From an uncultured Spirochaetota bacterium (GTDB lineage Bacteria > Spirochaetota > Brevinematia > Brevinematales > JAOACQ01), in NCBI GenBank assembly GCA_963796325.1, contig CAWCLF010000001.1:2523242-2587241 (forward strand): DNA of 64,000 bases, in the 5' to 3' direction. The notes beneath the pieces are model-generated. The model was not told the origin of the DNA. It saw only the letters and a program-made list of their open reading frames with translations, and did not search any database. Shown piece after piece: positions 1 to 64,000 of the stretch; position 1 is the first letter of the stretch, and every line of letters starts with the position of its first letter. The position numbers were made by a program, and so were the translations under genes.

Positions 1-628
1 TTTCGATATGCCTGGGATCCGACAGGTATTTTTCAACATATACATCCGGGTTGCCGAAAGCCGACTTGGCTTCGCCCTGTGCGATCGGTATGATGTTGGC
101 AAGCTCTTCGCCCGACCATGCCACCCTCATTCCTTTGCCTCCGCCTCCCGCCACCGCCTTGACGATGACCGGGTAGCCGGCGCTTTTAGCGAATTCCAGG
201 GCTTCTCCGGCGCTCTGGATTATCCCGGTGCCGGGCGTAATAGGAACTCCGATATCCTTCATGGTCTTGCGCGCCATGGCCTTGTTGCCTAAAAGATCGA
301 TCACTTCCGCCGACGGCCCGATAAATGTTATCTTGTGGTCCTTGCAGATGCCGGAGAATTTCGAATTCTCTGCAAGAAAACCGTATCCTGGATGTATGGC
401 GTCGGCCCCTGTTATCTCCGCCGCGCTGATAACGGCAAGAATATTGAGATAACTGTCGCTTGAAAGCGCAGGCCCGATGCAGACGTCCTGGTCCGAAAGC
501 TTGGTATGCAGGCATTCCTCGTCAGCCTCGGAATGCACGGACACAGTCGGTATTCCCATTTCCTTGGCCGCGCGTATGACCCTCACGGCGATCTCGCCGC
601 GGTTTGCAATCAATATTTTCCTGAACAT
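1..628 (-). CDS. accC: Biotin carboxylase (acetyl-CoA carboxylase subunit), 5' part; the gene runs off the window start
   Basis: My reverse-strand translation from the ATG (complement of 626-628) reads MFRKILIANRGEIAVRVIRAAKEMGIPTVSVHSEADEECLHTKLSDQDVCIGPA..., a canonical biotin carboxylase N-terminus. It lies 21 nt downstream of the BCCP-like gene. It is absent from the ORF track because it has no in-window stop. Confidence 0.9.
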   Translation of the reverse strand, partial: MFRKILIANRGEIAVRVIRAAKEMGIPTVSVHSEADEECLHTKLSDQDVCIGPALSSDSYLNILAVISAAEITGADAIHPGYGFLAENSKFSGICKDHKITFIGPSAEVIDLLGNKAMARKTMKDIGVPITPGTGIIQSAGEALEFAKSAGYPVIVKAVAGGGGKGMRVAWSGEELANIIPIAQGEAKSAFGNPDVYVEKYLSDPRHIE

Positions 629-649
629 ATTTTTTCTCCTTAATCAGGG

Positions 650-1129
650 TCAGCCCTGGACTTCAAACCTCATCACGGGCTGGCCGTATTCGATAGGCTG
701 GCCTTCTTCGATCAGGACCTCTTTGACTTTGCCCTTGACCTCGGACTTCAGGTCCTGCAGTACTCCAAGCACCCTGACATGGCCGACAATTTCGCCTTTT
801 TTTACAACGTCCCTCAGTTTTATATAATTCTCGCCTGTTTTTGGGTTCAGCCTGGTAAAAAATCCGATCCACTGCGACCGGAGTTCGTACACCGAAGACT
901 GCTCGCTTTCCTGCGCCGCAGGATTGGCTGCAGGGACCTGCCCCTGGGGGGCCTCAACGGTTTCCGGAGCCTGCGTCCCGGCATCTTTTACAGCGGCTTT
1001 GGCTGTCTTTTTTGCCCCTGTTCCGATGGTTATCCTCATGGCTTCTTTGCCATGCCGGATCTCGATCTCGTCGATGTCCTCTCCCGAAAAGATGCTCTGG
1101 AGTTTTCTTATATCCTTTATGTCGATCAT
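650..1129 (-). CDS. Biotin carboxyl carrier protein (BCCP)-like protein; the biotinyl-lysine position is not conserved
   Basis: The 159-aa ORF has BCCP architecture: an N-terminal domain, an Ala/Pro-rich linker and a C-terminal biotinyl/lipoyl-type barrel. The barrel aligns by eye without gaps to E. coli BCCP (WIGFFTR..., ...EEGQPIEYGQPVMRFE). Where BCCP has EAMKM this protein has RVLGV. Position between efp and accC is typical of accB. Confidence 0.8.
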   Translation of the reverse strand: MIDIKDIRKLQSIFSGEDIDEIEIRHGKEAMRITIGTGAKKTAKAAVKDAGTQAPETVEAPQGQVPAANPAAQESEQSSVYELRSQWIGFFTRLNPKTGENYIKLRDVVKKGEIVGHVRVLGVLQDLKSEVKGKVKEVLIEEGQPIEYGQPVMRFEVQG

Positions 1130-1139
1130 GGAACCCCTC

Positions 1140-1700
1140 CTATTTAACCCTCTCTATGTAACGGTCGTCCCTTGTATCGACCCTGATTTTCTCCCCGATT
1201 CCCACGAACAGGGGAACCTGCACGACCGCACCGGTTTCCAGCGTGGCCGGTTTCGAGCCCCCCATTACGGTATCCCCGCGGAGTCCCGGATCTGTTTCTG
1301 TTATGACCAGGTCGACGAACATGGGCGGCTCCACCCCGATGATCTCCCCTTCGTAAATTGACAGGGTGCATACCATCTCGTTTTTCAGGTATTTCGAGGA
1401 ATCGCCAACAAGTTCCTCTGAAACCGCATACTGCTCGTAATTTTCATTGTCCATGAATATAAAGCGGTTATCCTCTTTGTAGAGAAGCTGGGCTTCCTTG
1501 CTTTCCACGAACACGTCTTCCAGCATTTCGCCCGCCCTGAACGTCTTTTCGATGACAGTGTCCCTTATGATGTTCCTGAGCTTGGTCCTGACAATGGCGC
1601 CCCCCTTCCCCGGCTTGTGATGCTCGTAATACAATACGGAATAGAGTTCTCCATCTATTTTCAGGACTATTCCCTTTTTCAGGCTGTTGGATGAAACCAT
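1140..1700 (-). CDS. efp: Elongation factor P
   Basis: 186 aa, with the KPGKGGA loop (HHKPGKGGAIVRTKLRNI) and an overall EF-P-like sequence. Confidence 0.95.
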   Translation of the reverse strand: MVSSNSLKKGIVLKIDGELYSVLYYEHHKPGKGGAIVRTKLRNIIRDTVIEKTFRAGEMLEDVFVESKEAQLLYKEDNRFIFMDNENYEQYAVSEELVGDSSKYLKNEMVCTLSIYEGEIIGVEPPMFVDLVITETDPGLRGDTVMGGSKPATLETGAVVQVPLFVGIGEKIRVDTRDDRYIERVK

Positions 1701-1738
1701 AAATCCTCCCGGTTTAATATGCCGAATCCGATCCCTGA

Positions 1739-2818
1739 TTAAAGATCGTATCCCGATGAGGTGAGTACTTCGAAGCCGTCTTTTTTGACCAGGACCATGT
1801 CTTCCAGCCTGACGCCGCCCGTTCCGGGCAGGTAAATGCCGGGTTCGACGGTTATTATCATGCCTTTTGACAGTACGATGTCCGATGCGGCATTCACGGC
1901 AGGGGCCTCATGGACCTGGAGGCCTACTCCATGCCCGGTCGAATGCGTGAAATATTCGCCGAAGCCTGCGTCTTCTATTACCTTAAAAGCCGCTTCATGG
2001 ACCGCCGCGGCGGGAACGCCGTCCGATACCACGGATTCGGCCTTTTTCAGGGCGTCGAATACTACCTTCTGTATGCGGGAAATTTTCGCATCGATTATTT
2101 TACCTAAATAATAGCATCTTGTAAAGTCTGAGCAGTATCCGTCTTTAAAAATCCCGAAATCGAGGAGAATATTTTCATTTTCTTCGATTATTTTACCGGT
2201 CGCTGTACCATGCGGCAGGGAACTTCTCGCCCCTGAAGCCACTATTGTATCGAAAGAAGGGCGTTTGGCCCCCTGCCGCCTCAAAAAATAATCGAGCCGG
2301 GCGGCGATATCGCTTTCTTTAAAGCCTTTCTTGATAAAGGGAAGGATCATGCTGTATCCCAGTTCCGTAATCATGAGGTTGTTCCTGATTACTTCGATCT
2401 CGTATTCGTCCTTCCTGATCCTGAGGTCCTTAACCATTGAAGTGTCTTCGAGGAGGATCTTATTCGGCTCGAAAGTTCCGGCAAGGGTTTCGGAAAATTC
2501 GAGGCTTACTTCCCTCTTGGATAGCAGTATCTTCCTGGCGCCGGAGTCCAGGATTATGTCCTTTAATAAAGAAAAATATTTCCTGTCGGACCTGACGGCC
2601 TCGAGGTCCGCATCCACCTGTTTTTCAAGCCTGAATTGTTCCGTGTAGCGGCCGTCGGTTATAAAGACAAGCCTGTCTTTCGATATGACAAGGGTCGAAT
2701 CGTCCCCCGTAAAGCCCGTAAAGTAAAATACCTCTTCGGGGATATTTACATAAAGGACTTCGTCATTCAGGAGTTTATCCCTTATTGCGTCGGCCCTTTC
2801 CCGGAAGTAATTGCGCAT
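1739..2818 (-). CDS. pepP: Xaa-Pro aminopeptidase / M24 family metallopeptidase
   Basis: 359 aa. The C-terminal pita-bread fold shows metal-ligand motifs (DFG..KDGYCSDFTR, HSTGHGVGLQVHE, EPGIY, GGVRLED). The aroQ-pepP-efp neighbourhood is conserved. Confidence 0.85.
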   Translation of the reverse strand: MRNYFRERADAIRDKLLNDEVLYVNIPEEVFYFTGFTGDDSTLVISKDRLVFITDGRYTEQFRLEKQVDADLEAVRSDRKYFSLLKDIILDSGARKILLSKREVSLEFSETLAGTFEPNKILLEDTSMVKDLRIRKDEYEIEVIRNNLMITELGYSMILPFIKKGFKESDIAARLDYFLRRQGAKRPSFDTIVASGARSSLPHGTATGKIIEENENILLDFGIFKDGYCSDFTRCYYLGKIIDAKISRIQKVVFDALKKAESVVSDGVPAAAVHEAAFKVIEDAGFGEYFTHSTGHGVGLQVHEAPAVNAASDIVLSKGMIITVEPGIYLPGTGGVRLEDMVLVKKDGFEVLTSSGYDL

Positions 2819-2822
2819 ATGC

Positions 2823-4376
2823 CTAGTCTCTCAGGATCATGGATTCGTTGGTGAGGCTTTCTTCCTCGACAGACAACTCTTCCTCGAACTTCTCTATATC
2901 GCCGTCCGTATCTTTGATGAATGTGTTGTTTGTGGCGTAGTTATTTTTATATATTCCCATGAGGATTTCATATTTATTGTTAACGCTGTTTATAAGGCTG
3001 TCGAGATCGTTTATTTCCTTCAGGATGAGCCTTTCCCCGGCGGTAACCGGCCTTGAAACGGCATTAGTACCCGTAGCAGCGGCGCCGGTATAATTGGTCA
3101 CATAATTAGTTATTATCACCGTATTCGTGGACAGGCCCTGCAGATTGGTCTGAGCCGTTAAATTAGTGCCGGCCGGCCCGTTGGTGAGCACGGCCGCCAG
3201 GATGAAGCTGAACTCCTTTTCCGCCTCGACCGACGACTTCGTACCCTGTACGGTCCTGGTCCCGATTACAGTGCCGGTGGCTTTCACCTTGACTTTGTAG
3301 TCTCCGGCGGTCCCGGGACCGGTCAGGTCCCATTTAACCTTCCTCGATTCGTTGACGCCCACGTTCTGTAATTCCGTTATATTGTTTTCGCCCTGCGTCA
3401 GCATAAAATTCTGCGGGACGGTGAGTTCGAGGTCAACCTTGTCCAGGGGATTCCTGCCCGAATTTAGAAAGTCGGCATAGACGCTTACAGGCAAGACCGA
3501 GGTCTGCCTGGGGACGGCCAGCGACAGAGTCAGTCCCCTGCCCGTTACAGGCGTTGCGGCAAAAAGTCCGTATTTAGCCGTGATTTCATTGGTAAAGTCC
3601 CTGTCGAGGGCCGCGGGGCCGTAATAAAGAGCAGCCGAACTATCATACTGGGAGGTGCCCTCCCTTTTCAGTTCCCTGGATGAATCTACGGAAAAATCCC
3701 ACTTGTTGTCGTAAAATCTTTCCCAGGACGCAAAGACCAGTTCCGACGGTTTTGTCGCTCCTTCGAGCGATCCCTGGACCCTTATGGCCGGATTGTCGTA
3801 ATTGTCGAAAGCGTACCAGTACTGCGGGATATCGCCGCCTGAAAAAACGGTTTCCCTGATGATGGAACCTTTATCGGGTATGACAAAACTCCTGGGTTCG
3901 GCATTGTTGAGGGCCGGATCCAGGACTATCCTGGTTCCGATGTTTGCCGGCCTGCCGCTCCTGTTAATCACACGGTATAAAATATTCATGGTGTCGGGCA
4001 ATCCTGAAACCTGCCCGTTCACTATGAAGATTTCCTGGCTTATCTCGATATTCTTTACGGACCATACGGTAACGATTTTATCCCTCTCTACCATGGGCTT
4101 TTTAATGGTATAGGCGTCTTTTTCGGTACTGCCGAAAATATAATTTGCGCCGTCAATAAAAAAAGTTGTAAATGAAGTGAGCGGAAGCTGGCTGTATAGT
4201 ATCGACATGTTGTCGTCGAGCGGATTGTCAGGATCGCCTTCGATTGTGGACATTGTAAAACGCCCGGAATCCTGATCGACGCCTAATTTAATATACCGGT
4301 TCGAGATCTCGACCATGGCTCCGAACATTTTCACGCTGAAAAAAATAAGGAATATGATAATAAATGCTTTTTTCAT
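2823..4376 (-). CDS. Secreted protein of unknown function (517 aa)
   Basis: Long ORF with an N-terminal signal peptide (MKKAFIIIFLIFFSVKMFGA). It abuts the neighbouring genes with 0-4 nt gaps. I recognise no family. Confidence 0.6.
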   Translation of the reverse strand: MKKAFIIIFLIFFSVKMFGAMVEISNRYIKLGVDQDSGRFTMSTIEGDPDNPLDDNMSILYSQLPLTSFTTFFIDGANYIFGSTEKDAYTIKKPMVERDKIVTVWSVKNIEISQEIFIVNGQVSGLPDTMNILYRVINRSGRPANIGTRIVLDPALNNAEPRSFVIPDKGSIIRETVFSGGDIPQYWYAFDNYDNPAIRVQGSLEGATKPSELVFASWERFYDNKWDFSVDSSRELKREGTSQYDSSAALYYGPAALDRDFTNEITAKYGLFAATPVTGRGLTLSLAVPRQTSVLPVSVYADFLNSGRNPLDKVDLELTVPQNFMLTQGENNITELQNVGVNESRKVKWDLTGPGTAGDYKVKVKATGTVIGTRTVQGTKSSVEAEKEFSFILAAVLTNGPAGTNLTAQTNLQGLSTNTVIITNYVTNYTGAAATGTNAVSRPVTAGERLILKEINDLDSLINSVNNKYEILMGIYKNNYATNNTFIKDTDGDIEKFEEELSVEEESLTNESMILRD

Positions 4377-5159
4377 TCAGTCAACCCCGTTCTGCTCTTT
4401 AAGCCTTGTAAGCATTTCGACTTTCTCGGCTTTTATATCTATGAGCCTCTGCTTGATCAGGAGAAGCCTTGACATCCTCTGAAGGATTTCCTTCTGGCTT
4501 GTCAGCTTGTCGCCCTTGTTCCTGAGCGATTCTATGTTCGTGGGGTTCTCCTCCATTGACAGCCTGGACAGGTTCTCTTTTTCAATAGTATCCTGCAGCA
4601 CCGTAATTGAATTGCGTACTTCGAATGTGAGGGCGCTCAGGGGGTAATTCGTAATTATGAATTCGTAATACGAAATCGCCCTGAAGTAATCGTTTTTCAT
4701 CCCGAATCCCCTCGCCAGCCAGTAATAGCCGTGATCGGCCAGGGAATCGCCGTCTTTATACCTGTATAAGTAATCCTCGAGGACGGCAATGCCCTCGCCC
4801 GGACGGCCTGCAAGCACCAGGGTCCTTCCCAGTTTGTACAGATCCCTCGAATAGATGTCCTGGTTGAAATAAAGGCCGGCTACCGTCCTGTAGCAGTCTA
4901 CGGCTTTCTTGAAATCCTGTCTTATAAAGGCTATGTCGCCGTCGAAATAATATGCCCTGGCCGCATAGGGATCGAAGAGCGATCCTTTCGGAAGTTTCAT
5001 ATTGATTATGCTTATAAAATTGGAGTCGGCTCCCTTGAGATTGTAATTTGCAAAATATGTCATGCCCTCGAGATATTTCTTCTTGACATCCGTAAGGTCC
5101 TGTGCATGCATGGCTGATATGGAAATGAGAAATAGAGTGAGAACCAGAGCTTTATGCAT
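4377..5159 (-). CDS. Secreted TPR-like protein with a C-terminal coiled coil
   Basis: I placed the start at the internal ATG (5159), which is preceded by AGGAG and overlaps the aroQ stop (AATGCATAA). Signal peptide MHKALVLTLFLISISAMHA, TPR-like Y/A/L periodicity, and a charged heptad-like tail. Confidence 0.6.
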   Translation of the reverse strand: MHKALVLTLFLISISAMHAQDLTDVKKKYLEGMTYFANYNLKGADSNFISIINMKLPKGSLFDPYAARAYYFDGDIAFIRQDFKKAVDCYRTVAGLYFNQDIYSRDLYKLGRTLVLAGRPGEGIAVLEDYLYRYKDGDSLADHGYYWLARGFGMKNDYFRAISYYEFIITNYPLSALTFEVRNSITVLQDTIEKENLSRLSMEENPTNIESLRNKGDKLTSQKEILQRMSRLLLIKQRLIDIKAEKVEMLTRLKEQNGVD

Positions 5160-5601
5160 TTCGGCTCCTTGCAATATATCCCGCTATCGCTTCCAGGCCG
5201 AGTTCGTAGGATTGGACCCCGAAACCCGACACGATTCCGGCGGCTATGCCGGAAAGGTATGAAACGGTCCTGAAATCTTCCCTGGCGAATATATTGGACA
5301 TATGTACTTCTGCGAAAGGGATCTTCACCGAGAGCAGGGCATCCCTTAGAGCTATCGAGGTGTGAGTGAATGCGCCGGCATTTATGACAAGCCCTGCGGC
5401 TTTAAGGCCCTCCGCCTGTATGAAATCTATGATCGCGCCTTCCGAGTTCGACTGGAAGCTCTTGAGGTTAAAGCCCAGGTCTGCCGCTTTTTCCGCCAGG
5501 GAGCTTTCGATTTCCCGGAGGGTTTTGCTGCCGTATGTCCCGGGTTCCCTGATGCCCAGCATATTGAGATTGGGGCCGTTAACGAGAAGTATCGTATCCA
5601 T
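5152..5601 (-). CDS. aroQ: 3-dehydroquinate dehydratase, type II
   Basis: 149 aa: LLVNGPNLNMLGIREPGTYG, NAGAFTHTS, EVHMSNI, which are type II DHQase signatures. Confidence 0.9.
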   Translation of the reverse strand: MDTILLVNGPNLNMLGIREPGTYGSKTLREIESSLAEKAADLGFNLKSFQSNSEGAIIDFIQAEGLKAAGLVINAGAFTHTSIALRDALLSVKIPFAEVHMSNIFAREDFRTVSYLSGIAAGIVSGFGVQSYELGLEAIAGYIARSRNA

Positions 5602-5612
5602 TCTAAACCCCT

Positions 5613-6485
5613 TTAATTTTTCAAGGCGAACTTTTCTCTGTTTTCGACCGTAACAAGCATGCAGTTTGTTATGTTTTCCAGAGCCGGATACGGATCGATT
5701 TCACAGCCTGACGTATATATGGCCCTGACCCTGGACCGGTAAGCCGCAGTATTCCGGAGGATCCCGGGGTCTTTCACGGATGCCACTATGAAGCAGTTCT
5801 CAGGACCCGATTCCGATCCGGCAAGAATAGACGAGATCCTTCCTGTATCGCTGAAATCCTTGTAAAGAAGGATTATACAGGCATTTTTGTATTTCAGGAA
5901 GTAAAAACCTTCCCCGGATAGTGAAAATACGCTTTTCCCCATCTCGAGGTCGAAGAGCGGCACGATTACCGTGCTTGCCAGGATGTTCCTGTTCTTCTCG
6001 TAATAGGTCCTGAATTCATTTTCACTTACGGTCCTGTCGTCCGACATGAGGACAAGAAAATGCGGGCTTTTCGAAAGTATAAGCGGACGTCCGATCCTGG
6101 CCAGTCCGAAATCGAAGCTGTAATTGTTGCCGTAAGGGACTGTCTTTATGAAAGACCTTTTGCTGAAAGCGGGCTGCCTGCTATGGACCAGGAACTGGTA
6201 AACGGCGCTTTCCTCGAGGTCTTTAAAGACCATGCTGTGGAAATAAGACGGGGTTTCGTCCCTCCTCTCCCAGTCGGCGTCTCCTACCATGGAAAAATAA
6301 ACAGATGTGGCCTCGAGAGCGCCTGTAAAATAATTGATCGTTATCGAATCGAGACGGCTATCGGCCGGAAGGAAAAACGGGCCGAAGGAGGAAACGGTTT
6401 CTTTGGCTTCATTTTTCGGAAGCTGGGCGCATCCGGCGAGAAGCAGGAACATTATAGCTGCGGTCGACGCGGTTTTCATAATCAC
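5613..6485 (-). CDS. Lipoprotein of unknown function
   Basis: 290 aa with a lipobox (FLLLAGC) after a basic/hydrophobic N-terminus. Confidence 0.6.
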   Translation of the reverse strand: MIMKTASTAAIMFLLLAGCAQLPKNEAKETVSSFGPFFLPADSRLDSITINYFTGALEATSVYFSMVGDADWERRDETPSYFHSMVFKDLEESAVYQFLVHSRQPAFSKRSFIKTVPYGNNYSFDFGLARIGRPLILSKSPHFLVLMSDDRTVSENEFRTYYEKNRNILASTVIVPLFDLEMGKSVFSLSGEGFYFLKYKNACIILLYKDFSDTGRISSILAGSESGPENCFIVASVKDPGILRNTAAYRSRVRAIYTSGCEIDPYPALENITNCMLVTVENREKFALKN

Positions 6486-6592
6486 CCCTTCATTTATTTA
6501 TCGGAAAATGGGGAAAATGCCTTTATTTAAATATGTCTATAAAATAAATATTCTTAAACCGCGCCGGATGCGCCTATTCCCGGCCGCTTTGA

Positions 6593-7700
6593 TCAAAAAC
6601 CGTTCGTTTCAATTCCGAGCCCGGCCGCCGCGCCGGAGGAACTGTAGGTGTAAGCGGTCCTGGACGCCTGATTCGACGGGATCGACAGGCAGGTAAGGGA
6701 AAGCGGGCCGAAGATATATGTTATGGAATTCTGCTGAAGGCCTCCGTTAAAATCAATGCCGGCAGAATAATAAACGATCTTGCTCCAGTTAACGCAGAAT
6801 ATACTGACATCGCCCGCCGAGTCTGAATAAGCGTATATCCTGAGGTCGCCTGTAATTTTCCGGCATAAAATCATGTTCGAAAGCGCATGATCCGAAAACA
6901 TCTCGTAAATATAATAAACGGGTTTCGGCTTATCGCCGGCAGTATAATCTATAAAGGTGCACTTCCAGTTGGTTTCACAGATGCCCCAGGGCTGGACTGA
7001 AACAAGGTTCGGCTGTGCGCTCGAAACGCCTAAAAAATCCGCCAGCCACAAACCGGCTTCGAATGTTCCCAGCGAAGCCTCGGCGACGGGATCTGCAGGG
7101 TTGCCGTCGGCTGATATCTGGCATTCGCCGATCATAAGGGATTGTCCCTGCCCGTAAGTTTTGATAGTCGAAAAGACGGTCGAATAAAATTTCATCATAG
7201 GGTCGAACTGATTTGCCGCAAAACTGTATGTGGCCGCGGAATCCGGCCATGCGGGATAATAGTGGACCGAAATTGAATCGACATATTTACCGCAGTTCTG
7301 AAGGAAACTCGTAAGAGCGTCCGAACCGGGATTAAGAAAATCGAGGGCAAGGTCGGGACCGGCTATTTTGATCGAAGGATAATTCTTTGGGTTCGTTGCC
7401 TATATCGACCCAGGAGAGAGGATAACCCTTTGTTCCGACATAATAGCCGAGCAGGTTCTCCGCCCTCGCGACCCTGGCGGCCGTATTCGATCCGCTGACA
7501 AGGGGAAGCTGGAGCATCGGTTCCGCCCCGATGCCTGAAGAGTACGCCGCATAGTCGTCCATAAATTTCTGCGACAGGACTTCCGGCTCTTCGCCGTCGT
7601 TATTCTGGCCGCCGGCGCGAAGGAATTTTACGCCCAGCTGCCCCGCTAAGGATACGGTGCCCGCTATTAGGATCGCCGTAAACCTGCGGCCCGAAATACA
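6593..7700 (-). pseudogene. Frameshifted clan GH-A-like glycoside hydrolase
   Basis: Two reverse-strand pieces join into one enzyme-like sequence. The first ends ...GYPLSWVDIGNEP (NEP acid/base motif). A frame change occurs near 7385-7391. The second continues YPSIKIAGPDLALDFLNPGSDALTSFLQNCGKYVDSISVHYYP...LMIGECQ. The upstream frame carries a signal-like RRFTAILIAGTVSLAG but no in-frame ATG. Confidence 0.5.
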
Positions 7701-7753
7701 TGGGTATTTTGGACTATAACGGTCGAAGCCCGGCCGGGGGCTTTTTTTTATGG

Positions 7754-8680
7754 CTATATGCCGCCGCCTTTTTTGAAATAAAGAATGTTGAGCTGCGTCT
7801 TATTGTGTATTCCTGTTTTGGTGAAAATGTTCCGGACGTGCTTTTTAAGTGTCTCCTCGCTTATGAAAAGCCTGAGCGCGATTTCCTTGTATGTCAGCCC
7901 GTCGTAAATCAGGGGTATTAACGCTTTTTCCCTCCTGGTCAGCTTCCTATACATAGGGTTCTTTTCAAGCGAAGCGGGAGTGTCGCCCATTATATTATAC
8001 CTTACCACGGCCACCCAGATGCAGAAAATATACGCTCCGAGCGCAATATGCGACGCCCTCGGCACGATCGGCCTGTAGAAGAAGAACGGCTGGATGTGAT
8101 TTACGAGCAATGTCAGGATCATGGATATTGTCATTCCCGTAATTATGATGTCCGCCATGAGGATCTCTTTTAAAAGTTTTGCCGTTATCCTATAGCGTAT
8201 AAGCAGCGCCAGGGATGCGATAAAATAGAAATAATAACTCGACATATAAGCGATATCCCATGCATTCAGCGGCTTAACCTGTTCGAACCAGATGCCGTTT
8301 GTTAAAACAAAGTCCTTGATCATCGAGACCGAGAGATATTCCTTGACTGAAAAAACAACTGCCGGAAGATAGATCAGAACAGTAAGAAACGGTTCGAATG
8401 TTAATATTTTGTTTTTTCCTGTCAGAAGGATTACGAAGAGAAGCTGCGAACAGAAGGGAATGCTGTTCGACGGTGTAAAATACCTCACTATCTGCAGCGC
8501 GGCTTCCTTAGTCGGGGCTGAATAGATAAGGCCATGGTAAAAGGCGAAGAGCGAAAACGCAAAGGTCCCTATGGCGAAAATCCTGTTGATCCGGGAACGG
8601 AAATTTCTCAAAAGGACAAAGATGGAAAATTCAGCATAAATTGTGAAGAAAATGAACGATAAGATAGAATAGATATTCAT
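7754..8680 (-). CDS. Polytopic membrane protein fused to a C-terminal LuxR/GerE-type HTH (one-component regulator)
   Basis: 308 aa with about 6-7 hydrophobic segments, then LTRREKALIPLIYDGLTYKEIALRLFISEETLKKHVRNIFTKTGIHNKTQL. Confidence 0.75.
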   Translation of the reverse strand: MNIYSILSFIFFTIYAEFSIFVLLRNFRSRINRIFAIGTFAFSLFAFYHGLIYSAPTKEAALQIVRYFTPSNSIPFCSQLLFVILLTGKNKILTFEPFLTVLIYLPAVVFSVKEYLSVSMIKDFVLTNGIWFEQVKPLNAWDIAYMSSYYFYFIASLALLIRYRITAKLLKEILMADIIITGMTISMILTLLVNHIQPFFFYRPIVPRASHIALGAYIFCIWVAVVRYNIMGDTPASLEKNPMYRKLTRREKALIPLIYDGLTYKEIALRLFISEETLKKHVRNIFTKTGIHNKTQLNILYFKKGGGI

Positions 8681-9612
8681 ATCGGATCATGCCCGGGTTT
8701 CTTATGATACAGAGCGTTTAAAAGCCGGGTCTTGTTGCGAAGGCCGGTCTTTTTGAAAATATTCTCAATATGCTTTTTAAGGGTCTTCTCGCTTATGAAA
8801 AGCCTGTACGCAATTTCCCTGTATGTCAGGCCGTCGTAAATAAAAGGAATGATCGATTTTTCCCTCGCGGATAATATTTTGAACAGGCTGTTATTGCTCA
8901 GTTCTGCAGGCGAGTCCCCCATCAAGCCGTATCTCTGTATGGCAATCAGGATGCTGAATATGTAAAAAAGAAAAGATATGTGCGTGATCCTCGGTATCAC
9001 CTGCCTGTCGAGGATAAAGGGCTGAATGTAATTGATCAAAGAATGAATAACGATGCTGATAATCAGGCCTGTAATGATAAAATCGGTCATGAGCACTTCC
9101 CTGAGCATCCTGGTTTTATGCCTCAGATTTATGAGCATGCCGAACGATGCGGCAATATACAGGTAGTAATAAACGATATAACTTATGTCCCATCCGTTTA
9201 CCGGTTTTATCAATTCGAACCAAGTGCCGTTTAAGAGTACAAAATCCTTTGTCAGGCTGTACCCGGCATATTCCTTGATAGTAAAAAATATTGCCGGTAA
9301 ATATAAGAGCGATACTGCAAGCGGGTATTTTTTAATTCTCTCTGTATTATGGCTCAGTAAAAAAATAAAATGAACCTGCAGGCATATCGGGAATGCATTT
9401 GTGAAACAGAATATGCGGAAAATCAGCCTGGCTGTCTCTTTATCCGGAGCCGAGTAAATCAGGGCATGATAAATGGAAAAAATGCCCAGCATAATGGCGC
9501 CGGCTGCAAAAACAATATTGATCTGCGACCTGCTGTTTCTTAAAAGGACAAACAGGGCCATCTCAATGTAGATCGTGAAGGCAATAACTGATAGTATCGA
9601 ATATAAATTCAT
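8677..9612 (-). CDS. Polytopic membrane protein fused to a C-terminal LuxR/GerE-type HTH (tandem paralogue)
   Basis: 311 aa, alignable over its full length with the downstream gene (MNLYSILSVIAFTIYIEMALFVLLRNSRSQINIVFA versus MNIYSILSFIFFTIYAEFSIFVLLRNFRSRINRIFA). HTH: LSAREKSIIPFIYDGLTYREIAYRLFISEKTLKKHIENIFKKTGLRNKT. ATGA stop/start overlap at 8677-8680. Confidence 0.75.
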   Translation of the reverse strand: MNLYSILSVIAFTIYIEMALFVLLRNSRSQINIVFAAGAIMLGIFSIYHALIYSAPDKETARLIFRIFCFTNAFPICLQVHFIFLLSHNTERIKKYPLAVSLLYLPAIFFTIKEYAGYSLTKDFVLLNGTWFELIKPVNGWDISYIVYYYLYIAASFGMLINLRHKTRMLREVLMTDFIITGLIISIVIHSLINYIQPFILDRQVIPRITHISFLFYIFSILIAIQRYGLMGDSPAELSNNSLFKILSAREKSIIPFIYDGLTYREIAYRLFISEKTLKKHIENIFKKTGLRNKTRLLNALYHKKPGHDPI

Positions 9613-9681
9613 ATTTAAATTTTCATGCAGTTTATTTTATATCTCTTTTACCGATTGTTCAAGATAGTTTTGTAAAAAGTA

Positions 9682-9731
9682 TTGACATCGTAACAATGTT
9701 ATGTTATACTATTTGTAACAAAACATTGTTA
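9682..9731 (+). promoter_or_regulatory. Sigma70-type promoter with a flanking 10-bp inverted repeat (candidate operator)
   Basis: TTGACA (9682-9687), 17-nt spacer, TATACT (9705-9710). TAACAATGTT (9691-9700) is the exact reverse complement of AACATTGTTA (9722-9731), so the repeat brackets the -10 and the predicted start site. Confidence 0.5.
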
Positions 9732-9760
9732 TGTGCAATTTTGTGATGCGGGAGGTTTCT

Positions 9761-10399
9761 ATGGAAGAAGAGGACCTGATAACGAAGAAGGATCTGCTGA
9801 AATTGACGGGCATTTCCTACGGACAGCTTTACAGGTGGAAACGGGAAAATCTTCTGCCCGAATCATGGTTTGTCAAAAAACCGTCTTTTACCGGCCAGGA
9901 AACCTTTTTCCCCAGGGAAAGGATCCTGAAAAGGATAAGAGGCATACTTGAATTGAAAGACCGCTACTCGCTCGAAGAGATGGCCGAAATGCTGAGCCCG
10001 GAATTGACTATGAGGCCTTTCGACATCGGCGATTTAAAGAATACAGGCCTTTTCGACCCGGAAGTCCTTGAATTATTTGAAAATGTTTTAAAAAAAGATA
10101 CATTCAGTTTTATCGAACTTCTTTTCATCAGCATTTCCTGCGAACTTAAGAAAAGCATGGGGGCGGGCCCTGAACAGCTTGAGGTATTGATCCTGTCCAT
10201 GAAGGAATGGCTGCCCGAAATGAAAGATGCTTCATACAGGTTGATCGTATCGGGGAAAAATGCCGACAATTATTTCCTCCTTCTTAAACAGGACTCGATT
10301 GTCTTTTTCGATAAAGACACGCAAAAGCTCGCAGTTTTCGACCTTGACGAGATTTCCAGGGAACTTAATATAAAATTCAATGCAAAGCAGGGCATATAA
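9761..10399 (+). CDS. MerR-like HTH protein (YhbD/DUF4004-like)
   Basis: I placed the start at the ATG preceded by GGGAGG. The N-terminus LITKKDLLKLTGISYGQLYRWKRENLLPESWFVKKPSFTGQETFFPRERILKRI resembles MerR-type winged HTH proteins of the B. subtilis YhbD type, which precede bactofilin-like genes. Confidence 0.65.
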   Translation: MEEEDLITKKDLLKLTGISYGQLYRWKRENLLPESWFVKKPSFTGQETFFPRERILKRIRGILELKDRYSLEEMAEMLSPELTMRPFDIGDLKNTGLFDPEVLELFENVLKKDTFSFIELLFISISCELKKSMGAGPEQLEVLILSMKEWLPEMKDASYRLIVSGKNADNYFLLLKQDSIVFFDKDTQKLAVFDLDEISRELNIKFNAKQGI

Positions 10400-10427
10400 A
10401 AGAATATATAAAATCGGGAGGCGATTA

Positions 10428-11144
10428 ATGGAAAATATTACTGATGCCGGGATATCCGGAATGGGCAGGATGGGCGGAGGGAAATACAGGAATATAAGTA
10501 TTTCCGGGAAGGGCGAGATCGACGGGGATGTCACGGCGGAAACGTTGTCGGTATCCGGGATGGGCACCGTCAGGGGCAACGCTTTTATCGGAAAGATAAA
10601 AACCAGCGGAACCTGCAGGATAACCGGAAGCGTCGAAGGCGATTCCCTGAGCGACTCAGGCACTTTATCCATAGGAGGAAACCTTAAATCCGGCAACATA
10701 TCCGTCAGCGGCACAATTTCAGTAAAGGGCGGTATAAAGTCGAACATCTTCCATTCCAGCGGTTTTATAACCTGCACCGACGGCGTCGAGGCCGAAGAAT
10801 TCGTTTCGGACGGAGGGTTCAGGATCTCGGGGCTTATAAACTCCAACCATGTAAAGATAAATTTCGGGTGGAACAGTTACGCAAAGGAGATCGGAGGCGA
10901 AAACATAGAGATAAGACGTTACGGTCTGGGTTTAGGCTACCTGCTGGAACTTTTCGGGAAAAGGGACAGGCTGGAAACCGACCTGATCGAGGGAACGGAT
11001 ATCTACGCCGAATACACTGTCGCCCATATCGTCCGTGGAACCGATGTCGTGATCGGGGACAAATGCGAAATCGGGCTTGTCGAATACAGCGGTTCGTTCA
11101 AATGCGCCCCGGGAGCGGTCGTCAAAAAAAGCGTTAAGGTATGA
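10428..11144 (+). CDS. Bactofilin-like polymer-forming protein (YhbE/YhbF-like)
   Basis: I placed the start at the ATG preceded by GGGAGG. Repetitive beta-helix-type sequence (ISISGKGEIDGDVTAETLSVSGMGTVRGNAFIGKIKTSGTCRITGSVEGDSLSDSGTLSIGGNLKSGNISVSGTISVKG). Confidence 0.7.
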   Translation: MENITDAGISGMGRMGGGKYRNISISGKGEIDGDVTAETLSVSGMGTVRGNAFIGKIKTSGTCRITGSVEGDSLSDSGTLSIGGNLKSGNISVSGTISVKGGIKSNIFHSSGFITCTDGVEAEEFVSDGGFRISGLINSNHVKINFGWNSYAKEIGGENIEIRRYGLGLGYLLELFGKRDRLETDLIEGTDIYAEYTVAHIVRGTDVVIGDKCEIGLVEYSGSFKCAPGAVVKKSVKV

Positions 11145-11249
11145 GCCCCCATCCTGAGCCGAATCCTGAGCCAAAGGCCCGAAGGTGCCCGACAGGGTAG
11201 AGGTTATTGGAAGCGCCCTTAATTAATTGATTGTAAAGGAGAAAAAATT

Positions 11250-12095
11250 ATGAAAATAACATTAACTACTTTCCTTTCCGGCCTGATATTGACGGCGTTA
11301 CTTTCCTGCGGGGGAAACAGGTTTGTCAATTCGCCTATGAAAGCAGGCAAATTCTCGATCTCGGATAATGAAATGCTGACTTACACATACTACAGTAACG
11401 GTGAAAGGAACAGCATCATAACTATCGTTATCAAAACCAATAAAGACCCTGTATGGGGAAACACCGCCACAATGTACGAATTTTTCGAATTTGTCACGAA
11501 TATGAGGAAGCCGCCGGAAAACTACTCCGATTTTGACGGCTTCCAGAAAGTGTCGCTGGATAAAGCCACCCTGGTGGAGGAAACAAGGAACTGGGAATTC
11601 GCGAAGAAGGAGTTTAAAGGCTTTCCCTATTACCAGCATTATGAGCTGGATGCCAGGGACGAAACTTACAATTACACGGCAAAAAGCTGGAGCGGCAGCG
11701 AGACGCGGGAAAGCCGTTCACGCATAAGCCTTAAAAATAAGATGCAGTACCCCATTTGGACCATGCAGAGCCTTGTGTTTATCGGCCTGCGGTTCCTGGA
11801 TACCTCGAGTCCGGGAATATTTTATCTGGTGGAACCATGGATGATGAAGGAACCCATGCCGGTCAGGGGGAAATATCTCGGCAGCGAGGATATCGAAACG
11901 AAAGCGGGCAGGTTCAGGACGAGAAAAGAAGGTATGGATTTAGCCGACGTCTTCATCGGCAGGCTGCTCGAGCCTTATACGAAAAATATGATCGTATGGG
12001 CGGACGTTTCGTCGGGAAGGATAATCAAGATAAAAGGACCCGGTGAAGAGGATTACCTTGATAGCATATCCATATTTACTAATAAAAAGAAATAA
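11250..12095 (+). CDS. Lipoprotein of unknown function
   Basis: 281 aa, lipobox LTALLSCGG, RBS AAGGAG upstream. Confidence 0.6.
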   Translation: MKITLTTFLSGLILTALLSCGGNRFVNSPMKAGKFSISDNEMLTYTYYSNGERNSIITIVIKTNKDPVWGNTATMYEFFEFVTNMRKPPENYSDFDGFQKVSLDKATLVEETRNWEFAKKEFKGFPYYQHYELDARDETYNYTAKSWSGSETRESRSRISLKNKMQYPIWTMQSLVFIGLRFLDTSSPGIFYLVEPWMMKEPMPVRGKYLGSEDIETKAGRFRTRKEGMDLADVFIGRLLEPYTKNMIVWADVSSGRIIKIKGPGEEDYLDSISIFTNKKK

Positions 12096-12179
12096 TCGGC
12101 CGGTCCTTCGGAATACATAAGCCCCTGCCGCAGCCATCTATCCGAATTTGATATAACCAGCCGCCGGGCTCCCATAATT

Positions 12180-12787
12180 TTAAAAACTCACTGCCTTATG
12201 CTGGGCTTCCTTGATCGCCTTTCCTACAATCCCTTCGACATCTGCGCCGATGATGTCCAGTCCTTCGGCCGCGATAGTGATAAATTCCCGGATCCCGAGG
12301 AAAGCAAATAAAGTCCTTATATACCTGTCTCCCATTTCAAAAGCCGATCCCGGACCTTCCAGATACGATCCCCCCCTTGCAGTGATATTTACAGCCTTTT
12401 TGCCCTGGCATAAGCCGACAGCGCCCTCCGGTGTGTATTTAAATGTAATCCCTGTAACGGTTATATAATCAAGATATGCCTTGAGTATGGCCGGTATGCT
12501 CAGGTTCCACAAAGGTTCGGCTATTACATATTATCGGCTTCCAGGAATTGAAACGCATACTTCAGAACAGGATGATCCCTGCCCTTTTCAGGATCTGCAG
12601 GCCTGTGCAAATCCATCAGATCTCCTGCAGGCAGGAAAGCTATCCCGTCTTTATACAGGTCAAGAGTTGTTATTTCATCTGCAGGATGATATTCCCTGTA
12701 CGAGTCGATAAAAGAATTCGAAATTCTGTATGTTCTCGAAACTCCCTCCGGTCTTGCATTCGCTTTTATATATAAAAGTTTTGCCAT
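12180..12787 (-). pseudogene. azoR: FMN-dependent NADH-azoreductase interrupted by a 1-nt frameshift
   Basis: The N-terminal piece MAKLLYIKANARPEGVSRTY...FLEADNM stops. Shifting one base at about 12528-12534 restores [35 protein letters not shown], the conserved AzoR core. Confidence 0.75.
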
Positions 12788-12897
12788 AAATTATAACTCC
12801 TTTATACCTCAACTGCTTTTTTTGCGTCAAAAGCAATTCTCATTAATAAAGTAATAAATTTGAACGCGGCGGGCAATAAAAGCAATAGAAGAAATAT

Positions 12898-13169
12898 TTG
12901 ACAATGTTGAACAGCCTGTTAAAATGATAAAAAGGCTTGATAAATGGGAACCCCGGCGGGACAGGGCTGGGGGACCCGTTACTGTCAAAATTGCTCTCCG
13001 GAATAGGCGGCAAATCGATGGTCTGGGTGGACTCGGACGGCCTGCTATTGATGGCCGTAAGTCCCTGGACAAAGCTTGTCATTTCCCAAAAGGGGTCGTG
13101 CCCGCTGGGGAAAACTCAATAAGTTAGCGGCATATTCCTATTTACACCGCTGGTTCCAGGGTCTTTTTT
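12898..13169 (+). ncRNA. Candidate stand-alone structured RNA with its own promoter and terminal T-tract; family unassigned
   Basis: TTGACA (12898-12903), 16-nt spacer, TAAAAT (12920-12925). About 235 nt of GC-rich, hairpin-dense sequence follows: GACAG/CUGUC at 12960-12985, ACGGCC/GGCCGU at 13037-13058, GACAA/UUGUC at 13068-13080, AGCGG/CCGCU at 13126-13152. It ends in CCAGGGTCTTTTTT (13155-13169). There is no credible ORF and no downstream gene on the + strand. Confidence 0.35.
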
Positions 13170-13252
13170 GATATTATCCCTTTAAACCATTTATACCAGT
13201 TTTGTACCGCTCCGATTATAGCATCTCATCGGAGGTATCTTACCGGATATAT

Positions 13253-14854
13253 TTATTCGAAATGCTTGAAAGGATAACTTTTCCATGCTTCCCTTAATGG
13301 TTTATGCAACCCCCTGCAAAGAAAAATCTCTGAGTTTTTTTCATCCAGCATCGCATATTTAGCCCCGATTTTCCCTTCGATTACCACCTCGGTAAAATAA
13401 TCGGGCAGGATTTTGTCAGCATAGTCGGGGGCTATAAAAAGCATCACATCGCCGGTATTATTGCCCGGCCCCCAGAAATACCAGATATTATGCCCGCAGA
13501 CAGGCTCGGGCAGGCCGTATTTCGGACCGTAATAATGGAGGGCGCCGGCTTCTCCATAATTTGCAGTCATAATACATACCTTCTTTTTATCGGAATCGCT
13601 CAATTTTTGATAGACTCCGGCGACAGCTTCCGTCATTTCCTCCCACCCGAAACAGTCGGCGAAAATCTGCGGAAGGGATCCGGAGTCATGCTTTTCATCC
13701 GAGTCAAACTTTTTCCCGCCTGAATATTTAATAAAGGCTTCCGGAGAAAGTACCGGCCGGTTATATGGTATGGATATTACAGCGTGTATTGCGATGATTA
13801 AAGTGACGAGCGCGGTGATGGCTGCAGCCGCTCTTTTAAGCCAGCTTATTTTAATTTTTTCGATAAGCCGGGTTATGAAAACCGCTCCCCCGGCAAAAAG
13901 GACGGTATAATACGGGTAAATAAGGTAAGACTTTGCCTGCTGCAGACTAAAAACCGCCCAGAGGATAAAAAAAGAAAGCCCGAAAACCCTGTATTTTTTG
14001 CCTTCTCTGTTGAACAGGAAAAATATTATTCCCGATATCCAAACAGGAAAAGCATATTGGTTAAGATATTGAAGCGGGGATGAAAATCTGAGTTTGGCCG
14101 CATAACCTTTAAAATACTCGATAATGGGAAAATTGTAATAAACCTGCCAGAGAATGAAGGGAAGGAAAATAGACGCTGCGATCAAACCGCCTAGCAGAAA
14201 ACGCCTGTCAAAAAGAAATTTCCTGTCTTTAAGGGCCAGGAACGACAGGAATAACGCAAAACCCAGCCAAAGCATGGTGACCTTGGACATCAGACCGAGA
14301 CCGGCAAAAAGCCCGAAATACAGCCAGTATTTTTTATCCCCCGATACAAGCAGAAGCAAAATCATATACAGGGAAAGCGTCCAGAAGATCCTGTCGAACG
14401 CATTATAATCAAAATTGCTATATATAAAGTAAGGAGCCAGGGTTACGCAGACGAGGCAGATTAACGTGGCGTAAATGCTCCCTCCCATTTTTTTTACCAT
14501 CAAAGCCGAAACAATAATAACACCGGAACTGAGCAATGCCGGCACCAGGTGCAGGGAAAAGTAAGAAGTCCCCAATAAAGCCCGTACTCCCGCCAGGATC
14601 AAAGGAGCGATAGGCGGCACTTCGAGATAAGCCCAGCCCAGGCGGTCGGAAAGGGATATATACAGAAGTTCATCACGGAAAATACCGTAATTGTAAGGAT
14701 AGAGGCAGATAATCAGATTAATGATAATAAAATAGCAAATAATAGCTATTTCACCGAGAAAAAATTCCTTACTGAATAATTTGCTAAAAAACCGGTATTT
14801 TCCGGACAGTTCACCGCTTTGATAAAGCCCTGCCGGGTTTTGACTTTTGACCAT
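13253..14854 (-). CDS. GT-C fold glycosyltransferase, family 39 (ArnT/PMT-like)
   Basis: I placed the start at the ATG preceded by AAGGAGG. The protein is polytopic, and its first periplasmic loop carries RDELLY...EVPPIAPL, typical of ArnT/PMT-type lipid-linked sugar transferases. Confidence 0.7.
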   Translation of the reverse strand: MVKSQNPAGLYQSGELSGKYRFFSKLFSKEFFLGEIAIICYFIIINLIICLYPYNYGIFRDELLYISLSDRLGWAYLEVPPIAPLILAGVRALLGTSYFSLHLVPALLSSGVIIVSALMVKKMGGSIYATLICLVCVTLAPYFIYSNFDYNAFDRIFWTLSLYMILLLLVSGDKKYWLYFGLFAGLGLMSKVTMLWLGFALFLSFLALKDRKFLFDRRFLLGGLIAASIFLPFILWQVYYNFPIIEYFKGYAAKLRFSSPLQYLNQYAFPVWISGIIFFLFNREGKKYRVFGLSFFILWAVFSLQQAKSYLIYPYYTVLFAGGAVFITRLIEKIKISWLKRAAAAITALVTLIIAIHAVISIPYNRPVLSPEAFIKYSGGKKFDSDEKHDSGSLPQIFADCFGWEEMTEAVAGVYQKLSDSDKKKVCIMTANYGEAGALHYYGPKYGLPEPVCGHNIWYFWGPGNNTGDVMLFIAPDYADKILPDYFTEVVIEGKIGAKYAMLDEKNSEIFLCRGLHKPLREAWKSYPFKHFE

Positions 14855-15257
14855 TGAATCCCTCCTTAATTCTTGAATAATCCGGTAAGCTATTGACATT
14901 CAAAACCAATTAATTTATTTTAGTTTGTATTGCCCGTTTTGTCGAGTTTTGCCGCGGCCTGCCTGAAAGAAAAGATACTTCATCTCTTTGACAGCTTTCT
15001 GAAAAAAACGGAAGCATTGACTGCTCGATCCTCTCGCCGACCTTGTCATTATGCCCTCCTTTGATATGGTGTATTCCGTATTTTTTAAGCATGGAATCTA
15101 ATACAGGCATCCTGACGGAATCCATTTGAATTCGACGGAATCCCCCCATTCGATTTTTATACCGGAAAGTCTTATTTCCGAATAACAGCAGGCCTTCACT
15201 TCCCAGTCAACGGTATCAGACCTTGCTGTGGAAAGCTTCCGATTTGATATTATCCCT

Positions 15258-15623
15258 TTAAATATAAAGCCTTGAAGAAAGGTATATAGTAACAAGGCCT
15301 GTAACGATATTGGAAAAAATCAAAAAATTGGATACCGCCAGGTTGAAGCTCTTCTTCCTGCGCACAAGGGCCTTGTGGATCAGGAACGGAAGAAGTCCGG
15401 CGATCCCTGATATAATGCCGATTATGTTTCCTGCAACGCTGCCCCTGTCTATCTCGTACAATCCCCAGAAAAGGATGAGAATTAAAGGCAGGTTGAAAAT
15501 AACAAAACCGCTTATCTTGCCGGGCAGTTTCAATATCTTCCATTCCTCCCAGTAAGCGGACTCGATCTCATGCAGTATAAGAATAACAGCATTAAGGATA
15601 TAGAAAGCAGTCAATATATTCAT
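15258..15623 (-). CDS. Small integral membrane protein (4 predicted TM segments)
   Basis: 121-aa ORF with four hydrophobic stretches. No family recognised. Confidence 0.5.
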   Translation of the reverse strand: MNILTAFYILNAVILILHEIESAYWEEWKILKLPGKISGFVIFNLPLILILFWGLYEIDRGSVAGNIIGIISGIAGLLPFLIHKALVRRKKSFNLAVSNFLIFSNIVTGLVTIYLSSRLYI

Positions 15624-15937
15624 ATTCGGCCTTCCTCCGTTATAATTTTCTCATTTGATTCATTGAAAGGGTTATCGCCGGAAAGGACAACCCGACTCAA
15701 TTTATCGGAAGGGGTCTGTCTTACCTTGATTAAAAATATTATGCAATCGGTTATTTTCCTCAGCCGGCCCGATTTCATTGCTTCTTTAAACTATTGGAGC
15801 CCTGATGCCGATCATTTTATAACTATGTTTTTTAAGGCAGTTTAAAGAGAAAAAACAGAATATATATTGACAAAATCGAGTTTTGATCTAAATTATATGC
15901 TGATCGATTGGAATAAAAATATTTACAGGAGGCTTTT

Positions 15938-16477
15938 GTGAATAACAAAAAATTCAGATGGCGGTATTTTATTGATAAACCATTTCAGCTCAGGTTTATT
16001 TACAGGTTTTCCGTACTAATCATCATAAGCCTCGGAGTTTTCCTGGTCGCACTGGGAGTCGTGAACTATTACAGGTACAACAGGGGCCTTTATGTCCAGT
16101 ATTCGATGGATCCTGTCAAGCTTAAAGCCATCGATGCCGAATCGACTGCCGATAAAATCAAGGATACGATAGTTCTGCAAAAATATTTTGACCTTTCAAG
16201 GCAAAAAAATCTTTTCCAGATCTACTGGAGGCCTCTTGTCGGTATGAGCGTAATATATATCTTCGTAATTGCATTATTCGGTCTGTTTATTTCACACAAG
16301 ATGGCAGGCCCTGTGTACAGGATAAAGAGGGATCTTGAAGACGCCGCCAACGGCAAGATGGATCTGAAGACTCTCCGCTTCCGGCTTAGAAGGGGCGACG
16401 AACTGAAAGACCTTGTCGCTTCTCTCAATAATTTTCTTGAAAAAACCAAGGCCTGCGATACGGCCCCGAAGAAGTGA
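15938..16477 (+). CDS. Membrane protein with a HAMP-like domain
   Basis: GTG start after AGGAGG. Two TM segments flank a ~70-aa loop, followed by ISHKMAGPVYRIKRDLEDAANGKMD...GDELKDLVASLNNFLEK (HAMP pattern). An upstream promoter-like TTGACA/TAAATT lies at about 15868-15895. Confidence 0.6.
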   Translation: MNNKKFRWRYFIDKPFQLRFIYRFSVLIIISLGVFLVALGVVNYYRYNRGLYVQYSMDPVKLKAIDAESTADKIKDTIVLQKYFDLSRQKNLFQIYWRPLVGMSVIYIFVIALFGLFISHKMAGPVYRIKRDLEDAANGKMDLKTLRFRLRRGDELKDLVASLNNFLEKTKACDTAPKK

Positions 16478-16488
16478 TAAGCTGAGGT

Positions 16489-17778
16489 TTATTTCGCCTT
16501 TAAATCCTTGAAAGGTATGGTATAGACGAGGTCCCTGTACTTCTTCTGGGTATGTATAAAGGAAAAATCCTTGTTTAACAGCTTGTCCTTAAAGGAATTG
16601 ACTGGTATTTTCTCATAAATGAGGCCCTTTATTATTCCTGAACGGGAAATATCGTTAACGAAAACGGCGCCTTCAACAAGGCCGTCCCGGATAAATAATT
16701 TCCTGTAAGTCCTCCTGTCGTAGAACTTTTCAAGTATCTCGCAGGAGTCAGGGTCCGCCGGGTTAGTTTCCCCGAAAGAAATAGTATAAAGATCGTCAAA
16801 GTAAAGCGAATTCATCGGTATGGAACCGTCATATTCGCAATTGAACCCCATCATATTCATCCCGGCAAAATAGCCCATCTTTCTTGCCACGGGCCAGATT
16901 GCGATAACCATATTTTCCTTATTCAGGAAATTATATCCTTTCGCGGCATCTCCTGCGCAGTATATGCCGGGGACATTTGTTTTCATGAACCTGTCGACTT
17001 CGATTCCTCTCGAGGCCTTTACCCCGCAGCTTTCGGCGAGCTTGGTCTCGGGGGTAACTCCGATCGATATGAAAACAAGGTCGGTATCGATCGTGTCGCC
17101 GCTTTTAAGCGTCACAGACCGGACCGTTTTCTCCCCGTTGATGGAAGATACCTCCGTGCCTGTATAAATGCCGACGCCGAACGCCTTAAGCTTTTCCGCC
17201 ATAAGGCAGGAACCGACGGGATCCAGTCCCTTCGAGAGAATGCTGGGTGCAAGTTCTACGATGCTGACTTTGACCCCGAGGTGCGTAAGGGCTTCGGTTG
17301 CCTTGAGGCCGATAAGCCCGCCTCCTATTACGACAGCGCTCTTTGCGCCTTTTTCGATAACCTTTTTCCTCATTTCTTTTGCGTCGTCGAGGTTAAAAAA
17401 GTACATGACCCCTTTCAATTCTTTGCCCGGTATCGGAGGGCTTATCGGCTTGCCGCCTGTATTCAGAAGGAGATTTTCATACCTGATCGAAGTGCCGTCA
17501 TCGAGTTCCACGGTATTCGTTCCTGCATTTATTTTAACGGCTTCCTTTCCAAGAATAGTATCGACGCCCCTGAACCCGGAATATTCCATTCCCCTGTAAG
17601 CTATCCCCTCATCGCCGATCCTGCCCATGGCATAATCGACTATAGCGGGACGTCCGTATGCCGTAAAATTCTCTTTTGTAACCGCGAGGATTTTATTTTT
17701 TTTATCATATTTCCTGATCGCTTCGATCATTCCTATAGCGCCGGCGGAATAGCCTATCGATAGATATTTTGCCTTCAT
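16489..17778 (-). CDS. FAD/NAD(P)-dependent pyridine nucleotide-disulfide-family oxidoreductase (electron-input subunit of the glutamate synthase-like cluster)
   Basis: 429 aa with two Rossmann GxGxxG motifs (IGYSAGAIG; VIGGGLIGLK) and a GD motif (YCAGDAA). Confidence 0.8.
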   Translation of the reverse strand: MKAKYLSIGYSAGAIGMIEAIRKYDKKNKILAVTKENFTAYGRPAIVDYAMGRIGDEGIAYRGMEYSGFRGVDTILGKEAVKINAGTNTVELDDGTSIRYENLLLNTGGKPISPPIPGKELKGVMYFFNLDDAKEMRKKVIEKGAKSAVVIGGGLIGLKATEALTHLGVKVSIVELAPSILSKGLDPVGSCLMAEKLKAFGVGIYTGTEVSSINGEKTVRSVTLKSGDTIDTDLVFISIGVTPETKLAESCGVKASRGIEVDRFMKTNVPGIYCAGDAAKGYNFLNKENMVIAIWPVARKMGYFAGMNMMGFNCEYDGSIPMNSLYFDDLYTISFGETNPADPDSCEILEKFYDRRTYRKLFIRDGLVEGAVFVNDISRSGIIKGLIYEKIPVNSFKDKLLNKDFSFIHTQKKYRDLVYTIPFKDLKAK

Positions 17779-17792
17779 GCCTGAGACCTCCG

Positions 17793-18323
17793 TTAATCTG
17801 TAAGCGACATATCTTCGCCTTCGACAAATGTATGCATCGAACCCTTGAGCGTCATCCTGTCCATAGCCCTTTCATCCCTGTCTTCGAAAACAAGGGCGTC
17901 GTTCGGACAGGCCTGTACGCATGCCGGGCCCTCTCCCCTTCCGGTGCAGAGATCGCATTTATCGGCCTGGCGCATTTTTATATCCGGTTCGACACGTGTC
18001 GTTATCGAACCCTGTGGGCAGGCCATGATGCACATCCAGCATCCTATGCAGCGGTCTGCCTCGACCCTGACAAGGCCGGTATCGTCATCCCGCCACATGG
18101 CGGCGACGGGACATGCTTCCACGCATTCCGCATTTTCACAGATCCTGCAGCTGGCAGAAAAGGAGATCGGACCATCCATCTCGACTTCTATCTTGGAGTT
18201 CACCTTGGGTTTCTCAGAAAACGCATTAAATATATTTTTTGATCTTGAATGCTCTACGATGCAGGCCACTTCGCAAAGGTGGCAGGCAACGCAAAAATCC
18301 TCTACAGGATATACTCTTTTCAC
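17793..18323 (-). CDS. 4Fe-4S dicluster ferredoxin-domain protein
   Basis: 176 aa with multiple Cys clusters (CVACHLCEVAC, CRICENAECVEACP, CIGCWMCIMACP, CDLC...CVQACP). Confidence 0.8.
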   Translation of the reverse strand: MKRVYPVEDFCVACHLCEVACIVEHSRSKNIFNAFSEKPKVNSKIEVEMDGPISFSASCRICENAECVEACPVAAMWRDDDTGLVRVEADRCIGCWMCIMACPQGSITTRVEPDIKMRQADKCDLCTGRGEGPACVQACPNDALVFEDRDERAMDRMTLKGSMHTFVEGEDMSLTD

Positions 18324-18331
18324 GGTTCCTC

Positions 18332-19864
18332 CTACATTCCCAGTCCGGCCTGCTTGAGCCCGAGGACCCTGGTTTCATTTTCAGTCATTCCAACCACCCT
18401 CAGCCTTTCCCTGTTTCCCCTCAGACTTTCGATTGCATTGATGCCCATACTGCCCAGGACTTCCTTCATTTCCATTTCCCAGGCCCTCAACAGGTTTGAA
18501 ATGAGCTCGCCCGCAATGTTCGGGTTCTGCCTTTTAGCCAGGTACGGATCGTTGGTCGTAATGCCCCATGCGCACCGGCCTGTCTGGCACTGCTGGCAAA
18601 GCGTACAGCCGACGGCGATCAGCGCGGCGGTTGAAATATAGACCGCATCCGCCCCCAGCGCTATGGCCTTCAGCACATCGGCAGCGCTTCGCAATCCGCC
18701 TGCGGCGATGAGGCCCACATTTTCACGTATTCCTTCCTGCCTTAACCTGTCGTCTACAACCGCAATCGCCAGTTCTATAGGTATGCCCGTATGATCGCGC
18801 ACTATTGTCGGTGTGGCTCCCGTACCGCCGCGGTACCCGTCCACGACTATGATGTCCGCTCCCGCCCTGGCGATGCCCGATGCTATTGCGGCAATATTGT
18901 GAACGGCGGAAACCTTTACTCCCACCGGTTTCTCATAGCGCGTGGCTTCCTTGAGGGCGTAAATAAGCTGTCTGAGGTCTTCGATCGAATAAATATCATG
19001 ATGGGGAGCAGGTGATATCGCGTCGCTTCCCACCGGGATCATCCTTGTTTTTGCAACATCCTCGACCACTTTTACGCCGGCGAGATGACCTCCGATGCCG
19101 GGCTTGGCCCCCTGCCCTATTTTTATTTCAATGGCCGCTCCGGCCTTCAGATATTCCTCGTGTACCCCGAACCTTCCGGACGCCACCTGCACGATCGTGT
19201 TCGCCCCGTACTTGTAAAGGTCCCTGTGAAGACCGCCTTCGCCTGTGCTCCAGAAAGTGCCATGCTTTTCGGCAGCCGAAGCGAGGGCCTTCTGAACGTT
19301 GAGATTTATAGAACCGTACGACATCGGACCGAAAATGATAGGCACATCGAGCTTTAAAAGCTTCGCGGTCTTTGTCCGCAAGTCTATGGAACCCTTGTTT
19401 TCCCGGATATCGAGGCTCCTTCCCCTGTTCCCTAAATAAGTCCTGAGCTCCATAGGTTCCCTTAAAGGATCTATCGACGGGTTAGTAACCTGGCAGGCGT
19501 CGAACAGGATCCTGTCGAAATACTCTGCCTGGTCGGGCATATCGTTGCCCATGCCGGTAAAACCTATGGCGCCTGTTTCGGCGTTGAGATATATATTCTT
19601 GATGTTGCCCTTTGACCAGTACCCGTTCTCCCTGAATTCCGACTTGTTGCGCTGTATGGAGATCGCGTCCGTCGGGCAGTAAGCTTCGCAGCGGTGGCAT
19701 CCCACGCATTTGGAGTGAATGGAATCTATCTTCTGCCTGTCTTCATCCCAGAAATTGGAGCCGTAGGAGCACTGAGTGACGCAGCCCTGGCATTTTATAC
19801 ATCTGTCAGAATCTCTGACTACTCTGAAATCGTAATAATTTGAGACAATGGGCTGATAAAGCAT
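18332..19864 (-). CDS. Glutamate synthase FMN-binding domain protein (GltB domain 2-like) with an N-terminal 2x[4Fe-4S] module
   Basis: CIKCQGCVTQC...CVGCHRCEAYCP, then the FMN domain (FGPMSYGSIN, IEIKIGQGAKPGIGGHL, ISPAPHHDIYSIEDL, VVDGYRGGTGATP) and CTLCQQCQTGRC. Confidence 0.85.
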   Translation of the reverse strand: MLYQPIVSNYYDFRVVRDSDRCIKCQGCVTQCSYGSNFWDEDRQKIDSIHSKCVGCHRCEAYCPTDAISIQRNKSEFRENGYWSKGNIKNIYLNAETGAIGFTGMGNDMPDQAEYFDRILFDACQVTNPSIDPLREPMELRTYLGNRGRSLDIRENKGSIDLRTKTAKLLKLDVPIIFGPMSYGSINLNVQKALASAAEKHGTFWSTGEGGLHRDLYKYGANTIVQVASGRFGVHEEYLKAGAAIEIKIGQGAKPGIGGHLAGVKVVEDVAKTRMIPVGSDAISPAPHHDIYSIEDLRQLIYALKEATRYEKPVGVKVSAVHNIAAIASGIARAGADIIVVDGYRGGTGATPTIVRDHTGIPIELAIAVVDDRLRQEGIRENVGLIAAGGLRSAADVLKAIALGADAVYISTAALIAVGCTLCQQCQTGRCAWGITTNDPYLAKRQNPNIAGELISNLLRAWEMEMKEVLGSMGINAIESLRGNRERLRVVGMTENETRVLGLKQAGLGM

Positions 19865-19879
19865 TATATCCTCCCGAAT

Positions 19880-20707
19880 TTATCTTTCCCTGATATTCCT
19901 GACGGCGGGATAGCCGTTTGTCTCGTAAGAACCCGGTACGAGCTTTTTCCTGTCCGTAAGCGTATGCCATCCCGGCACGTAATGCATGCCGTAAGGGTTC
20001 CTGCTGACAGGGAGGAGTTTTGTAAAACGGTCCTTGAGGATCTTCGAGCTGTCGAAGCCGAATGCCCTGCAGAATTCGGTTATAAGGGGTTTTAAAAGCG
20101 CGAAATCTTCATCGCCGGCATCGAAGGCCTTCGTCTCCTTTCCAAGCCTTGACCTGTCGATGTCCCCGCGTATATAAATCCGGCCTCCGTGCATGCCCAT
20201 GCCTATATAATCCCCGAGAATGGGCCTGTCGCCGGCATCGAGTCCGAGAATAACAAGAGACCCGCCGGCCATATATTCCCCGAAAAAATCTCCTGCGCAT
20301 CCGCCGATAACCGCTTTCGGTTTAAAATCCATGTATTCCTTCATATGGATGCCTACGCGGTATCCGACATTTCCCTTGATATATACTTCTCCGCCCCTCA
20401 TCCCGTAAAAAAGGACGTCGCCGGCGTCGCCGTGAACGTAGACCTTTCCGGAGTTCATGGTATTGCCTATGCCGTCCTGTGCATTGCCATGGACCGTTAT
20501 TACAGGTCCGTTCATGAAAGCGGCAAGGTCGTTGCCCGCGGTGCCGAAGATATCTATTTTAACATCTGTACCGCGGAGGGCGTTTCCTATGTACCTGTGG
20601 CCGTATGCGTTTTTAATCTCTATATTCTTTTCGCCCTTATCGACGCTTTCATTGATCTTCTCATTGAGAACTTTATAATGAAGCGACGAAGCATCTATGG
20701 ATTTCAT
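19880..20707 (-). CDS. GXGXG-motif protein (glutamate synthase alpha-subunit C-terminal domain-like)
   Basis: 275 aa of repeated beta-helix GxGxG turns (FGTAGNDLAAFMNGPVITVHGNAQDGIGNTMNSGKVYVHGDAGDVLFYGMRGGEVYIKGNVGYRVG). Confidence 0.85.
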   Translation of the reverse strand: MKSIDASSLHYKVLNEKINESVDKGEKNIEIKNAYGHRYIGNALRGTDVKIDIFGTAGNDLAAFMNGPVITVHGNAQDGIGNTMNSGKVYVHGDAGDVLFYGMRGGEVYIKGNVGYRVGIHMKEYMDFKPKAVIGGCAGDFFGEYMAGGSLVILGLDAGDRPILGDYIGMGMHGGRIYIRGDIDRSRLGKETKAFDAGDEDFALLKPLITEFCRAFGFDSSKILKDRFTKLLPVSRNPYGMHYVPGWHTLTDRKKLVPGSYETNGYPAVRNIRER

Positions 20708-20850
20708 CTTTCTCTCCTATGTATGCAGCTTCATAACATTCGAAAAAACGTTAAATATTATATAATGACGCAGGAAATTTCACAAAATTAAAGGCACATC
20801 CGCGATTTAATGCCGGCCGTCATTTTTGATTATTGCAGCCGTTAATTTAT

Positions 20851-20920
20851 GGTCACTTCTAAAAACCGCCCTTTAGAGCGGTGATGTAGTGACCATAGGG
20901 ATTCTGTCCCTATAAGGGGA
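20851..20920 (-). promoter_or_regulatory. Nested hairpin element in the 5' leader region of the glutamate synthase-like operon
   Basis: The outer repeat GGTCACT (20851-57) / AGTGACC (20888-94) encloses ACCGCUC-UAAA-GGGCGGU (complement of 20865-82), which is followed by a U-run on the minus strand. The adjacent ATAGGGA (20895-901) / TCCCTAT (20907-13) hairpin could alternatively pair with AAGGGGA (20914-20). Confidence 0.3.
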
Positions 20921-21247
20921 CGATCATTAGTAACTTAGATTGTAATTGTAAATCATAGCTAGTTTATAGAACAACCCTTATAATAAATAGCAATATTCTT
21001 GAGATATTAGAACTGCCCTTATGCTTATTATGGAGAGATAAATATGCCAAAATACAAACCGGGCGACGGATATTCGGCTGAAATACTGAATTCGCGCCCT
21101 CCTGCGGTCATCGAAACCCGGTCGCAGCCGAGCGGCTGGCCGGGAAAATATCCGGTGAAGAGAAAAATTTCGTTATGAAAATTATAAACAAAGAACTCTT
21201 TAAACACCGCTGATTGCCGGATCTGCATAAATTTAAATAGGGACAGG

Positions 21248-21628
21248 TTGATTATGGACCTTATAGGAATACTTGTATACGGCTACGGTGAAACCGAAGC
21301 CGCCGGCCTGCGGGACGCCCTTTCTATAGCGCTGGGCCGCGATATAGTACTGTTAAGCGCTTCCGGCATGGAAGATGCGACTCTGTACGATGCGATTCAA
21401 AAAGCCAATTCGACCTTTTTCGAGGAAAAGGACACCGTGCTCTTGATTTTCCTCGATTTTACGGACGAGGAAATCCGGAAGACCCTTTCCTCATTTCCCG
21501 GCGGACAGGCAAGGCGGCCCATATTCTGCTCGCCTACAAAGGAAAATATCAAATGGCCGCTCAGGAACCTCATCGGCCACCTCGAGGAGGAAGACCGGTA
21601 CTGGAAAGAGAAAAGGAAAAAGAATTGA
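21248..21628 (+). CDS. DUF3783-like small protein
   Basis: 126-aa ORF starting at TTG 21248 or ATG 21254. The sequence (LIGILVYGY...LLIFLDFTDEEI...) resembles DUF3783 family members as I recall them. This is a weak assignment. Confidence 0.5.
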   Translation: MIMDLIGILVYGYGETEAAGLRDALSIALGRDIVLLSASGMEDATLYDAIQKANSTFFEEKDTVLLIFLDFTDEEIRKTLSSFPGGQARRPIFCSPTKENIKWPLRNLIGHLEEEDRYWKEKRKKN

Positions 21629-21702
21629 CCCGCGGCCCGGCCCTTATGCAATATATTCGAACAATCTCCGTCAATATAGTGAATATCAAATTGGAGGAAT
21701 CG

Positions 21703-22263
21703 ATGGAAGCGAACGATAAAAAGAGGATATGCCGCGTCGGGCATGCGGGCGCGCTGGATAGCGGCCTGCGCAGGCTGCTGCAAAACCCGAAGAGGATCCT
21801 GAAGCCCTATCTGGGCGGCGGGATGGCGGCGCTCGACCTCGGCTGCGGACCCGGATATTTTACTTTTGAAATTGCAAGGCTGGTCGGCCCCGGCGGGAAG
21901 GTAACCGCGGCGGATTTGCAGGACGGGATGCTTGAAATAATGAAAAATAAAATCCATAGCGCGGGCTTTTCAAACATTAAACTGCATAAATGCGGCGAGG
22001 ATAAGACCGGCTTATCTGAAAAATTCGATTTTATACTGGTTTTTTATATGCTGCATGAAGTGCCTGACCAGCCGGCCTTTTTGCAGGAAATAAAATCGCT
22101 CCTAAAAGAGGGAGGCCATGCCCTGGTCGCGGAACCCGATTTCAGGGTATCGAAGGAAGGTTTTCAAAAATCGGTAAGCCTTATGGAAAAAGCGGGACTC
22201 CGGATCGTTAAAAGGCCTTCCATATTTTTAAGCAGGGCGGTTGTGGTAAAAAACGCTGTTTAA
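21703..22263 (+). CDS. Class I SAM-dependent methyltransferase
   Basis: I placed the start at the ATG after GGAGGAAT. Motif I is ALDLGCGPGYF, followed by the downstream post-I and post-II motifs (VTAADL; FDFILVFYMLHEV). Confidence 0.8.
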   Translation: MEANDKKRICRVGHAGALDSGLRRLLQNPKRILKPYLGGGMAALDLGCGPGYFTFEIARLVGPGGKVTAADLQDGMLEIMKNKIHSAGFSNIKLHKCGEDKTGLSEKFDFILVFYMLHEVPDQPAFLQEIKSLLKEGGHALVAEPDFRVSKEGFQKSVSLMEKAGLRIVKRPSIFLSRAVVVKNAV

Positions 22264-22401
22264 CCGATCCGGGCGCACAGTACAGCGTCACGTACAAAGA
22301 GGCTCTTCTAAATTTTCAACTATTTTTGCACCTGCTTTTAGTTAAACATTTCAGTATTTATTGACCAATATTTATTCAATTAACGAAAAGAGGTAAAAAA
22401 T

Positions 22402-22447
22402 ATGTTGCCGTGTACTCCTTTTCTTTTGTTTGACGGTAATTGCGCAG
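22402..22447 (+). pseudogene. 5' remnant of a PhnB/VOC-family gene
   Basis: An ATG preceded by AAGAGG encodes MLPCTPFLLFDGNCA, matching the characteristic N-terminus of PhnB-like VOC proteins (..TPyLmFdGNaeEA..). Similarity ends after about 15 codons and the reading frame runs into the 3' end of the convergent gene. Confidence 0.35.
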
Positions 22448-22466
22448 CGCCCCCATCAAATCAGGT

Positions 22467-23435
22467 TCACTCCACTCCCGTAAAAGGATTCGCATCGGTG
22501 TCGATATTCTCATCCCTCCCGTATTTTAGCCTCGCAGTTTCTCCTCTTATCCTGAACCCCAGGTAGCTTCCCGAAGCGTTCAATACCATTACCGATATCA
22601 TCATCAAAAGAGGCATCAGGACTTCAGGCAGGTAAAATAATTTGTGGAGGCATCCGTTTACAGGCCTGGTCATCCCGGCGAATAATTCCCTGCAGGAGGC
22701 TAAAAAAGCCAGGCAGGCCGGAGCTATATAAAAAGCCGCAAGGTTTTTAACGTCCACCCTTCTTAAAAATGGGCCGCTTTTATCCTTACGTATAAGCCTT
22801 CCTGAAAAAACGGGCATTGCTACGGCCATGGCGGCAATAACAAGCCATGCCGCATACTTTATATAGGGAACGGTTTTGAGCAGGCTGTAATAGAGGTTCC
22901 CGACGGCGACGACCGACATCGCCATAAAAAGGATAAAAGAAATCAGGGCTGCGATTTTCAGCCCCGCATTCGCAAGGACCGGAAACGGCTTTGACGAATA
23001 AAACCACCTCAGGATAAGGTGCAGTTCTATCAGGAACGTAAAGAGGGCCGCAGGAGGACCGGAAATTACCGCTGTCATGATATTCATCCGGGGAAACAGC
23101 GAGAACGCAGCCGCTGTCCCGGCTGCAAGTGAAATTATGATATACTGCCGCAATTTTCCCCTTTCGTTTTTATTCTCTATTTCATCCCACACGGCCTTGA
23201 ACGCAATAAGGCCCGAATAGCGGTAGCTGTCCAGGAGGCTTCTCATGAGCTTCCTGATCCCGGCCTGGAAATTCTGCAAGACCAGGAAGATCCCCGCTGC
23301 AAGGACAGTAAAGAGGATCCTTGCTGCCAGGTCTCCCGGAAGATGCCGGATCTGCCGGATAACCGCCAGCGAATTCCATTCCGAAACCAGCCTGCCCAGG
23401 TAGTAATTCAGTGCATGTTCGAAACCGGCATGCAT
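22467..23435 (-). CDS. Polytopic membrane protein (~7 TM) of unknown function, partner of the T4CP-like ATPase
   Basis: 322 aa with about seven hydrophobic segments. Its ATG overlaps the upstream gene's TAA (TAATG at 23433-23437). Confidence 0.6.
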   Translation of the reverse strand: MHAGFEHALNYYLGRLVSEWNSLAVIRQIRHLPGDLAARILFTVLAAGIFLVLQNFQAGIRKLMRSLLDSYRYSGLIAFKAVWDEIENKNERGKLRQYIIISLAAGTAAAFSLFPRMNIMTAVISGPPAALFTFLIELHLILRWFYSSKPFPVLANAGLKIAALISFILFMAMSVVAVGNLYYSLLKTVPYIKYAAWLVIAAMAVAMPVFSGRLIRKDKSGPFLRRVDVKNLAAFYIAPACLAFLASCRELFAGMTRPVNGCLHKLFYLPEVLMPLLMMISVMVLNASGSYLGFRIRGETARLKYGRDENIDTDANPFTGVE

Positions 23436-24826
23436 TAGCCCTCCCCTTCTCCGCCGAGGGGCGCCAGCCTCTCGTTTATGTCCCTGTAATCGAAACGCGG
23501 GTTTACCTTCGATTTTACGAAAGAATACGGATAGGACCTGAAAATAAAATTGAATTTAGGCATATTCATGATATTGCTCGGGAGGACGACATGCTTGGTG
23601 ACCAGCTGGCGGTTGTAATTCCTGTTGAGCCCGTCCGAATCGGAAAGCCCGCCCCCCGATCCCGCAACGCCCGAATCCTGGACTGTTTCCACAAGGTATT
23701 CCGCTTCGGAAATGAGATCGGAAAACTCCCCGGCGTCATGCGGGTCTGCGACTGCAAACAGGACCTTTGTCCCGCAGGCGTTTACGATCGTGTTTTTAAG
23801 CGGGCCGTAGATATTTTCCACCTGCGACAGGTCCTGTGCGGCGAGCCAGACGGATCCTCCCTTGGACCTCGACAGTGTAAGAAGCTCCACGAGGGAATTA
23901 AGCCGCTGGAGGGTGGGAAATTCATCGAGCATGAAAAAGATCCTTTTTGTCAGCGAATCCGGAAGCGAAAGCACGTTCTTGGCGATTGTATCGATCAGGA
24001 GCGACAGCAGGGGCCGGAGCATATCCCTGATATCGGCAAATCCTGTCACATACAGGATGCCGGGTTCGCCGTCAGCCGTCCAGCCCGATACGGTAAAATC
24101 GCCGTCCGGGTAATTCATGCAGAGAAGGGATTCCGTGAATTGGGACAGGACCGCAAGGACGCCCGCCGACTGGCTGGAACCGGCGCCTGAAATGTAATTT
24201 GCCGCTATCGGATTGACCGAAAAAACCTTTTCATAAATTTCCCTCTCGGAGCCGCACAGGAGCCCGATCAGTCCGGCATTGTTCTGCTCCCTCTCGGAGC
24301 AGCCGCATAGCAGGAATTCAATAAGGGCCTTCAATACGGCCCTGGCCCCGTCCCTGAAGAACCTCTCGTTGCCGGCATCGGTGCCCGGCGGTATCAGCGA
24401 ATGGCAGATGCTGTCGGCCGCAGCCGATCTTTTTACACCTGCCGGTGCATGCGCCTTGATTTCTCCTATGATGTTCCATTTCACCGAACGGGAATCGAGA
24501 GGATTGAAAATAATGTCCTTCCCCCGGGAATAGAATTTCGAAAGAAAATCGCCCTTAAAATCGTAAACGACGGCCTTTCCCGAATTTGAAATTATCTGTT
24601 CGACGATCCCGTAAATCAGGACCGATTTTCCTACGCCGGGCTTTCCGATTATAAAAATATGCTCCGGCTCCGACTGGACCGGCAGAAGGCACCCGCCGAT
24701 CATGACGGGTTTGCCCCTTGCAGGGGAACTCTTCATATCCTCCCTGACACGGCGGTTATACTCGTTTTCATCAATAAACCGCGAACCTCTGACCCAATGT
24801 TCCCTGTAAAGGGTCCCGTCCTTCAT
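23435..24826 (-). CDS. TraD/TraG/VirD4-type coupling-protein ATPase domain (FtsK/HerA superfamily) lacking an N-terminal membrane anchor
   Basis: 463 aa. Walker A is HIFIIGKPGVGKS. Also present are the T4CP-typical DIIFNPLDSRSVKW, Walker B RIFFMLDEFPTLQRL, and SRSKGGSVWLAAQDLSQVENIYG. There is no hydrophobic segment before the P-loop. Confidence 0.8.
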   Translation of the reverse strand: MKDGTLYREHWVRGSRFIDENEYNRRVREDMKSSPARGKPVMIGGCLLPVQSEPEHIFIIGKPGVGKSVLIYGIVEQIISNSGKAVVYDFKGDFLSKFYSRGKDIIFNPLDSRSVKWNIIGEIKAHAPAGVKRSAAADSICHSLIPPGTDAGNERFFRDGARAVLKALIEFLLCGCSEREQNNAGLIGLLCGSEREIYEKVFSVNPIAANYISGAGSSQSAGVLAVLSQFTESLLCMNYPDGDFTVSGWTADGEPGILYVTGFADIRDMLRPLLSLLIDTIAKNVLSLPDSLTKRIFFMLDEFPTLQRLNSLVELLTLSRSKGGSVWLAAQDLSQVENIYGPLKNTIVNACGTKVLFAVADPHDAGEFSDLISEAEYLVETVQDSGVAGSGGGLSDSDGLNRNYNRQLVTKHVVLPSNIMNMPKFNFIFRSYPYSFVKSKVNPRFDYRDINERLAPLGGEGEG

Positions 24827-24854
24827 GAAATTCTCCGGCCCGTAAATGAATTAA

Positions 24855-24883
24855 ATGATACAGGGGGAACGAAAATATGTCAA
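24855..24883 (-). promoter_or_regulatory. Sigma70-type promoter of the T4CP-like two-gene operon
   Basis: On the minus strand: TTGACA (complement of 24878-83), 17-nt spacer, TATCAT (complement of 24855-60). GGAG lies 7 nt before the ATG at 24826. Confidence 0.45.
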
Positions 24884-24954
24884 TTAATATTTGGTATGCA
24901 ATAAATTGGCAACCCCGGTTCCAGTATTTCCGGACTAACTTAAAAAATATTGTC

Positions 24955-27795
24955 TCACCGATGTTTTGCCGAAACGAATTCTTCGTATGACAGCGGCTTA
25001 TCGATAAGCTGCCATTTCTTATTAAAATTCGTGACGCGGTTGGAAATCGACATCGGCAAATGCGACAGCACGTAATCCATCGGGGATGGAAAAAATAAAC
25101 CACCGCTTGTGTTTACAATGTACCAGAGCCCGTTTATCCGGACGGCGTTCCATCTGTTGTTCAGCCTGCGTGTTTTCGAGTCATTGGAGTTTTTCAGGAT
25201 TTTTTCATTGCCCCTGATAAAAATGCAGCTTAAACCTGTTTCTCTCGCGATGGTATTATACAAAAACGAGAAATCGCCGCTAACGCCTCTTCTTGTCTGC
25301 AGGGTTACCTCAGGGGAGCCCGGGTGTTTGCATCTTAAAACTTCTATCTGGTCCGTAATGACGGAATTTGTATCGATTTTTAAAGGATTCCAGCCGCTTC
25401 TTGACGCTTCGATATAATCATAGCTGATATTGTTTGTAATCCATGTAAATATGACCCTCGCCTTTTCAAGGTCGTTTGTTGCGCCTTTCCTGAAGTATGA
25501 CGCCAGCGATCCTACCGATGCCGCTGCTTTCGACGGCGCCCCGGCCGCATAGGCGTCTATGGATTTGAACTGTTCCTCGCCGAACGCTTCCAGGCCCGGC
25601 CCCGGATCGGCAGCTCCGGATATTTTAAGAAGATCCGCCGTATCATATTTCCCGTTGTCGGTGGCAAGGCTTAACGCGTAATTGCCGTATAAATCCACGC
25701 AATTGATGTCGGCGCCTTTTTCGATAAACAGCCTGACATAATCCTTCAGACCCTTTTCAGAAGCATACATCAGGACGGATTTCCCGTTATTATCAGCGGC
25801 ATTGATATCGGATTGCGCATTTACAAGCAACTTTATTTCATTCGTCCGGTTATCCCTGATCGCCTCCATTAAAGCTGTGCATCCGTATTTATTCCTTGCG
25901 TCGATGTCTCCATGGTTTTTGACGTACCATTCTAATATATTCGAGTCGGTGCGCCAATTGCTTGATATTATGTTGTTTGATTTCATGAATTTTTCGTACG
26001 GCAGCGGCTCATCGAGAAGCTGCCATTTCCGGGAATAAACCAGATTATTGGAATAATTATCTATAGTCATTATCGGGAAATGAGTAAAAACAAAATTTAC
26101 AGGCGGGATAAAAAATAATTTCCAGGTCGGGTCTACAAAGTACCAGAGCCCGTTAATCCGGACGGTGTTCCATTCATGACTGTCCTTTGAACCCTTAGTA
26201 TCGGCTAAACCGCTGAGGCTGACGCTCATCAAGCCCATTTCTCTCGCGAGGGTATTATATAACATTGAATAATCGTAACATATGCCTCTTCTCGTCAAAA
26301 GGGTTACATTCGGGGAGCCTATGTTCTTTAATCTTAAAATTTCAGTTTCATCGGTAATGCCGGCATTAATATTTAAATTTTTCGGATTCCAGCCGCTCCT
26401 TGCCGCTTCGACATAATCATAGCTGATATTGTTTGTTATCCAAGTGAATATGACCCTCGACTTTTCGAGGTCGTTCGTAGCACCTTTTTCCAGGTAAGAA
26501 GCCAGGGTTTTGAACGAGGATGCGACATTGGAAGGTGTGTTTACCGCGTAGGAATCCACCGACATGAACAGTTCCGGCTTATAGGTCCCGAAGCCCGGCC
26601 TGGGATCGGCTGCTCCGGACTTTTTAAGGATATCGGCGATGTCGGAACGATGATATTTCAACGCTTCAGATAAAGCGCTGAAACCGAAATCGTCAAACCA
26701 ATTGACATCCGCACCCAGATCCACGAGCATCCTGACAGAATCCTTGTACCCATTCCTGCTTGCCCAAAATATAGGCTCACCTTTATTAACGTCAGCCCCG
26801 GCTTTTTTCAGCATATCGGCGCACTCAATAATATTTGTCTCATTCCAGTATCTGGAATTAGTGCCGGTATAATTTTCAAAAGTACGGGTATAAAAATAAC
26901 CTCTGTCTCCGTCGCCGATATAGTCTGAATGTAATTTATTTTGAAATAAGCATGATAAGGCCGTCTCACCGAAAAGATCGACGGCATTTACATCCGCTCC
27001 TGCCGATATAAGAATTTTTATGGCTTCCTTTTCACCGAATAGCGCGGCGCCGATCAGCGCTGTTTCGCCGCGTTTGTTCGTTAAATTGACATTAGCTCCG
27101 GAATCGATAAGAAATTGTATCGAATTTGTATAACTGACGCCATGTTCGATATACTTTTCGATTATATGCATTAATGTTGTCATTCCATTGCTGTCGCTTT
27201 CATTGACGTCGGCGCCGGCGCTTAAAAACAGCTTCATTGCGCCGGCGTTGTTGTTGACCCCGCTCCACACTAACGGCGAAGCCCCCTCATTGTCTATTGC
27301 GTTTACCTTTGCTCCCGCCTTGATTAAAAGTTTTGCAATATCTGCATTGGAATACCATGTGGCAAAATGTAGAGGTGTTCTTCCATCTTTATTCTTATAG
27401 TTGACATCGGCTCCCGAATTGACAAGAAGCTCGATGCAGTCTATGGAAACCCATCCTTCCAAGGCTCTTTCTAAAACCGTATCTCTCGACCAGTCGGGGT
27501 CCCCGGTAACCGCATTGACATCCGCCCCCGCTTTTATAAGAAGCCTGGCCATATCCAGTGACTCCAGCTTGCCTTTCTCATTTCTGTAAACGGAATCGTA
27601 TGAAAGCGCCCATGATAACAGTGTGGCTTTATAAGCTTTGTCCTTTATATTGACATTACCGCCCTTATTTATATAATTACTGAAATAACTGATATTTCCT
27701 TTCCTGGCCGCCTCAAAAATATCCATGGAATGTAACCTCAGGGCGGGTAAAACGATCGATAAGATAACAAAATATTTTAATAACGGCTTCATCAT
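24955..27795 (-). CDS. Secreted ankyrin-repeat protein with two transglutaminase-like cysteine-protease modules
   Basis: 946 aa with signal peptide MMKPLLKYFVILSIVLPALRLHS. Many ANK repeats (G..TPLH/ALM....G....VKLLI.AGADVN). The two modules contain VIFTWITNNISYDY...TRRGICYDYS...HEWN...VDPT and ...TRRGVSGDFS...NRWN...VNTS. Confidence 0.8.
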   Translation of the reverse strand: MMKPLLKYFVILSIVLPALRLHSMDIFEAARKGNISYFSNYINKGGNVNIKDKAYKATLLSWALSYDSVYRNEKGKLESLDMARLLIKAGADVNAVTGDPDWSRDTVLERALEGWVSIDCIELLVNSGADVNYKNKDGRTPLHFATWYSNADIAKLLIKAGAKVNAIDNEGASPLVWSGVNNNAGAMKLFLSAGADVNESDSNGMTTLMHIIEKYIEHGVSYTNSIQFLIDSGANVNLTNKRGETALIGAALFGEKEAIKILISAGADVNAVDLFGETALSCLFQNKLHSDYIGDGDRGYFYTRTFENYTGTNSRYWNETNIIECADMLKKAGADVNKGEPIFWASRNGYKDSVRMLVDLGADVNWFDDFGFSALSEALKYHRSDIADILKKSGAADPRPGFGTYKPELFMSVDSYAVNTPSNVASSFKTLASYLEKGATNDLEKSRVIFTWITNNISYDYVEAARSGWNPKNLNINAGITDETEILRLKNIGSPNVTLLTRRGICYDYSMLYNTLAREMGLMSVSLSGLADTKGSKDSHEWNTVRINGLWYFVDPTWKLFFIPPVNFVFTHFPIMTIDNYSNNLVYSRKWQLLDEPLPYEKFMKSNNIISSNWRTDSNILEWYVKNHGDIDARNKYGCTALMEAIRDNRTNEIKLLVNAQSDINAADNNGKSVLMYASEKGLKDYVRLFIEKGADINCVDLYGNYALSLATDNGKYDTADLLKISGAADPGPGLEAFGEEQFKSIDAYAAGAPSKAAASVGSLASYFRKGATNDLEKARVIFTWITNNISYDYIEASRSGWNPLKIDTNSVITDQIEVLRCKHPGSPEVTLQTRRGVSGDFSFLYNTIARETGLSCIFIRGNEKILKNSNDSKTRRLNNRWNAVRINGLWYIVNTSGGLFFPSPMDYVLSHLPMSISNRVTNFNKKWQLIDKPLSYEEFVSAKHR
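24958..26622. repeat. Intragenic tandem duplication with 999-bp period (two ANK-linker-transglutaminase modules)
   Basis: Module 2 (24958-25623) and module 1 (25981-26622) are alignable at both protein and DNA level. For example, the 24-mer ATAATCATAGCTGATATTGTTTGT occurs at 25414-25437 and 26413-26436, exactly 999 nt apart. Confidence 0.8.
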
Positions 27796-27821
27796 AAAGC
27801 GCCTCCGGGTCGGAGCCTTGA

Positions 27822-29225
27822 TTATTTCCTGACGAGCAGCTTTATATCGAAAAATTCGCTGTTGACCGTGAAATTCGTAACCGGCTTTTCCGTGTAATGG
27901 CTCTTAAGATAAGCCTTGTATTCCCTGTGCCCGCCGCTCGAATTGTCACTATTCCTGTAATAATCGTCCTCGATATTGTAAAGCTCCATGCTGTTAGTAT
28001 CGAACCGATGCGTGTATGTCGAAGCATAAAAATCCCGGCCGACGAATGCGAACCATTCGTCCGGTCCTCCCAGCACGGGTATCTTTCCCGGCGGGACCAG
28101 GGCTTCGAGCATTGCTGTTTTCCTGTTGAAATCGTAAGTCCTGTTACGGTACATGACATATATGTAATTGAGCGATACGATGAGGAAGAGGGCCGCCGGG
28201 GCAAGCCTCCGGAATTTCGTTCCCTCCAGGCATGCAAAGGCCAGGAAAAGAAAAGAAACATAAAAATAGAGGGTATAGTGGTAGTTGTCGCGCGGATTTA
28301 TAAAATTGACAATGACGGACAGTACCAGGAGATATAATACGAACCTCTGTTCCTTAAACCCTTTTGTCGCAAGATACATAGCCAGGCAAAGGGCAAGAAG
28401 GACGAACACGAATACATGAAGCCTGGCCTGGAAATGGAAGAAGTAATCGGCCAGCACCGAAAAAGGCTGCGAGGCGGACCCGGTTTTGAAATTCGAATAT
28501 ATCTCTTTGAGATAGGGGTAATGCAGCAGGAGGTAATAAGCCGCGCCCAGAATAACGCCGGATATGAAAAGCGCCGCGGGCAACAGATATTTTTTAACGG
28601 AAACGAATGATCCTTTCCGCGCGGACGCAGCCATGAAAGCGGCTATGAAGACAAGCGAAAAAAGGCCCATCGGGTGGTTTTCGAAGGCGACCATGACGAA
28701 AAGTCCTGCCAGGAAAGGCTTGTTATAAACAAAAAAGAGGAAAGACAGAGACATAAGGAAGAACGTGAGGCTTTCCGGGCGGGCCAGGTTCGCCTCCCTG
28801 AAGAAGGGATCGCACCAGAGCACCAGGAGCGCGAATAAAACAGCGCTTTTGACCGTGAAATTCATTTTTCTCGTAATAAAATACCAGGAAGCCGAAGAAG
28901 CGGCGATGAAGAAGGTCGAAATAAGATGGGCGTTGCCCTTAGTCCAGCCGATCGCCTGCAGTACCGGACCGTAAATATAAGCCTGGGTCATGCCGAAAAT
29001 GTGGGGGTTCGCAAGCCCTCCGCCGAAAGTCGTTTCAGGAGGTATATGCCTGACAAGCATGTTGTAGATGAACGAGAGGGCCCATGCGTCGTCCACGTCC
29101 TCCCTTGCAAACCTGAGGTGAAGCAGTATATATGCGAGTATTACAGCGACGCTTATCAAAACGATAAGGACGATATCGGGATCGATCCTCCGCGCCGGGA
29201 TAAGCCTTTGCGAATTATCATTCAT
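27822..29225 (-). CDS. Polytopic membrane protein, GT-C-like glycosyltransferase candidate
   Basis: 467 aa with at least 10 hydrophobic segments and an acidic first-loop motif (FAREDVDDAW), as in GT-C enzymes. The C-terminal domain is soluble. Confidence 0.45.
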   Translation of the reverse strand: MNDNSQRLIPARRIDPDIVLIVLISVAVILAYILLHLRFAREDVDDAWALSFIYNMLVRHIPPETTFGGGLANPHIFGMTQAYIYGPVLQAIGWTKGNAHLISTFFIAASSASWYFITRKMNFTVKSAVLFALLVLWCDPFFREANLARPESLTFFLMSLSFLFFVYNKPFLAGLFVMVAFENHPMGLFSLVFIAAFMAASARKGSFVSVKKYLLPAALFISGVILGAAYYLLLHYPYLKEIYSNFKTGSASQPFSVLADYFFHFQARLHVFVFVLLALCLAMYLATKGFKEQRFVLYLLVLSVIVNFINPRDNYHYTLYFYVSFLFLAFACLEGTKFRRLAPAALFLIVSLNYIYVMYRNRTYDFNRKTAMLEALVPPGKIPVLGGPDEWFAFVGRDFYASTYTHRFDTNSMELYNIEDDYYRNSDNSSGGHREYKAYLKSHYTEKPVTNFTVNSEFFDIKLLVRK

Positions 29226-29413
29226 CGTATGCCTCGAAAAATATTTTATGGCAGCGTTTATATTGTAACCGGAAATTTCAGTTTGGACAAAAAAATCCGC
29301 TGTACCGATACCCGGACCGGCCTATTTCCGTAATGTCTTTTTGACAATTATTTTATGGATAACTTATAATATAATTAAATCACCCGGGGCGGGGGCATTT
29401 AATAATTTCGGAG

Positions 29414-29812
29414 GTGATAAATATGGGAAGAAAGGAAGAACTGCTATTCGATGCTGTTAAAGGCCATCTGGAAGAAGTAAAAAATATGCTATCCAAGGGC
29501 GTCGACGTCAATGCAAGAGACCGGGACGGCTGCACCCCTCTCATAATCGCATCGCAATACAAAGGGAACAAGGATATAGTGAATCTTCTCATTTCAAAAG
29601 GGGCCGACATCAATGCAAGAGATAATAAGGGAAATACCCCTCTGATTAATGCTTCACATTGCGGAATTAACGATATAGCAGAGCTTCTCATCTCCGGGGG
29701 CGCCGATGTCAATGCCAAAAATAATGACGGCATCTCTCCGCTGTCCTGGGCATTGGGTTACGGATTCAAAGATATCGCGGTAATGCTCATATCGAAAGGC
29801 GCGAAGAAATAA
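29414..29812 (+). CDS. Small cytoplasmic ankyrin-repeat protein
   Basis: 132 aa with four ANK repeats (DGCTPLIIASQYKGNKDIVNLLISKGADINARDNKGNTPLINASHCG...). RBS GGAGGTG. Confidence 0.8.
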   Translation: MINMGRKEELLFDAVKGHLEEVKNMLSKGVDVNARDRDGCTPLIIASQYKGNKDIVNLLISKGADINARDNKGNTPLINASHCGINDIAELLISGGADVNAKNNDGISPLSWALGYGFKDIAVMLISKGAKK

Positions 29813-29915
29813 GGCCCCGCATCCGTATTATCCGGATTGTCCGGAAAATTCATAGCGGAGTAATCTATTAAAGCCGTCAAATGGCTCGGATACGGCGAAT
29901 AATTAGGAGTATTAT

Positions 29916-30834
29916 ATGAAGGTATTCCTGACGGGCGGGACCGGTTATCTTGGTTCCCACATAGCAATGCTTCTCCTGAAGGAAGGGCATGAAGTCACTA
30001 TCCTGGCCCGCAGCCCGGGACTTATTCCGGCTTTTAACAATATGCCCGGACTTAAAATCGTAAAGGGAGCAATGGACAGTTTCGATATCATAAGGGAAAA
30101 TATTAAAGGGCATGACGCCTGTATTCATACGGCAAGGACTTTTTCATCGTTTTTTGCGGATGAACCTGCGTCGAATATACTGAATGTCGATGTTTATTCC
30201 TCGCTAAGGCTGTTCGAAGCGGCCGCCGAGAACGGGGTTAAAGACGCCGTTTTCGCCTCTTCGAGCATGGCCCTGGGGGACTACAGGCATAATATGAACG
30301 AGGACATGAATCTCCTTCCGTTCAATTACTACGGGTCCGCCAAGGCTTCCATCGAGTGTTTCATGCTCGGCCATGGCCCTTAAACCCGGCATGCGCTGCA
30401 ATATAATACGTCCCGGGCAGATCATGGGCAGAAAAGCCGTTGAAGGCGGAAAAGACTATTCCTATAAGTTTATAAGCGAATTCGTCGCAAAGGCTTTTAA
30501 GGGAGAAACGATCTCCGTCGTAAAACATGACGGAACGCAGCCGGTCACCGGGGAAGATCTTGCAAAGGTTTTTTTATCGGTGCTTAATTCGGGACGGAAC
30601 CGGAGAATCTATTTCGCCCTGGGAAAGCATTTCATCGACAAAGAGGCTGTAGCCCGAAAAATCATTGAAATGACCGGATCCTCATCCGGGATCGAAGTAA
30701 CGCCGAACCCGATGGAGGACGAACCGAAACTTTTCAATGTTGATAAAATGGAAAAAGAACTCGGGCTTTCGTTCGATACATGGCCCGAGATAACCGCCGA
30801 AATTGAAGAAGAGATAGGCAGGTACCCGGCATAA
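29916..30834 (+). pseudogene. NAD-dependent epimerase/dehydratase (extended SDR) interrupted by a frameshift
   Basis: MKVFLTGGTGYLGSHIA (Rossmann fold) and YGSAKASIE (YxxxK) lie in frame 1, which stops at 30381. The fold continues in the +1 frame as LKPGMRCNIIRPGQIMG. The shift is at about 30372-30378. Confidence 0.7.
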
Positions 30835-30840
30835 CGCGGC

Positions 30841-32322
30841 CTATCGCAGCCTGTATGCGCCCATCAGGTCGTCGCCGTAGATCCTGTCGGCCGGGCCTGT
30901 ATTTGTCAGGTTCTCTTTCTTGTCGATGGCATACTTGAGGCTGGAAGAGTCATTTTCATTCCATTTCCGGTGCAGGATCTCCCTGGCCGTAACTTCGTAA
31001 AAATACTTTTCATATTCGGTCCTGACCGCGAACGGCCTGCCTTCCGCATTGTCCAGGATCGCATTTATATACCCGTACTGCCTTGAAATGCTGAAAGGCC
31101 TGATTACGTCGGCAAAGTAATACAGCGACAGGACGGATCCCGCAGTTATGAAAACGGCGCTTAATAAGAGCATAATATTCCTGCGCATATTCTTTTCGAT
31201 GCGTTCGAGGAAAACCGCCGGCGGGAAAAATGCGAAGGCGAATACGGGAAAATAATAATGGATCGGATTGGCCGGGATCCCGAATACCATGAATGCGAAT
31301 ACAAGCCCGCCCAGGACAAGAAGGAAAAACACCGAGGCGCCGTACCCGGCTCCGGAGAGTCCCGGTTTGCGGAAGAACGCCGAAATGCAGTATATAAAGG
31401 CTGCCGCAGGCAGGACAAGGCTGGCCGCATAAACGGGAAGGGCCGGCCAGAGGGCGTACCACGGGATTTTTGACAGGAATTTGATGCCTTCGGACATATA
31501 CCCGCTCATCATAAAATCGAGGCTGGGGAACAGCAGCATGTATGAAAGCACGGGGAAGGAAAAACCGGCAGCCCCGTTATGCATTGAAAGAATGGCCGCA
31601 GTATTGCCGAAACGGCTGCCGAGTTCGCTTAATAGATAAGGCAGGTAAAGAGCTGCCGCCCCCGAAAGGCCGTACCAGAAAAACTTTTTATTCTTTCCCT
31701 TGTAAAAAAATACGATATATACGGCCAGAATGAGCGGGAGATAAAAAAATGCCGTGAAATGCACCTGCGATATCAGGGCGCTTAATGGAAGAAGAAGAAA
31801 GAGAGAGAGGGGGCTGTCTTTTCCAGAGAATATGTTGAGAAGCATCGATGCGAGAACGAGGGACAGCATCGCGGCGTAATAAGGATTCCACATGCCGGAT
31901 TCCATCTGCATCATCCTTGGGCTGAAAAGGAGAAGCGACGCGGTAACGGACATGGCGGCGGCGCCGAAATGCTTCCTTACCGTCCAAATGAAAAAAACCG
32001 ATGCGCACAGCATGAGCGCCGCTGAATAAATTTGAAAATATAAGGGGCTGTCGAATAATAAGGCGGGGATTGCAAGAAGTTCGTAATATCCCCCTCCGGG
32101 GATCCTTGCGCCGGTCCCGGCCAGCCCCGGGCCGACGGCCGGGACACTAAACGACGAGAATATCCTCTTTGCCTCGAGGAAATGGTCGACATCGTCCAGC
32201 ATAAGATAGTTGTTAAACCATGTGACCGACCTCGTCGCTATGAAAGCCGCTATAAAAAATAAAAGAAGGACAAACTCCTTTTTGAGATAAAAATTTTGAG
32301 TATGGGGGGCTTTATCGCTCAT
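30841..32322 (-). CDS. Polytopic membrane protein, GT-C-like glycosyltransferase candidate
   Basis: 493 aa, many TM segments, first-loop acidic motif LMLDDVDHF, soluble C-terminal domain. 4-nt overlap with the upstream gene. Confidence 0.45.
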   Translation of the reverse strand: MSDKAPHTQNFYLKKEFVLLLFFIAAFIATRSVTWFNNYLMLDDVDHFLEAKRIFSSFSVPAVGPGLAGTGARIPGGGYYELLAIPALLFDSPLYFQIYSAALMLCASVFFIWTVRKHFGAAAMSVTASLLLFSPRMMQMESGMWNPYYAAMLSLVLASMLLNIFSGKDSPLSLFLLLPLSALISQVHFTAFFYLPLILAVYIVFFYKGKNKKFFWYGLSGAAALYLPYLLSELGSRFGNTAAILSMHNGAAGFSFPVLSYMLLFPSLDFMMSGYMSEGIKFLSKIPWYALWPALPVYAASLVLPAAAFIYCISAFFRKPGLSGAGYGASVFFLLVLGGLVFAFMVFGIPANPIHYYFPVFAFAFFPPAVFLERIEKNMRRNIMLLLSAVFITAGSVLSLYYFADVIRPFSISRQYGYINAILDNAEGRPFAVRTEYEKYFYEVTAREILHRKWNENDSSSLKYAIDKKENLTNTGPADRIYGDDLMGAYRLR

Positions 32323-33998
32323 TTTTTATTCTCCCTTAAAATATCGAAGCCTTTTAAAAAAAGCCCGGCCGGACCGGTTTTCGAGATCTCAATAGCGGAG
32401 CCTCCGGCATCTCCTGTTTTCCCGAATACCGTTTCTCCCGAAGATCCCTTCAGGGCAGTTATGTTGGAACTGAATTGAATTTTTATGAAAGGGCTTTCTA
32501 TCTGGTTGAAAACCAGGGTCCCCGCATTCCCGGGGCCGAGGACGATCTTTATTTCGCTGAAATCGCGCACAGATGTAAAAAGCCCGGGGTTGCTTGCGGA
32601 AGCTATGCTGAGGCCGTGATTTTCAAGGATCGAAGGGACTTCCTTCCTGCTGAAAGGGACAGGCCGGTACTCTTCCCAGTGAGTATATTTATCGAGATTA
32701 TCCGGAGACATATTATCGATAAGTTCATTCCTGGAAAAATCAGGGTACCTGTAATATTCGAAATTCCCTCCCACCCAGATAACCTGCATGAAGACGATAG
32801 CGGCAAGGCCGGCTTTAAAAACTTTCCCGCCTTCCCTGAAAAAAAGGAAAACGAAGGCCTTCGCATAATAAATAAAGAGAATAATGGCAAGCGGTGTGAT
32901 AATCGAGAGGAGCCTCCATGGAAATTGTATGTAGCCCAGGGCCTCGATCCCCTGGTAAAGCGGCAGTGAAAGCGTAGTCACCAGGAAAAGGTAAAAAAGT
33001 AAGGCCGCAAACGTGAACGGGATGAAGCTTTCTTTTCCATCGGCGGCGGCGCCGGGCATGAAAAGCCTTCTTTTTTTTATCAGGACGGCTGCAGCCGAAA
33101 AGATCAGCGGCAGGACAAAAAAACGCCCGATCTCGACTGAATAAGGCTGCCAGGCCTCGCCCATATTATAATGGTTGTCGAAAAAGTACCTGTAAATTTC
33201 AATGAAATTGTTTTTAACCGGAAATTCTATTACAGGGTACTGCATATTGAAAATGTTCTTCAGCCCTTCGAAAGCGATAATAAAAGGCAGTCCGAACAAA
33301 ACAAGGGGAACGGCTGAAAGAAAAGGCACTGCAAAATTCTTCGACCAGTCCCTCATATGAAATATTAAAAATATTGCTAACAGGAACGATGTAAACAGGA
33401 ATATTATCGAATGGGCATAGAGGAGAAGCGTTAATAAGAGTCCCAGGACAATGAAACCCGCCATTCTAAACCGGCCCGACAGTTTCGCGAGAATATACAG
33501 CACCCAGGCGAATATCATCGATGCCGAAAATTCGGAAAAGGCCCCCCGGACAAGCCACTGGGTGTAGATATATGTTGAAAACATGAAAAGAGCGCTTCCG
33601 GCGAGGGCTGCGAAGCGGCCGGGGAAAATCTTTCTTAAGGCCAGGTAAAACCCCGTACCGCCGGCGGATAAAAAGAGGAAAACGGATATTTTAACCGATG
33701 ACAGGATGTCGCCGCTGAAGAAATTTATAATCACTATGAAATAATAATACAGGCGGTGATAAAAAAACGGCATCGGCGATCCGAGACCGTAATTCCCGTA
33801 AGCCGTCCATGCAGGGAAATACTCATGATGGAGAACGACCAGGTCGTTGAATATGCGGGCCCTTATAAAAACGGCGTTGCCGTCATGGTTGTAAGGCCAT
33901 CCCGCCCTTAAGAATACCGTGAGGCATGCAAGGAACGCCAGGGCCGCGATGCAGAGATACGGACCGGCCCTGCGCATCACAGGCTTTAAATTTTTCAT
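32319..33998 (-). CDS. Polytopic membrane protein, GT-C/YfhO-like candidate
   Basis: 559 aa, many TM segments, and a C-terminal soluble domain of about 150 aa. ATGA overlap with the HD-GYP gene at 33995-33998. Confidence 0.45.
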   Translation of the reverse strand: MKNLKPVMRRAGPYLCIAALAFLACLTVFLRAGWPYNHDGNAVFIRARIFNDLVVLHHEYFPAWTAYGNYGLGSPMPFFYHRLYYYFIVIINFFSGDILSSVKISVFLFLSAGGTGFYLALRKIFPGRFAALAGSALFMFSTYIYTQWLVRGAFSEFSASMIFAWVLYILAKLSGRFRMAGFIVLGLLLTLLLYAHSIIFLFTSFLLAIFLIFHMRDWSKNFAVPFLSAVPLVLFGLPFIIAFEGLKNIFNMQYPVIEFPVKNNFIEIYRYFFDNHYNMGEAWQPYSVEIGRFFVLPLIFSAAAVLIKKRRLFMPGAAADGKESFIPFTFAALLFYLFLVTTLSLPLYQGIEALGYIQFPWRLLSIITPLAIILFIYYAKAFVFLFFREGGKVFKAGLAAIVFMQVIWVGGNFEYYRYPDFSRNELIDNMSPDNLDKYTHWEEYRPVPFSRKEVPSILENHGLSIASASNPGLFTSVRDFSEIKIVLGPGNAGTLVFNQIESPFIKIQFSSNITALKGSSGETVFGKTGDAGGSAIEISKTGPAGLFLKGFDILRENKK

Positions 33999-34690
33999 AT
34001 GCCCTCCCCGGCCTCATCCGGGTTTATTATCCTGATCGAATGCGGAAGGTCTTCGGGGCTTATCTCTGCTATTTTTTTACCCGTCGAAGCCTCGGCGTCC
34101 CTGACGACATCCGGGATCCAGTCGGTGATAAGGTTGAAATACCTTATTATGGAGGGGCAGAACTGGCCGTTTATATGGCTGTCGATCTCCCTGACGGCGG
34201 AAACAGGATCATTACCCTTCCTGTACGGCCTGTCTGAAGTGATGGCGTCGTAACTGTCGGCCACGGCTATTATCCTCGACTCTACCGGGATTTCCTCCCC
34301 GGCTGCGCCGGCGGGATAACCCTTTCCGTCGAATCTTTCATGATGGTAAAGCACTATTCCCGCGATCTCCGAAAAGACAGGCAGCCTTTTAAGTATGGAA
34401 TAACCGATAAAAGGATGTTTCTGCATAAGCATGGTTTCTTCCGGCGTGAGCAGGCCCTGCTTATTCAAGACGTAGTCCGGCACTCCTATCTTGCCGATAT
34501 CGTGAAGATGCGCTGCTATATGGATCTTTTCGACATGCCGGTCCGCCAGGTCCATGGCTTTGGCTATCAGGACGGATATCGCCGCTACCCTCTCCGAATG
34601 TATGTAAGTATAAGGGTCCCTGACATTGAGAATATTTATAATGGTATCGATGAGCTCATGCACTTTTAAATACTGATCATTGTAACCCAT
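33995..34690 (-). CDS. Stand-alone HD-GYP domain protein (c-di-GMP phosphodiesterase type)
   Basis: HSERVA...HLHDIGKIGVPDYVLNK...HPFIGYSIL...LYHHERFDGKGYP gives the full HD and HHExxDGxGYP signatures. Confidence 0.85.
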   Translation of the reverse strand: MGYNDQYLKVHELIDTIINILNVRDPYTYIHSERVAAISVLIAKAMDLADRHVEKIHIAAHLHDIGKIGVPDYVLNKQGLLTPEETMLMQKHPFIGYSILKRLPVFSEIAGIVLYHHERFDGKGYPAGAAGEEIPVESRIIAVADSYDAITSDRPYRKGNDPVSAVREIDSHINGQFCPSIIRYFNLITDWIPDVVRDAEASTGKKIAEISPEDLPHSIRIINPDEAGEGI

Positions 34691-34730
34691 ATTAACCCGT
34701 CAAAAAATGTTTTAAGGGCTGTTTAAACCC

Positions 34731-34786
34731 CCTTGAGCTAAAGCTCAAGGACTTCCCTTGAGCTAATCCTGAGCCTCCGGCTCAGG
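34731..34786. repeat. Cluster of perfect inverted repeats between umuC and the HD-GYP gene
   Basis: CCTTGAGCT (34731-39) / AGCTCAAGG (34742-50) / CCTTGAGCT (34756-64): the middle arm can pair with either flank. This is followed by CCTGAGCC (34768-75) / GGCTCAGG (34779-86). Confidence 0.6.
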
Positions 34787-34876
34787 GTAAGTTCTCAAGA
34801 CGATGTCTCACAGGAGCGCCCAAAAATCATAATTGGGAAAAAATTAAAAATCAATTAATGCAGTGAGAGGGGGCTT

Positions 34877-36163
34877 TCAAATTTTGATCCACAACAGCTC
34901 GTCCCAGTCGGTCGTGTAGCGGCGGGAAAGGTAGCTGCGCCTCATGGCCCACTGATCCGCCCTGCCCTTCCCGCCGATTGAAAGGGCCTGTCTTCCGAAA
35001 CGCGAGTTTATCCTGTCCACGGCCTTCATCAGGCTCGTTTCCTTATCGATCTTCGCGGTATCGCTGAAAAGGAGGCCTTCCCGCCGGGATTCCGGCACCA
35101 GTTCCGCAAAGACCACTCCTGTTTTCTTGTAACGGTAACCCTGCCTGTAAATCTTCCGAAGCAGGTCCACCGCCGTAGAAACCAGGTCGGGGGTATAGGA
35201 GGTGGGATCGGATAGCTTCCCGGTGATCGTATTGTTGTACTGTTTTTCGTTTTCTTTAAACCGGTTCGTAGCGATAAACACCTGCAATACCGATACGAGG
35301 GATTTCTGCCTCCGGAGCTTCAATGCAGCGCGTCCTGTGTAATCGGCGAGAGCTTCGGCAAGAGTATCGAAATCTTCGACGGGGGTTCCGAACGACCTCG
35401 AGGTAACTATCTGTTTCCTGTCCGCCCTGACCTTTTCGAGCGGAATGCATGATATGCCGCGGAGTTCCCAGACCGTCCGCAGGCCGACTATTCCGCCGAG
35501 GTTCTTCCTTACCCAGGCGTCGTCGAGGCGTGAAAGACCGAGGGCCGTTTTAATTCCCCTTTTCCTCAGCTTGGCCGCATTTTGAAAACCGATGCCCCAT
35601 ACGTCTTCGACGGCCGTATTCTGAAGGAAAGGGGAGGCGTCAGGCACCGATAAGAGATCGAGGACCCCTCCGAACTCCTTTCTTTTCTTGGCGAAACGGT
35701 TAGCAACCTTTGCCAGTGTTTTTGTCCCCGCTATCCCCACGGAAACCGGTATTCCGGTCCATTTTATTACGGTTCCCCTTATCAGGCGGCCGTAATCTCC
35801 GAATTTTGAAGTTATTCCGTCAAAGCGCATGAATGCTTCGTCTATCGAATAATATTCGACTTCGGGTGAAAATCCCCCGATCACGTCCATGACCCTCATG
35901 GACATGTCACCGTACAGCGAGTAATTTGACGAGAAAACCGCCACTCCCTTTGTTCTGACCAGGTTCTGCACCTGGAAAATCGGAGTGCCTATCTTTAAAC
36001 CAAGGGCCTTAGCCTCGTTCGACAGTGCGACGACGCATCCGTCGTTATTGGAGAGGACGACAACCGGCCTGTTTTTAAGTCCCGGGTTGAATACCCGCTC
36101 GCATGACGCATAAAAATTATTGCAGTCGACAAGTGCAAAAACCCTCTTCACGGTCCTATCCAT
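34877..36163 (-). CDS. umuC: Y-family translesion DNA polymerase (UmuC-type)
   Basis: I placed the start at [46 protein letters not shown] (ATG at 36163), which overlaps the upstream stop by 8 nt (ATGGATAG). The longer track ORF would overlap the SRAP gene. Confidence 0.9.
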
Positions 36164-36848
36164 TGGGAACCTGTCCTGTAATGTTCTGTTTTGTAAGAAA
36201 ATGTCCTGTTTTTTTAATACAGTCGGATTCTTTATATTTGGAAGAATTGCATCTTTCCGAAACCCGGTAAGCTTCCATCTCCTCCGAAGAAAAGGGAGCG
36301 AGCAATGAAAGGATCCTCTCCCTGTCGAAATGCCCGTTGTCGAGCCATTCCTCCCATAAGCTTCCCGGAAGGATAACAGGCATCCTGTCATGGATGAGCG
36401 ACATGAGTTCGTTCGCAGAAGTCGTTATAATGGCGCATGATCTTATTTCCATTTCACTGTTCCAGATGCCTGCGAACGCGAAGGGTTCGCCGTTCTTCAT
36501 TCGGAAAAAATAAGGGGTCTTTATATCCATGTCCCTTTTCCATTCGTAAAATCCGTCCGCAGGGATAAGGCACCTGTAACTTTCGAGGTTTTGTGCGAAT
36601 GTATCTTTTTTCCTGAGATTATCATCGCGTATGTTTATTAGCGAATATTTCCCCCCGGCAGACCATGGGGTGACAAGGCCCCAGCGCATCTGGATAAGCG
36701 ATCTATCATGCCCGCCTACCACGGTGTAAACGGTATCGGTCGGGGCCGCGTTATATAGGAGAGGCAGCTCCGGAGCACCGGGGCCTTTCCTGCCGATGCC
36801 GAATTTATCCGGTATCGACGGCGAAAACTGGGCAAACCGTCCGCACAT
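36156..36848 (-). CDS. SOS response-associated peptidase (SRAP/YedK family, abasic-site sensor)
   Basis: 230 aa with the N-terminal MCGRF catalytic Cys2 and SRAP-like core motifs ([20 protein letters not shown]...HDRMPVIL). Confidence 0.9.
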
Positions 36849-36860
36849 AAATCTTTCCCC

Positions 36861-37340
36861 TTACACCGGGTCCTTCAGGATCTTCGTCACCACGCCCCAT
36901 ATCTCGAATTCCATTTCCTCTTTAATCTCGATCTCGGTGTATTTTTCGTTTTCAGGAACCAGGTAATACTTTCCATTCCTGATAACCAGCCTTTTTACAG
37001 TGAATTCACCGTTCAAAACGGCAACTATAATACTGAAATTCGCCGCATTCAGACTCCTGTCCACTATCAGCATGTCTCCGGTGTCGATGCCTGCCCGTAT
37101 CATCGAGTCGCCCATTACCCTGACAAAAAAAGTTGCTGAAGGATGGCTTATGAGATATTCGTTCAGATCCAGCCTCGATTCTATGTAATCTTCAGCAGGC
37201 GAAGGAAATCCGGCGGAAATTTTTGTCTGGTAAAGGGGAAGCTCCACCATCGACGCCGCTCCGGCCGCATATATTGCGGATATATTCTCGGCATTGATCT
37301 TTTTCCCCGCGGCTTTAGCACCTTTCATAACAGGAAACAT
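36861..37340 (-). CDS. umuD: S24 LexA-like peptidase, UmuD-type
   Basis: Ala-Gly cleavage context KISAGFPSPAEDY, Ser nucleophile GDSM, Lys in FTVKRL. The start is ambiguous (TTG 37355, ATG 37340 or ATG 37328). Confidence 0.85.
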   Translation of the reverse strand: MFPVMKGAKAAGKKINAENISAIYAAGAASMVELPLYQTKISAGFPSPAEDYIESRLDLNEYLISHPSATFFVRVMGDSMIRAGIDTGDMLIVDRSLNAANFSIIVAVLNGEFTVKRLVIRNGKYYLVPENEKYTEIEIKEEMEFEIWGVVTKILKDPV

Positions 37341-37362
37341 CCCCCTGTAAAACAAAAATATA

Positions 37363-37396
37363 TACTATATTGTAATCAATTTCATCAATATGTCAA
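37363..37396 (-). promoter_or_regulatory. Promoter of the umuD-SRAP-umuC operon with an overlapping near-palindrome (candidate SOS operator)
   Basis: On the minus strand: TTGACA (complement of 37391-96), 16-nt spacer, TACAAT (complement of 37369-74). TACAATATAGTA (complement of 37363-74) is a TAC-N6-GTA near-palindrome covering the -10. Confidence 0.4.
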
Positions 37397-37428
37397 AATA
37401 AGATTTCAGGGCCGTCCATCGCGACTCA

Positions 37429-37457
37429 TTGACTTAATTGCATCCGGATTTTAAAAT
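37429..37457 (+). promoter_or_regulatory. Promoter placed so that the downstream LuxR-fusion mRNA would be essentially leaderless
   Basis: TTGACT (37429-34), 17-nt spacer, TAAAAT (37452-57). Only 6 nt (TATGCA) separate the -10 from the ATG at 37464, and there is no Shine-Dalgarno sequence. Confidence 0.4.
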
Positions 37458-37463
37458 TATGCA

Positions 37464-38417
37464 ATGAATCAGGTGTTTATTTTATTTTCAATAATTTCCT
37501 ACTGCATAGGTTTTATTGCGCTTGTCCTTTCGATTGCTTTTTATTATAAATGGAAAAATAAATTATTCCTTTATCTATTCATACTTGAAGCATCGCTGAC
37601 TTTAATGCTTTTCGAAGGGACGGTCCAGGCCTATTTTTCGGAAAAGAACATAGATTTATTCATAGATCTTTTTTTGATCAATTTCGATACCCTGGGCTGT
37701 ATCGGAATTATATTTTCAGCGCCTGCGATATATTACAATTTATCCGGGCGTGACGGCGCAGGTTTTACCCGGTTTATTTTCAATGGCATGGCCCTGCTGT
37801 TAATCATAATCATCCCTGTGCTCTTCACCCTGCAGCCCTTTCTGTTCACCCCCAATATCCTGAAAGATATCCTGTATTCGCTGTCAAAGACTGCTGATGT
37901 GATAGCCCTTTTCACATTCATGCTCTTTTCGATATCGATGCTTTTTAAACTCGGGACTATCGAAAACGAGTCCGTGCGCAAATATGTCAGGGCGATCATC
38001 ATACTCTTTTATATTTTATTTCCGGGCCTTTTCATCGACTCTTTCCCGGCATTGTACAGGGCTGTATATGTTGAGAAACTTCACCTGCCTGAAGGTTTCG
38101 CGGCTTCATCAATAATTTATTTTTTCGGGAACCTCGTCTCATTATTCTATTTCAGAAAATTCATCATTTCAAGGTTCGGGATAAAGGACGAACATTATAT
38201 TCCCGATTCTTTTGTAAGGAATTTCGGCATAACGGACCGTGAAAAGGAAATAATCCTTTTCCTGCTCAAGAATTACAATTACAACGAAATCAGCGTCAAT
38301 CTGCTGATATCGAAGAGGACGGTCGAAAAGCATATTCATAACATATATAAGAAGATAAATATCAATAACAGGGACAAGCTCCTTTTACTCCTGAAAACGG
38401 ACAATGCCCATCATTAA
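37464..38417 (+). CDS. Polytopic membrane protein fused to a C-terminal LuxR/GerE-type HTH (third paralogue)
   Basis: 317 aa with the same architecture as 7754-9612. HTH: ITDREKEIILFLLKNYNYNEISVNLLISKRTVEKHIHNIYKKININNRDKL. Confidence 0.7.
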   Translation: MNQVFILFSIISYCIGFIALVLSIAFYYKWKNKLFLYLFILEASLTLMLFEGTVQAYFSEKNIDLFIDLFLINFDTLGCIGIIFSAPAIYYNLSGRDGAGFTRFIFNGMALLLIIIIPVLFTLQPFLFTPNILKDILYSLSKTADVIALFTFMLFSISMLFKLGTIENESVRKYVRAIIILFYILFPGLFIDSFPALYRAVYVEKLHLPEGFAASSIIYFFGNLVSLFYFRKFIISRFGIKDEHYIPDSFVRNFGITDREKEIILFLLKNYNYNEISVNLLISKRTVEKHIHNIYKKININNRDKLLLLLKTDNAHH

Positions 38418-38620
38418 CCCCGATACGGCGGCGGAAACAGGGTTGACTCTTTATAAAAATATGATTATTTTAATTCATTCGGCCGGAGGGATCATATACC
38501 GTTTTTTCTATGATTATCGCAGGCGGCAGGGTTATTCCCCGGCAGTAAAAATCCTTGGAAAATTTAAAAATAATCCGGGATGGTATTATAATAACTTTTG
38601 ATTGAATTTATGGAGGTATT

Positions 38621-39712
38621 ATGAATGCTTTTAGAAAATTAATTTTCATTTCGGCTTTTATTCCGATTCTCGCCGGGTGCGGCATGACGGTTGTTAAAAG
38701 CGACGATCTGACGAAGCTCCAGACAGATTATTCAAACCAGATATCTCAAATACAGGGGCTCCAGGGCGACCTCCAGCTGCAGAAAGAACAGAACAGCTCC
38801 CTGTCAACCGAGAACGCAGACCTTAAAAACCTGGTCAATACGACGAAGGGTAAACTCGGAAGCCAGATCGAAACTATGAAATCGGACAACAGCAATCTCA
38901 CAATGGAAAACCAGAATCTGCAGAAGGACCTCCTCCTTCAGAAAAGCCAGGTATCGAGCCTGCAGGATGCGAGGGACGCACTGCAGAAACAGGTAGATTC
39001 GATTTCCTCGGAATTGACCAATCTGAAAAATACCGTGGATTCGACCAAAGGCAGCCTGGGAAGCCAGATCGAAAGCCTGAAAGCGGAGATTAAGAAAAGG
39101 GACGACTCCCTTCTTTCGCTTACACAGGATATTTCCAACAAGGACAATGAAATCGCTTCATTGAGGCATGATATCAAGGATATTTCCGCCGAAAAGGACA
39201 AGCTGCTCACGGAAAAGGACATCGAGATGTCCAACCTTGCTATGACGTCGAGCAACCTTATAAAGCAGATGCAGTCTGAGATCAACACCGGCGACCTTAA
39301 AATCCAGCAGCTGGGCGACGAACTCAATATCGATTTCAAGGATAAGATCTTCTTCGACCTGGGCAGCGCGGATATCAAGCCGAACGGGAAGAAGGCGCTG
39401 AACGATCTTGTGAACGTACTTAAAAACATAAAGGACAAGCAGATAAGAGTTGAAGGTTATACGGACAACGTCCCTATCTCCGACCAGTACCGCTGGAAAT
39501 TCCCGTCGAACTGGGAACTTTCGACATTAAGGGCGACTACTATCGTCCGCTACCTCCAGTCCAGGGGGATAGATCCGGCACTTATGAAAGCCACGGGATA
39601 CGGCGAATTCAACCCGATTGTTCCCAACGATAATGAGGCGGACAGGGCTCAGAACAGGAGGATTGTAATCCTCCTTGTCCCTCTCGATGTAAGGGCGCGG
39701 TTCAGAAAATAA
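38621..39712 (+). CDS. OmpA-family lipoprotein with a long coiled-coil region
   Basis: Lipobox PILAGCG and a Q/L/S-rich coiled coil with an internal repeat (NLVNTTKGKLGSQIETMKSDN / NLKNTVDSTKGSLGSQIESLKAE). C-terminal OmpA domain: RVEGYTDNVPI...WELSTLRATTIVRYL...NRRIVILL. Confidence 0.85.
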   Translation: MNAFRKLIFISAFIPILAGCGMTVVKSDDLTKLQTDYSNQISQIQGLQGDLQLQKEQNSSLSTENADLKNLVNTTKGKLGSQIETMKSDNSNLTMENQNLQKDLLLQKSQVSSLQDARDALQKQVDSISSELTNLKNTVDSTKGSLGSQIESLKAEIKKRDDSLLSLTQDISNKDNEIASLRHDIKDISAEKDKLLTEKDIEMSNLAMTSSNLIKQMQSEINTGDLKIQQLGDELNIDFKDKIFFDLGSADIKPNGKKALNDLVNVLKNIKDKQIRVEGYTDNVPISDQYRWKFPSNWELSTLRATTIVRYLQSRGIDPALMKATGYGEFNPIVPNDNEADRAQNRRIVILLVPLDVRARFRK

Positions 39713-39721
39713 TCCGGGCTA

Positions 39722-39749
39722 AGCCGGCATTCATTGACGACTGCCGGCT
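39722..39749. terminator. Hairpin between convergent genes (possible bidirectional terminator)
   Basis: AGCCGGC (39722-28) and GCCGGCT (39743-49) form a 7-bp stem with a 14-nt loop. No clear T-tract on either side. Confidence 0.3.
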
Positions 39750-39758
39750 TGGGCTCTA

Positions 39759-40514
39759 TTAATGGTCTTTCTGTTTAACATGACCGCTGTTATGCCCGCT
39801 ATTATGTCCGCTTTCATGAGCCGGATTATTCTCCCTGGGAGCCACCTTGTTATTCTCTCTTGAATTTTCAACTCTGTTATTCGGACCGGGTCTTACATAA
39901 GAATTCCTGTTCCATCCATGGCTCCCCCAATAATGCGTCCTGTCCCATTCCTGCCAGTGTGTTCTCACGTCCCCGTAACCTACCCTGGGCCCGTTGACGA
40001 CGCCTTCCCTCCATCTTCCGGGAAGATGCGTGACATTGTAGGGTACGTACCCGGGATTGATAACTACCCAGCCGTTATTGTATATTGTAGACCTGTACCA
40101 GTACCCATGCCATGGCCTCCACCAGAATCCGCCGTAATAAAAGCAGTCGTATCCGTCATAAGTATAATAGTAGACATAAGTGTTGGGTATTACCACTACG
40201 TCCGGTTCGGCCGCTATGACTGTCGTCGTGGTATCGGCGATTACCGGTGCGTCCGTAACTACGCTCGCCGTGGAAGATGAAGAGGTCAGATCGATCTGGT
40301 CTCCCGACTCGGCGTCGAAAGCCGACTTTATGTCGCCCATCTTGATCGTGATAGACTGTCCGTTCGTGTCCTCGATATAAACTTCTTCCGTGGTTTTACC
40401 GAGCAGGTTGCCCTTTATTACGGAACCGTCGTTCAATATAACATTCACGTCCTTTGCATGTACAAGAGCAAAGGCAAAGAAAGCAAGTATCAAAGCCAGG
40501 AAAACTTTCTTCAT
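39759..40514 (-). CDS. Secreted aromatic-rich (W/Y/G) repeat protein with a His/Asn-rich tail
   Basis: Signal peptide MKKVFLALILAFFAFALVHA. Core sequence YYYTYDGYDCFYYGGFWWRPWHGYWYRS. Tail ESGHNSGHNSGHVKQKDH. RBS GGGAGG. Confidence 0.55.
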   Translation of the reverse strand: MKKVFLALILAFFAFALVHAKDVNVILNDGSVIKGNLLGKTTEEVYIEDTNGQSITIKMGDIKSAFDAESGDQIDLTSSSSTASVVTDAPVIADTTTTVIAAEPDVVVIPNTYVYYYTYDGYDCFYYGGFWWRPWHGYWYRSTIYNNGWVVINPGYVPYNVTHLPGRWREGVVNGPRVGYGDVRTHWQEWDRTHYWGSHGWNRNSYVRPGPNNRVENSRENNKVAPRENNPAHESGHNSGHNSGHVKQKDH

Positions 40515-40843
40515 AATTCCTCCCTTATTGAATATTCTTTATTGAAGAATTCATATATTTAGTATACATATGATAACGATAAATTTCAAGCTGTAAAAGA
40601 CATGACCGCCGGTAATATTCGGATTTTTCCATTGTCATATGTATTAAGGATAAATTTTTGCCGAAAGATCCGTAATTCAGTAAAAATCTTTCGAGGTTTA
40701 AACGTTCCGAATGCAAATTCAGGGAAAATATATTAAAATAAGCAATACTCTGCAAGTATGCAGGGTATTCTTGAGTTATTGGAACCGCCCGTATACAATT
40801 TAACAGTTCGTTCCGGACCTCTTCAAACAAAAGGCGGGAAACG

Positions 40844-41743
40844 ATGAACGATCTTTATTTATTCAAGAATTCCGAAGGAAAACAAAGATATTACCGCATA
40901 TACGATGAAACCCTTAAGAACTGGCCTGTTCCCTTCAAAGAACATTACGTCGATACTTCATTCGGCGATACATATGTAATCGAATGCGGAAAAAAAGACG
41001 GCGAGCCCGCCGTATTCATGCATGGACTTATGGACAGCTCCGCAAGCTGGATCGAAAACGTGAAGGAGATCGGCTCTAAATACAGGCTGATACTGATAGA
41101 CAGCATAATCGACACCGGTAAAAGCAGGCCGGAAAAGCTGCCGTCAGGCATTAAAGAACTTACCCGCTGGTTTAAGAAAGTAATCGACAGGCTTTATTTA
41201 CGGAATATCCATCTTATCGGGCATTCGTACGGGGGCTTTATTTCCTTTAAAGTAGCATGCGCCCTCCCCGAAAGGATCGGCAAACTCGTTCTCCTGGCAC
41301 CCGCCGGAGTTTTCGGCAATTTCAGCATTAAATATCTCCTGAAAAGCGGTTTATCGAACTTCCTCTTTCCCGGCGAAAGCTCGATCGATAAAATAATAGA
41401 ACTTTCCGTCGCGCCGTCAAACCGCTGTCTTGTCAGCCATCCGGTCATGAGGCAATCCAAGGCGGCCGCAGTAAACTCGAGATGGTATCTTCCTGTCCTG
41501 CCTGTATTTACAGGAGCAGGAAAATTAAAAAAATACCGGAAACCTGTTTTGCTGTTAGCCGGAGAATTCGACTGGCTTTTCAATATAAGAAATATAGTCC
41601 GGAACGCGGAAAAGTACATGCCGGGCATCCGGATTTTTATTATTAAAGACGCCGGGCATATGCTTCATCTTGAAAAAAGCGGAGAAGTAAACGATAATAT
41701 ACTGAAATTTCTGGAAAGTGGTCCTGCGACTTCCGACTGTTGA
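40844..41743 (+). CDS. Alpha/beta-fold hydrolase
   Basis: 299 aa with HGLMDS (oxyanion region), nucleophile elbow GHSYGG, and a C-terminal DAGHML histidine motif. Confidence 0.75.
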   Translation: MNDLYLFKNSEGKQRYYRIYDETLKNWPVPFKEHYVDTSFGDTYVIECGKKDGEPAVFMHGLMDSSASWIENVKEIGSKYRLILIDSIIDTGKSRPEKLPSGIKELTRWFKKVIDRLYLRNIHLIGHSYGGFISFKVACALPERIGKLVLLAPAGVFGNFSIKYLLKSGLSNFLFPGESSIDKIIELSVAPSNRCLVSHPVMRQSKAAAVNSRWYLPVLPVFTGAGKLKKYRKPVLLLAGEFDWLFNIRNIVRNAEKYMPGIRIFIIKDAGHMLHLEKSGEVNDNILKFLESGPATSDC

Positions 41744-41773
41744 CTGTTGACTGTTGACTGTTGACTGCCGACT
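41728..41773 (+). repeat. Heptanucleotide tandem repeat (GACTGTT)n spanning the hydrolase stop codon
   Basis: Four perfect GACTGTT units (41735-41762) are flanked by degenerate units GACTTCC (41728-34) and GACTGCC (41763-69). Each unit junction creates TTGACT. Confidence 0.9.
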
Positions 41774-41791
41774 AAATAAGGGGGGTGTAAA

Positions 41792-42712
41792 ATGGTAAAA
41801 AAAATTAAGGCCGCAAACGGCGAATTGACCGTTCCCTCGATCGCATTGGGCTGCATGAGGATCACGGGGATTACCGGGAAGGAAGCCTCATGCCTTGTCA
41901 ACACTGCGATAGATGAAGGAATCAATTTTTTCGACCATGCCGACGTTTACAGCGACGGTAAATGTGAAGAGGTTTTTGCACAGGCCGTTAAAATGACGCC
42001 GTCGGTGCGCGAAAAACTCGTACTGCAGACAAAATGCGGCATAAGGAAAGGATCGTACGATTTCTCGAAAGAGCACATCCTTGAAGCTGTCGGCGGCAGC
42101 CTGAAACGTTTGAAAACAGACTATATCGACATCCTGCTTCTTCACCGCCCGGACACGCTTGTCGAACCCGAGGAAGTGGCTGAAGCCTTTACCATGCTCC
42201 ATTCCGCCGGGAAAGTGAGATATTTCGGCGTCAGCAATCATAATCCGATGCAGATCGAGCTTCTGGCCGGGTATCTGAACCATAAAATAATGTTCAATCA
42301 GCTCCAGCTCAGCATTACGAACACCGGGATGATCGATTCCGGGCTCAATGTAAACATGCAGATCGACCGTTCCGTCGACAGGGACGGCAGCATCCTGGAA
42401 TACTGCCGTTTGAAAAATATAACCATACAGGCATGGTCGCCCTTTCAGTACGGATTTTTCGAAGGAGTATTTCTGGGCAGCAGCAAGTTCCCGGAATTAA
42501 ACAAAAAGATCGATAAAATCTCTAAATTGAAGGGAGTGCATGCTGAGGCCGTAGCGATCGCATGGATACTCAGGCATCCCGCCGGGATGCAGGCCATAGT
42601 CGGCACGACAAATGCGTCGAGGCTTAAGAATATCGCAAAGGCTTCGGATATATCATTGTCACGGCAGGAATGGTATGAAATCTACCTCGCGGCCGGCAAC
42701 AGCCTCCCTTAG
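41792..42712 (+). CDS. Aldo/keto reductase
   Basis: 306 aa: LGCMRI, FFDHADVYSDGKCEE (catalytic D/Y), LQTKCG (K), DILLLHRPD (H), GVSNH. Confidence 0.85.
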   Translation: MVKKIKAANGELTVPSIALGCMRITGITGKEASCLVNTAIDEGINFFDHADVYSDGKCEEVFAQAVKMTPSVREKLVLQTKCGIRKGSYDFSKEHILEAVGGSLKRLKTDYIDILLLHRPDTLVEPEEVAEAFTMLHSAGKVRYFGVSNHNPMQIELLAGYLNHKIMFNQLQLSITNTGMIDSGLNVNMQIDRSVDRDGSILEYCRLKNITIQAWSPFQYGFFEGVFLGSSKFPELNKKIDKISKLKGVHAEAVAIAWILRHPAGMQAIVGTTNASRLKNIAKASDISLSRQEWYEIYLAAGNSLP

Positions 42713-42717
42713 CCTTT

Positions 42718-42939
42718 CTATAACTTGAGCAGTTCGAGAACCTTATAAATAACAACGACGGGCCATACGAGCGCTTCGAGAAAACCGGCTACCCCGCCCC
42801 AGAATCCCGCTGCATGCTGAATGAAGTAAATTGCGGCCCCGATAATGGTAAGGAAATATACCCCTCCGAAAGCTCCGTTATGCATTCCCTTGCCATGATG
42901 ATAATGATGCTGCATCTCGGGTTTGTTTTCATTTTCCAT
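42718..42939 (-). CDS. Small membrane protein with a His-rich N-terminus
   Basis: 73 aa: MENENKPEMQHHYHHGKGMHNG followed by two hydrophobic helices. RBS GGGAGGAAT. Confidence 0.5.
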   Translation of the reverse strand: MENENKPEMQHHYHHGKGMHNGAFGGVYFLTIIGAAIYFIQHAAGFWGGVAGFLEALVWPVVVIYKVLELLKL

Positions 42940-43091
42940 TCTATTCCTCCCTCATGTAAATTTTACATTTTCTCAATTATGATTAAGAGTTGATTATAAC
43001 CTTCATTTATGACGGTAAGCAAGCTTTTTTATTTCTTTAATTAAAGAATAATAAATATTGGAACACAATTGCAAATTTTCCGGCAGGAAAT

Positions 43092-43646
43092 TCAGTCGAT
43101 TATTTCTGAAATGCTCTGCGCCAGCTTTTCAAGCATAGCTTCAGTCCTGCCTTCAAAACCGGGGGAACTGAAACCCCATTTATTTTTTGACTTTATGTTT
43201 ATATTTGTAGCGAATATCTCATCGCCGGTCAAACCGTCAATAAAATGAACACCTATATCCATGGAGTCATGAATTGTAAAACCTTTTTCTCCCCCGTTTT
43301 TCGTGGCGTTATGCAAAATATCCTTAAATTGAATGACAAGCCCTTTTTTTGGAGCTTCCTCATCCATTTTTTTTGCAGATGTGATCTTTTTGTCCGATAT
43401 CTCTTCCCTTAAATCCCCGGGAAAAGCATTACGGTTTACGTCTTTGATAAATCTTTCGAGTTCTTCCTTGCTGTCGTAACCATAATCCTGATAATTGTCA
43501 ATATCCGCGCTTAAATCGATCCATCCGGAATATATTTCCCTGTATTTATCAAGCCTGGCAGAAAGGGTCGGTTTTTCTTCGCTCCCGCAGCTGCAGAAAA
43601 TTAAGGCGGATGCAGCAATAATAGATATAATGAATAAATGCCTCAT
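43092..43646 (-). CDS. Lipoprotein of unknown function
   Basis: 184 aa, lipobox LIFCSCG. Confidence 0.55.
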   Translation of the reverse strand: MRHLFIISIIAASALIFCSCGSEEKPTLSARLDKYREIYSGWIDLSADIDNYQDYGYDSKEELERFIKDVNRNAFPGDLREEISDKKITSAKKMDEEAPKKGLVIQFKDILHNATKNGGEKGFTIHDSMDIGVHFIDGLTGDEIFATNINIKSKNKWGFSSPGFEGRTEAMLEKLAQSISEIID

Positions 43647-43838
43647 ACGGCTTTCCTCACTTGGGAAAATAAAAAATTTATTGAAAATATTGTATCAGCG
43701 GACCTTTGCATAGTCAAATATCGATGAATTTTCAATATTGCCCATATCCTGAAATTGAGGGTGGCGGGAGCGGCCCGTTACTTGACAATTGAAAGAGCGG
43801 CGTATATATTTTTTATTAATAAATTCGGGAGGCCGGCG

Positions 43839-45217
43839 ATGGATTACAGGATCGAAAGCGATACGATGGGCGAGATCAGGGTGGACAACCGAAAACTCTG
43901 GGGCGCGCAGACGCAGAGATCGCTTGAAAACTTCAGCCCCGGGCGTGAACTGATGCCCCTTGAAGTAATTAAAGCCCTTACAATGATAAAAAAGGCCTGC
44001 GCCGTTTCAAATAATAAACTGGGCATCCTCCCTTCCGGCAAAATGGAATTCATATCAATTGCATGCGATGAAATACTGAAGGGCGGTCTTGACGGCCATT
44101 TCCCCCTTTCGGTCTGGCAGACAGGCAGCGGAACGCAGACGAATATGAACGTCAACGAGGTGATATCGAATTATGCAATAATGAAAATGGGGGGAAGCCG
44201 GGGTCGAAGGTCCCGGTTCATCCCAACGACGACGTTAATAAATCCCAGTCGTCCAACGATATTTTCCCGGCCGCCATGCAGGTTTCCGCAGTGCTTGAGG
44301 TCAATAACAAACTCCTTCCCGCAGCGTCGGCTCTGCTCGATACGCTGAATGCTAAAGCATCCCTTTTCATGAATGTAATAAAATGCGGGCGGACCCATCT
44401 CCAGGACGCCGTACCCGTCACCCTCGGACAGGAATTTTCCGGATATGCCGAGCAGGTGCGCGCATCGATAGGCAGGATCAAGGGCGCCCTTCCCGAAGTA
44501 TCATTCCTGCCCGTAGGCGGATCGGCCGTGGGAACCGGCATAAATGTTCCGGAAGGATTCGACAGTCTCGTCTGCGGGCTTGTTTCGGATTATACGGGCC
44601 TTCCGTTCAGGCCGGCTCAAAATAAATTCGCATACATGGCAGCCCATGACGGCCTTGTGAATCTTTCGGGAACGCTCGTCACATTTGCAGCGGCCCTTAT
44701 GAAAATCGCCAACGATATAAGATGGCTTGCATCGGGGCCAAGGTGCGGGATCGGCGAACTTGTCCTTCCCGAGAACGAACCCGGCAGTTCGATCATGCCC
44801 GGCAAGGTCAACCCGACCCAATGCGAGGCATTAACCATGGTCTGCGTCCAGGTGATCGGGAACCACACTGCGGTAAGCATAGCCGGATCATCCGGCAATT
44901 TCGAACTTAACGTCTTCAAGCCGGTAATAATCTATAACCTCCTGCAGTCGATAGATATTCTTGCCGGCGCCATAGCCGGGTTCGACGGCAAGTGCCTCAG
45001 AGGAATTAAAACCAATGATAAAAAAATCAGGGAATACCTTGATAAGAATATCATGACAGTTACGGCGCTCAATCCGTATATAGGTTATGACAATGCGGCT
45101 AAAATAGCGAAACTTGCCCTTGATAAGGACCTGACTCTGAAGGAGGCGGCCCTGTCGCTCGGCCTTCTCACCGGGGAGGAATTCGACAGATACGTCAAAC
45201 CTGAAAATATGGTTTAA
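43839..45217 (+). pseudogene. fumC: Class II fumarate hydratase interrupted by a 1-nt frameshift
   Basis: [32 protein letters not shown]...[19 protein letters not shown] lies in frame 1. After the G6/AA run at 44190-44197 the fumarase sequence continues in another frame: [25 protein letters not shown]...[16 protein letters not shown] (signature GSSxMPxKxN). Confidence 0.85.
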
Positions 45218-45241
45218 TGCCCGCAGGCCGCCGGCCGGTTC

Positions 45242-46297
45242 TCAGCATAAAATTTCCGGAGATATGTCGTTCAATGTCCTGCACCCTGTCATTTTCATAG
45301 CCAGGGACAATCCGCCGCCTAACGTTTCCATCTGAATGCGGACGCCCTCCTCACCCCCTCCCACGGCGGCCCTGACAATATCGCGTCCTACCAGGACGCC
45401 GTCGGCGCCCAGGGCGAGCATTTTAAGGACGTCGTATCCGTTCCTCACACCTCCGTCGGCAATGACCGGACGCGAATGCCCGGTCTCCCTGACGATACCG
45501 GGAAGGACATCTGCAGTGCCGGGTGTGTGGTCCAGCACCCGCCCGCCATGGTTCGATACTACGATTCCGGCCGCTCCGGCTTCCAGTACGGCGGCGGCAT
45601 CCGCCGGGCTCATAATTCCTTTGAATATGACGGGAAGGGTTGTAGCTTTCACAAGCTCCCTGAGTTCGGCCGGCGTTTTTCTGAACACCGGCTGCCTGTG
45701 CTTATTCATGGCATATGAGCCGCAGCCGTCAATGTCAACCCCGACTGCCGTGCAGCCCGCCTTTTCAGCCAGCCTGAAGAAGGATATTATTACGGACTGT
45801 TCGCGGGGTTTAATGATCTGAACGCCCCTGCCGGACGCCCCGGCGATCGCCTGAATTCCCCAGGCATCTTCAAGCGAATAATTGAAGGAATCTCCGCGCC
45901 AGCCTATCGTACCCGCTTTTGCGCAGCCCTCTACCACGGCCCGGCAGAAATCGGGTTCCGTAATCACCGCATCGCCGCCGAAACTGTTGACTCCGCTTAC
46001 GCTGGCGCCCATTACGGGCATTGAAAGGTCAAGGCCCAAAAACCTGAATCTTGTGTCCGGCGTAAAGTCGGCGCCGGTAAGAACTGTTAAGAGCCTTAGC
46101 TTTTTCAGGGCTTCTGCATTATTAGCGAACGAAGCTCCCGACCCCGCTCCTCCCATGCCTATCGGAGAACCGTAACTATGCCCCTGGCACAGGCGCGGTT
46201 CGGCGCCGTCGCAGCTGCGGTAAACTCCGCATATCCCCTTGAGTTTTGTCCTGGCGTTATCACGCACCTCTTCCAGGGTTAATTCAGGTTTTTCCAT
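45242..46297 (-). CDS. FMN-dependent alpha-hydroxy-acid oxidase/dehydrogenase family protein
   Basis: 351 aa TIM-barrel flavoenzyme pattern (PVIFKGI, VSNHGGRVLD, ADGGVRNGYDVLKMLALGADGVLVGR) with a Cys-containing N-terminal extension. Confidence 0.8.
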   Translation of the reverse strand: MEKPELTLEEVRDNARTKLKGICGVYRSCDGAEPRLCQGHSYGSPIGMGGAGSGASFANNAEALKKLRLLTVLTGADFTPDTRFRFLGLDLSMPVMGASVSGVNSFGGDAVITEPDFCRAVVEGCAKAGTIGWRGDSFNYSLEDAWGIQAIAGASGRGVQIIKPREQSVIISFFRLAEKAGCTAVGVDIDGCGSYAMNKHRQPVFRKTPAELRELVKATTLPVIFKGIMSPADAAAVLEAGAAGIVVSNHGGRVLDHTPGTADVLPGIVRETGHSRPVIADGGVRNGYDVLKMLALGADGVLVGRDIVRAAVGGGEEGVRIQMETLGGGLSLAMKMTGCRTLNDISPEILC

Positions 46298-46316
46298 AAA
46301 ACCTCCCTTACAGGGC

Positions 46317-48038
46317 TTATATTTTGCCGATAAATTCGAAATTCGTAATAAGCACTTCTGGATATTCCCCGTCTTTTATTATATCCCCTTTAGGGTCAAT
46401 CGATATGATCAGGTCGTTCGCCTGCAGGAGCGTTCCGTCATAACCGATATTTTTAAGCTTTGAAACTGTCCTTTCGATAAGCCTGCCCATTTCCTCTTTC
46501 CCGATCAATCCGTTGTGGAGGGCTTTTAACAGGTCGAGCGGCCTGCGGAGCTGGCCCCTCTGTTCAGCGACCCATTTGTCCGGTCCGTTATAATAGCCCC
46601 TGATGGTGATGTAATTATGATTTTCACTTAAGACAGGCTGCCCGTCCGGACACCTGACGCCCCTGTGGGATTCGAACCTGCGCAGGTCTTCGGAAGTTTC
46701 CTGCTTGACGCTGCCGGTCATGTAAATAGCCCTGGTATAAACCGCAGGGACGCCGTTGGCGGTTAAACGGTCGGCTATTGAAAACTCTTCGAAGGGGCTG
46801 TTGAAGCCAAGCTCGATCATCCTGGCCGCCCTTTCGTCGCCGGCATTGGTCCTGGGCAGTTCTCCCACTCTCGAAGCCTTCCACACTATGTGGACATTGT
46901 CCTTTGAAACCGTGTAAAAAATATCGTTATTGCCAGATAACTTCCAGTTATGGGTAGTCCTCCAGCGTTCGGGCAGGAAGTAGTCGTACAGGTTCGGGTT
47001 CCTCCCGACCACCCATAGCATCCCTCCCGTGCTTTCGACCCTTCCATGAATGTAAGGCACCCCGAATATTTCCATGCTTTCAAGGTATATAGGCATAGGA
47101 GCGGCGGTGAACCTTTCCAGGAGGTCGTCAAGATACGAATGCCTGCGGAAATTTTTAACATATTCGTCATAAGCCGGGGTCCTTATCAGCAATTCGTAAT
47201 CGACCACCGAATAATCGCCTTTTTCCACCAATTCCTGGAGGAAAACGCTCTTTTCCTCAACCGGCCTTTTATTATCCGGCCCGTCGAGCCTGCCGATATT
47301 CTCCTCGCCGATAATGATATGCGAAGGCTTCATATCGGCGACGGCATATCCTTTCATTTCAAGGTCGGAGATGACCTTGGATGTAATTCTTTCAAGCCCC
47401 ACGGTCATGACGGGCGGCGCCGCACCTATCAGGTTATAGGCTTCAACAGCGTTTTTTCCCCTTATCCAGCCGTATATCAGTTTATACTGCCTGAATATAT
47501 CGATCTCGATCCCGGGATGCTTATTTATAATGCTGTTGACCTTGTAGACGGACCTCCCGCTCTGCCAGAGCTGCATCTTTTCAGGGGGGACATAAATGGC
47601 AAGGGGATACTGGGTGCTGATATTAATCTCGCCCGGACCGTACTCTCCGTCCCTCAATTCCATTACCATGGCGAATTCTTCCCAGGGGCTGTTGAATTCG
47701 GCGTTTATAAACTGCATCAGCGTATGCGTATCGAGGGGGACGTCCTCGCCGACGCGTGAATTCCTTACCACAAGCTCCAGGCTCCTGCCGTTGACTTCCC
47801 TTGTAATTATTTTATATATGGAGCTTGTCCCTTCGAGTTTTTCCCTGTGAGCTTCGAACCACTCCCTTTCATACCAGTTCCCGGTTTCAAGAAGATCGGA
47901 AAACTGGAGGCCGTACTGCGTGAGGTAAATGTCCCCGCCGTCCCCCGTTTTATGATGCGTGTAAACAACTCCCAGGATCTGTATCAATTGGTCGGGTTCC
48001 GAAACGAGGGGCGTCATGACGCTTGTTTCAAATTCCAT
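46317..48038 (-). CDS. Unknown 573-aa protein built from two tandem kinase-fold-like halves
   Basis: The halves align to each other: LELVVRNSRVGE...FNSPWEEFAMVMELRDG...GYAVADMKPSHIII versus VHIVWKASRVGE...FNSPFEEFSIADRLTANG...GYDGTLLQANDLII. It lies 19 nt upstream of the FMN oxidase gene. Confidence 0.6.
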   Translation of the reverse strand: MEFETSVMTPLVSEPDQLIQILGVVYTHHKTGDGGDIYLTQYGLQFSDLLETGNWYEREWFEAHREKLEGTSSIYKIITREVNGRSLELVVRNSRVGEDVPLDTHTLMQFINAEFNSPWEEFAMVMELRDGEYGPGEINISTQYPLAIYVPPEKMQLWQSGRSVYKVNSIINKHPGIEIDIFRQYKLIYGWIRGKNAVEAYNLIGAAPPVMTVGLERITSKVISDLEMKGYAVADMKPSHIIIGEENIGRLDGPDNKRPVEEKSVFLQELVEKGDYSVVDYELLIRTPAYDEYVKNFRRHSYLDDLLERFTAAPMPIYLESMEIFGVPYIHGRVESTGGMLWVVGRNPNLYDYFLPERWRTTHNWKLSGNNDIFYTVSKDNVHIVWKASRVGELPRTNAGDERAARMIELGFNSPFEEFSIADRLTANGVPAVYTRAIYMTGSVKQETSEDLRRFESHRGVRCPDGQPVLSENHNYITIRGYYNGPDKWVAEQRGQLRRPLDLLKALHNGLIGKEEMGRLIERTVSKLKNIGYDGTLLQANDLIISIDPKGDIIKDGEYPEVLITNFEFIGKI

Positions 48039-48234
48039 AATTAATTCCTTAAAGAATCGCTCAAACCGGTTTATTATATTATAAGGGCGGTTTCAAAAAC
48101 AAGCATTTTATATTGTTATATATGCAACAAAGCTAATGATTCACCCGTCTTGATGATTGACACATGATTTCTTGAAAAATATTGAGAAATAAGATATATT
48201 TCTATCGAATACAAAAATTAAGGAGGAGAAAATA

Positions 48235-48705
48235 ATGAATAAAATTTTGCTGACGGCATCCATTTTTATTATAGCGGCGGTCCTATCAAGCTGCAACACT
48301 TCTCCGTCCGGGAGTAACTCCAGCAGCAGCAGCGCCGCGCCTTCCAACTACGCCCAGGCCACGATCAACAGCACCAATTTCAGCAATTCGGGTTTTGAAA
48401 TTAACGCCCCTGTAGGTTCCACAAATATCATCACGATTGCGAATTCCTACGCCGACGTTGCGGCAAACACAAATCACTGGCTGATCGTAATTCACCCAAA
48501 CGTTACAGGCACAGGCTATTCTACCGATATTGTCATAACTTACTTTTTAACGTCTTCCGTCTGGTTTTCAATTGCCGGTGCGACGCTTACTTCGTACGCC
48601 TCGTCGGCCGGCCAGCATTTTACAGGGACTTTCAGCGGCACCGGGATGGACTTCAACAGTCATGCCTGCACTTTCACAAGCGGCACATTCGATGCGGTCA
48701 GGTAG
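48235..48705 (+). CDS. Lipoprotein of unknown function
   Basis: 156 aa, lipobox AAVLSSC, Ser-rich linker, RBS AAGGAGGAG. Confidence 0.55.
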
Positions 48706-49564
48706 CCGCCCGGATGCTGCCGAAAGCATCTCCGGCATTGTACGAACTCCTGACAAAAGGGCCCGACGAGACCGATTTAAAGCCCATTCTTAAGGCTTCG
48801 ATCCTGTATTTTTCGAAAATATCCGGACGGATATATTCGACTACCCTGTGATGATCTTTCGAAGGTGCAAGGTACTGCCCGATCGTCAGCATTTCGCAGC
48901 CCGCGCCGCGCAGGTCCTCCATGACGCCGGCTACCTCGCTGAAGCTTTCGCCGAGCCCCGCCATTATGCCCGATTTTGAATAAATCCTTTTGTCCAGCCT
49001 TTTAATGTTCCTGATAAGTTCGACCGACCGGCCGTAATCGGCCGACGGCCTTACTTCGGGGTAAAGCCTTGGAACGGTTTCCACATTGTGATTTATGATC
49101 ATGGGCCCGGCATCGGCAACGCATTTCAGCGAATCGATACTCCCTTTGAAATCCGGCACAAGAACTTCTATAACCGTATTCCTGCCCGTATCCCTTATGC
49201 ATTTAATCACCCCGGCAAACTGCCCCGCTCCGCCGTCCGGCAGATCGTCCCTTGTAACCGAAGTTATCACGGCATGCGACAGTTCAAGCTCGCTTACGGC
49301 GGCTGCGATCCTTGCAGGTTCGCCCTTATCGACCGGCGACGGCTCTCCCTTCGCTACCCCGCAGAAAGTGCAGTCCCTCGTACAGACCTGGCCGAGGATC
49401 ATAAAGGCCGCCGTTTTTGAAGAGAAGCATTCCATGAGATTGGGACAGAGCGCTTCGGAGCAGACGGTATGGAGCGACAGGCGCCCGAGCACCTCTTCCA
49501 CTTCACTTTTTTCTTTTGAATTGCGGATCCTTATCTTCAGCCAGTCCGGTTTTGTAATATTCAT
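48698..49564 (-). CDS. lipA: Lipoyl synthase
   Basis: Radical-SAM CTRDCTFC plus the auxiliary-cluster region [12 protein letters not shown] and a C-terminal RSSY motif. Confidence 0.95.
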
Positions 49565-50253
49565 TTTGAAGCCGCCCCGGGAGACGTCAGCTCTTCCCTT
49601 GTTGTCAATTCTATTTCCATGCCGAAAACCTCTTTCATTTCTTCTATCACCATATCCGTTACGGCGCCGAAATCCTGCCTGCGCCCTGTGATCTTCTCAA
49701 GAGAAGTAACCCCCCTGTCGGTTATTCCGCAGGGGTTTATCCACCTGTAATGATCCAGATCGGTATTTATATTGAAAGCGAATCCATGCATGGTGATCCA
49801 GCGGCTGACCGCGATGCCGATGGCTGTGATCTTATCCCTGCCGACCCATACGCCTGTATATATCCCGTCCTCGCTGCGGCTTTCAATGCCGTAATATTTT
49901 TTTAAAAGCCTGATGAATATATCCTGGATATTGCGGACAAAGACCCTGAGGTCCCTGCCATGCTCTTTCAGGTCGAATATCAGGTAACCTGTAAGCTGGC
50001 CCGGCCCATGGTAGGTGACGTCGCCCCCTCTTGTCACTTCGTAAATATCCACATGCTCCTTTTCGAGGATGTCCCTCCCTGCCAGTATGTTCGAATACCT
50101 GCCCCGCCTGCCGAGCGTGATAACGCTGTTATGCTCCTGGAGTATGACAGTGTCGGGAATTCTGCCCTCCAGCCTTAATCCCTGCAGTTTTTCCTGGATC
50201 GAAAGGGCCTCGCCGTAATCGATCCGGCCTATCTGAGCGATCCTCATTTTCAT
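49561..50253 (-). CDS. lipB: Octanoyltransferase
   Basis: 230 aa: [20 protein letters not shown] (catalytic Lys region), PCG. 4-nt overlap with lipA. Confidence 0.9.
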
Positions 50254-50415
50254 CGAGAACTCCTGCCGTTTATCATACTCCGCCCCGGTAAAAATGGCAA
50301 TAAGACGAAGATTTACCGGCGCCCGGCAAGTTATAGACTTGACTTAGCCTTCGACTTTTCATATTATTAATCCGGTTTTGAAGATTGAGTCATGATCGAT
50401 TAAAAGGTATGGAAA

Positions 50416-53157
50416 ATGAAAACCGAAAAAATATTCCCGCATGTGCCGGATAATCTTTCCGGCTGGATCCATATGCTCGGGGACCTCCTGGGCCGGGTAA
50501 TTACGGAACTGGAGTCCCGGGAAATCTTCGATACTGAAGAGCTTATCAGGTCTTCCTCCAAAAAACGCAGGTCCGGCGACGCTTCAGCCCGCGGGACTCT
50601 TCTAAACCTCGTATCCGCGCTAACGCCTCGGAAAGCCCGCGCAATTGCGAGCGCTTTCACGGTTTATTTCGATCTGGTAAATCTTGCAGAAGATAACGAT
50701 CATGTCAGGAATATGCTTGATCAGGAAAAGGAAAGTTTTCCGGGCCCGGCGCCGGGATCGATAGCCGAGGCCGTTGAAACTATGAAAATTAACGGCGTAT
50801 CGAAACAAAAATTCGGGGATCTTCTGGAAAACCTTTCGATTGAACTGGTGCTCACGGCGCATCCTACTGAAGCCAAGCGCAGGACGATACTTTCGAAACT
50901 CAACCGGATTTCCGAAATCCTTGGAGACCTTTCCCGGCCGGGACTGCCGCCTGCCCTGATCGAAGAAAAAACCGAAAGCCTGCATGCCCTGATCATGGAG
51001 TTGTGGCTGACCGACCGTTCGCGTACAACGCGCCCCGGTGTGACGGACGAGGTCCGCACGGGACTTTTTTTTATCGACGAAATATTCTGGCCGCTGCTGC
51101 CGAAGATATACGATTCCCTGGACAGGGCCCTGGATACTTACTACCCGGGCCTCAAGTCTCGGCCTTCATGGCTTTCACTGGCATCATGGATCGGCGGCGA
51201 CCGCGACGGCAATCCCAATGTCACTGCAGAAGTCACGGCTGAAACCCTGCGCCTTCACCGGGGCCTGGCAGTGGAGAAGCACCGGACCGCTTTACGGGAC
51301 CTTTCGCGCAGTCTCAGTATAAGCATTGACCGCCTCCCGCCCCCCCGTGCACTGACGGAATGGATTGACAGGAGGAGGCCGTTTCCGCCGCATGTCTCAT
51401 ATATAGAACAAAGGTATAAAACCGAACCTTACCGGCTGGCGCTCTCGCTGTGTTCCGCCGACCTTGCCCGGGCCTCGGAGGACGATATGAAGGCTAAACT
51501 CCTCTCCGATGAGCATTATACCGCGCTCATCAGGCAGGACGACGTTGAATCGCTCCTCCGGACCATTGTCGAAAACCTGCCCGCCCCTATCGCCGGGGCT
51601 GATGCGCACAGGGTTCTCCGCCAGGTGCAGATTTTCGGGCTGCACTCGGCCCGCCTTCACTTGCGCGAAGACTCGTCCGGGATCAGGTCCGCCCTGGCCG
51701 AGGTCCTCCGGGGTCTTGGTATTGAAATTAATTTTGAAAAAATGAATGATAAAGAACGCTCAGGTCTTATCACAAATCTTCTCGGCAAAAAGCCTCCCCC
51801 TCTTTCACGCCATCCGGGTTTGACCGGGGGAACCGCCGAAACAATGTCGGTTTTTCAATTAGCCTCCAGGGCGCGTTCTATATACGGGAAGAACCTGATC
51901 GGCCCCTTCATAATTTCTATGACAAAAAGTCCTTCGGATATTCTCAGCGCTCTGTTAATCGCAAGGTGGATGGGCTGCGAAGAATGTTTATCGATAATTC
52001 CCCTGATCGAAACGATAGAAAGCCTTGAAAGGGCCGGGGAAATCATGCGCGAACTCTTTTCCAATCCTGAATACAGGGAACATCTTGAAATAAAACATAA
52101 CCGGCAGACAGTGATGATCGGCTACTCCGATACCAATAAGGACGGAGGATATCTATCGGCAAACTGGGCGCTTTACAGGGCGCAGGAAGAAATTGTGAAG
52201 GCCGCAGAAGACAACGGCGTCACCCTGACGATCTTTCATGGCCGCGGAGGAACCGCGGCGCGCGGAGGAGGGCCTTCAAGCCAGGCTATACGCAGCCAGC
52301 CCCCCGGCAGCGTTAACGGGAGATTGCGCCTGACCGAACAGGGAGAGGTTATATCCTCGAGGTATTCGAACCCGGTTCTCGCCCGGCGCCATATCGAAGA
52401 GATCGTAAACTCCGTACTTCTCTCCTCTTTCAGCAAGACAACCGCTTTCAAACCGGTTCCGGCAAAGTGGCGTGCGGCAATGTCGGATATGTCCCTTAAG
52501 GCTATCGCAGGCTACAGGTCCCTTATTTTCGATACCCCCGGATTCTTTTCCTTCTGGCAGGGAGCAACGCCCATAGACGAGATCAGGCGTCTCCATATAG
52601 GATCGCGCCCGACGGCGCGTAACAGCGGAGAAGAATCGATAAATAACACCCGCGCAATACCATGGGTCTTTTCATGGATGCAGAGCCGTTTTAATCTTCC
52701 GGGCTGGTACGGCCTGGGAACCGGCCTCTTATCATGCCCCGACCGCGGGCTGCAGAAAGAGATGTATAATGTCTGGCCCTTCTTTTCTTCCATTATCCGT
52801 AATACCGGGATGTCGCTTTCCATAGCGGACATGGAAATAGCGCGGATGTATGCAGGCCTTGTTCCCGACATGAAAATTAGAAACGGCATTTATTCGGTTA
52901 TTCTTGAAGAATATAAAAAGACCGAAGAGGGCATTCTCTCAATAACCGGAGAATCCTCGCTTCTTGATAACGAGCCCCGGCTGCAGCGGTCGATAAGGCT
53001 CCGGAATCCTTATGCCGACCCGCTCAATTATCTCCAGGTCGAGCTGCTCCGCCGCCTGAGAACGATTGACCCTGAAGGGCCTGAAGCCTCGGAACTGAGG
53101 GAGGCCGTGGTAATAACCATCAACGGCATCGCTTCAGGATTAAGAAATACCGGGTGA
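50416..53157 (+). CDS. ppc: Phosphoenolpyruvate carboxylase
   Basis: 913 aa: VLTAHPTE, GYSDTNKDGG, FHGRGGTAARGGGP, and a C-terminal ...GLRNTG. Confidence 0.95.
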   Translation: MKTEKIFPHVPDNLSGWIHMLGDLLGRVITELESREIFDTEELIRSSSKKRRSGDASARGTLLNLVSALTPRKARAIASAFTVYFDLVNLAEDNDHVRNMLDQEKESFPGPAPGSIAEAVETMKINGVSKQKFGDLLENLSIELVLTAHPTEAKRRTILSKLNRISEILGDLSRPGLPPALIEEKTESLHALIMELWLTDRSRTTRPGVTDEVRTGLFFIDEIFWPLLPKIYDSLDRALDTYYPGLKSRPSWLSLASWIGGDRDGNPNVTAEVTAETLRLHRGLAVEKHRTALRDLSRSLSISIDRLPPPRALTEWIDRRRPFPPHVSYIEQRYKTEPYRLALSLCSADLARASEDDMKAKLLSDEHYTALIRQDDVESLLRTIVENLPAPIAGADAHRVLRQVQIFGLHSARLHLREDSSGIRSALAEVLRGLGIEINFEKMNDKERSGLITNLLGKKPPPLSRHPGLTGGTAETMSVFQLASRARSIYGKNLIGPFIISMTKSPSDILSALLIARWMGCEECLSIIPLIETIESLERAGEIMRELFSNPEYREHLEIKHNRQTVMIGYSDTNKDGGYLSANWALYRAQEEIVKAAEDNGVTLTIFHGRGGTAARGGGPSSQAIRSQPPGSVNGRLRLTEQGEVISSRYSNPVLARRHIEEIVNSVLLSSFSKTTAFKPVPAKWRAAMSDMSLKAIAGYRSLIFDTPGFFSFWQGATPIDEIRRLHIGSRPTARNSGEESINNTRAIPWVFSWMQSRFNLPGWYGLGTGLLSCPDRGLQKEMYNVWPFFSSIIRNTGMSLSIADMEIARMYAGLVPDMKIRNGIYSVILEEYKKTEEGILSITGESSLLDNEPRLQRSIRLRNPYADPLNYLQVELLRRLRTIDPEGPEASELREAVVITINGIASGLRNTG

Positions 53158-53505
53158 TCCACTCTTTTCAAGGAACTCCCTGAGGACCACGGCATTATTA
53201 TGTTCCTCGTCCTTCGCGCCGTAGACCAGGGTCACATTTCCTTCTTTTACCATGCCAGACAATGTTTCCACTTCCCTCTTTTTTTTCTTCAATTCTTCAA
53301 TGTACCTTTTTTTGAATTCATCCCATCTGGAATCTTCATGACCGAACCACTTGCGCAGTTCCTCGCCAGGAGCGATCTCCTTCATCCAGAGATATATCTC
53401 CGCTTTTACCTTTGTCAAACCCCTGGGCCAGAGCCTGTCGACAAGGATGCGTTTCCCGTCGAGAGATGAAGGCTTTTCATAAACCCTTTTTATTTTAATT
53501 TTCAA
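53140..53505 (-). CDS. DUF488 family protein
   Basis: 121 aa: KRVYE...ILVDRLWPRGL...WMKEIAPS-like pattern of DUF488/YeaO. Its 3' end overlaps the ppc 3' end by 18 nt (convergent). Confidence 0.8.
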   Translation of the reverse strand: MKIKIKRVYEKPSSLDGKRILVDRLWPRGLTKVKAEIYLWMKEIAPGEELRKWFGHEDSRWDEFKKRYIEELKKKKREVETLSGMVKEGNVTLVYGAKDEEHNNAVVLREFLEKSGSPGIS

Positions 53506-53515
53506 AACCCGGCCC

Positions 53516-54673
53516 CTAACCCCTGTTTCCTATCGGAACATATTTCAATTCGGCCGGTCCCCTGTAAAGAGATTCGGGCCTGAATATCCTGTTATCCTTC
53601 CTCTGTTCGAGGATATGCGCCAGCCACCCCGAAGCCCTCGCGGCCGCAAAGATCGGCGTAAACAGATAAGATGGAATGCCCAGAAGCGAATAAACCGTTC
53701 CCGAAAAAAAGTCCACATTGGGATATATGGGTTTCCCCTTTTTATCCATGTAGTCTCTTACTATCTCGTTTATTTTAAGAAGCATCCTGTAATTTTTATC
53801 GTTACGCTTTTTTTCGACCAGTTCTTCAAGAAGTTTTCGCATTACAGCAGCCCTGGGGTCCATAACCTTATACTCGCGATGCCCCATTCCCATGATCTTC
53901 CGCTTTTCGGCAAGGGCCTTATTGATCCAGTTTTCCACATTATCGTAGGTCCCGATCTCTTCAAGCATCGAGAGCACCTCTTCATTGGCCCCTCCATGCA
54001 GCGGCCCCCTTAAAGCCCCTATTGCAGCTGAAATACTGGCATAGCAGGTCGAAATCGTCGACGCCACAACGCGCGCCGTAAAAGTCGATGCATTGAACTC
54101 ATGTTCCGCATGAAGCAGGAAACACCTGTCCATTATTTTTCCCTCGTATTCATCGGGCTTTTCACCCCTCAGCATATAAAGGAAATTAGACCCATGGTCG
54201 AGTGAATCGTCAGGCTTTATATAGTCTTTTCCTTCCTTGAACCTCTGGTAGGTCGCTATTACGGTAGCAAGCTGCGCAACCTGGTGCAGGGTCGTCCTGC
54301 AGTTGCAGAATGCCGAATGTTCGATAATATGCTCTACATACCCCGAAAGATAGGCCATCACCGACTGAAGAAGCTCCATGGGCTTGCCGTTAGGGGGGAA
54401 ACTCCTGATCATATCTATAACGGGCGGGGCCAGGCGCCTTGATTTTCTCATGCTTATTGTAAATTCTTCCAGCTCCGCTTTGGTCGGCAGCTTTTCATAC
54501 AGGAGCAGATATGTCACTTCCTCGAAGGAAGAATAGAGTGCAAGATCTTCGATCGTATAGCCTCTGTAATATAATTTTCCATGAAGACCGTCCAATTTGC
54601 AGATTGTCGTCTCTCCCGCTATAACTCCTTCAAGCCCTTTTGAATAAACGGCATCCGGATTATCGATCGACAT
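53516..54673 (-). CDS. gltA: Citrate synthase
   Basis: 385 aa: LLHAEHEFNASTF, GPLHGGANE, MGMGHREYK, and the DFFSG-type C-terminal motif. Confidence 0.95.
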   Translation of the reverse strand: MSIDNPDAVYSKGLEGVIAGETTICKLDGLHGKLYYRGYTIEDLALYSSFEEVTYLLLYEKLPTKAELEEFTISMRKSRRLAPPVIDMIRSFPPNGKPMELLQSVMAYLSGYVEHIIEHSAFCNCRTTLHQVAQLATVIATYQRFKEGKDYIKPDDSLDHGSNFLYMLRGEKPDEYEGKIMDRCFLLHAEHEFNASTFTARVVASTISTCYASISAAIGALRGPLHGGANEEVLSMLEEIGTYDNVENWINKALAEKRKIMGMGHREYKVMDPRAAVMRKLLEELVEKKRNDKNYRMLLKINEIVRDYMDKKGKPIYPNVDFFSGTVYSLLGIPSYLFTPIFAAARASGWLAHILEQRKDNRIFRPESLYRGPAELKYVPIGNRG

Positions 54674-54674
54674 A

Positions 54675-56111
54675 TTATCCTCCTTTCACGTTTTTGGGCA
54701 GCGAATGGATTGACCAGCCTCCCGCATCCATAGCGGCTTCCCTGACAACCTCGGAAAGAACAGGATGGGCATGAACCGTTCTTGCGATATCTTCCGAAGT
54801 CCCCTGGAATTCCATGACTGTAACTATTTCACCGATAAGATCGGACGCCCATGGCCCGATAATCTGGGCTCCGAGGACCAGGTCGTCTTCCTTCCCGGCA
54901 AAAATCTTCACGAAACCTTCGGCGTATTCGGACGCTAAAGCCCTGCCGTTCGCCCTGAACTGGAAAATCCCGCTTTTATAAGGTATCCCGTCATTCGCCA
55001 TTTCGGATTCCGTTTTGCCGACGGACGCGTATTCGGGCCAGGTATAAACGATCGAAGGTATGGCATTATAATTTACCGACCCGAAACGCCCTGCGATGAT
55101 CTCCGAAACGGCAATTCCTTCCTCCGAAGCCTTGTGGGCAAGCATCGGCCCCCTTACGATATCTCCGACGGCATATACGCCTTTTAGCGATGTCATGAAT
55201 TTTTTATCTATATCGACCCTCCCGCCGGTCCCCGGTTTTATTCCGGCTTCAGCAAGCCCCAGGCCGTCGGCAGCAGGTTTCCGCCCCGCCGCAACAAGCA
55301 CTTTGTCGCAGTAGAGCTCGCTTTCAACGGAAAGAGCGTCCTTCATTACAAGCCTGACTTTCCCGTCCTTTATTTCATAATCGGTTACCCTCGTCGACAC
55401 CCTTATATCCATGCCCTGCCTTTTCAATATCCCGGCAAGCCTTGCGCAGGACCTTTCGTCCGATTGAGGAAGGATGCGGTCCATCATTTCGATCACGGTA
55501 ACGGCTGACCCCAGCCTGTTCCAGACGCTCCCCAATTCGAGGCCTATAGCGCCGGCCCCTATAACGGCGAGGCTTCCCGGAACTTTATCGAAAGAAAGCG
55601 CGTCCGTAGAATCGGTAATATAGATCCCGTCGCGGGGCAGGACCTTAAGCGGCATCGGAACGCTTCCGGCCGCAAGAATTATACTGCCGCCGTTTATCTC
55701 GAGCTTGGACAGGTCCGGTTTTTCAACAATAACGGTATGGGCGTCCTTCAGACTTCCGGCGCCCCGGTATGTATCCACCCTGTTATTCAGGAGCAGCACT
55801 TTCACTCCGTCGGTCATTTTCCCTACGATTTGCGCCTTCCTTTCCATCATCCGCCCGAGGTCTGCATTTATTTTATCGCCTTCGATAACGATCCCGTGCG
55901 CCTTCATATTGTTTTTTGCCGAAGTCAGCACTTCCGTCGAGTCCAGAAGAGCCTTGGAGGGTATGCAGCCGACATTGAGGCATGTCCCCCCGAATGTTTT
56001 ATCCTTTTCAACAATGGCTGCCTTCAAGCCAAGCTGGGCGCACCTGATCGCCGCAACATATCCGCCCGGGCCGCTGCCGATAATAACCGAGTCGTATTTT
56101 ATTCCTTCCAT
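54675..56111 (-). CDS. lpd: Dihydrolipoyl dehydrogenase (E3)
   Basis: IIGSGPGGY, redox-active GGTCLNVGCIPSK, and a C-terminal HAHP interface motif. Confidence 0.95.
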   Translation of the reverse strand: MEGIKYDSVIIGSGPGGYVAAIRCAQLGLKAAIVEKDKTFGGTCLNVGCIPSKALLDSTEVLTSAKNNMKAHGIVIEGDKINADLGRMMERKAQIVGKMTDGVKVLLLNNRVDTYRGAGSLKDAHTVIVEKPDLSKLEINGGSIILAAGSVPMPLKVLPRDGIYITDSTDALSFDKVPGSLAVIGAGAIGLELGSVWNRLGSAVTVIEMMDRILPQSDERSCARLAGILKRQGMDIRVSTRVTDYEIKDGKVRLVMKDALSVESELYCDKVLVAAGRKPAADGLGLAEAGIKPGTGGRVDIDKKFMTSLKGVYAVGDIVRGPMLAHKASEEGIAVSEIIAGRFGSVNYNAIPSIVYTWPEYASVGKTESEMANDGIPYKSGIFQFRANGRALASEYAEGFVKIFAGKEDDLVLGAQIIGPWASDLIGEIVTVMEFQGTSEDIARTVHAHPVLSEVVREAAMDAGGWSIHSLPKNVKGG

Positions 56112-56130
56112 AAGTATTATCAGATCCTCC

Positions 56131-57321
56131 TTATAATTCTATTAGCAGGCTTTCGGGGTCTTCGATATATTTTTTGACGGCTGCCAGGAATTCCACGGCG
56201 TCCCTGCCGTCTATCACCCTGTGGTCGTAAGTCAGCGCCGCATACATGATCGGCCTGATCTCGATCTTCCCGTTTACGACATAAGGACGGTCCTTTATCG
56301 CATGAAGACCCAGGATAGCAGCCTGCGGATAATCCGGTATCGGAGTCGACATCATCGATCCGAATATTCCGCCGTTGGTAATGGTAAATGTTCCTCCCTC
56401 CAGCTCTTCAATTTTTATTTTTTTAAGTCTCGCCCTTTCCGCCATATCGTTTATCGACATTTCGATCTGGGGGAACGACAGCCTGTCCGCATCCCTGATT
56501 ACAGGGACGATCAGGCCTTCTTCGACCGATACCGCCACCCCGATATTATAAAAATGATTGTAAACGATCTCATCGCCCCTTACCATCGTGTTCACATCGG
56601 GAAACTCCTTTAAGGCCTGGCAGCATGCCTTGACGAAGAACGACATGAAACCGAGTTTGACCCCGTCCTTTTTTAAAAATTCATCCCTGTATTTTGACCT
56701 GATGGCGACGACCTGCTCCATATCTATTTCGTTGAACGTTGTTACATGCGCCGCTTCCTGTTTAGCCTGAACCAGGTTTTTCGCTATTGTGCGCCGGATC
56801 GGGGACATTTTGACGACAGTCTGCCTTTTTTGGGGCTCCCCGCCGCCGGTTTTATCAAGTATATCCTTATTAATAATTCTGCCCCCCCTGCCTGTTCCTT
56901 TGACGTCTGTGAGATCGACGGCGTTTTCCGCGGCAATCCTCCTGACTGAAGGGGATGTTTTAGGTTTTTCCTCCTGCCCGGAGGGAGCTCCGGGAATCTC
57001 GGTTTCCGTTTCAGCAGTTTCAGTTCCCGCTTTTTTAATTTCCTCCCGAACCGGAGTTTCCGTTATTAAAGTCTCGCCCTGCGCGGCTTCGGTATCGACA
57101 TAAGCGACAACCTGGCCTATTTTAACTTCCCCTCCTTCCTGGGCCAGTATTTCCATCTTTCCCGATGCGGGAGAAGGCACTTCGACATTTACCTTATCGG
57201 TTTCAAGTTCGAAGATGATCTCCCCTTCTTTAACATATTCGTTGTTTTTTTTCACCCATCTTGTTAAAATACCGCTGACTATCGACTCTCCGACAGTCGG
57301 GACTTTTACTTCGATCTTCAT
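56131..57321 (-). CDS. sucB: 2-oxoglutarate dehydrogenase E2 (dihydrolipoyllysine-residue succinyltransferase)
   Basis: N-terminal lipoyl domain (ELETDKVNVEVPSP), E3-binding SPSVRR, and a catalytic C-terminus with DHRVIDG. Confidence 0.9.
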   Translation of the reverse strand: MKIEVKVPTVGESIVSGILTRWVKKNNEYVKEGEIIFELETDKVNVEVPSPASGKMEILAQEGGEVKIGQVVAYVDTEAAQGETLITETPVREEIKKAGTETAETETEIPGAPSGQEEKPKTSPSVRRIAAENAVDLTDVKGTGRGGRIINKDILDKTGGGEPQKRQTVVKMSPIRRTIAKNLVQAKQEAAHVTTFNEIDMEQVVAIRSKYRDEFLKKDGVKLGFMSFFVKACCQALKEFPDVNTMVRGDEIVYNHFYNIGVAVSVEEGLIVPVIRDADRLSFPQIEMSINDMAERARLKKIKIEELEGGTFTITNGGIFGSMMSTPIPDYPQAAILGLHAIKDRPYVVNGKIEIRPIMYAALTYDHRVIDGRDAVEFLAAVKKYIEDPESLLIEL

Positions 57322-57337
57322 GGCATGCTCCGTTGTT

Positions 57338-60076
57338 TTATTCTTTCTGGAACGCTGTATTTAATATTTTTTCCTGCTCATTTTTAAACAGGGCCAGTGA
57401 ACCGGTTGCAGGGCTGGCGGAAGGATTTCTCCCGATATACCGGAGGTTCTCCCCGTACAAACTCGAAAACTGGTAATTGATGAACATCCAGGCGCCCCTG
57501 TTGCGCCCCTCCTCCTGGACCCAGCATTTATTTTTGACATCCTTGTATCTTAAGAGGACTTTTCCGACTTCATCCGCCGGGAAAGGATAGAGCTGTTCTA
57601 TCCTGACTATAGCAGTACCGTTATCCTTTATATCCGCCCTTTTCCCGGCTATATCGTAATATATCTTCCCGGTACAGAACAGCACTTTATCTATGCCGGC
57701 CGTTTCCGCGGTATCGTCGATCACGAATTGAAAACGGCCCTGTACAAGATCGTCCACGGTCGAAACGGCCTTCGGATGGCGCAGAAGGCTTTTCGGCGTC
57801 ATAATGACAAGAGGTTTTTCCACATTCAATCTGACCTGCCTCCGCAGGAGGCAGAAATACTGCGCGGGGGTTGTGACATTGCAAACCTGGATATTCTCCT
57901 GCGCCGATAACTGGAGGAATCTCTCGAGATGGCCGTTGGAATGCTCCGGCCCCTGGCCTTCGAAACCATGGGGCAGGAGAAGGACGACTCCGCTTCTTGT
58001 GTTCCATTTCGCTTCCGAAGCGATTATGTAATTATCTATAATGACCTGCGCCCCGTTTGAAAAATCCCCGAACTGGGCTTCCCAGACGACAAGCTGTTCA
58101 GGGCATGATATCGAGTAGCCGAATTCAAAGCCCAGGATGGAATATTCCGCAAGCGGGCTGTCGTATACCGATAATAATGCCTTTCCCTCCCTCAAGTGAT
58201 TGAGAGGAATATAGAATTTGGGCTCGTCCACATCGGTTTCCCACCATACAAGATGCCTCTGCGAAAAAGTGCCCCTTTCGCTGTCCTGTCCGCTGAGCCT
58301 TACCCCGTTTCCCTCGGCCAATAGAGACCCGAATGCTATCGATTCGGCAAACGCCCAGTCGACCGTCCCGTTCTCTTTGAGGTTCTTCATCCTTGTTTCC
58401 AGGATGCGTTTAAGCTTTTCATGAATTTTAAAACCCGGAGGTACGGAGTTTATTTCTTCGGCAATATTTAAAACAATTTCCTTTTCAAGTCCGGTATCTT
58501 TTTTTAAAGAAAGCGCTTCGTCAAAGTATTTGATTTTGTGGGGGGAAAACCCCTCGAATCCCTTGAAATTTTTATCCCGGTGCATCTTGTCAAAGGCATC
58601 CTTCAATTCCTTTACATAATCATCCCTCATTTTATCAGCTTCCCCGGCTGTCAGTAAAGACTTTTCCAGGCACAGGCCGGAGTAAATGGAAGCGGCGCTC
58701 CTGTGATTTTTTATGATTTCATACATCCGCGGATGCGTAAAGGACGGATCGTCGCCTTCATTATGCCCGTATTTACGGTAGCAGATAATGTCGATGACTA
58801 TGTCGCTTTTAAATGTCCTGCGGTATTCGATTGCGAGCTTCATGACCCTTACGGCGGCTTCCGGATCGTCCCCGTTGACATGAATGACAGGGATCGACAT
58901 GCCTTTTGCAATATCCGTACCGAATCCGCTTGAATGTTCGTTCCTCGGGGATGTGGTAAAACCTACCTGGTTATTTATTATTATGTGTATCGTCCCTCCC
59001 GCCGCATAACCTTCAAGCGCATACAGATTCAGAGTTTCCATTACAACGCCTTCTCCTGAAAATGCCGCTTCGCCATGAAGGATGACAGGGATCACCTGAT
59101 TTCTTTCGGTATCGCCCGACCTGTCCTGTAATCCCCTGGCCCGCCCGAGGGCTACCGTATCGACCGACTCAAGGTGGCTTGCATTCGGCGGAAGCGTAAC
59201 CCTTACGCTGTTGCCGTCCCCGAGGGCATGTTCCATAGTGTATCCGAGGTGATACTTGACATCGCCGCCGCCGTCCATCATCTCCGGATCGAAATTTTCC
59301 TCGAAAAGATAAAATATGTCTTCGGGAGGAAGCTGGAGAATATTATTGAGGATGGTCAGCCTCCCCCTGTGGCTTGATCCTATCACTATTTCCCTTACAT
59401 TCATCGAATATGCATTGTTGACAAGATAGTGGAGGCAGGGGATGACCGTTTCAGCGCCCTCTATGGAAAACCTCCTCTGGCCCAGGTAATTTTTATGGAG
59501 GAAATGCTCGAATTCCTCTGTCCTGATCAGATCCTCCAGAATGATTCTTTTTTCATCAGCCGGTATATCGAACCTGTCCCTTTCCTTTTCAAGATTCCTG
59601 ATAAACCACTTCCTGACATCCCTGTTCTGGATGTGGAGGAATTCTACGCCGACGGTCGAACAGTAAATTTCCGTGTAAACTTCAATTATTTTCCTTAGAT
59701 TCGTTTTCCTGTTGTCAAGCGCAGGCCCGCCAAAAAAGTCCTTATCCAGATCGCCGGGGGAAAGCTCGAAATCCTCGGGCGTAAGTTTTTCGAATATGCC
59801 CCTCCTGATAAGCGGGAGTTTTGTATAGTGCTCTTCGTAATCGTCCCCCAGGGGATTGAGCCCGGCATAAATATAACCCACGTCCCTGAACGCCCAGATG
59901 AGGCTGTCCACCCTTCCCTGTTTTCTTACCGCATCGGATATTTTCCCCCCGCCGGGAGCTTCATGCCCGAACATCGGTTCATATTCGTTCTCTGCGGCAG
60001 GTTCCGAGGCAGTTTCTTCGGATTCCGGGGTATTTTCGAGTAATTTTTCAAGATATTTGATATTGCTGTTGAGCAT
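57338..60076 (-). CDS. sucA: 2-oxoglutarate dehydrogenase E1 component
   Basis: 912-aa ThDP enzyme (HGEAAFSGEGVV, GYNEGDDPSFT-like, LPHGFEGQGPEHS). Confidence 0.95.
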   Translation of the reverse strand: MLNSNIKYLEKLLENTPESEETASEPAAENEYEPMFGHEAPGGGKISDAVRKQGRVDSLIWAFRDVGYIYAGLNPLGDDYEEHYTKLPLIRRGIFEKLTPEDFELSPGDLDKDFFGGPALDNRKTNLRKIIEVYTEIYCSTVGVEFLHIQNRDVRKWFIRNLEKERDRFDIPADEKRIILEDLIRTEEFEHFLHKNYLGQRRFSIEGAETVIPCLHYLVNNAYSMNVREIVIGSSHRGRLTILNNILQLPPEDIFYLFEENFDPEMMDGGGDVKYHLGYTMEHALGDGNSVRVTLPPNASHLESVDTVALGRARGLQDRSGDTERNQVIPVILHGEAAFSGEGVVMETLNLYALEGYAAGGTIHIIINNQVGFTTSPRNEHSSGFGTDIAKGMSIPVIHVNGDDPEAAVRVMKLAIEYRRTFKSDIVIDIICYRKYGHNEGDDPSFTHPRMYEIIKNHRSAASIYSGLCLEKSLLTAGEADKMRDDYVKELKDAFDKMHRDKNFKGFEGFSPHKIKYFDEALSLKKDTGLEKEIVLNIAEEINSVPPGFKIHEKLKRILETRMKNLKENGTVDWAFAESIAFGSLLAEGNGVRLSGQDSERGTFSQRHLVWWETDVDEPKFYIPLNHLREGKALLSVYDSPLAEYSILGFEFGYSISCPEQLVVWEAQFGDFSNGAQVIIDNYIIASEAKWNTRSGVVLLLPHGFEGQGPEHSNGHLERFLQLSAQENIQVCNVTTPAQYFCLLRRQVRLNVEKPLVIMTPKSLLRHPKAVSTVDDLVQGRFQFVIDDTAETAGIDKVLFCTGKIYYDIAGKRADIKDNGTAIVRIEQLYPFPADEVGKVLLRYKDVKNKCWVQEEGRNRGAWMFINYQFSSLYGENLRYIGRNPSASPATGSLALFKNEQEKILNTAFQKE

Positions 60077-60949
60077 CTATCCTCCGCACAATTCGATCAT
60101 TATATCGGGCAATTCGTCAGGCCTGTCCGCGACAGGTACTCCCGCGCTCCTGAAAGCTTCTATTTTTGCTTCCGCCGTACCGGTTCCGCCTGAAATGATG
60201 GCGCCTGCATGTCCCATCCTTTTACCCGGAGGAGCGGTCCTGCCCGACACGAATGCGGCCGCCTTTTTTTTAAAATTTTTTTTGATCCATTCGGCGGTTT
60301 TTTCCTCTTCGTCGCCTCCTATCTCCCCGATAAGCACAACCCCTTCTGTTTCAGGGTCTTTATTGAAGAGTTCGAGGAGGTCGATGAACCCTGTCCCTAC
60401 TACGGGATCGCCCCCTATCCCGATACAGGTCGACTCCCCCAGACCTTTTAAAGTGAGATCGTAAACAACCTCGTAAGTAAGGGTGCCGGACCTCGAAATT
60501 ACGCCGATCTTACCCTTTTTATGTATTTTCCCCGGCATTATTCCGATTTTGGATTTCTCCGGCGATATGATCCCGGGGCAGTTAGGGCCGATAAGAACTG
60601 TATTTTTTTCTTTTATGTACCTGTAATTATCGAGCATTTCAAGGATCGGAATGCCTTCCGTTATGCAGATGATCAGTTTTATTCCGCCGTCAGCCGCTTC
60701 CCTGATGGCGCCCGAAGCAAATTTCGCAGGGACGAAAATCACCGAGGCGTCGGCTCCTGTGGCATCGAACGCTTCTTTTACAGAATTGAACACGGGCTTC
60801 GATTCCAGAGACTGCCCGCCCTTCCCGGGCGTAACGCCTCCCATTACCCTGGTGCCGTATTCGATCATCTGTTTCGCATGAAAGCTTCCGTCCCTTCCCG
60901 TTATGCCCTGGACGATGACCCTGGTATTTTCATCTATCAATATGCTCAT
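60077..60949 (-). CDS. sucD: Succinyl-CoA synthetase alpha subunit
   Basis: [19 protein letters not shown], and phosphohistidine loop MGHAGAI. Confidence 0.95.
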
Positions 60950-62082
60950 ACAGCCGCCTGTGTTTTTTTAACGACTTCCTTTACCGAGTCGGTCAGGTTC
61001 GAAAATGCAGTAAAACCGTTCGCCTTAAGGATCTCGATCCCTTCCCTGTCGTTGGTGCCGATAAGCCTGATTACAAGCGGTATTTCTATACGGAATTCTT
61101 TCTCGGCTTCAATAAGCCCCATCGCAATATCGTCGCACCTGGTAATACCGCCGAATATATTAATAAGTATCGCCTTCACATTTTTATTTCCCGATAATAT
61201 TTTCAAGCCGTCCACGACCTTCTGCGGGTTTGAACTCCCGCCGATATCCAGGAAATTCGCAGGCTCCCCGCCGAAATACCTGCAAAGGTCCATCGTGGCC
61301 ATGGCAAGTCCCGCACCGTTTACCATGCATCCGATGTTTCCGTCAAGGCTTACGAAAGCGAGCCCTGCCGCATGAGCCCTGCGCTCATCCGGGCTGTATT
61401 CCTCGTCGTTTTTCATCGCTTCGAGATTGGGGTGCTTATAGAGGCTGTTGTCGTCGATGACTATCTTGGCATCTACAGCGATAAGAGATCCGTACGCATC
61501 AACTGCGAGGGGATTGATCTCGAGAAGCGAACAGTCGTTCTCTGTAAATGCATTATACATTTTTTTTACAACGCCAAGAAGTTCAAACGCCAGGCCGGGT
61601 CCGGCAATTTCCGAAAACATTCCGGGCATCGGGTTATCCCCGGAAAATAATTCGGGGCTTAAGGGGATCCTGTGTATCTTCCCCGGCGAAGCCAAAGCCG
61701 TCTCCTCGATCTCGACTCCTCCCTCGGAGCTTATTATGCATTCTATGGATTTGGATCCGAAGTCGACGGTAACGGCTGCATAAAATTCCTTTACTATATC
61801 GACAGCAGGAGTCACAAGCACATTTTTCACCTTTTCGCCCTTGATTTCCATGCCGAGTATGGCCGCTGCGGCAGACCTTGATTCCGCTGCATTCGAGGCG
61901 AGCTTGACGCCTCCCGCCTTGCCCCTTCCCCCTGTAAGGACCTGCGCCTTGACTGCGGTCCTCGCTCCGAATTTTTCGGCAATTCCGTAAGCTTCATCCG
62001 GGGTTTGTGCGAGTTCCCCTGCCGGAACATTTATTTTGTATTCCGCAAGTATCTTTTTAGCCTGGTATTCGAACAATTTCAT
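60946..62082 (-). CDS. sucC: Succinyl-CoA synthetase beta subunit
   Basis: [15 protein letters not shown]-grasp domain, [28 protein letters not shown]. Confidence 0.95.
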
Positions 62083-62810
62083 AATGCGCCCTCTTTAAAC
62101 CTGTCGATCCTGTTCTTTGTAAGGTTTATGTTCTTTGTCACTTTGATCCCCCTCGGACAGACTTTCGTACAGAAGAACATATTCCGGCATGCTCTCACTC
62201 CGTCCGGTTTGTCCAGAACATCGAGCCTGTCGGCAAGCCCTTCATCCCTCGAATCGAATACAAACCTTGCCGCCTGGACAATTGCCGCCGGGCCGATAAA
62301 CCGGGGATTGATTTCCCTTTCCACCGGGCAGGCGGAAAAGCAAGCCGCGCATAGTATGCATTTGGTAGCATCGTCGAATTTCTCCCTGTCTTCAGGGCTC
62401 TGGAGTCTTTCCTTTTTAGCAGGCGGGTTCCTGTTTATGAGATAAGGCTTAACTATCCTGTAATTTTCAAAGAATTTTTCGAAATCGACCATGAGATCGC
62501 GCTGGACGGGCAGGGATTTCAGCGGTTCTATCTTTATTACGCTGCTGCCTTCCGTTACGGCGTCCTTTATGAGCGTTTTGCAAGCAAGCTTCTCCACGCC
62601 GTTTATCACCATCGCATCGGAACCGCAAATTCCATGGGCGCAGCTCTTCCTGAAGGCCAGGGTCCCGTCCATAAAGTTCCTGACATGCATCAGGACGCCG
62701 AGAAGCCTGTCCGACGGGTCGGCTTCGACCTTGTAATCCCTGAAATAAGGCTCTTTGTCCTTCTCAGGATCGTATCTTTTGACTCTTAAAATAACTTCCA
62801 TCTTCCGCAC
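62079..62810 (-). CDS. sdhB: Succinate dehydrogenase/fumarate reductase iron-sulfur subunit
   Basis: 2Fe-2S motif CAHGICGSD...C, then CILCAACFSACP and C..VCPRGI cluster motifs. Confidence 0.9.
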   Translation of the reverse strand: MRKMEVILRVKRYDPEKDKEPYFRDYKVEADPSDRLLGVLMHVRNFMDGTLAFRKSCAHGICGSDAMVINGVEKLACKTLIKDAVTEGSSVIKIEPLKSLPVQRDLMVDFEKFFENYRIVKPYLINRNPPAKKERLQSPEDREKFDDATKCILCAACFSACPVEREINPRFIGPAAIVQAARFVFDSRDEGLADRLDVLDKPDGVRACRNMFFCTKVCPRGIKVTKNINLTKNRIDRFKEGAL

Positions 62811-62814
62811 CTTC

Positions 62815-64000
62815 TCAATATGTCCTCGGTTTCGGTTTGAACATCGAAAGGTCCACTGTCCTGTATCCGATATTTATCTTCCCGTTTTCGAACCTGGCAA
62901 AAGTATGCTTCAGCCAGGCTTCGTCGTTTCTCTCTTTATAATCATCCCTGGAATGCGCCCCCCTCGTTTCGGTCCTGTTCAGGGCCGAAACTGCAGTCGC
63001 CTGGGCGATATCGAGAAGATTGCCCAATTCCAGGATGTCAAGAATATCGGTATTGAAGCGCTTATTACCGTCCCTGGCCCTGACATCCACGTATCTCTCT
63101 TTCAATCCGGAGACTCCCTCGACCGCTTTTCTCATGTCGGCCTCATTCCTGAAAATACCGACATTTTCCATCATCATATCCTGCATTTCCTCTTTTATCG
63201 CACCTGCATCGATTCCTTGTTTCCCGTCCAGGAGCCTGTCCCTTTTACTCACGGCGGCATCCTTGTCGCTTTCAAGAACCCTGCCGAAATCGGAATCCCT
63301 GATGCATCCGGCCATATCGATCCCCGCCCTCTTCCCGAAAACAACCAGGTCGACCAGGCTGTTCGTACCCAGCCTGTTCGCCCCATGGACCGAAACGCAG
63401 GCGCATTCGCCCGCCGCATAAAGCCCTTCGTAAACGTCTCCTTCAGCATTCCTCAGGACCCTTCCGTTAGTATCGGTGGGGATCCCTCCCATCGCATAAT
63501 GTGCGGTCGGCTGGACGGGGATAGGCTTTTCCGAAGGATCGATGCCCAGGTAGTTAAGACAAAATTCCGTTATATCGGGGAGTTTTGAATATATTATGTC
63601 CTTGCCGAGCCGGGTCGCATCGAGTAACACGAAATCGTCGATTTTGCGGTCGCCCCTGACTCCGTTCCCTTTTTTGATCTCGAGAAGGATGGCCCTTGAA
63701 ATGAGGTCCCTGGGCGCGAGGTCGAGAAGCGTCGGGGCGTATTCCTGCATGAAAGGCTCTCCCAGCCTATTCCTCAATATGCCGCCTTCGCCCCGGACGG
63801 CTTCGGTTATAAGTATTCCCATACCTCTTATGCCGGTGGGGTGGAACTGAAAAAATTCCATGTCCATCAGGGGAACGCCTTTCCTGAAAAGTACCGCCGG
63901 CCCGTCTCCGGTGTTGGCGTACGCGTTTGAAGTCGTTTTGAAGATCCTGCCGAAACCGCCGGTGGCGAACATCACGCACTTTGCCTTGAAAATATGGATT
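62815..64000 (-). CDS. sdhA: Succinate dehydrogenase/fumarate reductase flavoprotein subunit, 3' part; the gene runs off the window end
   Basis: The frame is open to the window edge (..IHIFKAKCVMFATGGFGRIF). It contains FHPTG, HYAMGGI, GLYAAGECACVSVHGANRLG and TRGAHSR. Confidence 0.9.
   Translation of the reverse strand, partial: IHIFKAKCVMFATGGFGRIFKTTSNAYANTGDGPAVLFRKGVPLMDMEFFQFHPTGIRGMGILITEAVRGEGGILRNRLGEPFMQEYAPTLLDLAPRDLISRAILLEIKKGNGVRGDRKIDDFVLLDATRLGKDIIYSKLPDITEFCLNYLGIDPSEKPIPVQPTAHYAMGGIPTDTNGRVLRNAEGDVYEGLYAAGECACVSVHGANRLGTNSLVDLVVFGKRAGIDMAGCIRDSDFGRVLESDKDAAVSKRDRLLDGKQGIDAGAIKEEMQDMMMENVGIFRNEADMRKAVEGVSGLKERYVDVRARDGNKRFNTDILDILELGNLLDIAQATAVSALNRTETRGAHSRDDYKERNDEAWLKHTFARFENGKINIGYRTVDLSMFKPKPRTY

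Follow-up and report, generated by a model that had tools for sequence, protein, structure and literature searches.

The locus considered here lies within a stretch of 64 kb, hereafter the window. It consists of two adjacent genes, a promoter-like sequence and a small open reading frame (ORF), all collected in Table 1.

Table 1. Features of the locus, in coordinates of the 64-kb window
Feature	Position	Strand	Remarks
Sigma-70-like promoter	24855..24883	(-)	TTGACA-17-TATCAT, upstream of the ATPase gene; consensus match only
Coupling ATPase gene	23435..24826	(-)	463 aa; T4CP of the VirD4/TrwB/TraD family, without N-terminal TMD
7-TM partner gene	22467..23435	(-)	322 aa; start overlaps the ATPase stop; unannotated family
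54-aa ORF	22402-22566	(+)	own RBS; overlaps the 3' end of the partner gene

The first gene codes for an ATPase in whose translation the motifs of a coupling protein can be read one after the other: the Walker A motif GKPGVGKS (residues 61-68), DIIFNPLDSRSVKW (residues 104-117), the Walker B motif FFMLDEFP (residues 297-304) and GGSVWLAAQDLSQ (residues 323-335). These hallmarks had been recognised in an initial annotation of the sequence, and they go together with Pfam matches to TrwB_AAD_bind (PF10412; 4.5e-71, 240.2 bits against a cut-off of 20.5), TraG-D_C (PF12696; 5.7e-22, 78.4 bits against a cut-off of 22) and T4SS-DNA_transf (PF02534; 3.3e-22). The best NCBIfam model is TIGR02759 (TraD_Ftype), with a score of 191.7 bits that misses the equivalog cut-off of 521.35, so that the protein does not belong to the F-type TraD proteins proper. 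When PLSDB was searched, 4805 of the best 5000 records by score were plasmids predicted to be conjugative. Judged by family, the protein is unambiguously a T4CP. With the ATPase alone as query, a scan of genome contigs returned no relatives, and with an alignment (A1) it returned only two contigs from Brevinematales MAGs and two irrelevant weak matches.

In canonical T4CPs, a fused N-terminal TMD does the anchoring and links the protein to the T4SS. Here, hydropathy reveals no hydrophobic segment in the ATPase, hence no N-terminal TMD of the VirD4 type, which comprises at least two helices. The ORF opens at the first start codon past an upstream stop, making an N-terminal extension impossible, and the absence of N-terminal hydrophobic helices, asserted in the initial annotation, therefore stands. 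The crystallized chain of TrwB deltaN70 (1E9R/1GL6) matches the ATPase with an E-value of 8e-36, aligned from chain residue 15 on, and the N-terminus of the protein coincides exactly with the start point of the TrwB soluble domain. Walker A begins at residue 61, against residues 159-206 in relatives that bear a TMD. This is a property of a whole clade of anchor-less T4CPs, in all members of which Walker A falls at residues 51-77 and none of which has a TMD. By contrast, TraD-like relatives (35-39% identical to the ATPase) display one to three N-terminal TM helices, with Walker A at 159-206, and the nearest TMD-bearing relatives are longer than the members of the clade by 100-140 N-terminal residues.

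The second gene is tied to the first at the level of translation. At 23431-23440 the forward strand reads ...gcATGCATTAgcc, where the TAA of the ATPase and the ATG of the partner share bases in TAATG, just as had been noted before, and a Shine-Dalgarno sequence of the GGAGG type sits within the 3' end of the ATPase gene. The partner, with some seven hydrophobic helices, had been described as having no recognisable family; indeed, it finds no match in Pfam, NCBIfam, PADLOC or the PDB, its profile against PDB sequences yields chance-level matches only (E of at least 0.3), and no homologue of it was found in PLSDB. A profile search among 1.84 billion (1.84e9) proteins reduces its family to 8 representative clusters. 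The best-conserved stretches are two K/R-rich loops, 59-97 and 147-156, which are predicted to be cytoplasmic. An AlphaFold2 model from a 6-sequence alignment (mean pLDDT 43.7, pTM 0.31) is too poor for a fold search. Estimates of dN/dS, to be read with the caveat that dS is saturated, reach at most about 0.09 for the ATPase, when compared with its homologue at locus L012, and about 0.2 for the partner, and both genes are under purifying selection.

Two ways of accounting for the partner were tried and set aside. Gene fission might have set it free from a TraD-like ancestor, of which it would be the former N-terminal TMD; this is unsupported, since hhalign, comparing the partner family with up to 60 TMD-bearing relatives over their N-terminal regions, assigned a probability of 0.4%, and the partner gene, moreover, lies downstream of the ATPase gene, not upstream. 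The idea that it is an analogue of VirB6 is unlikely too: the MPF cluster described below already has a multi-TM TraG-like protein of 825 aa, and across loci the partner accompanies the T4CP, not the MPF genes.

Upstream of the ATPase gene, a gap of 128 bp (24827-24954) holds the promoter-like sequence that the initial annotation had placed there. Read directly in the sequence, it matches the consensus at 11 of 12 positions, in a region where the scan finds 3 such sites against 3.4 expected in shuffled sequence, that is, no excess. At the other end, the initial annotation had seen a truncated gene remnant abutting the pair. There is indeed an ORF overlapping the end of the partner gene, whose first 20 residues may resemble N-termini of the PhnB/VOC family; that it is a remnant is less clear, as the ORF has no Pfam or other profile match. 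Neither direct nor inverted repeats flank the pair, which shows no GC anomaly. Ankyrin-repeat genes adjoin the T4CP here and at a related locus, L001, and a 946-aa ankyrin-transglutaminase protein carries an N-terminal signal-peptide-like sequence. A 205-aa methyltransferase is encoded nearby on the strand opposite to the pair. A search of the window with tblastn, using all ORFs of four related T4SS/relaxase loci, together with Pfam on the flanking ORFs, found no relaxase, VirB4 or other T4SS gene, in agreement with what had first been reported.

It is in its relatives that the pair acquires a context. Homologues of the partner lie directly downstream of the T4CP in L001, L007, L009, L012-15 and L022, with no overlap or gap longer than 46 bp, and 1.3 kb from it in L024. 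Wherever the DNA upstream of a partner-family gene can be read, an anchor-less T4CP is found there, so that the co-occurrence which the initial annotation proposed to look for is the rule. These relatives come from contigs of uncultured Brevinematales. In L001 the pair abuts an F-like T4SS cluster, VirB4(827)-408-285-879-162. In L009 the genes that come after it encode ArdC, a TrwC relaxase and Topo III; a TrwC relaxase is also near the pair in L022, and L024 has ParA on the same contig. Loci of the conjugative type and of the chromosomal type have only the pair in common. Thus the suggestion of a novel translocase or of a defence-like system, made from the window by itself, is not supported by the neighbourhoods of the relatives, and occurrence of the pair within complete conjugative elements only, which had been named as the outcome that would speak against that suggestion, is largely what L001, L009, L022 and L024 display.

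Nor is the pair as orphan and self-contained as it had first seemed, because a matching VirB4/TraB cluster apparently exists elsewhere in the genome. The VirB4 homologue P0129 (844 aa, with a TraC_F_IV match) is 42% identical to the VirB4 of L001, and it comes from a contig of 2,744,431 bp, which is also the size of the contig carrying the pair proteins P0001 and P0121. Its locus, L020, was obtained from run ERR10755942, as was L008, which equals 20993-34827 of the window except for one 1-bp indel. The pair and the cluster therefore appear to share one contig of 2.74 Mb, a statement that is based on equal size in bp and on a shared run, not on coordinates. Co-residence of the T4CP with a VirB4-containing T4SS is read directly in L001 and in contig_18643 of a sister genome, where the pair is found at ~270.7 kb and VirB4 at ~352.6-355.1 kb, ~82 kb apart. 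Locus L020 (TraK?-TraB-TraC and more), which lies outside the window, is collinear with the T4SS cluster of L001 and has profile matches to TraB (1.7e-12), TrbI and TraC_F_IV; NCBIfam and Pfam name only TraB, TrbI and TraC among the MPF proteins, with TraE added in relatives and a weak TraK. In three other contigs the MPF cluster keeps its neighbours, being preceded by a histidine kinase and a sigma-54 activator and followed by a C11 peptidase. For this genome, no relaxase, oriT or integrase was located in the 64-kb window and in one locus of 14.8 kb (of a 34-kb contig).

We propose, with a probability of about three in four, that the pair is a two-partner T4CP serving a divergent F-like T4SS encoded elsewhere on the same Brevinematales chromosome, the likely substrate being relaxase-bound DNA. 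A T4CP without TMD, next to a gene for an integral membrane protein and with this pairing conserved, has the make-up by which two-partner T4CPs are recognised, and on its sequence features the pair would be counted among them. The 463-aa protein would act as a cytoplasmic hexameric motor of the FtsK/HerA superfamily and as substrate receptor. The 322-aa partner, translated with it, would be its membrane anchor and adaptor, in contact with the ATPase, perhaps through the loops predicted to face the cytoplasm or through its C-terminal PFxGxE tail, holding it at the inner membrane and presumably connecting it to the inner-membrane complex of the T4SS. That machine would comprise pilin-like, TraL-like, TraE, TraK-like, TraB/VirB10, TraV-like lipoprotein, TraC/VirB4 and TraG-like (825 aa) components. 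As no homology was detected between the partner and the TMDs at the N-termini of related T4CPs, the anchor role is argued from position and co-occurrence; the earlier idea that a dedicated polytopic protein has taken over from the membrane anchor has nevertheless fared well, the pair being conserved as a unit and its whole clade being without TMD. The most likely cargo would be relaxase-bound DNA, i.e. the role would be conjugation, because close relatives of the pair adjoin TrwC (MOB_F) relaxases.

Several other readings have to be weighed against this one. The F-like T4SS and its split T4CP might have become, instead of a mobile element in passage, a fixed, vertically inherited and scattered machine within one Brevinematales family, possibly repurposed for delivering effectors or transferring chromosomal DNA, with the partner as a new class of T4CP adaptor, and here a likeness may be drawn to the vir homologues of Rickettsiales, the genes of which are likewise scattered. 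We regard this as doubtful; if it were true, the 7-TM protein would take the place of the fused TMD at the membrane of a diderm. The T4SS may also be domesticated, fixed with its split T4CP and inherited vertically in a role other than self-transfer, such as delivery of effectors or toxins, DNA release or transfer of chromosomal DNA, the pair being its substrate receptor. This we hold to be unlikely, even though a number of observations are in its favour. When L005 is compared with L012, both genes have diverged at the pace of the flanking core genes: identity is 76% for the T4CP, 56% for the partner and 62-79% for miaA, cvpA, a Mur ligase and others. Partial synteny with genes of 559, 493 and 467 aa extends across four genomes, the pair stands out neither by GC content nor by flanking repeats, and ankyrin-repeat genes sit beside the T4CP both here and in L001. 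The distance between pair and MPF cluster in the sister genome, and the conserved neighbours of that cluster in three other contigs, would also fit. Yet more distant members of the pair adjoin TrwC relaxases, ArdC and ParA, which makes DNA transfer the ancestral and probably the current role; the signal-peptide-like N-terminus of the ankyrin-transglutaminase protein is atypical for effectors recruited by a T4CP; and two sister genomes carry a broken T4CP gene, owing to a 5.5-kb insertion within the gene that separates it from the partner in L005 and to a 5' truncation inside Walker A in L007, which implies that its function is dispensable or decaying in some lineages.

These same disruptions of the orthologous T4CP, the lack of any other conjugation gene within the window and the possible gene remnant abutting the pair could be taken to mean that we face a non-functional relic of a degraded integrative conjugative element. 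This is quite improbable: neither ORF is broken and no catalytic motif is missing, the Shine-Dalgarno sequence, the translational coupling and a promoter close to consensus are all in place, dN/dS stays well under 1 (even if dS is saturated), and the same sample or contig also has an MPF cluster that is intact and matches. As for a stand-alone defence or membrane-translocase module, acting, say, through abortive infection or the exclusion of DNA, it is scarcely credible in spite of PADLOC matches of the ATPase to mad8 (1.3e-18) and of the neighbouring methyltransferase to mad2 (2.1e-21) and of the absence of other T4SS genes near the pair within the window, because the mad8 match reaches 65.6 bits where TrwB_AAD_bind reaches 240, the mad2 match reflects just a generic SAM-binding domain in a protein encoded on the opposite strand, the partner has no PADLOC match, and at the loci examined the pair is never in a defence island and repeatedly in the company of T4SS or relaxase genes. 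MADS is an operon of eight mad genes, of which mad2-4 and mad6-8 are required (bioRxiv 10.1101/2023.03.30.534895); with mad1 and mad3-7 absent, and the other nine neighbouring proteins scanned matching no mad model, an assignment to MADS was rejected, so that the check with PADLOC left nothing beyond weak and generic matches. An assignment to defence ATPases of the HerA/FtsK kind was likewise rejected, the matches to HerA, Nhi and AbiO (E of at least 3e-4) being confined to residues ~53-105 around Walker A. We do not regard the pair as a defence system or translocase of a novel kind.

The two-partner T4CP that we favour matters beyond this genome. An N-terminal TMD is essential for docking in most T4CPs. 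The way in which a T4CP docks at the T4SS channel has yet to be defined (PMC12857230), and a whole membrane module provided as a separate, co-translated 7-TM protein would let anchoring and adaptor function be approached cleanly by genetics and structural work. Membrane proteins of a small family, so far only hypothetical, would gain a name and a testable role, and T4SS and conjugation genes become documented in Brevinematales, on which a full-text literature search for such genes found nothing.

When set beside TrwB (R388), TraD (F) and VirD4, the ATPase has the same NBD with its all-alpha domain (PF10412), the TraG-D_C domain and the resemblance to 1E9R (E 8e-36), with TraD_Ftype as best NCBIfam model and a VirB4-containing T4SS as the machine with which it would work. 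It differs from them in having no fused TMD, in scoring 191.7 against the TraD_Ftype cut-off of 521, in missing the long C-terminal extension that binds TraM, and in where its gene lies, which here is a long way from the MPF genes. The Dot/Icm system, where DotL associates with DotM, DotN and others, also has its T4CP work within a coupling complex of several proteins, one of them an auxiliary subunit of the inner membrane that goes by the name 'D4Aux' (PMC12857230); by contrast, DotL has its own TM anchor, its partners are unrelated, and Dot/Icm moves protein effectors.

Closer parallels are found among plasmids, where TraG-TraJ pairs are a recognised class of T4CPs (PMC7434980, PMC7431656). 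According to the account of R27 (IncH) available through a review (Gunton et al., 2007, via PMC7434980), the function of TraG depends on the polytopic TraJ encoded next to it, so that there, as here, a T4CP would rely on a polytopic membrane protein encoded at its side. TraG, however, retains its N-terminal TMD when the present ATPase has none, TraJ has ~200 aa and up to five TM helices against 322 aa and ~7 TM for our partner, and no sequence similarity was detected. The closest likeness is to TraJ/TraI (formerly Orf10/Orf9) of the Enterococcus plasmid pIP501, again a recognised class, in which a coupling ATPase devoid of TMD joins up with a distinct membrane protein that is proposed to make the VirD4-type complex whole (PMC7434980, PMC7431656). 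Here, the partner is a considerably larger protein of ~7 TM and 300-400 aa, when partners of the pIP501 type are called 'small membrane proteins' in a review; in the profile search of 1.84e9 representatives it has no detectable sequence kin outside its own 8-cluster family, and that search turned up no likeness to TraI or TraJ. The partner gene comes after that of the ATPase, with translational coupling between the two, and the host belongs to a diderm spirochaete lineage with an F-like T4SS, as against the Gram-positive MPF_FATA systems. That TMD-less T4CPs with a separate membrane protein exist as a class was thus already known (PMC7434980, PMC7431656); what is new is the partner family, with its 8 clusters, ~7 TM and conserved, predicted cytoplasmic loops, and the reach of this class, which now goes beyond Gram-positive plasmids to take in a lineage of diderm spirochaetes that has an F-like T4SS.

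Together the two ORFs of the pair span 22467-24826 on the minus strand. The plus strand reads ATGCATTAG at about 23435; on the coding strand the ATG of the partner, preceded by a GGAGG-like ribosome-binding site, is overlapped by the TAA of the ATPase as TAATG. The 463-aa translation contains GKPGVGKS, DIIFNPLDSRSVKW, FFMLDEFP and GGSVWLAAQDLSQ, and no hydrophobic segment was found in it. Nor can the ORF be extended upstream, its start being the first start codon past a stop; a promoter-like TTGACA-17-TATCAT lies at 24883-24855, inside the 128-bp gap upstream of the gene. This anatomy, including the roughly seven hydrophobic helices of the partner, is as the initial annotation described it. 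In Pfam the ATPase matches TrwB_AAD_bind (4.5e-71, 240 bits), T4SS-DNA_transf (3.3e-22) and TraG-D_C (5.7e-22); among NCBIfam models the one for F-type TraD scores highest, with 191.7 bits, far under the equivalog cut-off of 521. TrwB (1E9R/1GL6) was the sole match in a PDB sequence search (E 8e-36), with ATPase residue 10 aligned to residue 15 of the crystallised TrwB deltaN70 fragment: the N-terminus is therefore the start of the TrwB soluble domain.

Relatives of this coupling ATPase (T4CP) were sought among 5.8 billion proteins. The close ones form a small clade, 47-72% identical and 434-574 aa long, all of which begin at the soluble domain. Below them, at 35-39% identity, come ordinary TraD-like proteins (545-655 aa) that do have N-terminal TM helices; Walker A starts at residue 159-206 there, against 51-77 in the anchor-less clade. 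As to the co-occurrence that the initial annotation wished to see checked, pairwise BLAST placed a partner homologue just downstream of the anchor-less T4CP wherever DNA was readable. Two relatives come from uncultured Brevinematales MAGs. The T4CP of the most distant pair (L022), likewise annotated as Brevinematales, is only 38% identical; the accompanying 397-aa multi-TM protein is still recognisable as a partner homologue (E 5e-9), with the FKxxWDxI...Y and SYLG motifs retained.

Features of the window, and the pair as found at loci of relatives (L numbers)
Feature	Position	Strand	Remark
Split glutamate-synthase-like cluster, three genes	17793-20707	minus	by eye from translations alone
54-aa ORF	22402-22566	plus	own RBS AAGAGGTAAAAAATATG; runs into 3' end of partner gene, opposite strand
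Membrane partner ORF, 322 aa	22467..23435	minus	ORF translation
T4CP ATPase ORF, 463 aa	23435..24826	minus	ORF translation
Ankyrin-transglutaminase protein, 946 aa	24955-27795	minus	directly upstream of T4CP
Three proteins of 559, 493 and 467 aa	30841-33998 and 27822-29225	minus	
Small second ankyrin gene	29414-29812	plus	4.6 kb further upstream
UmuC-like Y-family polymerase (IMS, IMS_C, DUF4113)	34877-36848	minus	
L001: T4CP 469 + partner 323 aa			gap 46 bp
L005: T4CP 340 (cut short) + partner 314 aa			T4CP gene split by 5.5-kb insertion
L007: T4CP 353 + partner 306 aa			overlap 4 bp
L009: T4CP 574 + partner 356 aa			overlap 11 bp
L012-L015: T4CP 445 + partner 308 aa			gap 2 bp
L022: T4CP 470 + partner 397 aa			gap 15 bp
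L024: T4CP 468 + partner 330 aa			two small genes in between

At L001 the pair adjoins a divergent cluster, 280-162-879-285-408-VirB4/TraC_F_IV(827); at L009 ArdC, a TrwC relaxase of 943 aa and a topoisomerase come after it. At L022 there is a TrwC relaxase of 938 aa 2.5 kb upstream, and L024 carries a ParA gene. An all-against-all comparison left the pair as the only part common to conjugative-type and chromosomal-type loci; this makes it the coupling-protein module belonging to a family of conjugative systems in Brevinematales. The novel translocase once envisaged is not supported. L022, from the Brevinematales MAG GCA_013177895.1, also has a type I-E CRISPR-Cas operon (Cas3, Cse1, Cse2, Cas7, Cas5...) at 14937-21413, with 3.5 kb between it and the T4CP/partner/TrwC module upstream.

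Within the window the pair is an orphan, as the initial annotation had it: tblastn with every ORF of four related loci (L001, L009, L020, L021) returned no other T4SS gene, the further matches being ankyrin repeats and, at 1742-2455, an unrelated L021 flanking ORF (371 aa, Peptidase_M24). At genome level it probably is not. A search with the L001 VirB4 returned an 844-aa homologue, P0129, 42% identical, whose longest contig is 2,744,431 bp, a size identical to that for the window's own two proteins (P0001, P0121). The locus of P0129, L020, derives from Logan run ERR10755942, as does L008, which equals window 20993-34827 save one base. Co-residence of pair and VirB4/TraB-type (MPF) cluster in this genome is inferred from the equal contig size and the common run rather than from coordinates. 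The L020 gene order, TraK(weak)-131-TraB/TrbI-118(lipoprotein)-TraC-389-275-825-158-DUF5710-225-680-C11 peptidase, is collinear with the L001 cluster (118, 844, 389, 275, 825 and 158 aa vs 120, 841, 410, 285, 879 and 162 aa), and related clusters in L025-L027 add TraE. On contig_18643 (1.8 Mb) of a sister genome, T4CP (~270.7 kb) and VirB4 (~352.6-355.1 kb) stand ~82 kb apart. The orphan module thus loses its support, and the relatives' conjugative settings largely supply what the initial annotation itself had said would speak against it. The MPF clusters of L020, L021, L025, L026 and L027 share conserved neighbours: on the upstream side a hybrid histidine kinase with a sigma-54-dependent response regulator/activator, on the downstream side a secreted protein of ~700 aa and a C11 (clostripain-like) peptidase. 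They hint that expression is regulated and, possibly, that a secreted protease is linked to the clusters.

The partner matched nothing in Pfam, NCBIfam, PADLOC or the PDB. Its homologues are scarce: six matches in a word-indexed search, only eight clusters in a profile search of 1.84 billion representatives, none in PLSDB plasmids. Its most conserved stretches are loops 59-97 (SYRYSGLxAFKAVWDEIENKNERGKLRQY; mean column identity 0.78; 9 K/R) and 147-156 (SKPFPV; 0.81), which by the positive-inside rule would be cytoplasmic, on the ATPase side; a C-terminal PFxGxE is invariant. One might take the protein for a VirB6 analogue, which is unlikely because it travels with the T4CP and not with the MPF genes, whose cluster already has its own 825-aa multi-TM protein.

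Defence, another suggestion of the initial annotation, has to be rejected. PADLOC matches the ATPase with mad8 (1.3e-18, 65.6 bits) and, with mad2 (2.1e-21), the SAM-binding domain of an opposite-strand 205-aa methyltransferase, both generic matches. A MADS operon comprises eight genes, of which mad2-4 and mad6-8 are indispensable (bioRxiv 10.1101/2023.03.30.534895); it is absent here, since in the scan of the neighbourhood the other nine proteins matched no mad model. The partner matches no defence model, and HerA-type matches on the ATPase are limited to Walker A. That the partner is a detached TraD TMD finds no support in hhalign (probability 0.4%).

Among chromosomal-type genomes synonymous sites are saturated (dS at least 1.7, where it could be computed at all); the ATPase has a dN of 0.15-0.25 and an omega of at most ~0.09, the partner a dN of 0.28-0.58 and an omega of at most ~0.2. 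Between L005, of a sister genome, and L012, T4CP (76% identity) and partner (56%) have diverged to a degree comparable with their flanking genes (miaA, cvpA, Mur-ligase and SurA_N-like; 62-79%). This in-step divergence, the 559/493/467-aa neighbours common to the window, L005, L007 and L012, an unremarkable GC and the lack of repeats flanking the pair argue for long residence in these genomes and for vertical descent. Against indispensability speaks the disruption of two T4CP genes. In L005 the gene is broken after residue 337 by a ~5.5 kb insert (11024-16561) with a PLD-family gene, DUF3644 and an IS21-like Mu-transposase/IstB pair, past which residues 373-441 resume and the partner gene is intact; in L007 the T4CP is truncated inside Walker A.

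Flanking the pair are unexceptional genes: glutamate-synthase-like, methyltransferase, DUF3783, ankyrin-transglutaminase, GT-C-like membrane proteins, UmuC, LuxR, OmpA. The 946-aa protein has a signal-peptide-like N-terminus and two tandem modules of ankyrin repeats and transglutaminase core, born of an internal duplication of ~1 kb (copies 24976-25531 and 25987-26530, 74-88% identical); L001 has an ankyrin gene (8456-8950) ~1 kb upstream of its T4CP. In other bacteria T4SS effectors include ankyrin proteins, but the signal peptide makes export through the T4CP less likely here. Pfam gave nothing above threshold for the 559-, 493- and 467-aa proteins, the last having only a sub-threshold TgpA_N (E 2.7e-4, 20.5 bits vs cut-off 30). 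Their genes stay near the pair in four genomes, in differing orders, and have glycosyltransferase, GtrA and epimerase genes around them, so that they probably belong with the surface-glycan functions and not with the T4SS. The 54-aa ORF has no Pfam match; its first ~20 residues (MLPCTPFLLFDGNCAAP) may resemble PhnB/VOC-family N-termini, and the ORF is possibly a relic that marks the junction of an old rearrangement. At 30367 (gene 29916-30834, plus strand) an extra base, window CATGCTCGGCC vs short-read Logan contig of the same organism CATGCCGGCC, cuts a 305-aa NAD-dependent epimerase to a 155-aa ORF, through an indel of assembly or else a genuine frameshift. The glutamate-synthase-like cluster comprises 4Fe-4S (176 aa), FMN/GltB-core-like (510 aa) and GXGXG-domain-like (275 aa) parts. 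The UmuC-like gene is overlapped upstream by a 230-aa ORF that is possibly UmuD-like; mobile elements sometimes carry genes of this sort, and nothing else at the locus points to such an element.

The separate membrane anchor of the initial annotation is probably a sound idea: because the genes are translationally coupled, because the pair strictly co-occurs, and because the TMD was lost in exactly this clade, the partner would recruit and orient the ATPase hexamer at the inner membrane, replacing the fused TMD. We give about three chances in four to the pair serving this organism's F-like T4SS as its two-partner coupling protein; that system may still be conjugative or may have been domesticated. 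Nothing on Brevinema and type IV secretion turned up in the full texts searched.

In canonical T4CPs the fused TMD is required for oligomerisation, VirB10 contact and function (PMC7434980). Five classes are distinguished, VirD4-type, TraG-TraJ pairs (R27), TMD-less, FtsK-like and archaeal; TMD-less members may complex with a membrane protein, as TraJ/TraI of pIP501 (PMC7434980, PMC7431656), and D4Aux is the current label for auxiliary subunits of coupling complexes (PMC12857230). By its architecture, a TMD-less T4CP with a membrane protein, the present pair fits this third class. It differs in that the partner is larger, with ~7 TM helices, and of a new family, that its gene lies downstream of the ATPase gene and is translationally coupled to it, and that it occurs in a lineage of diderm spirochaetes whose T4SS is F-like.
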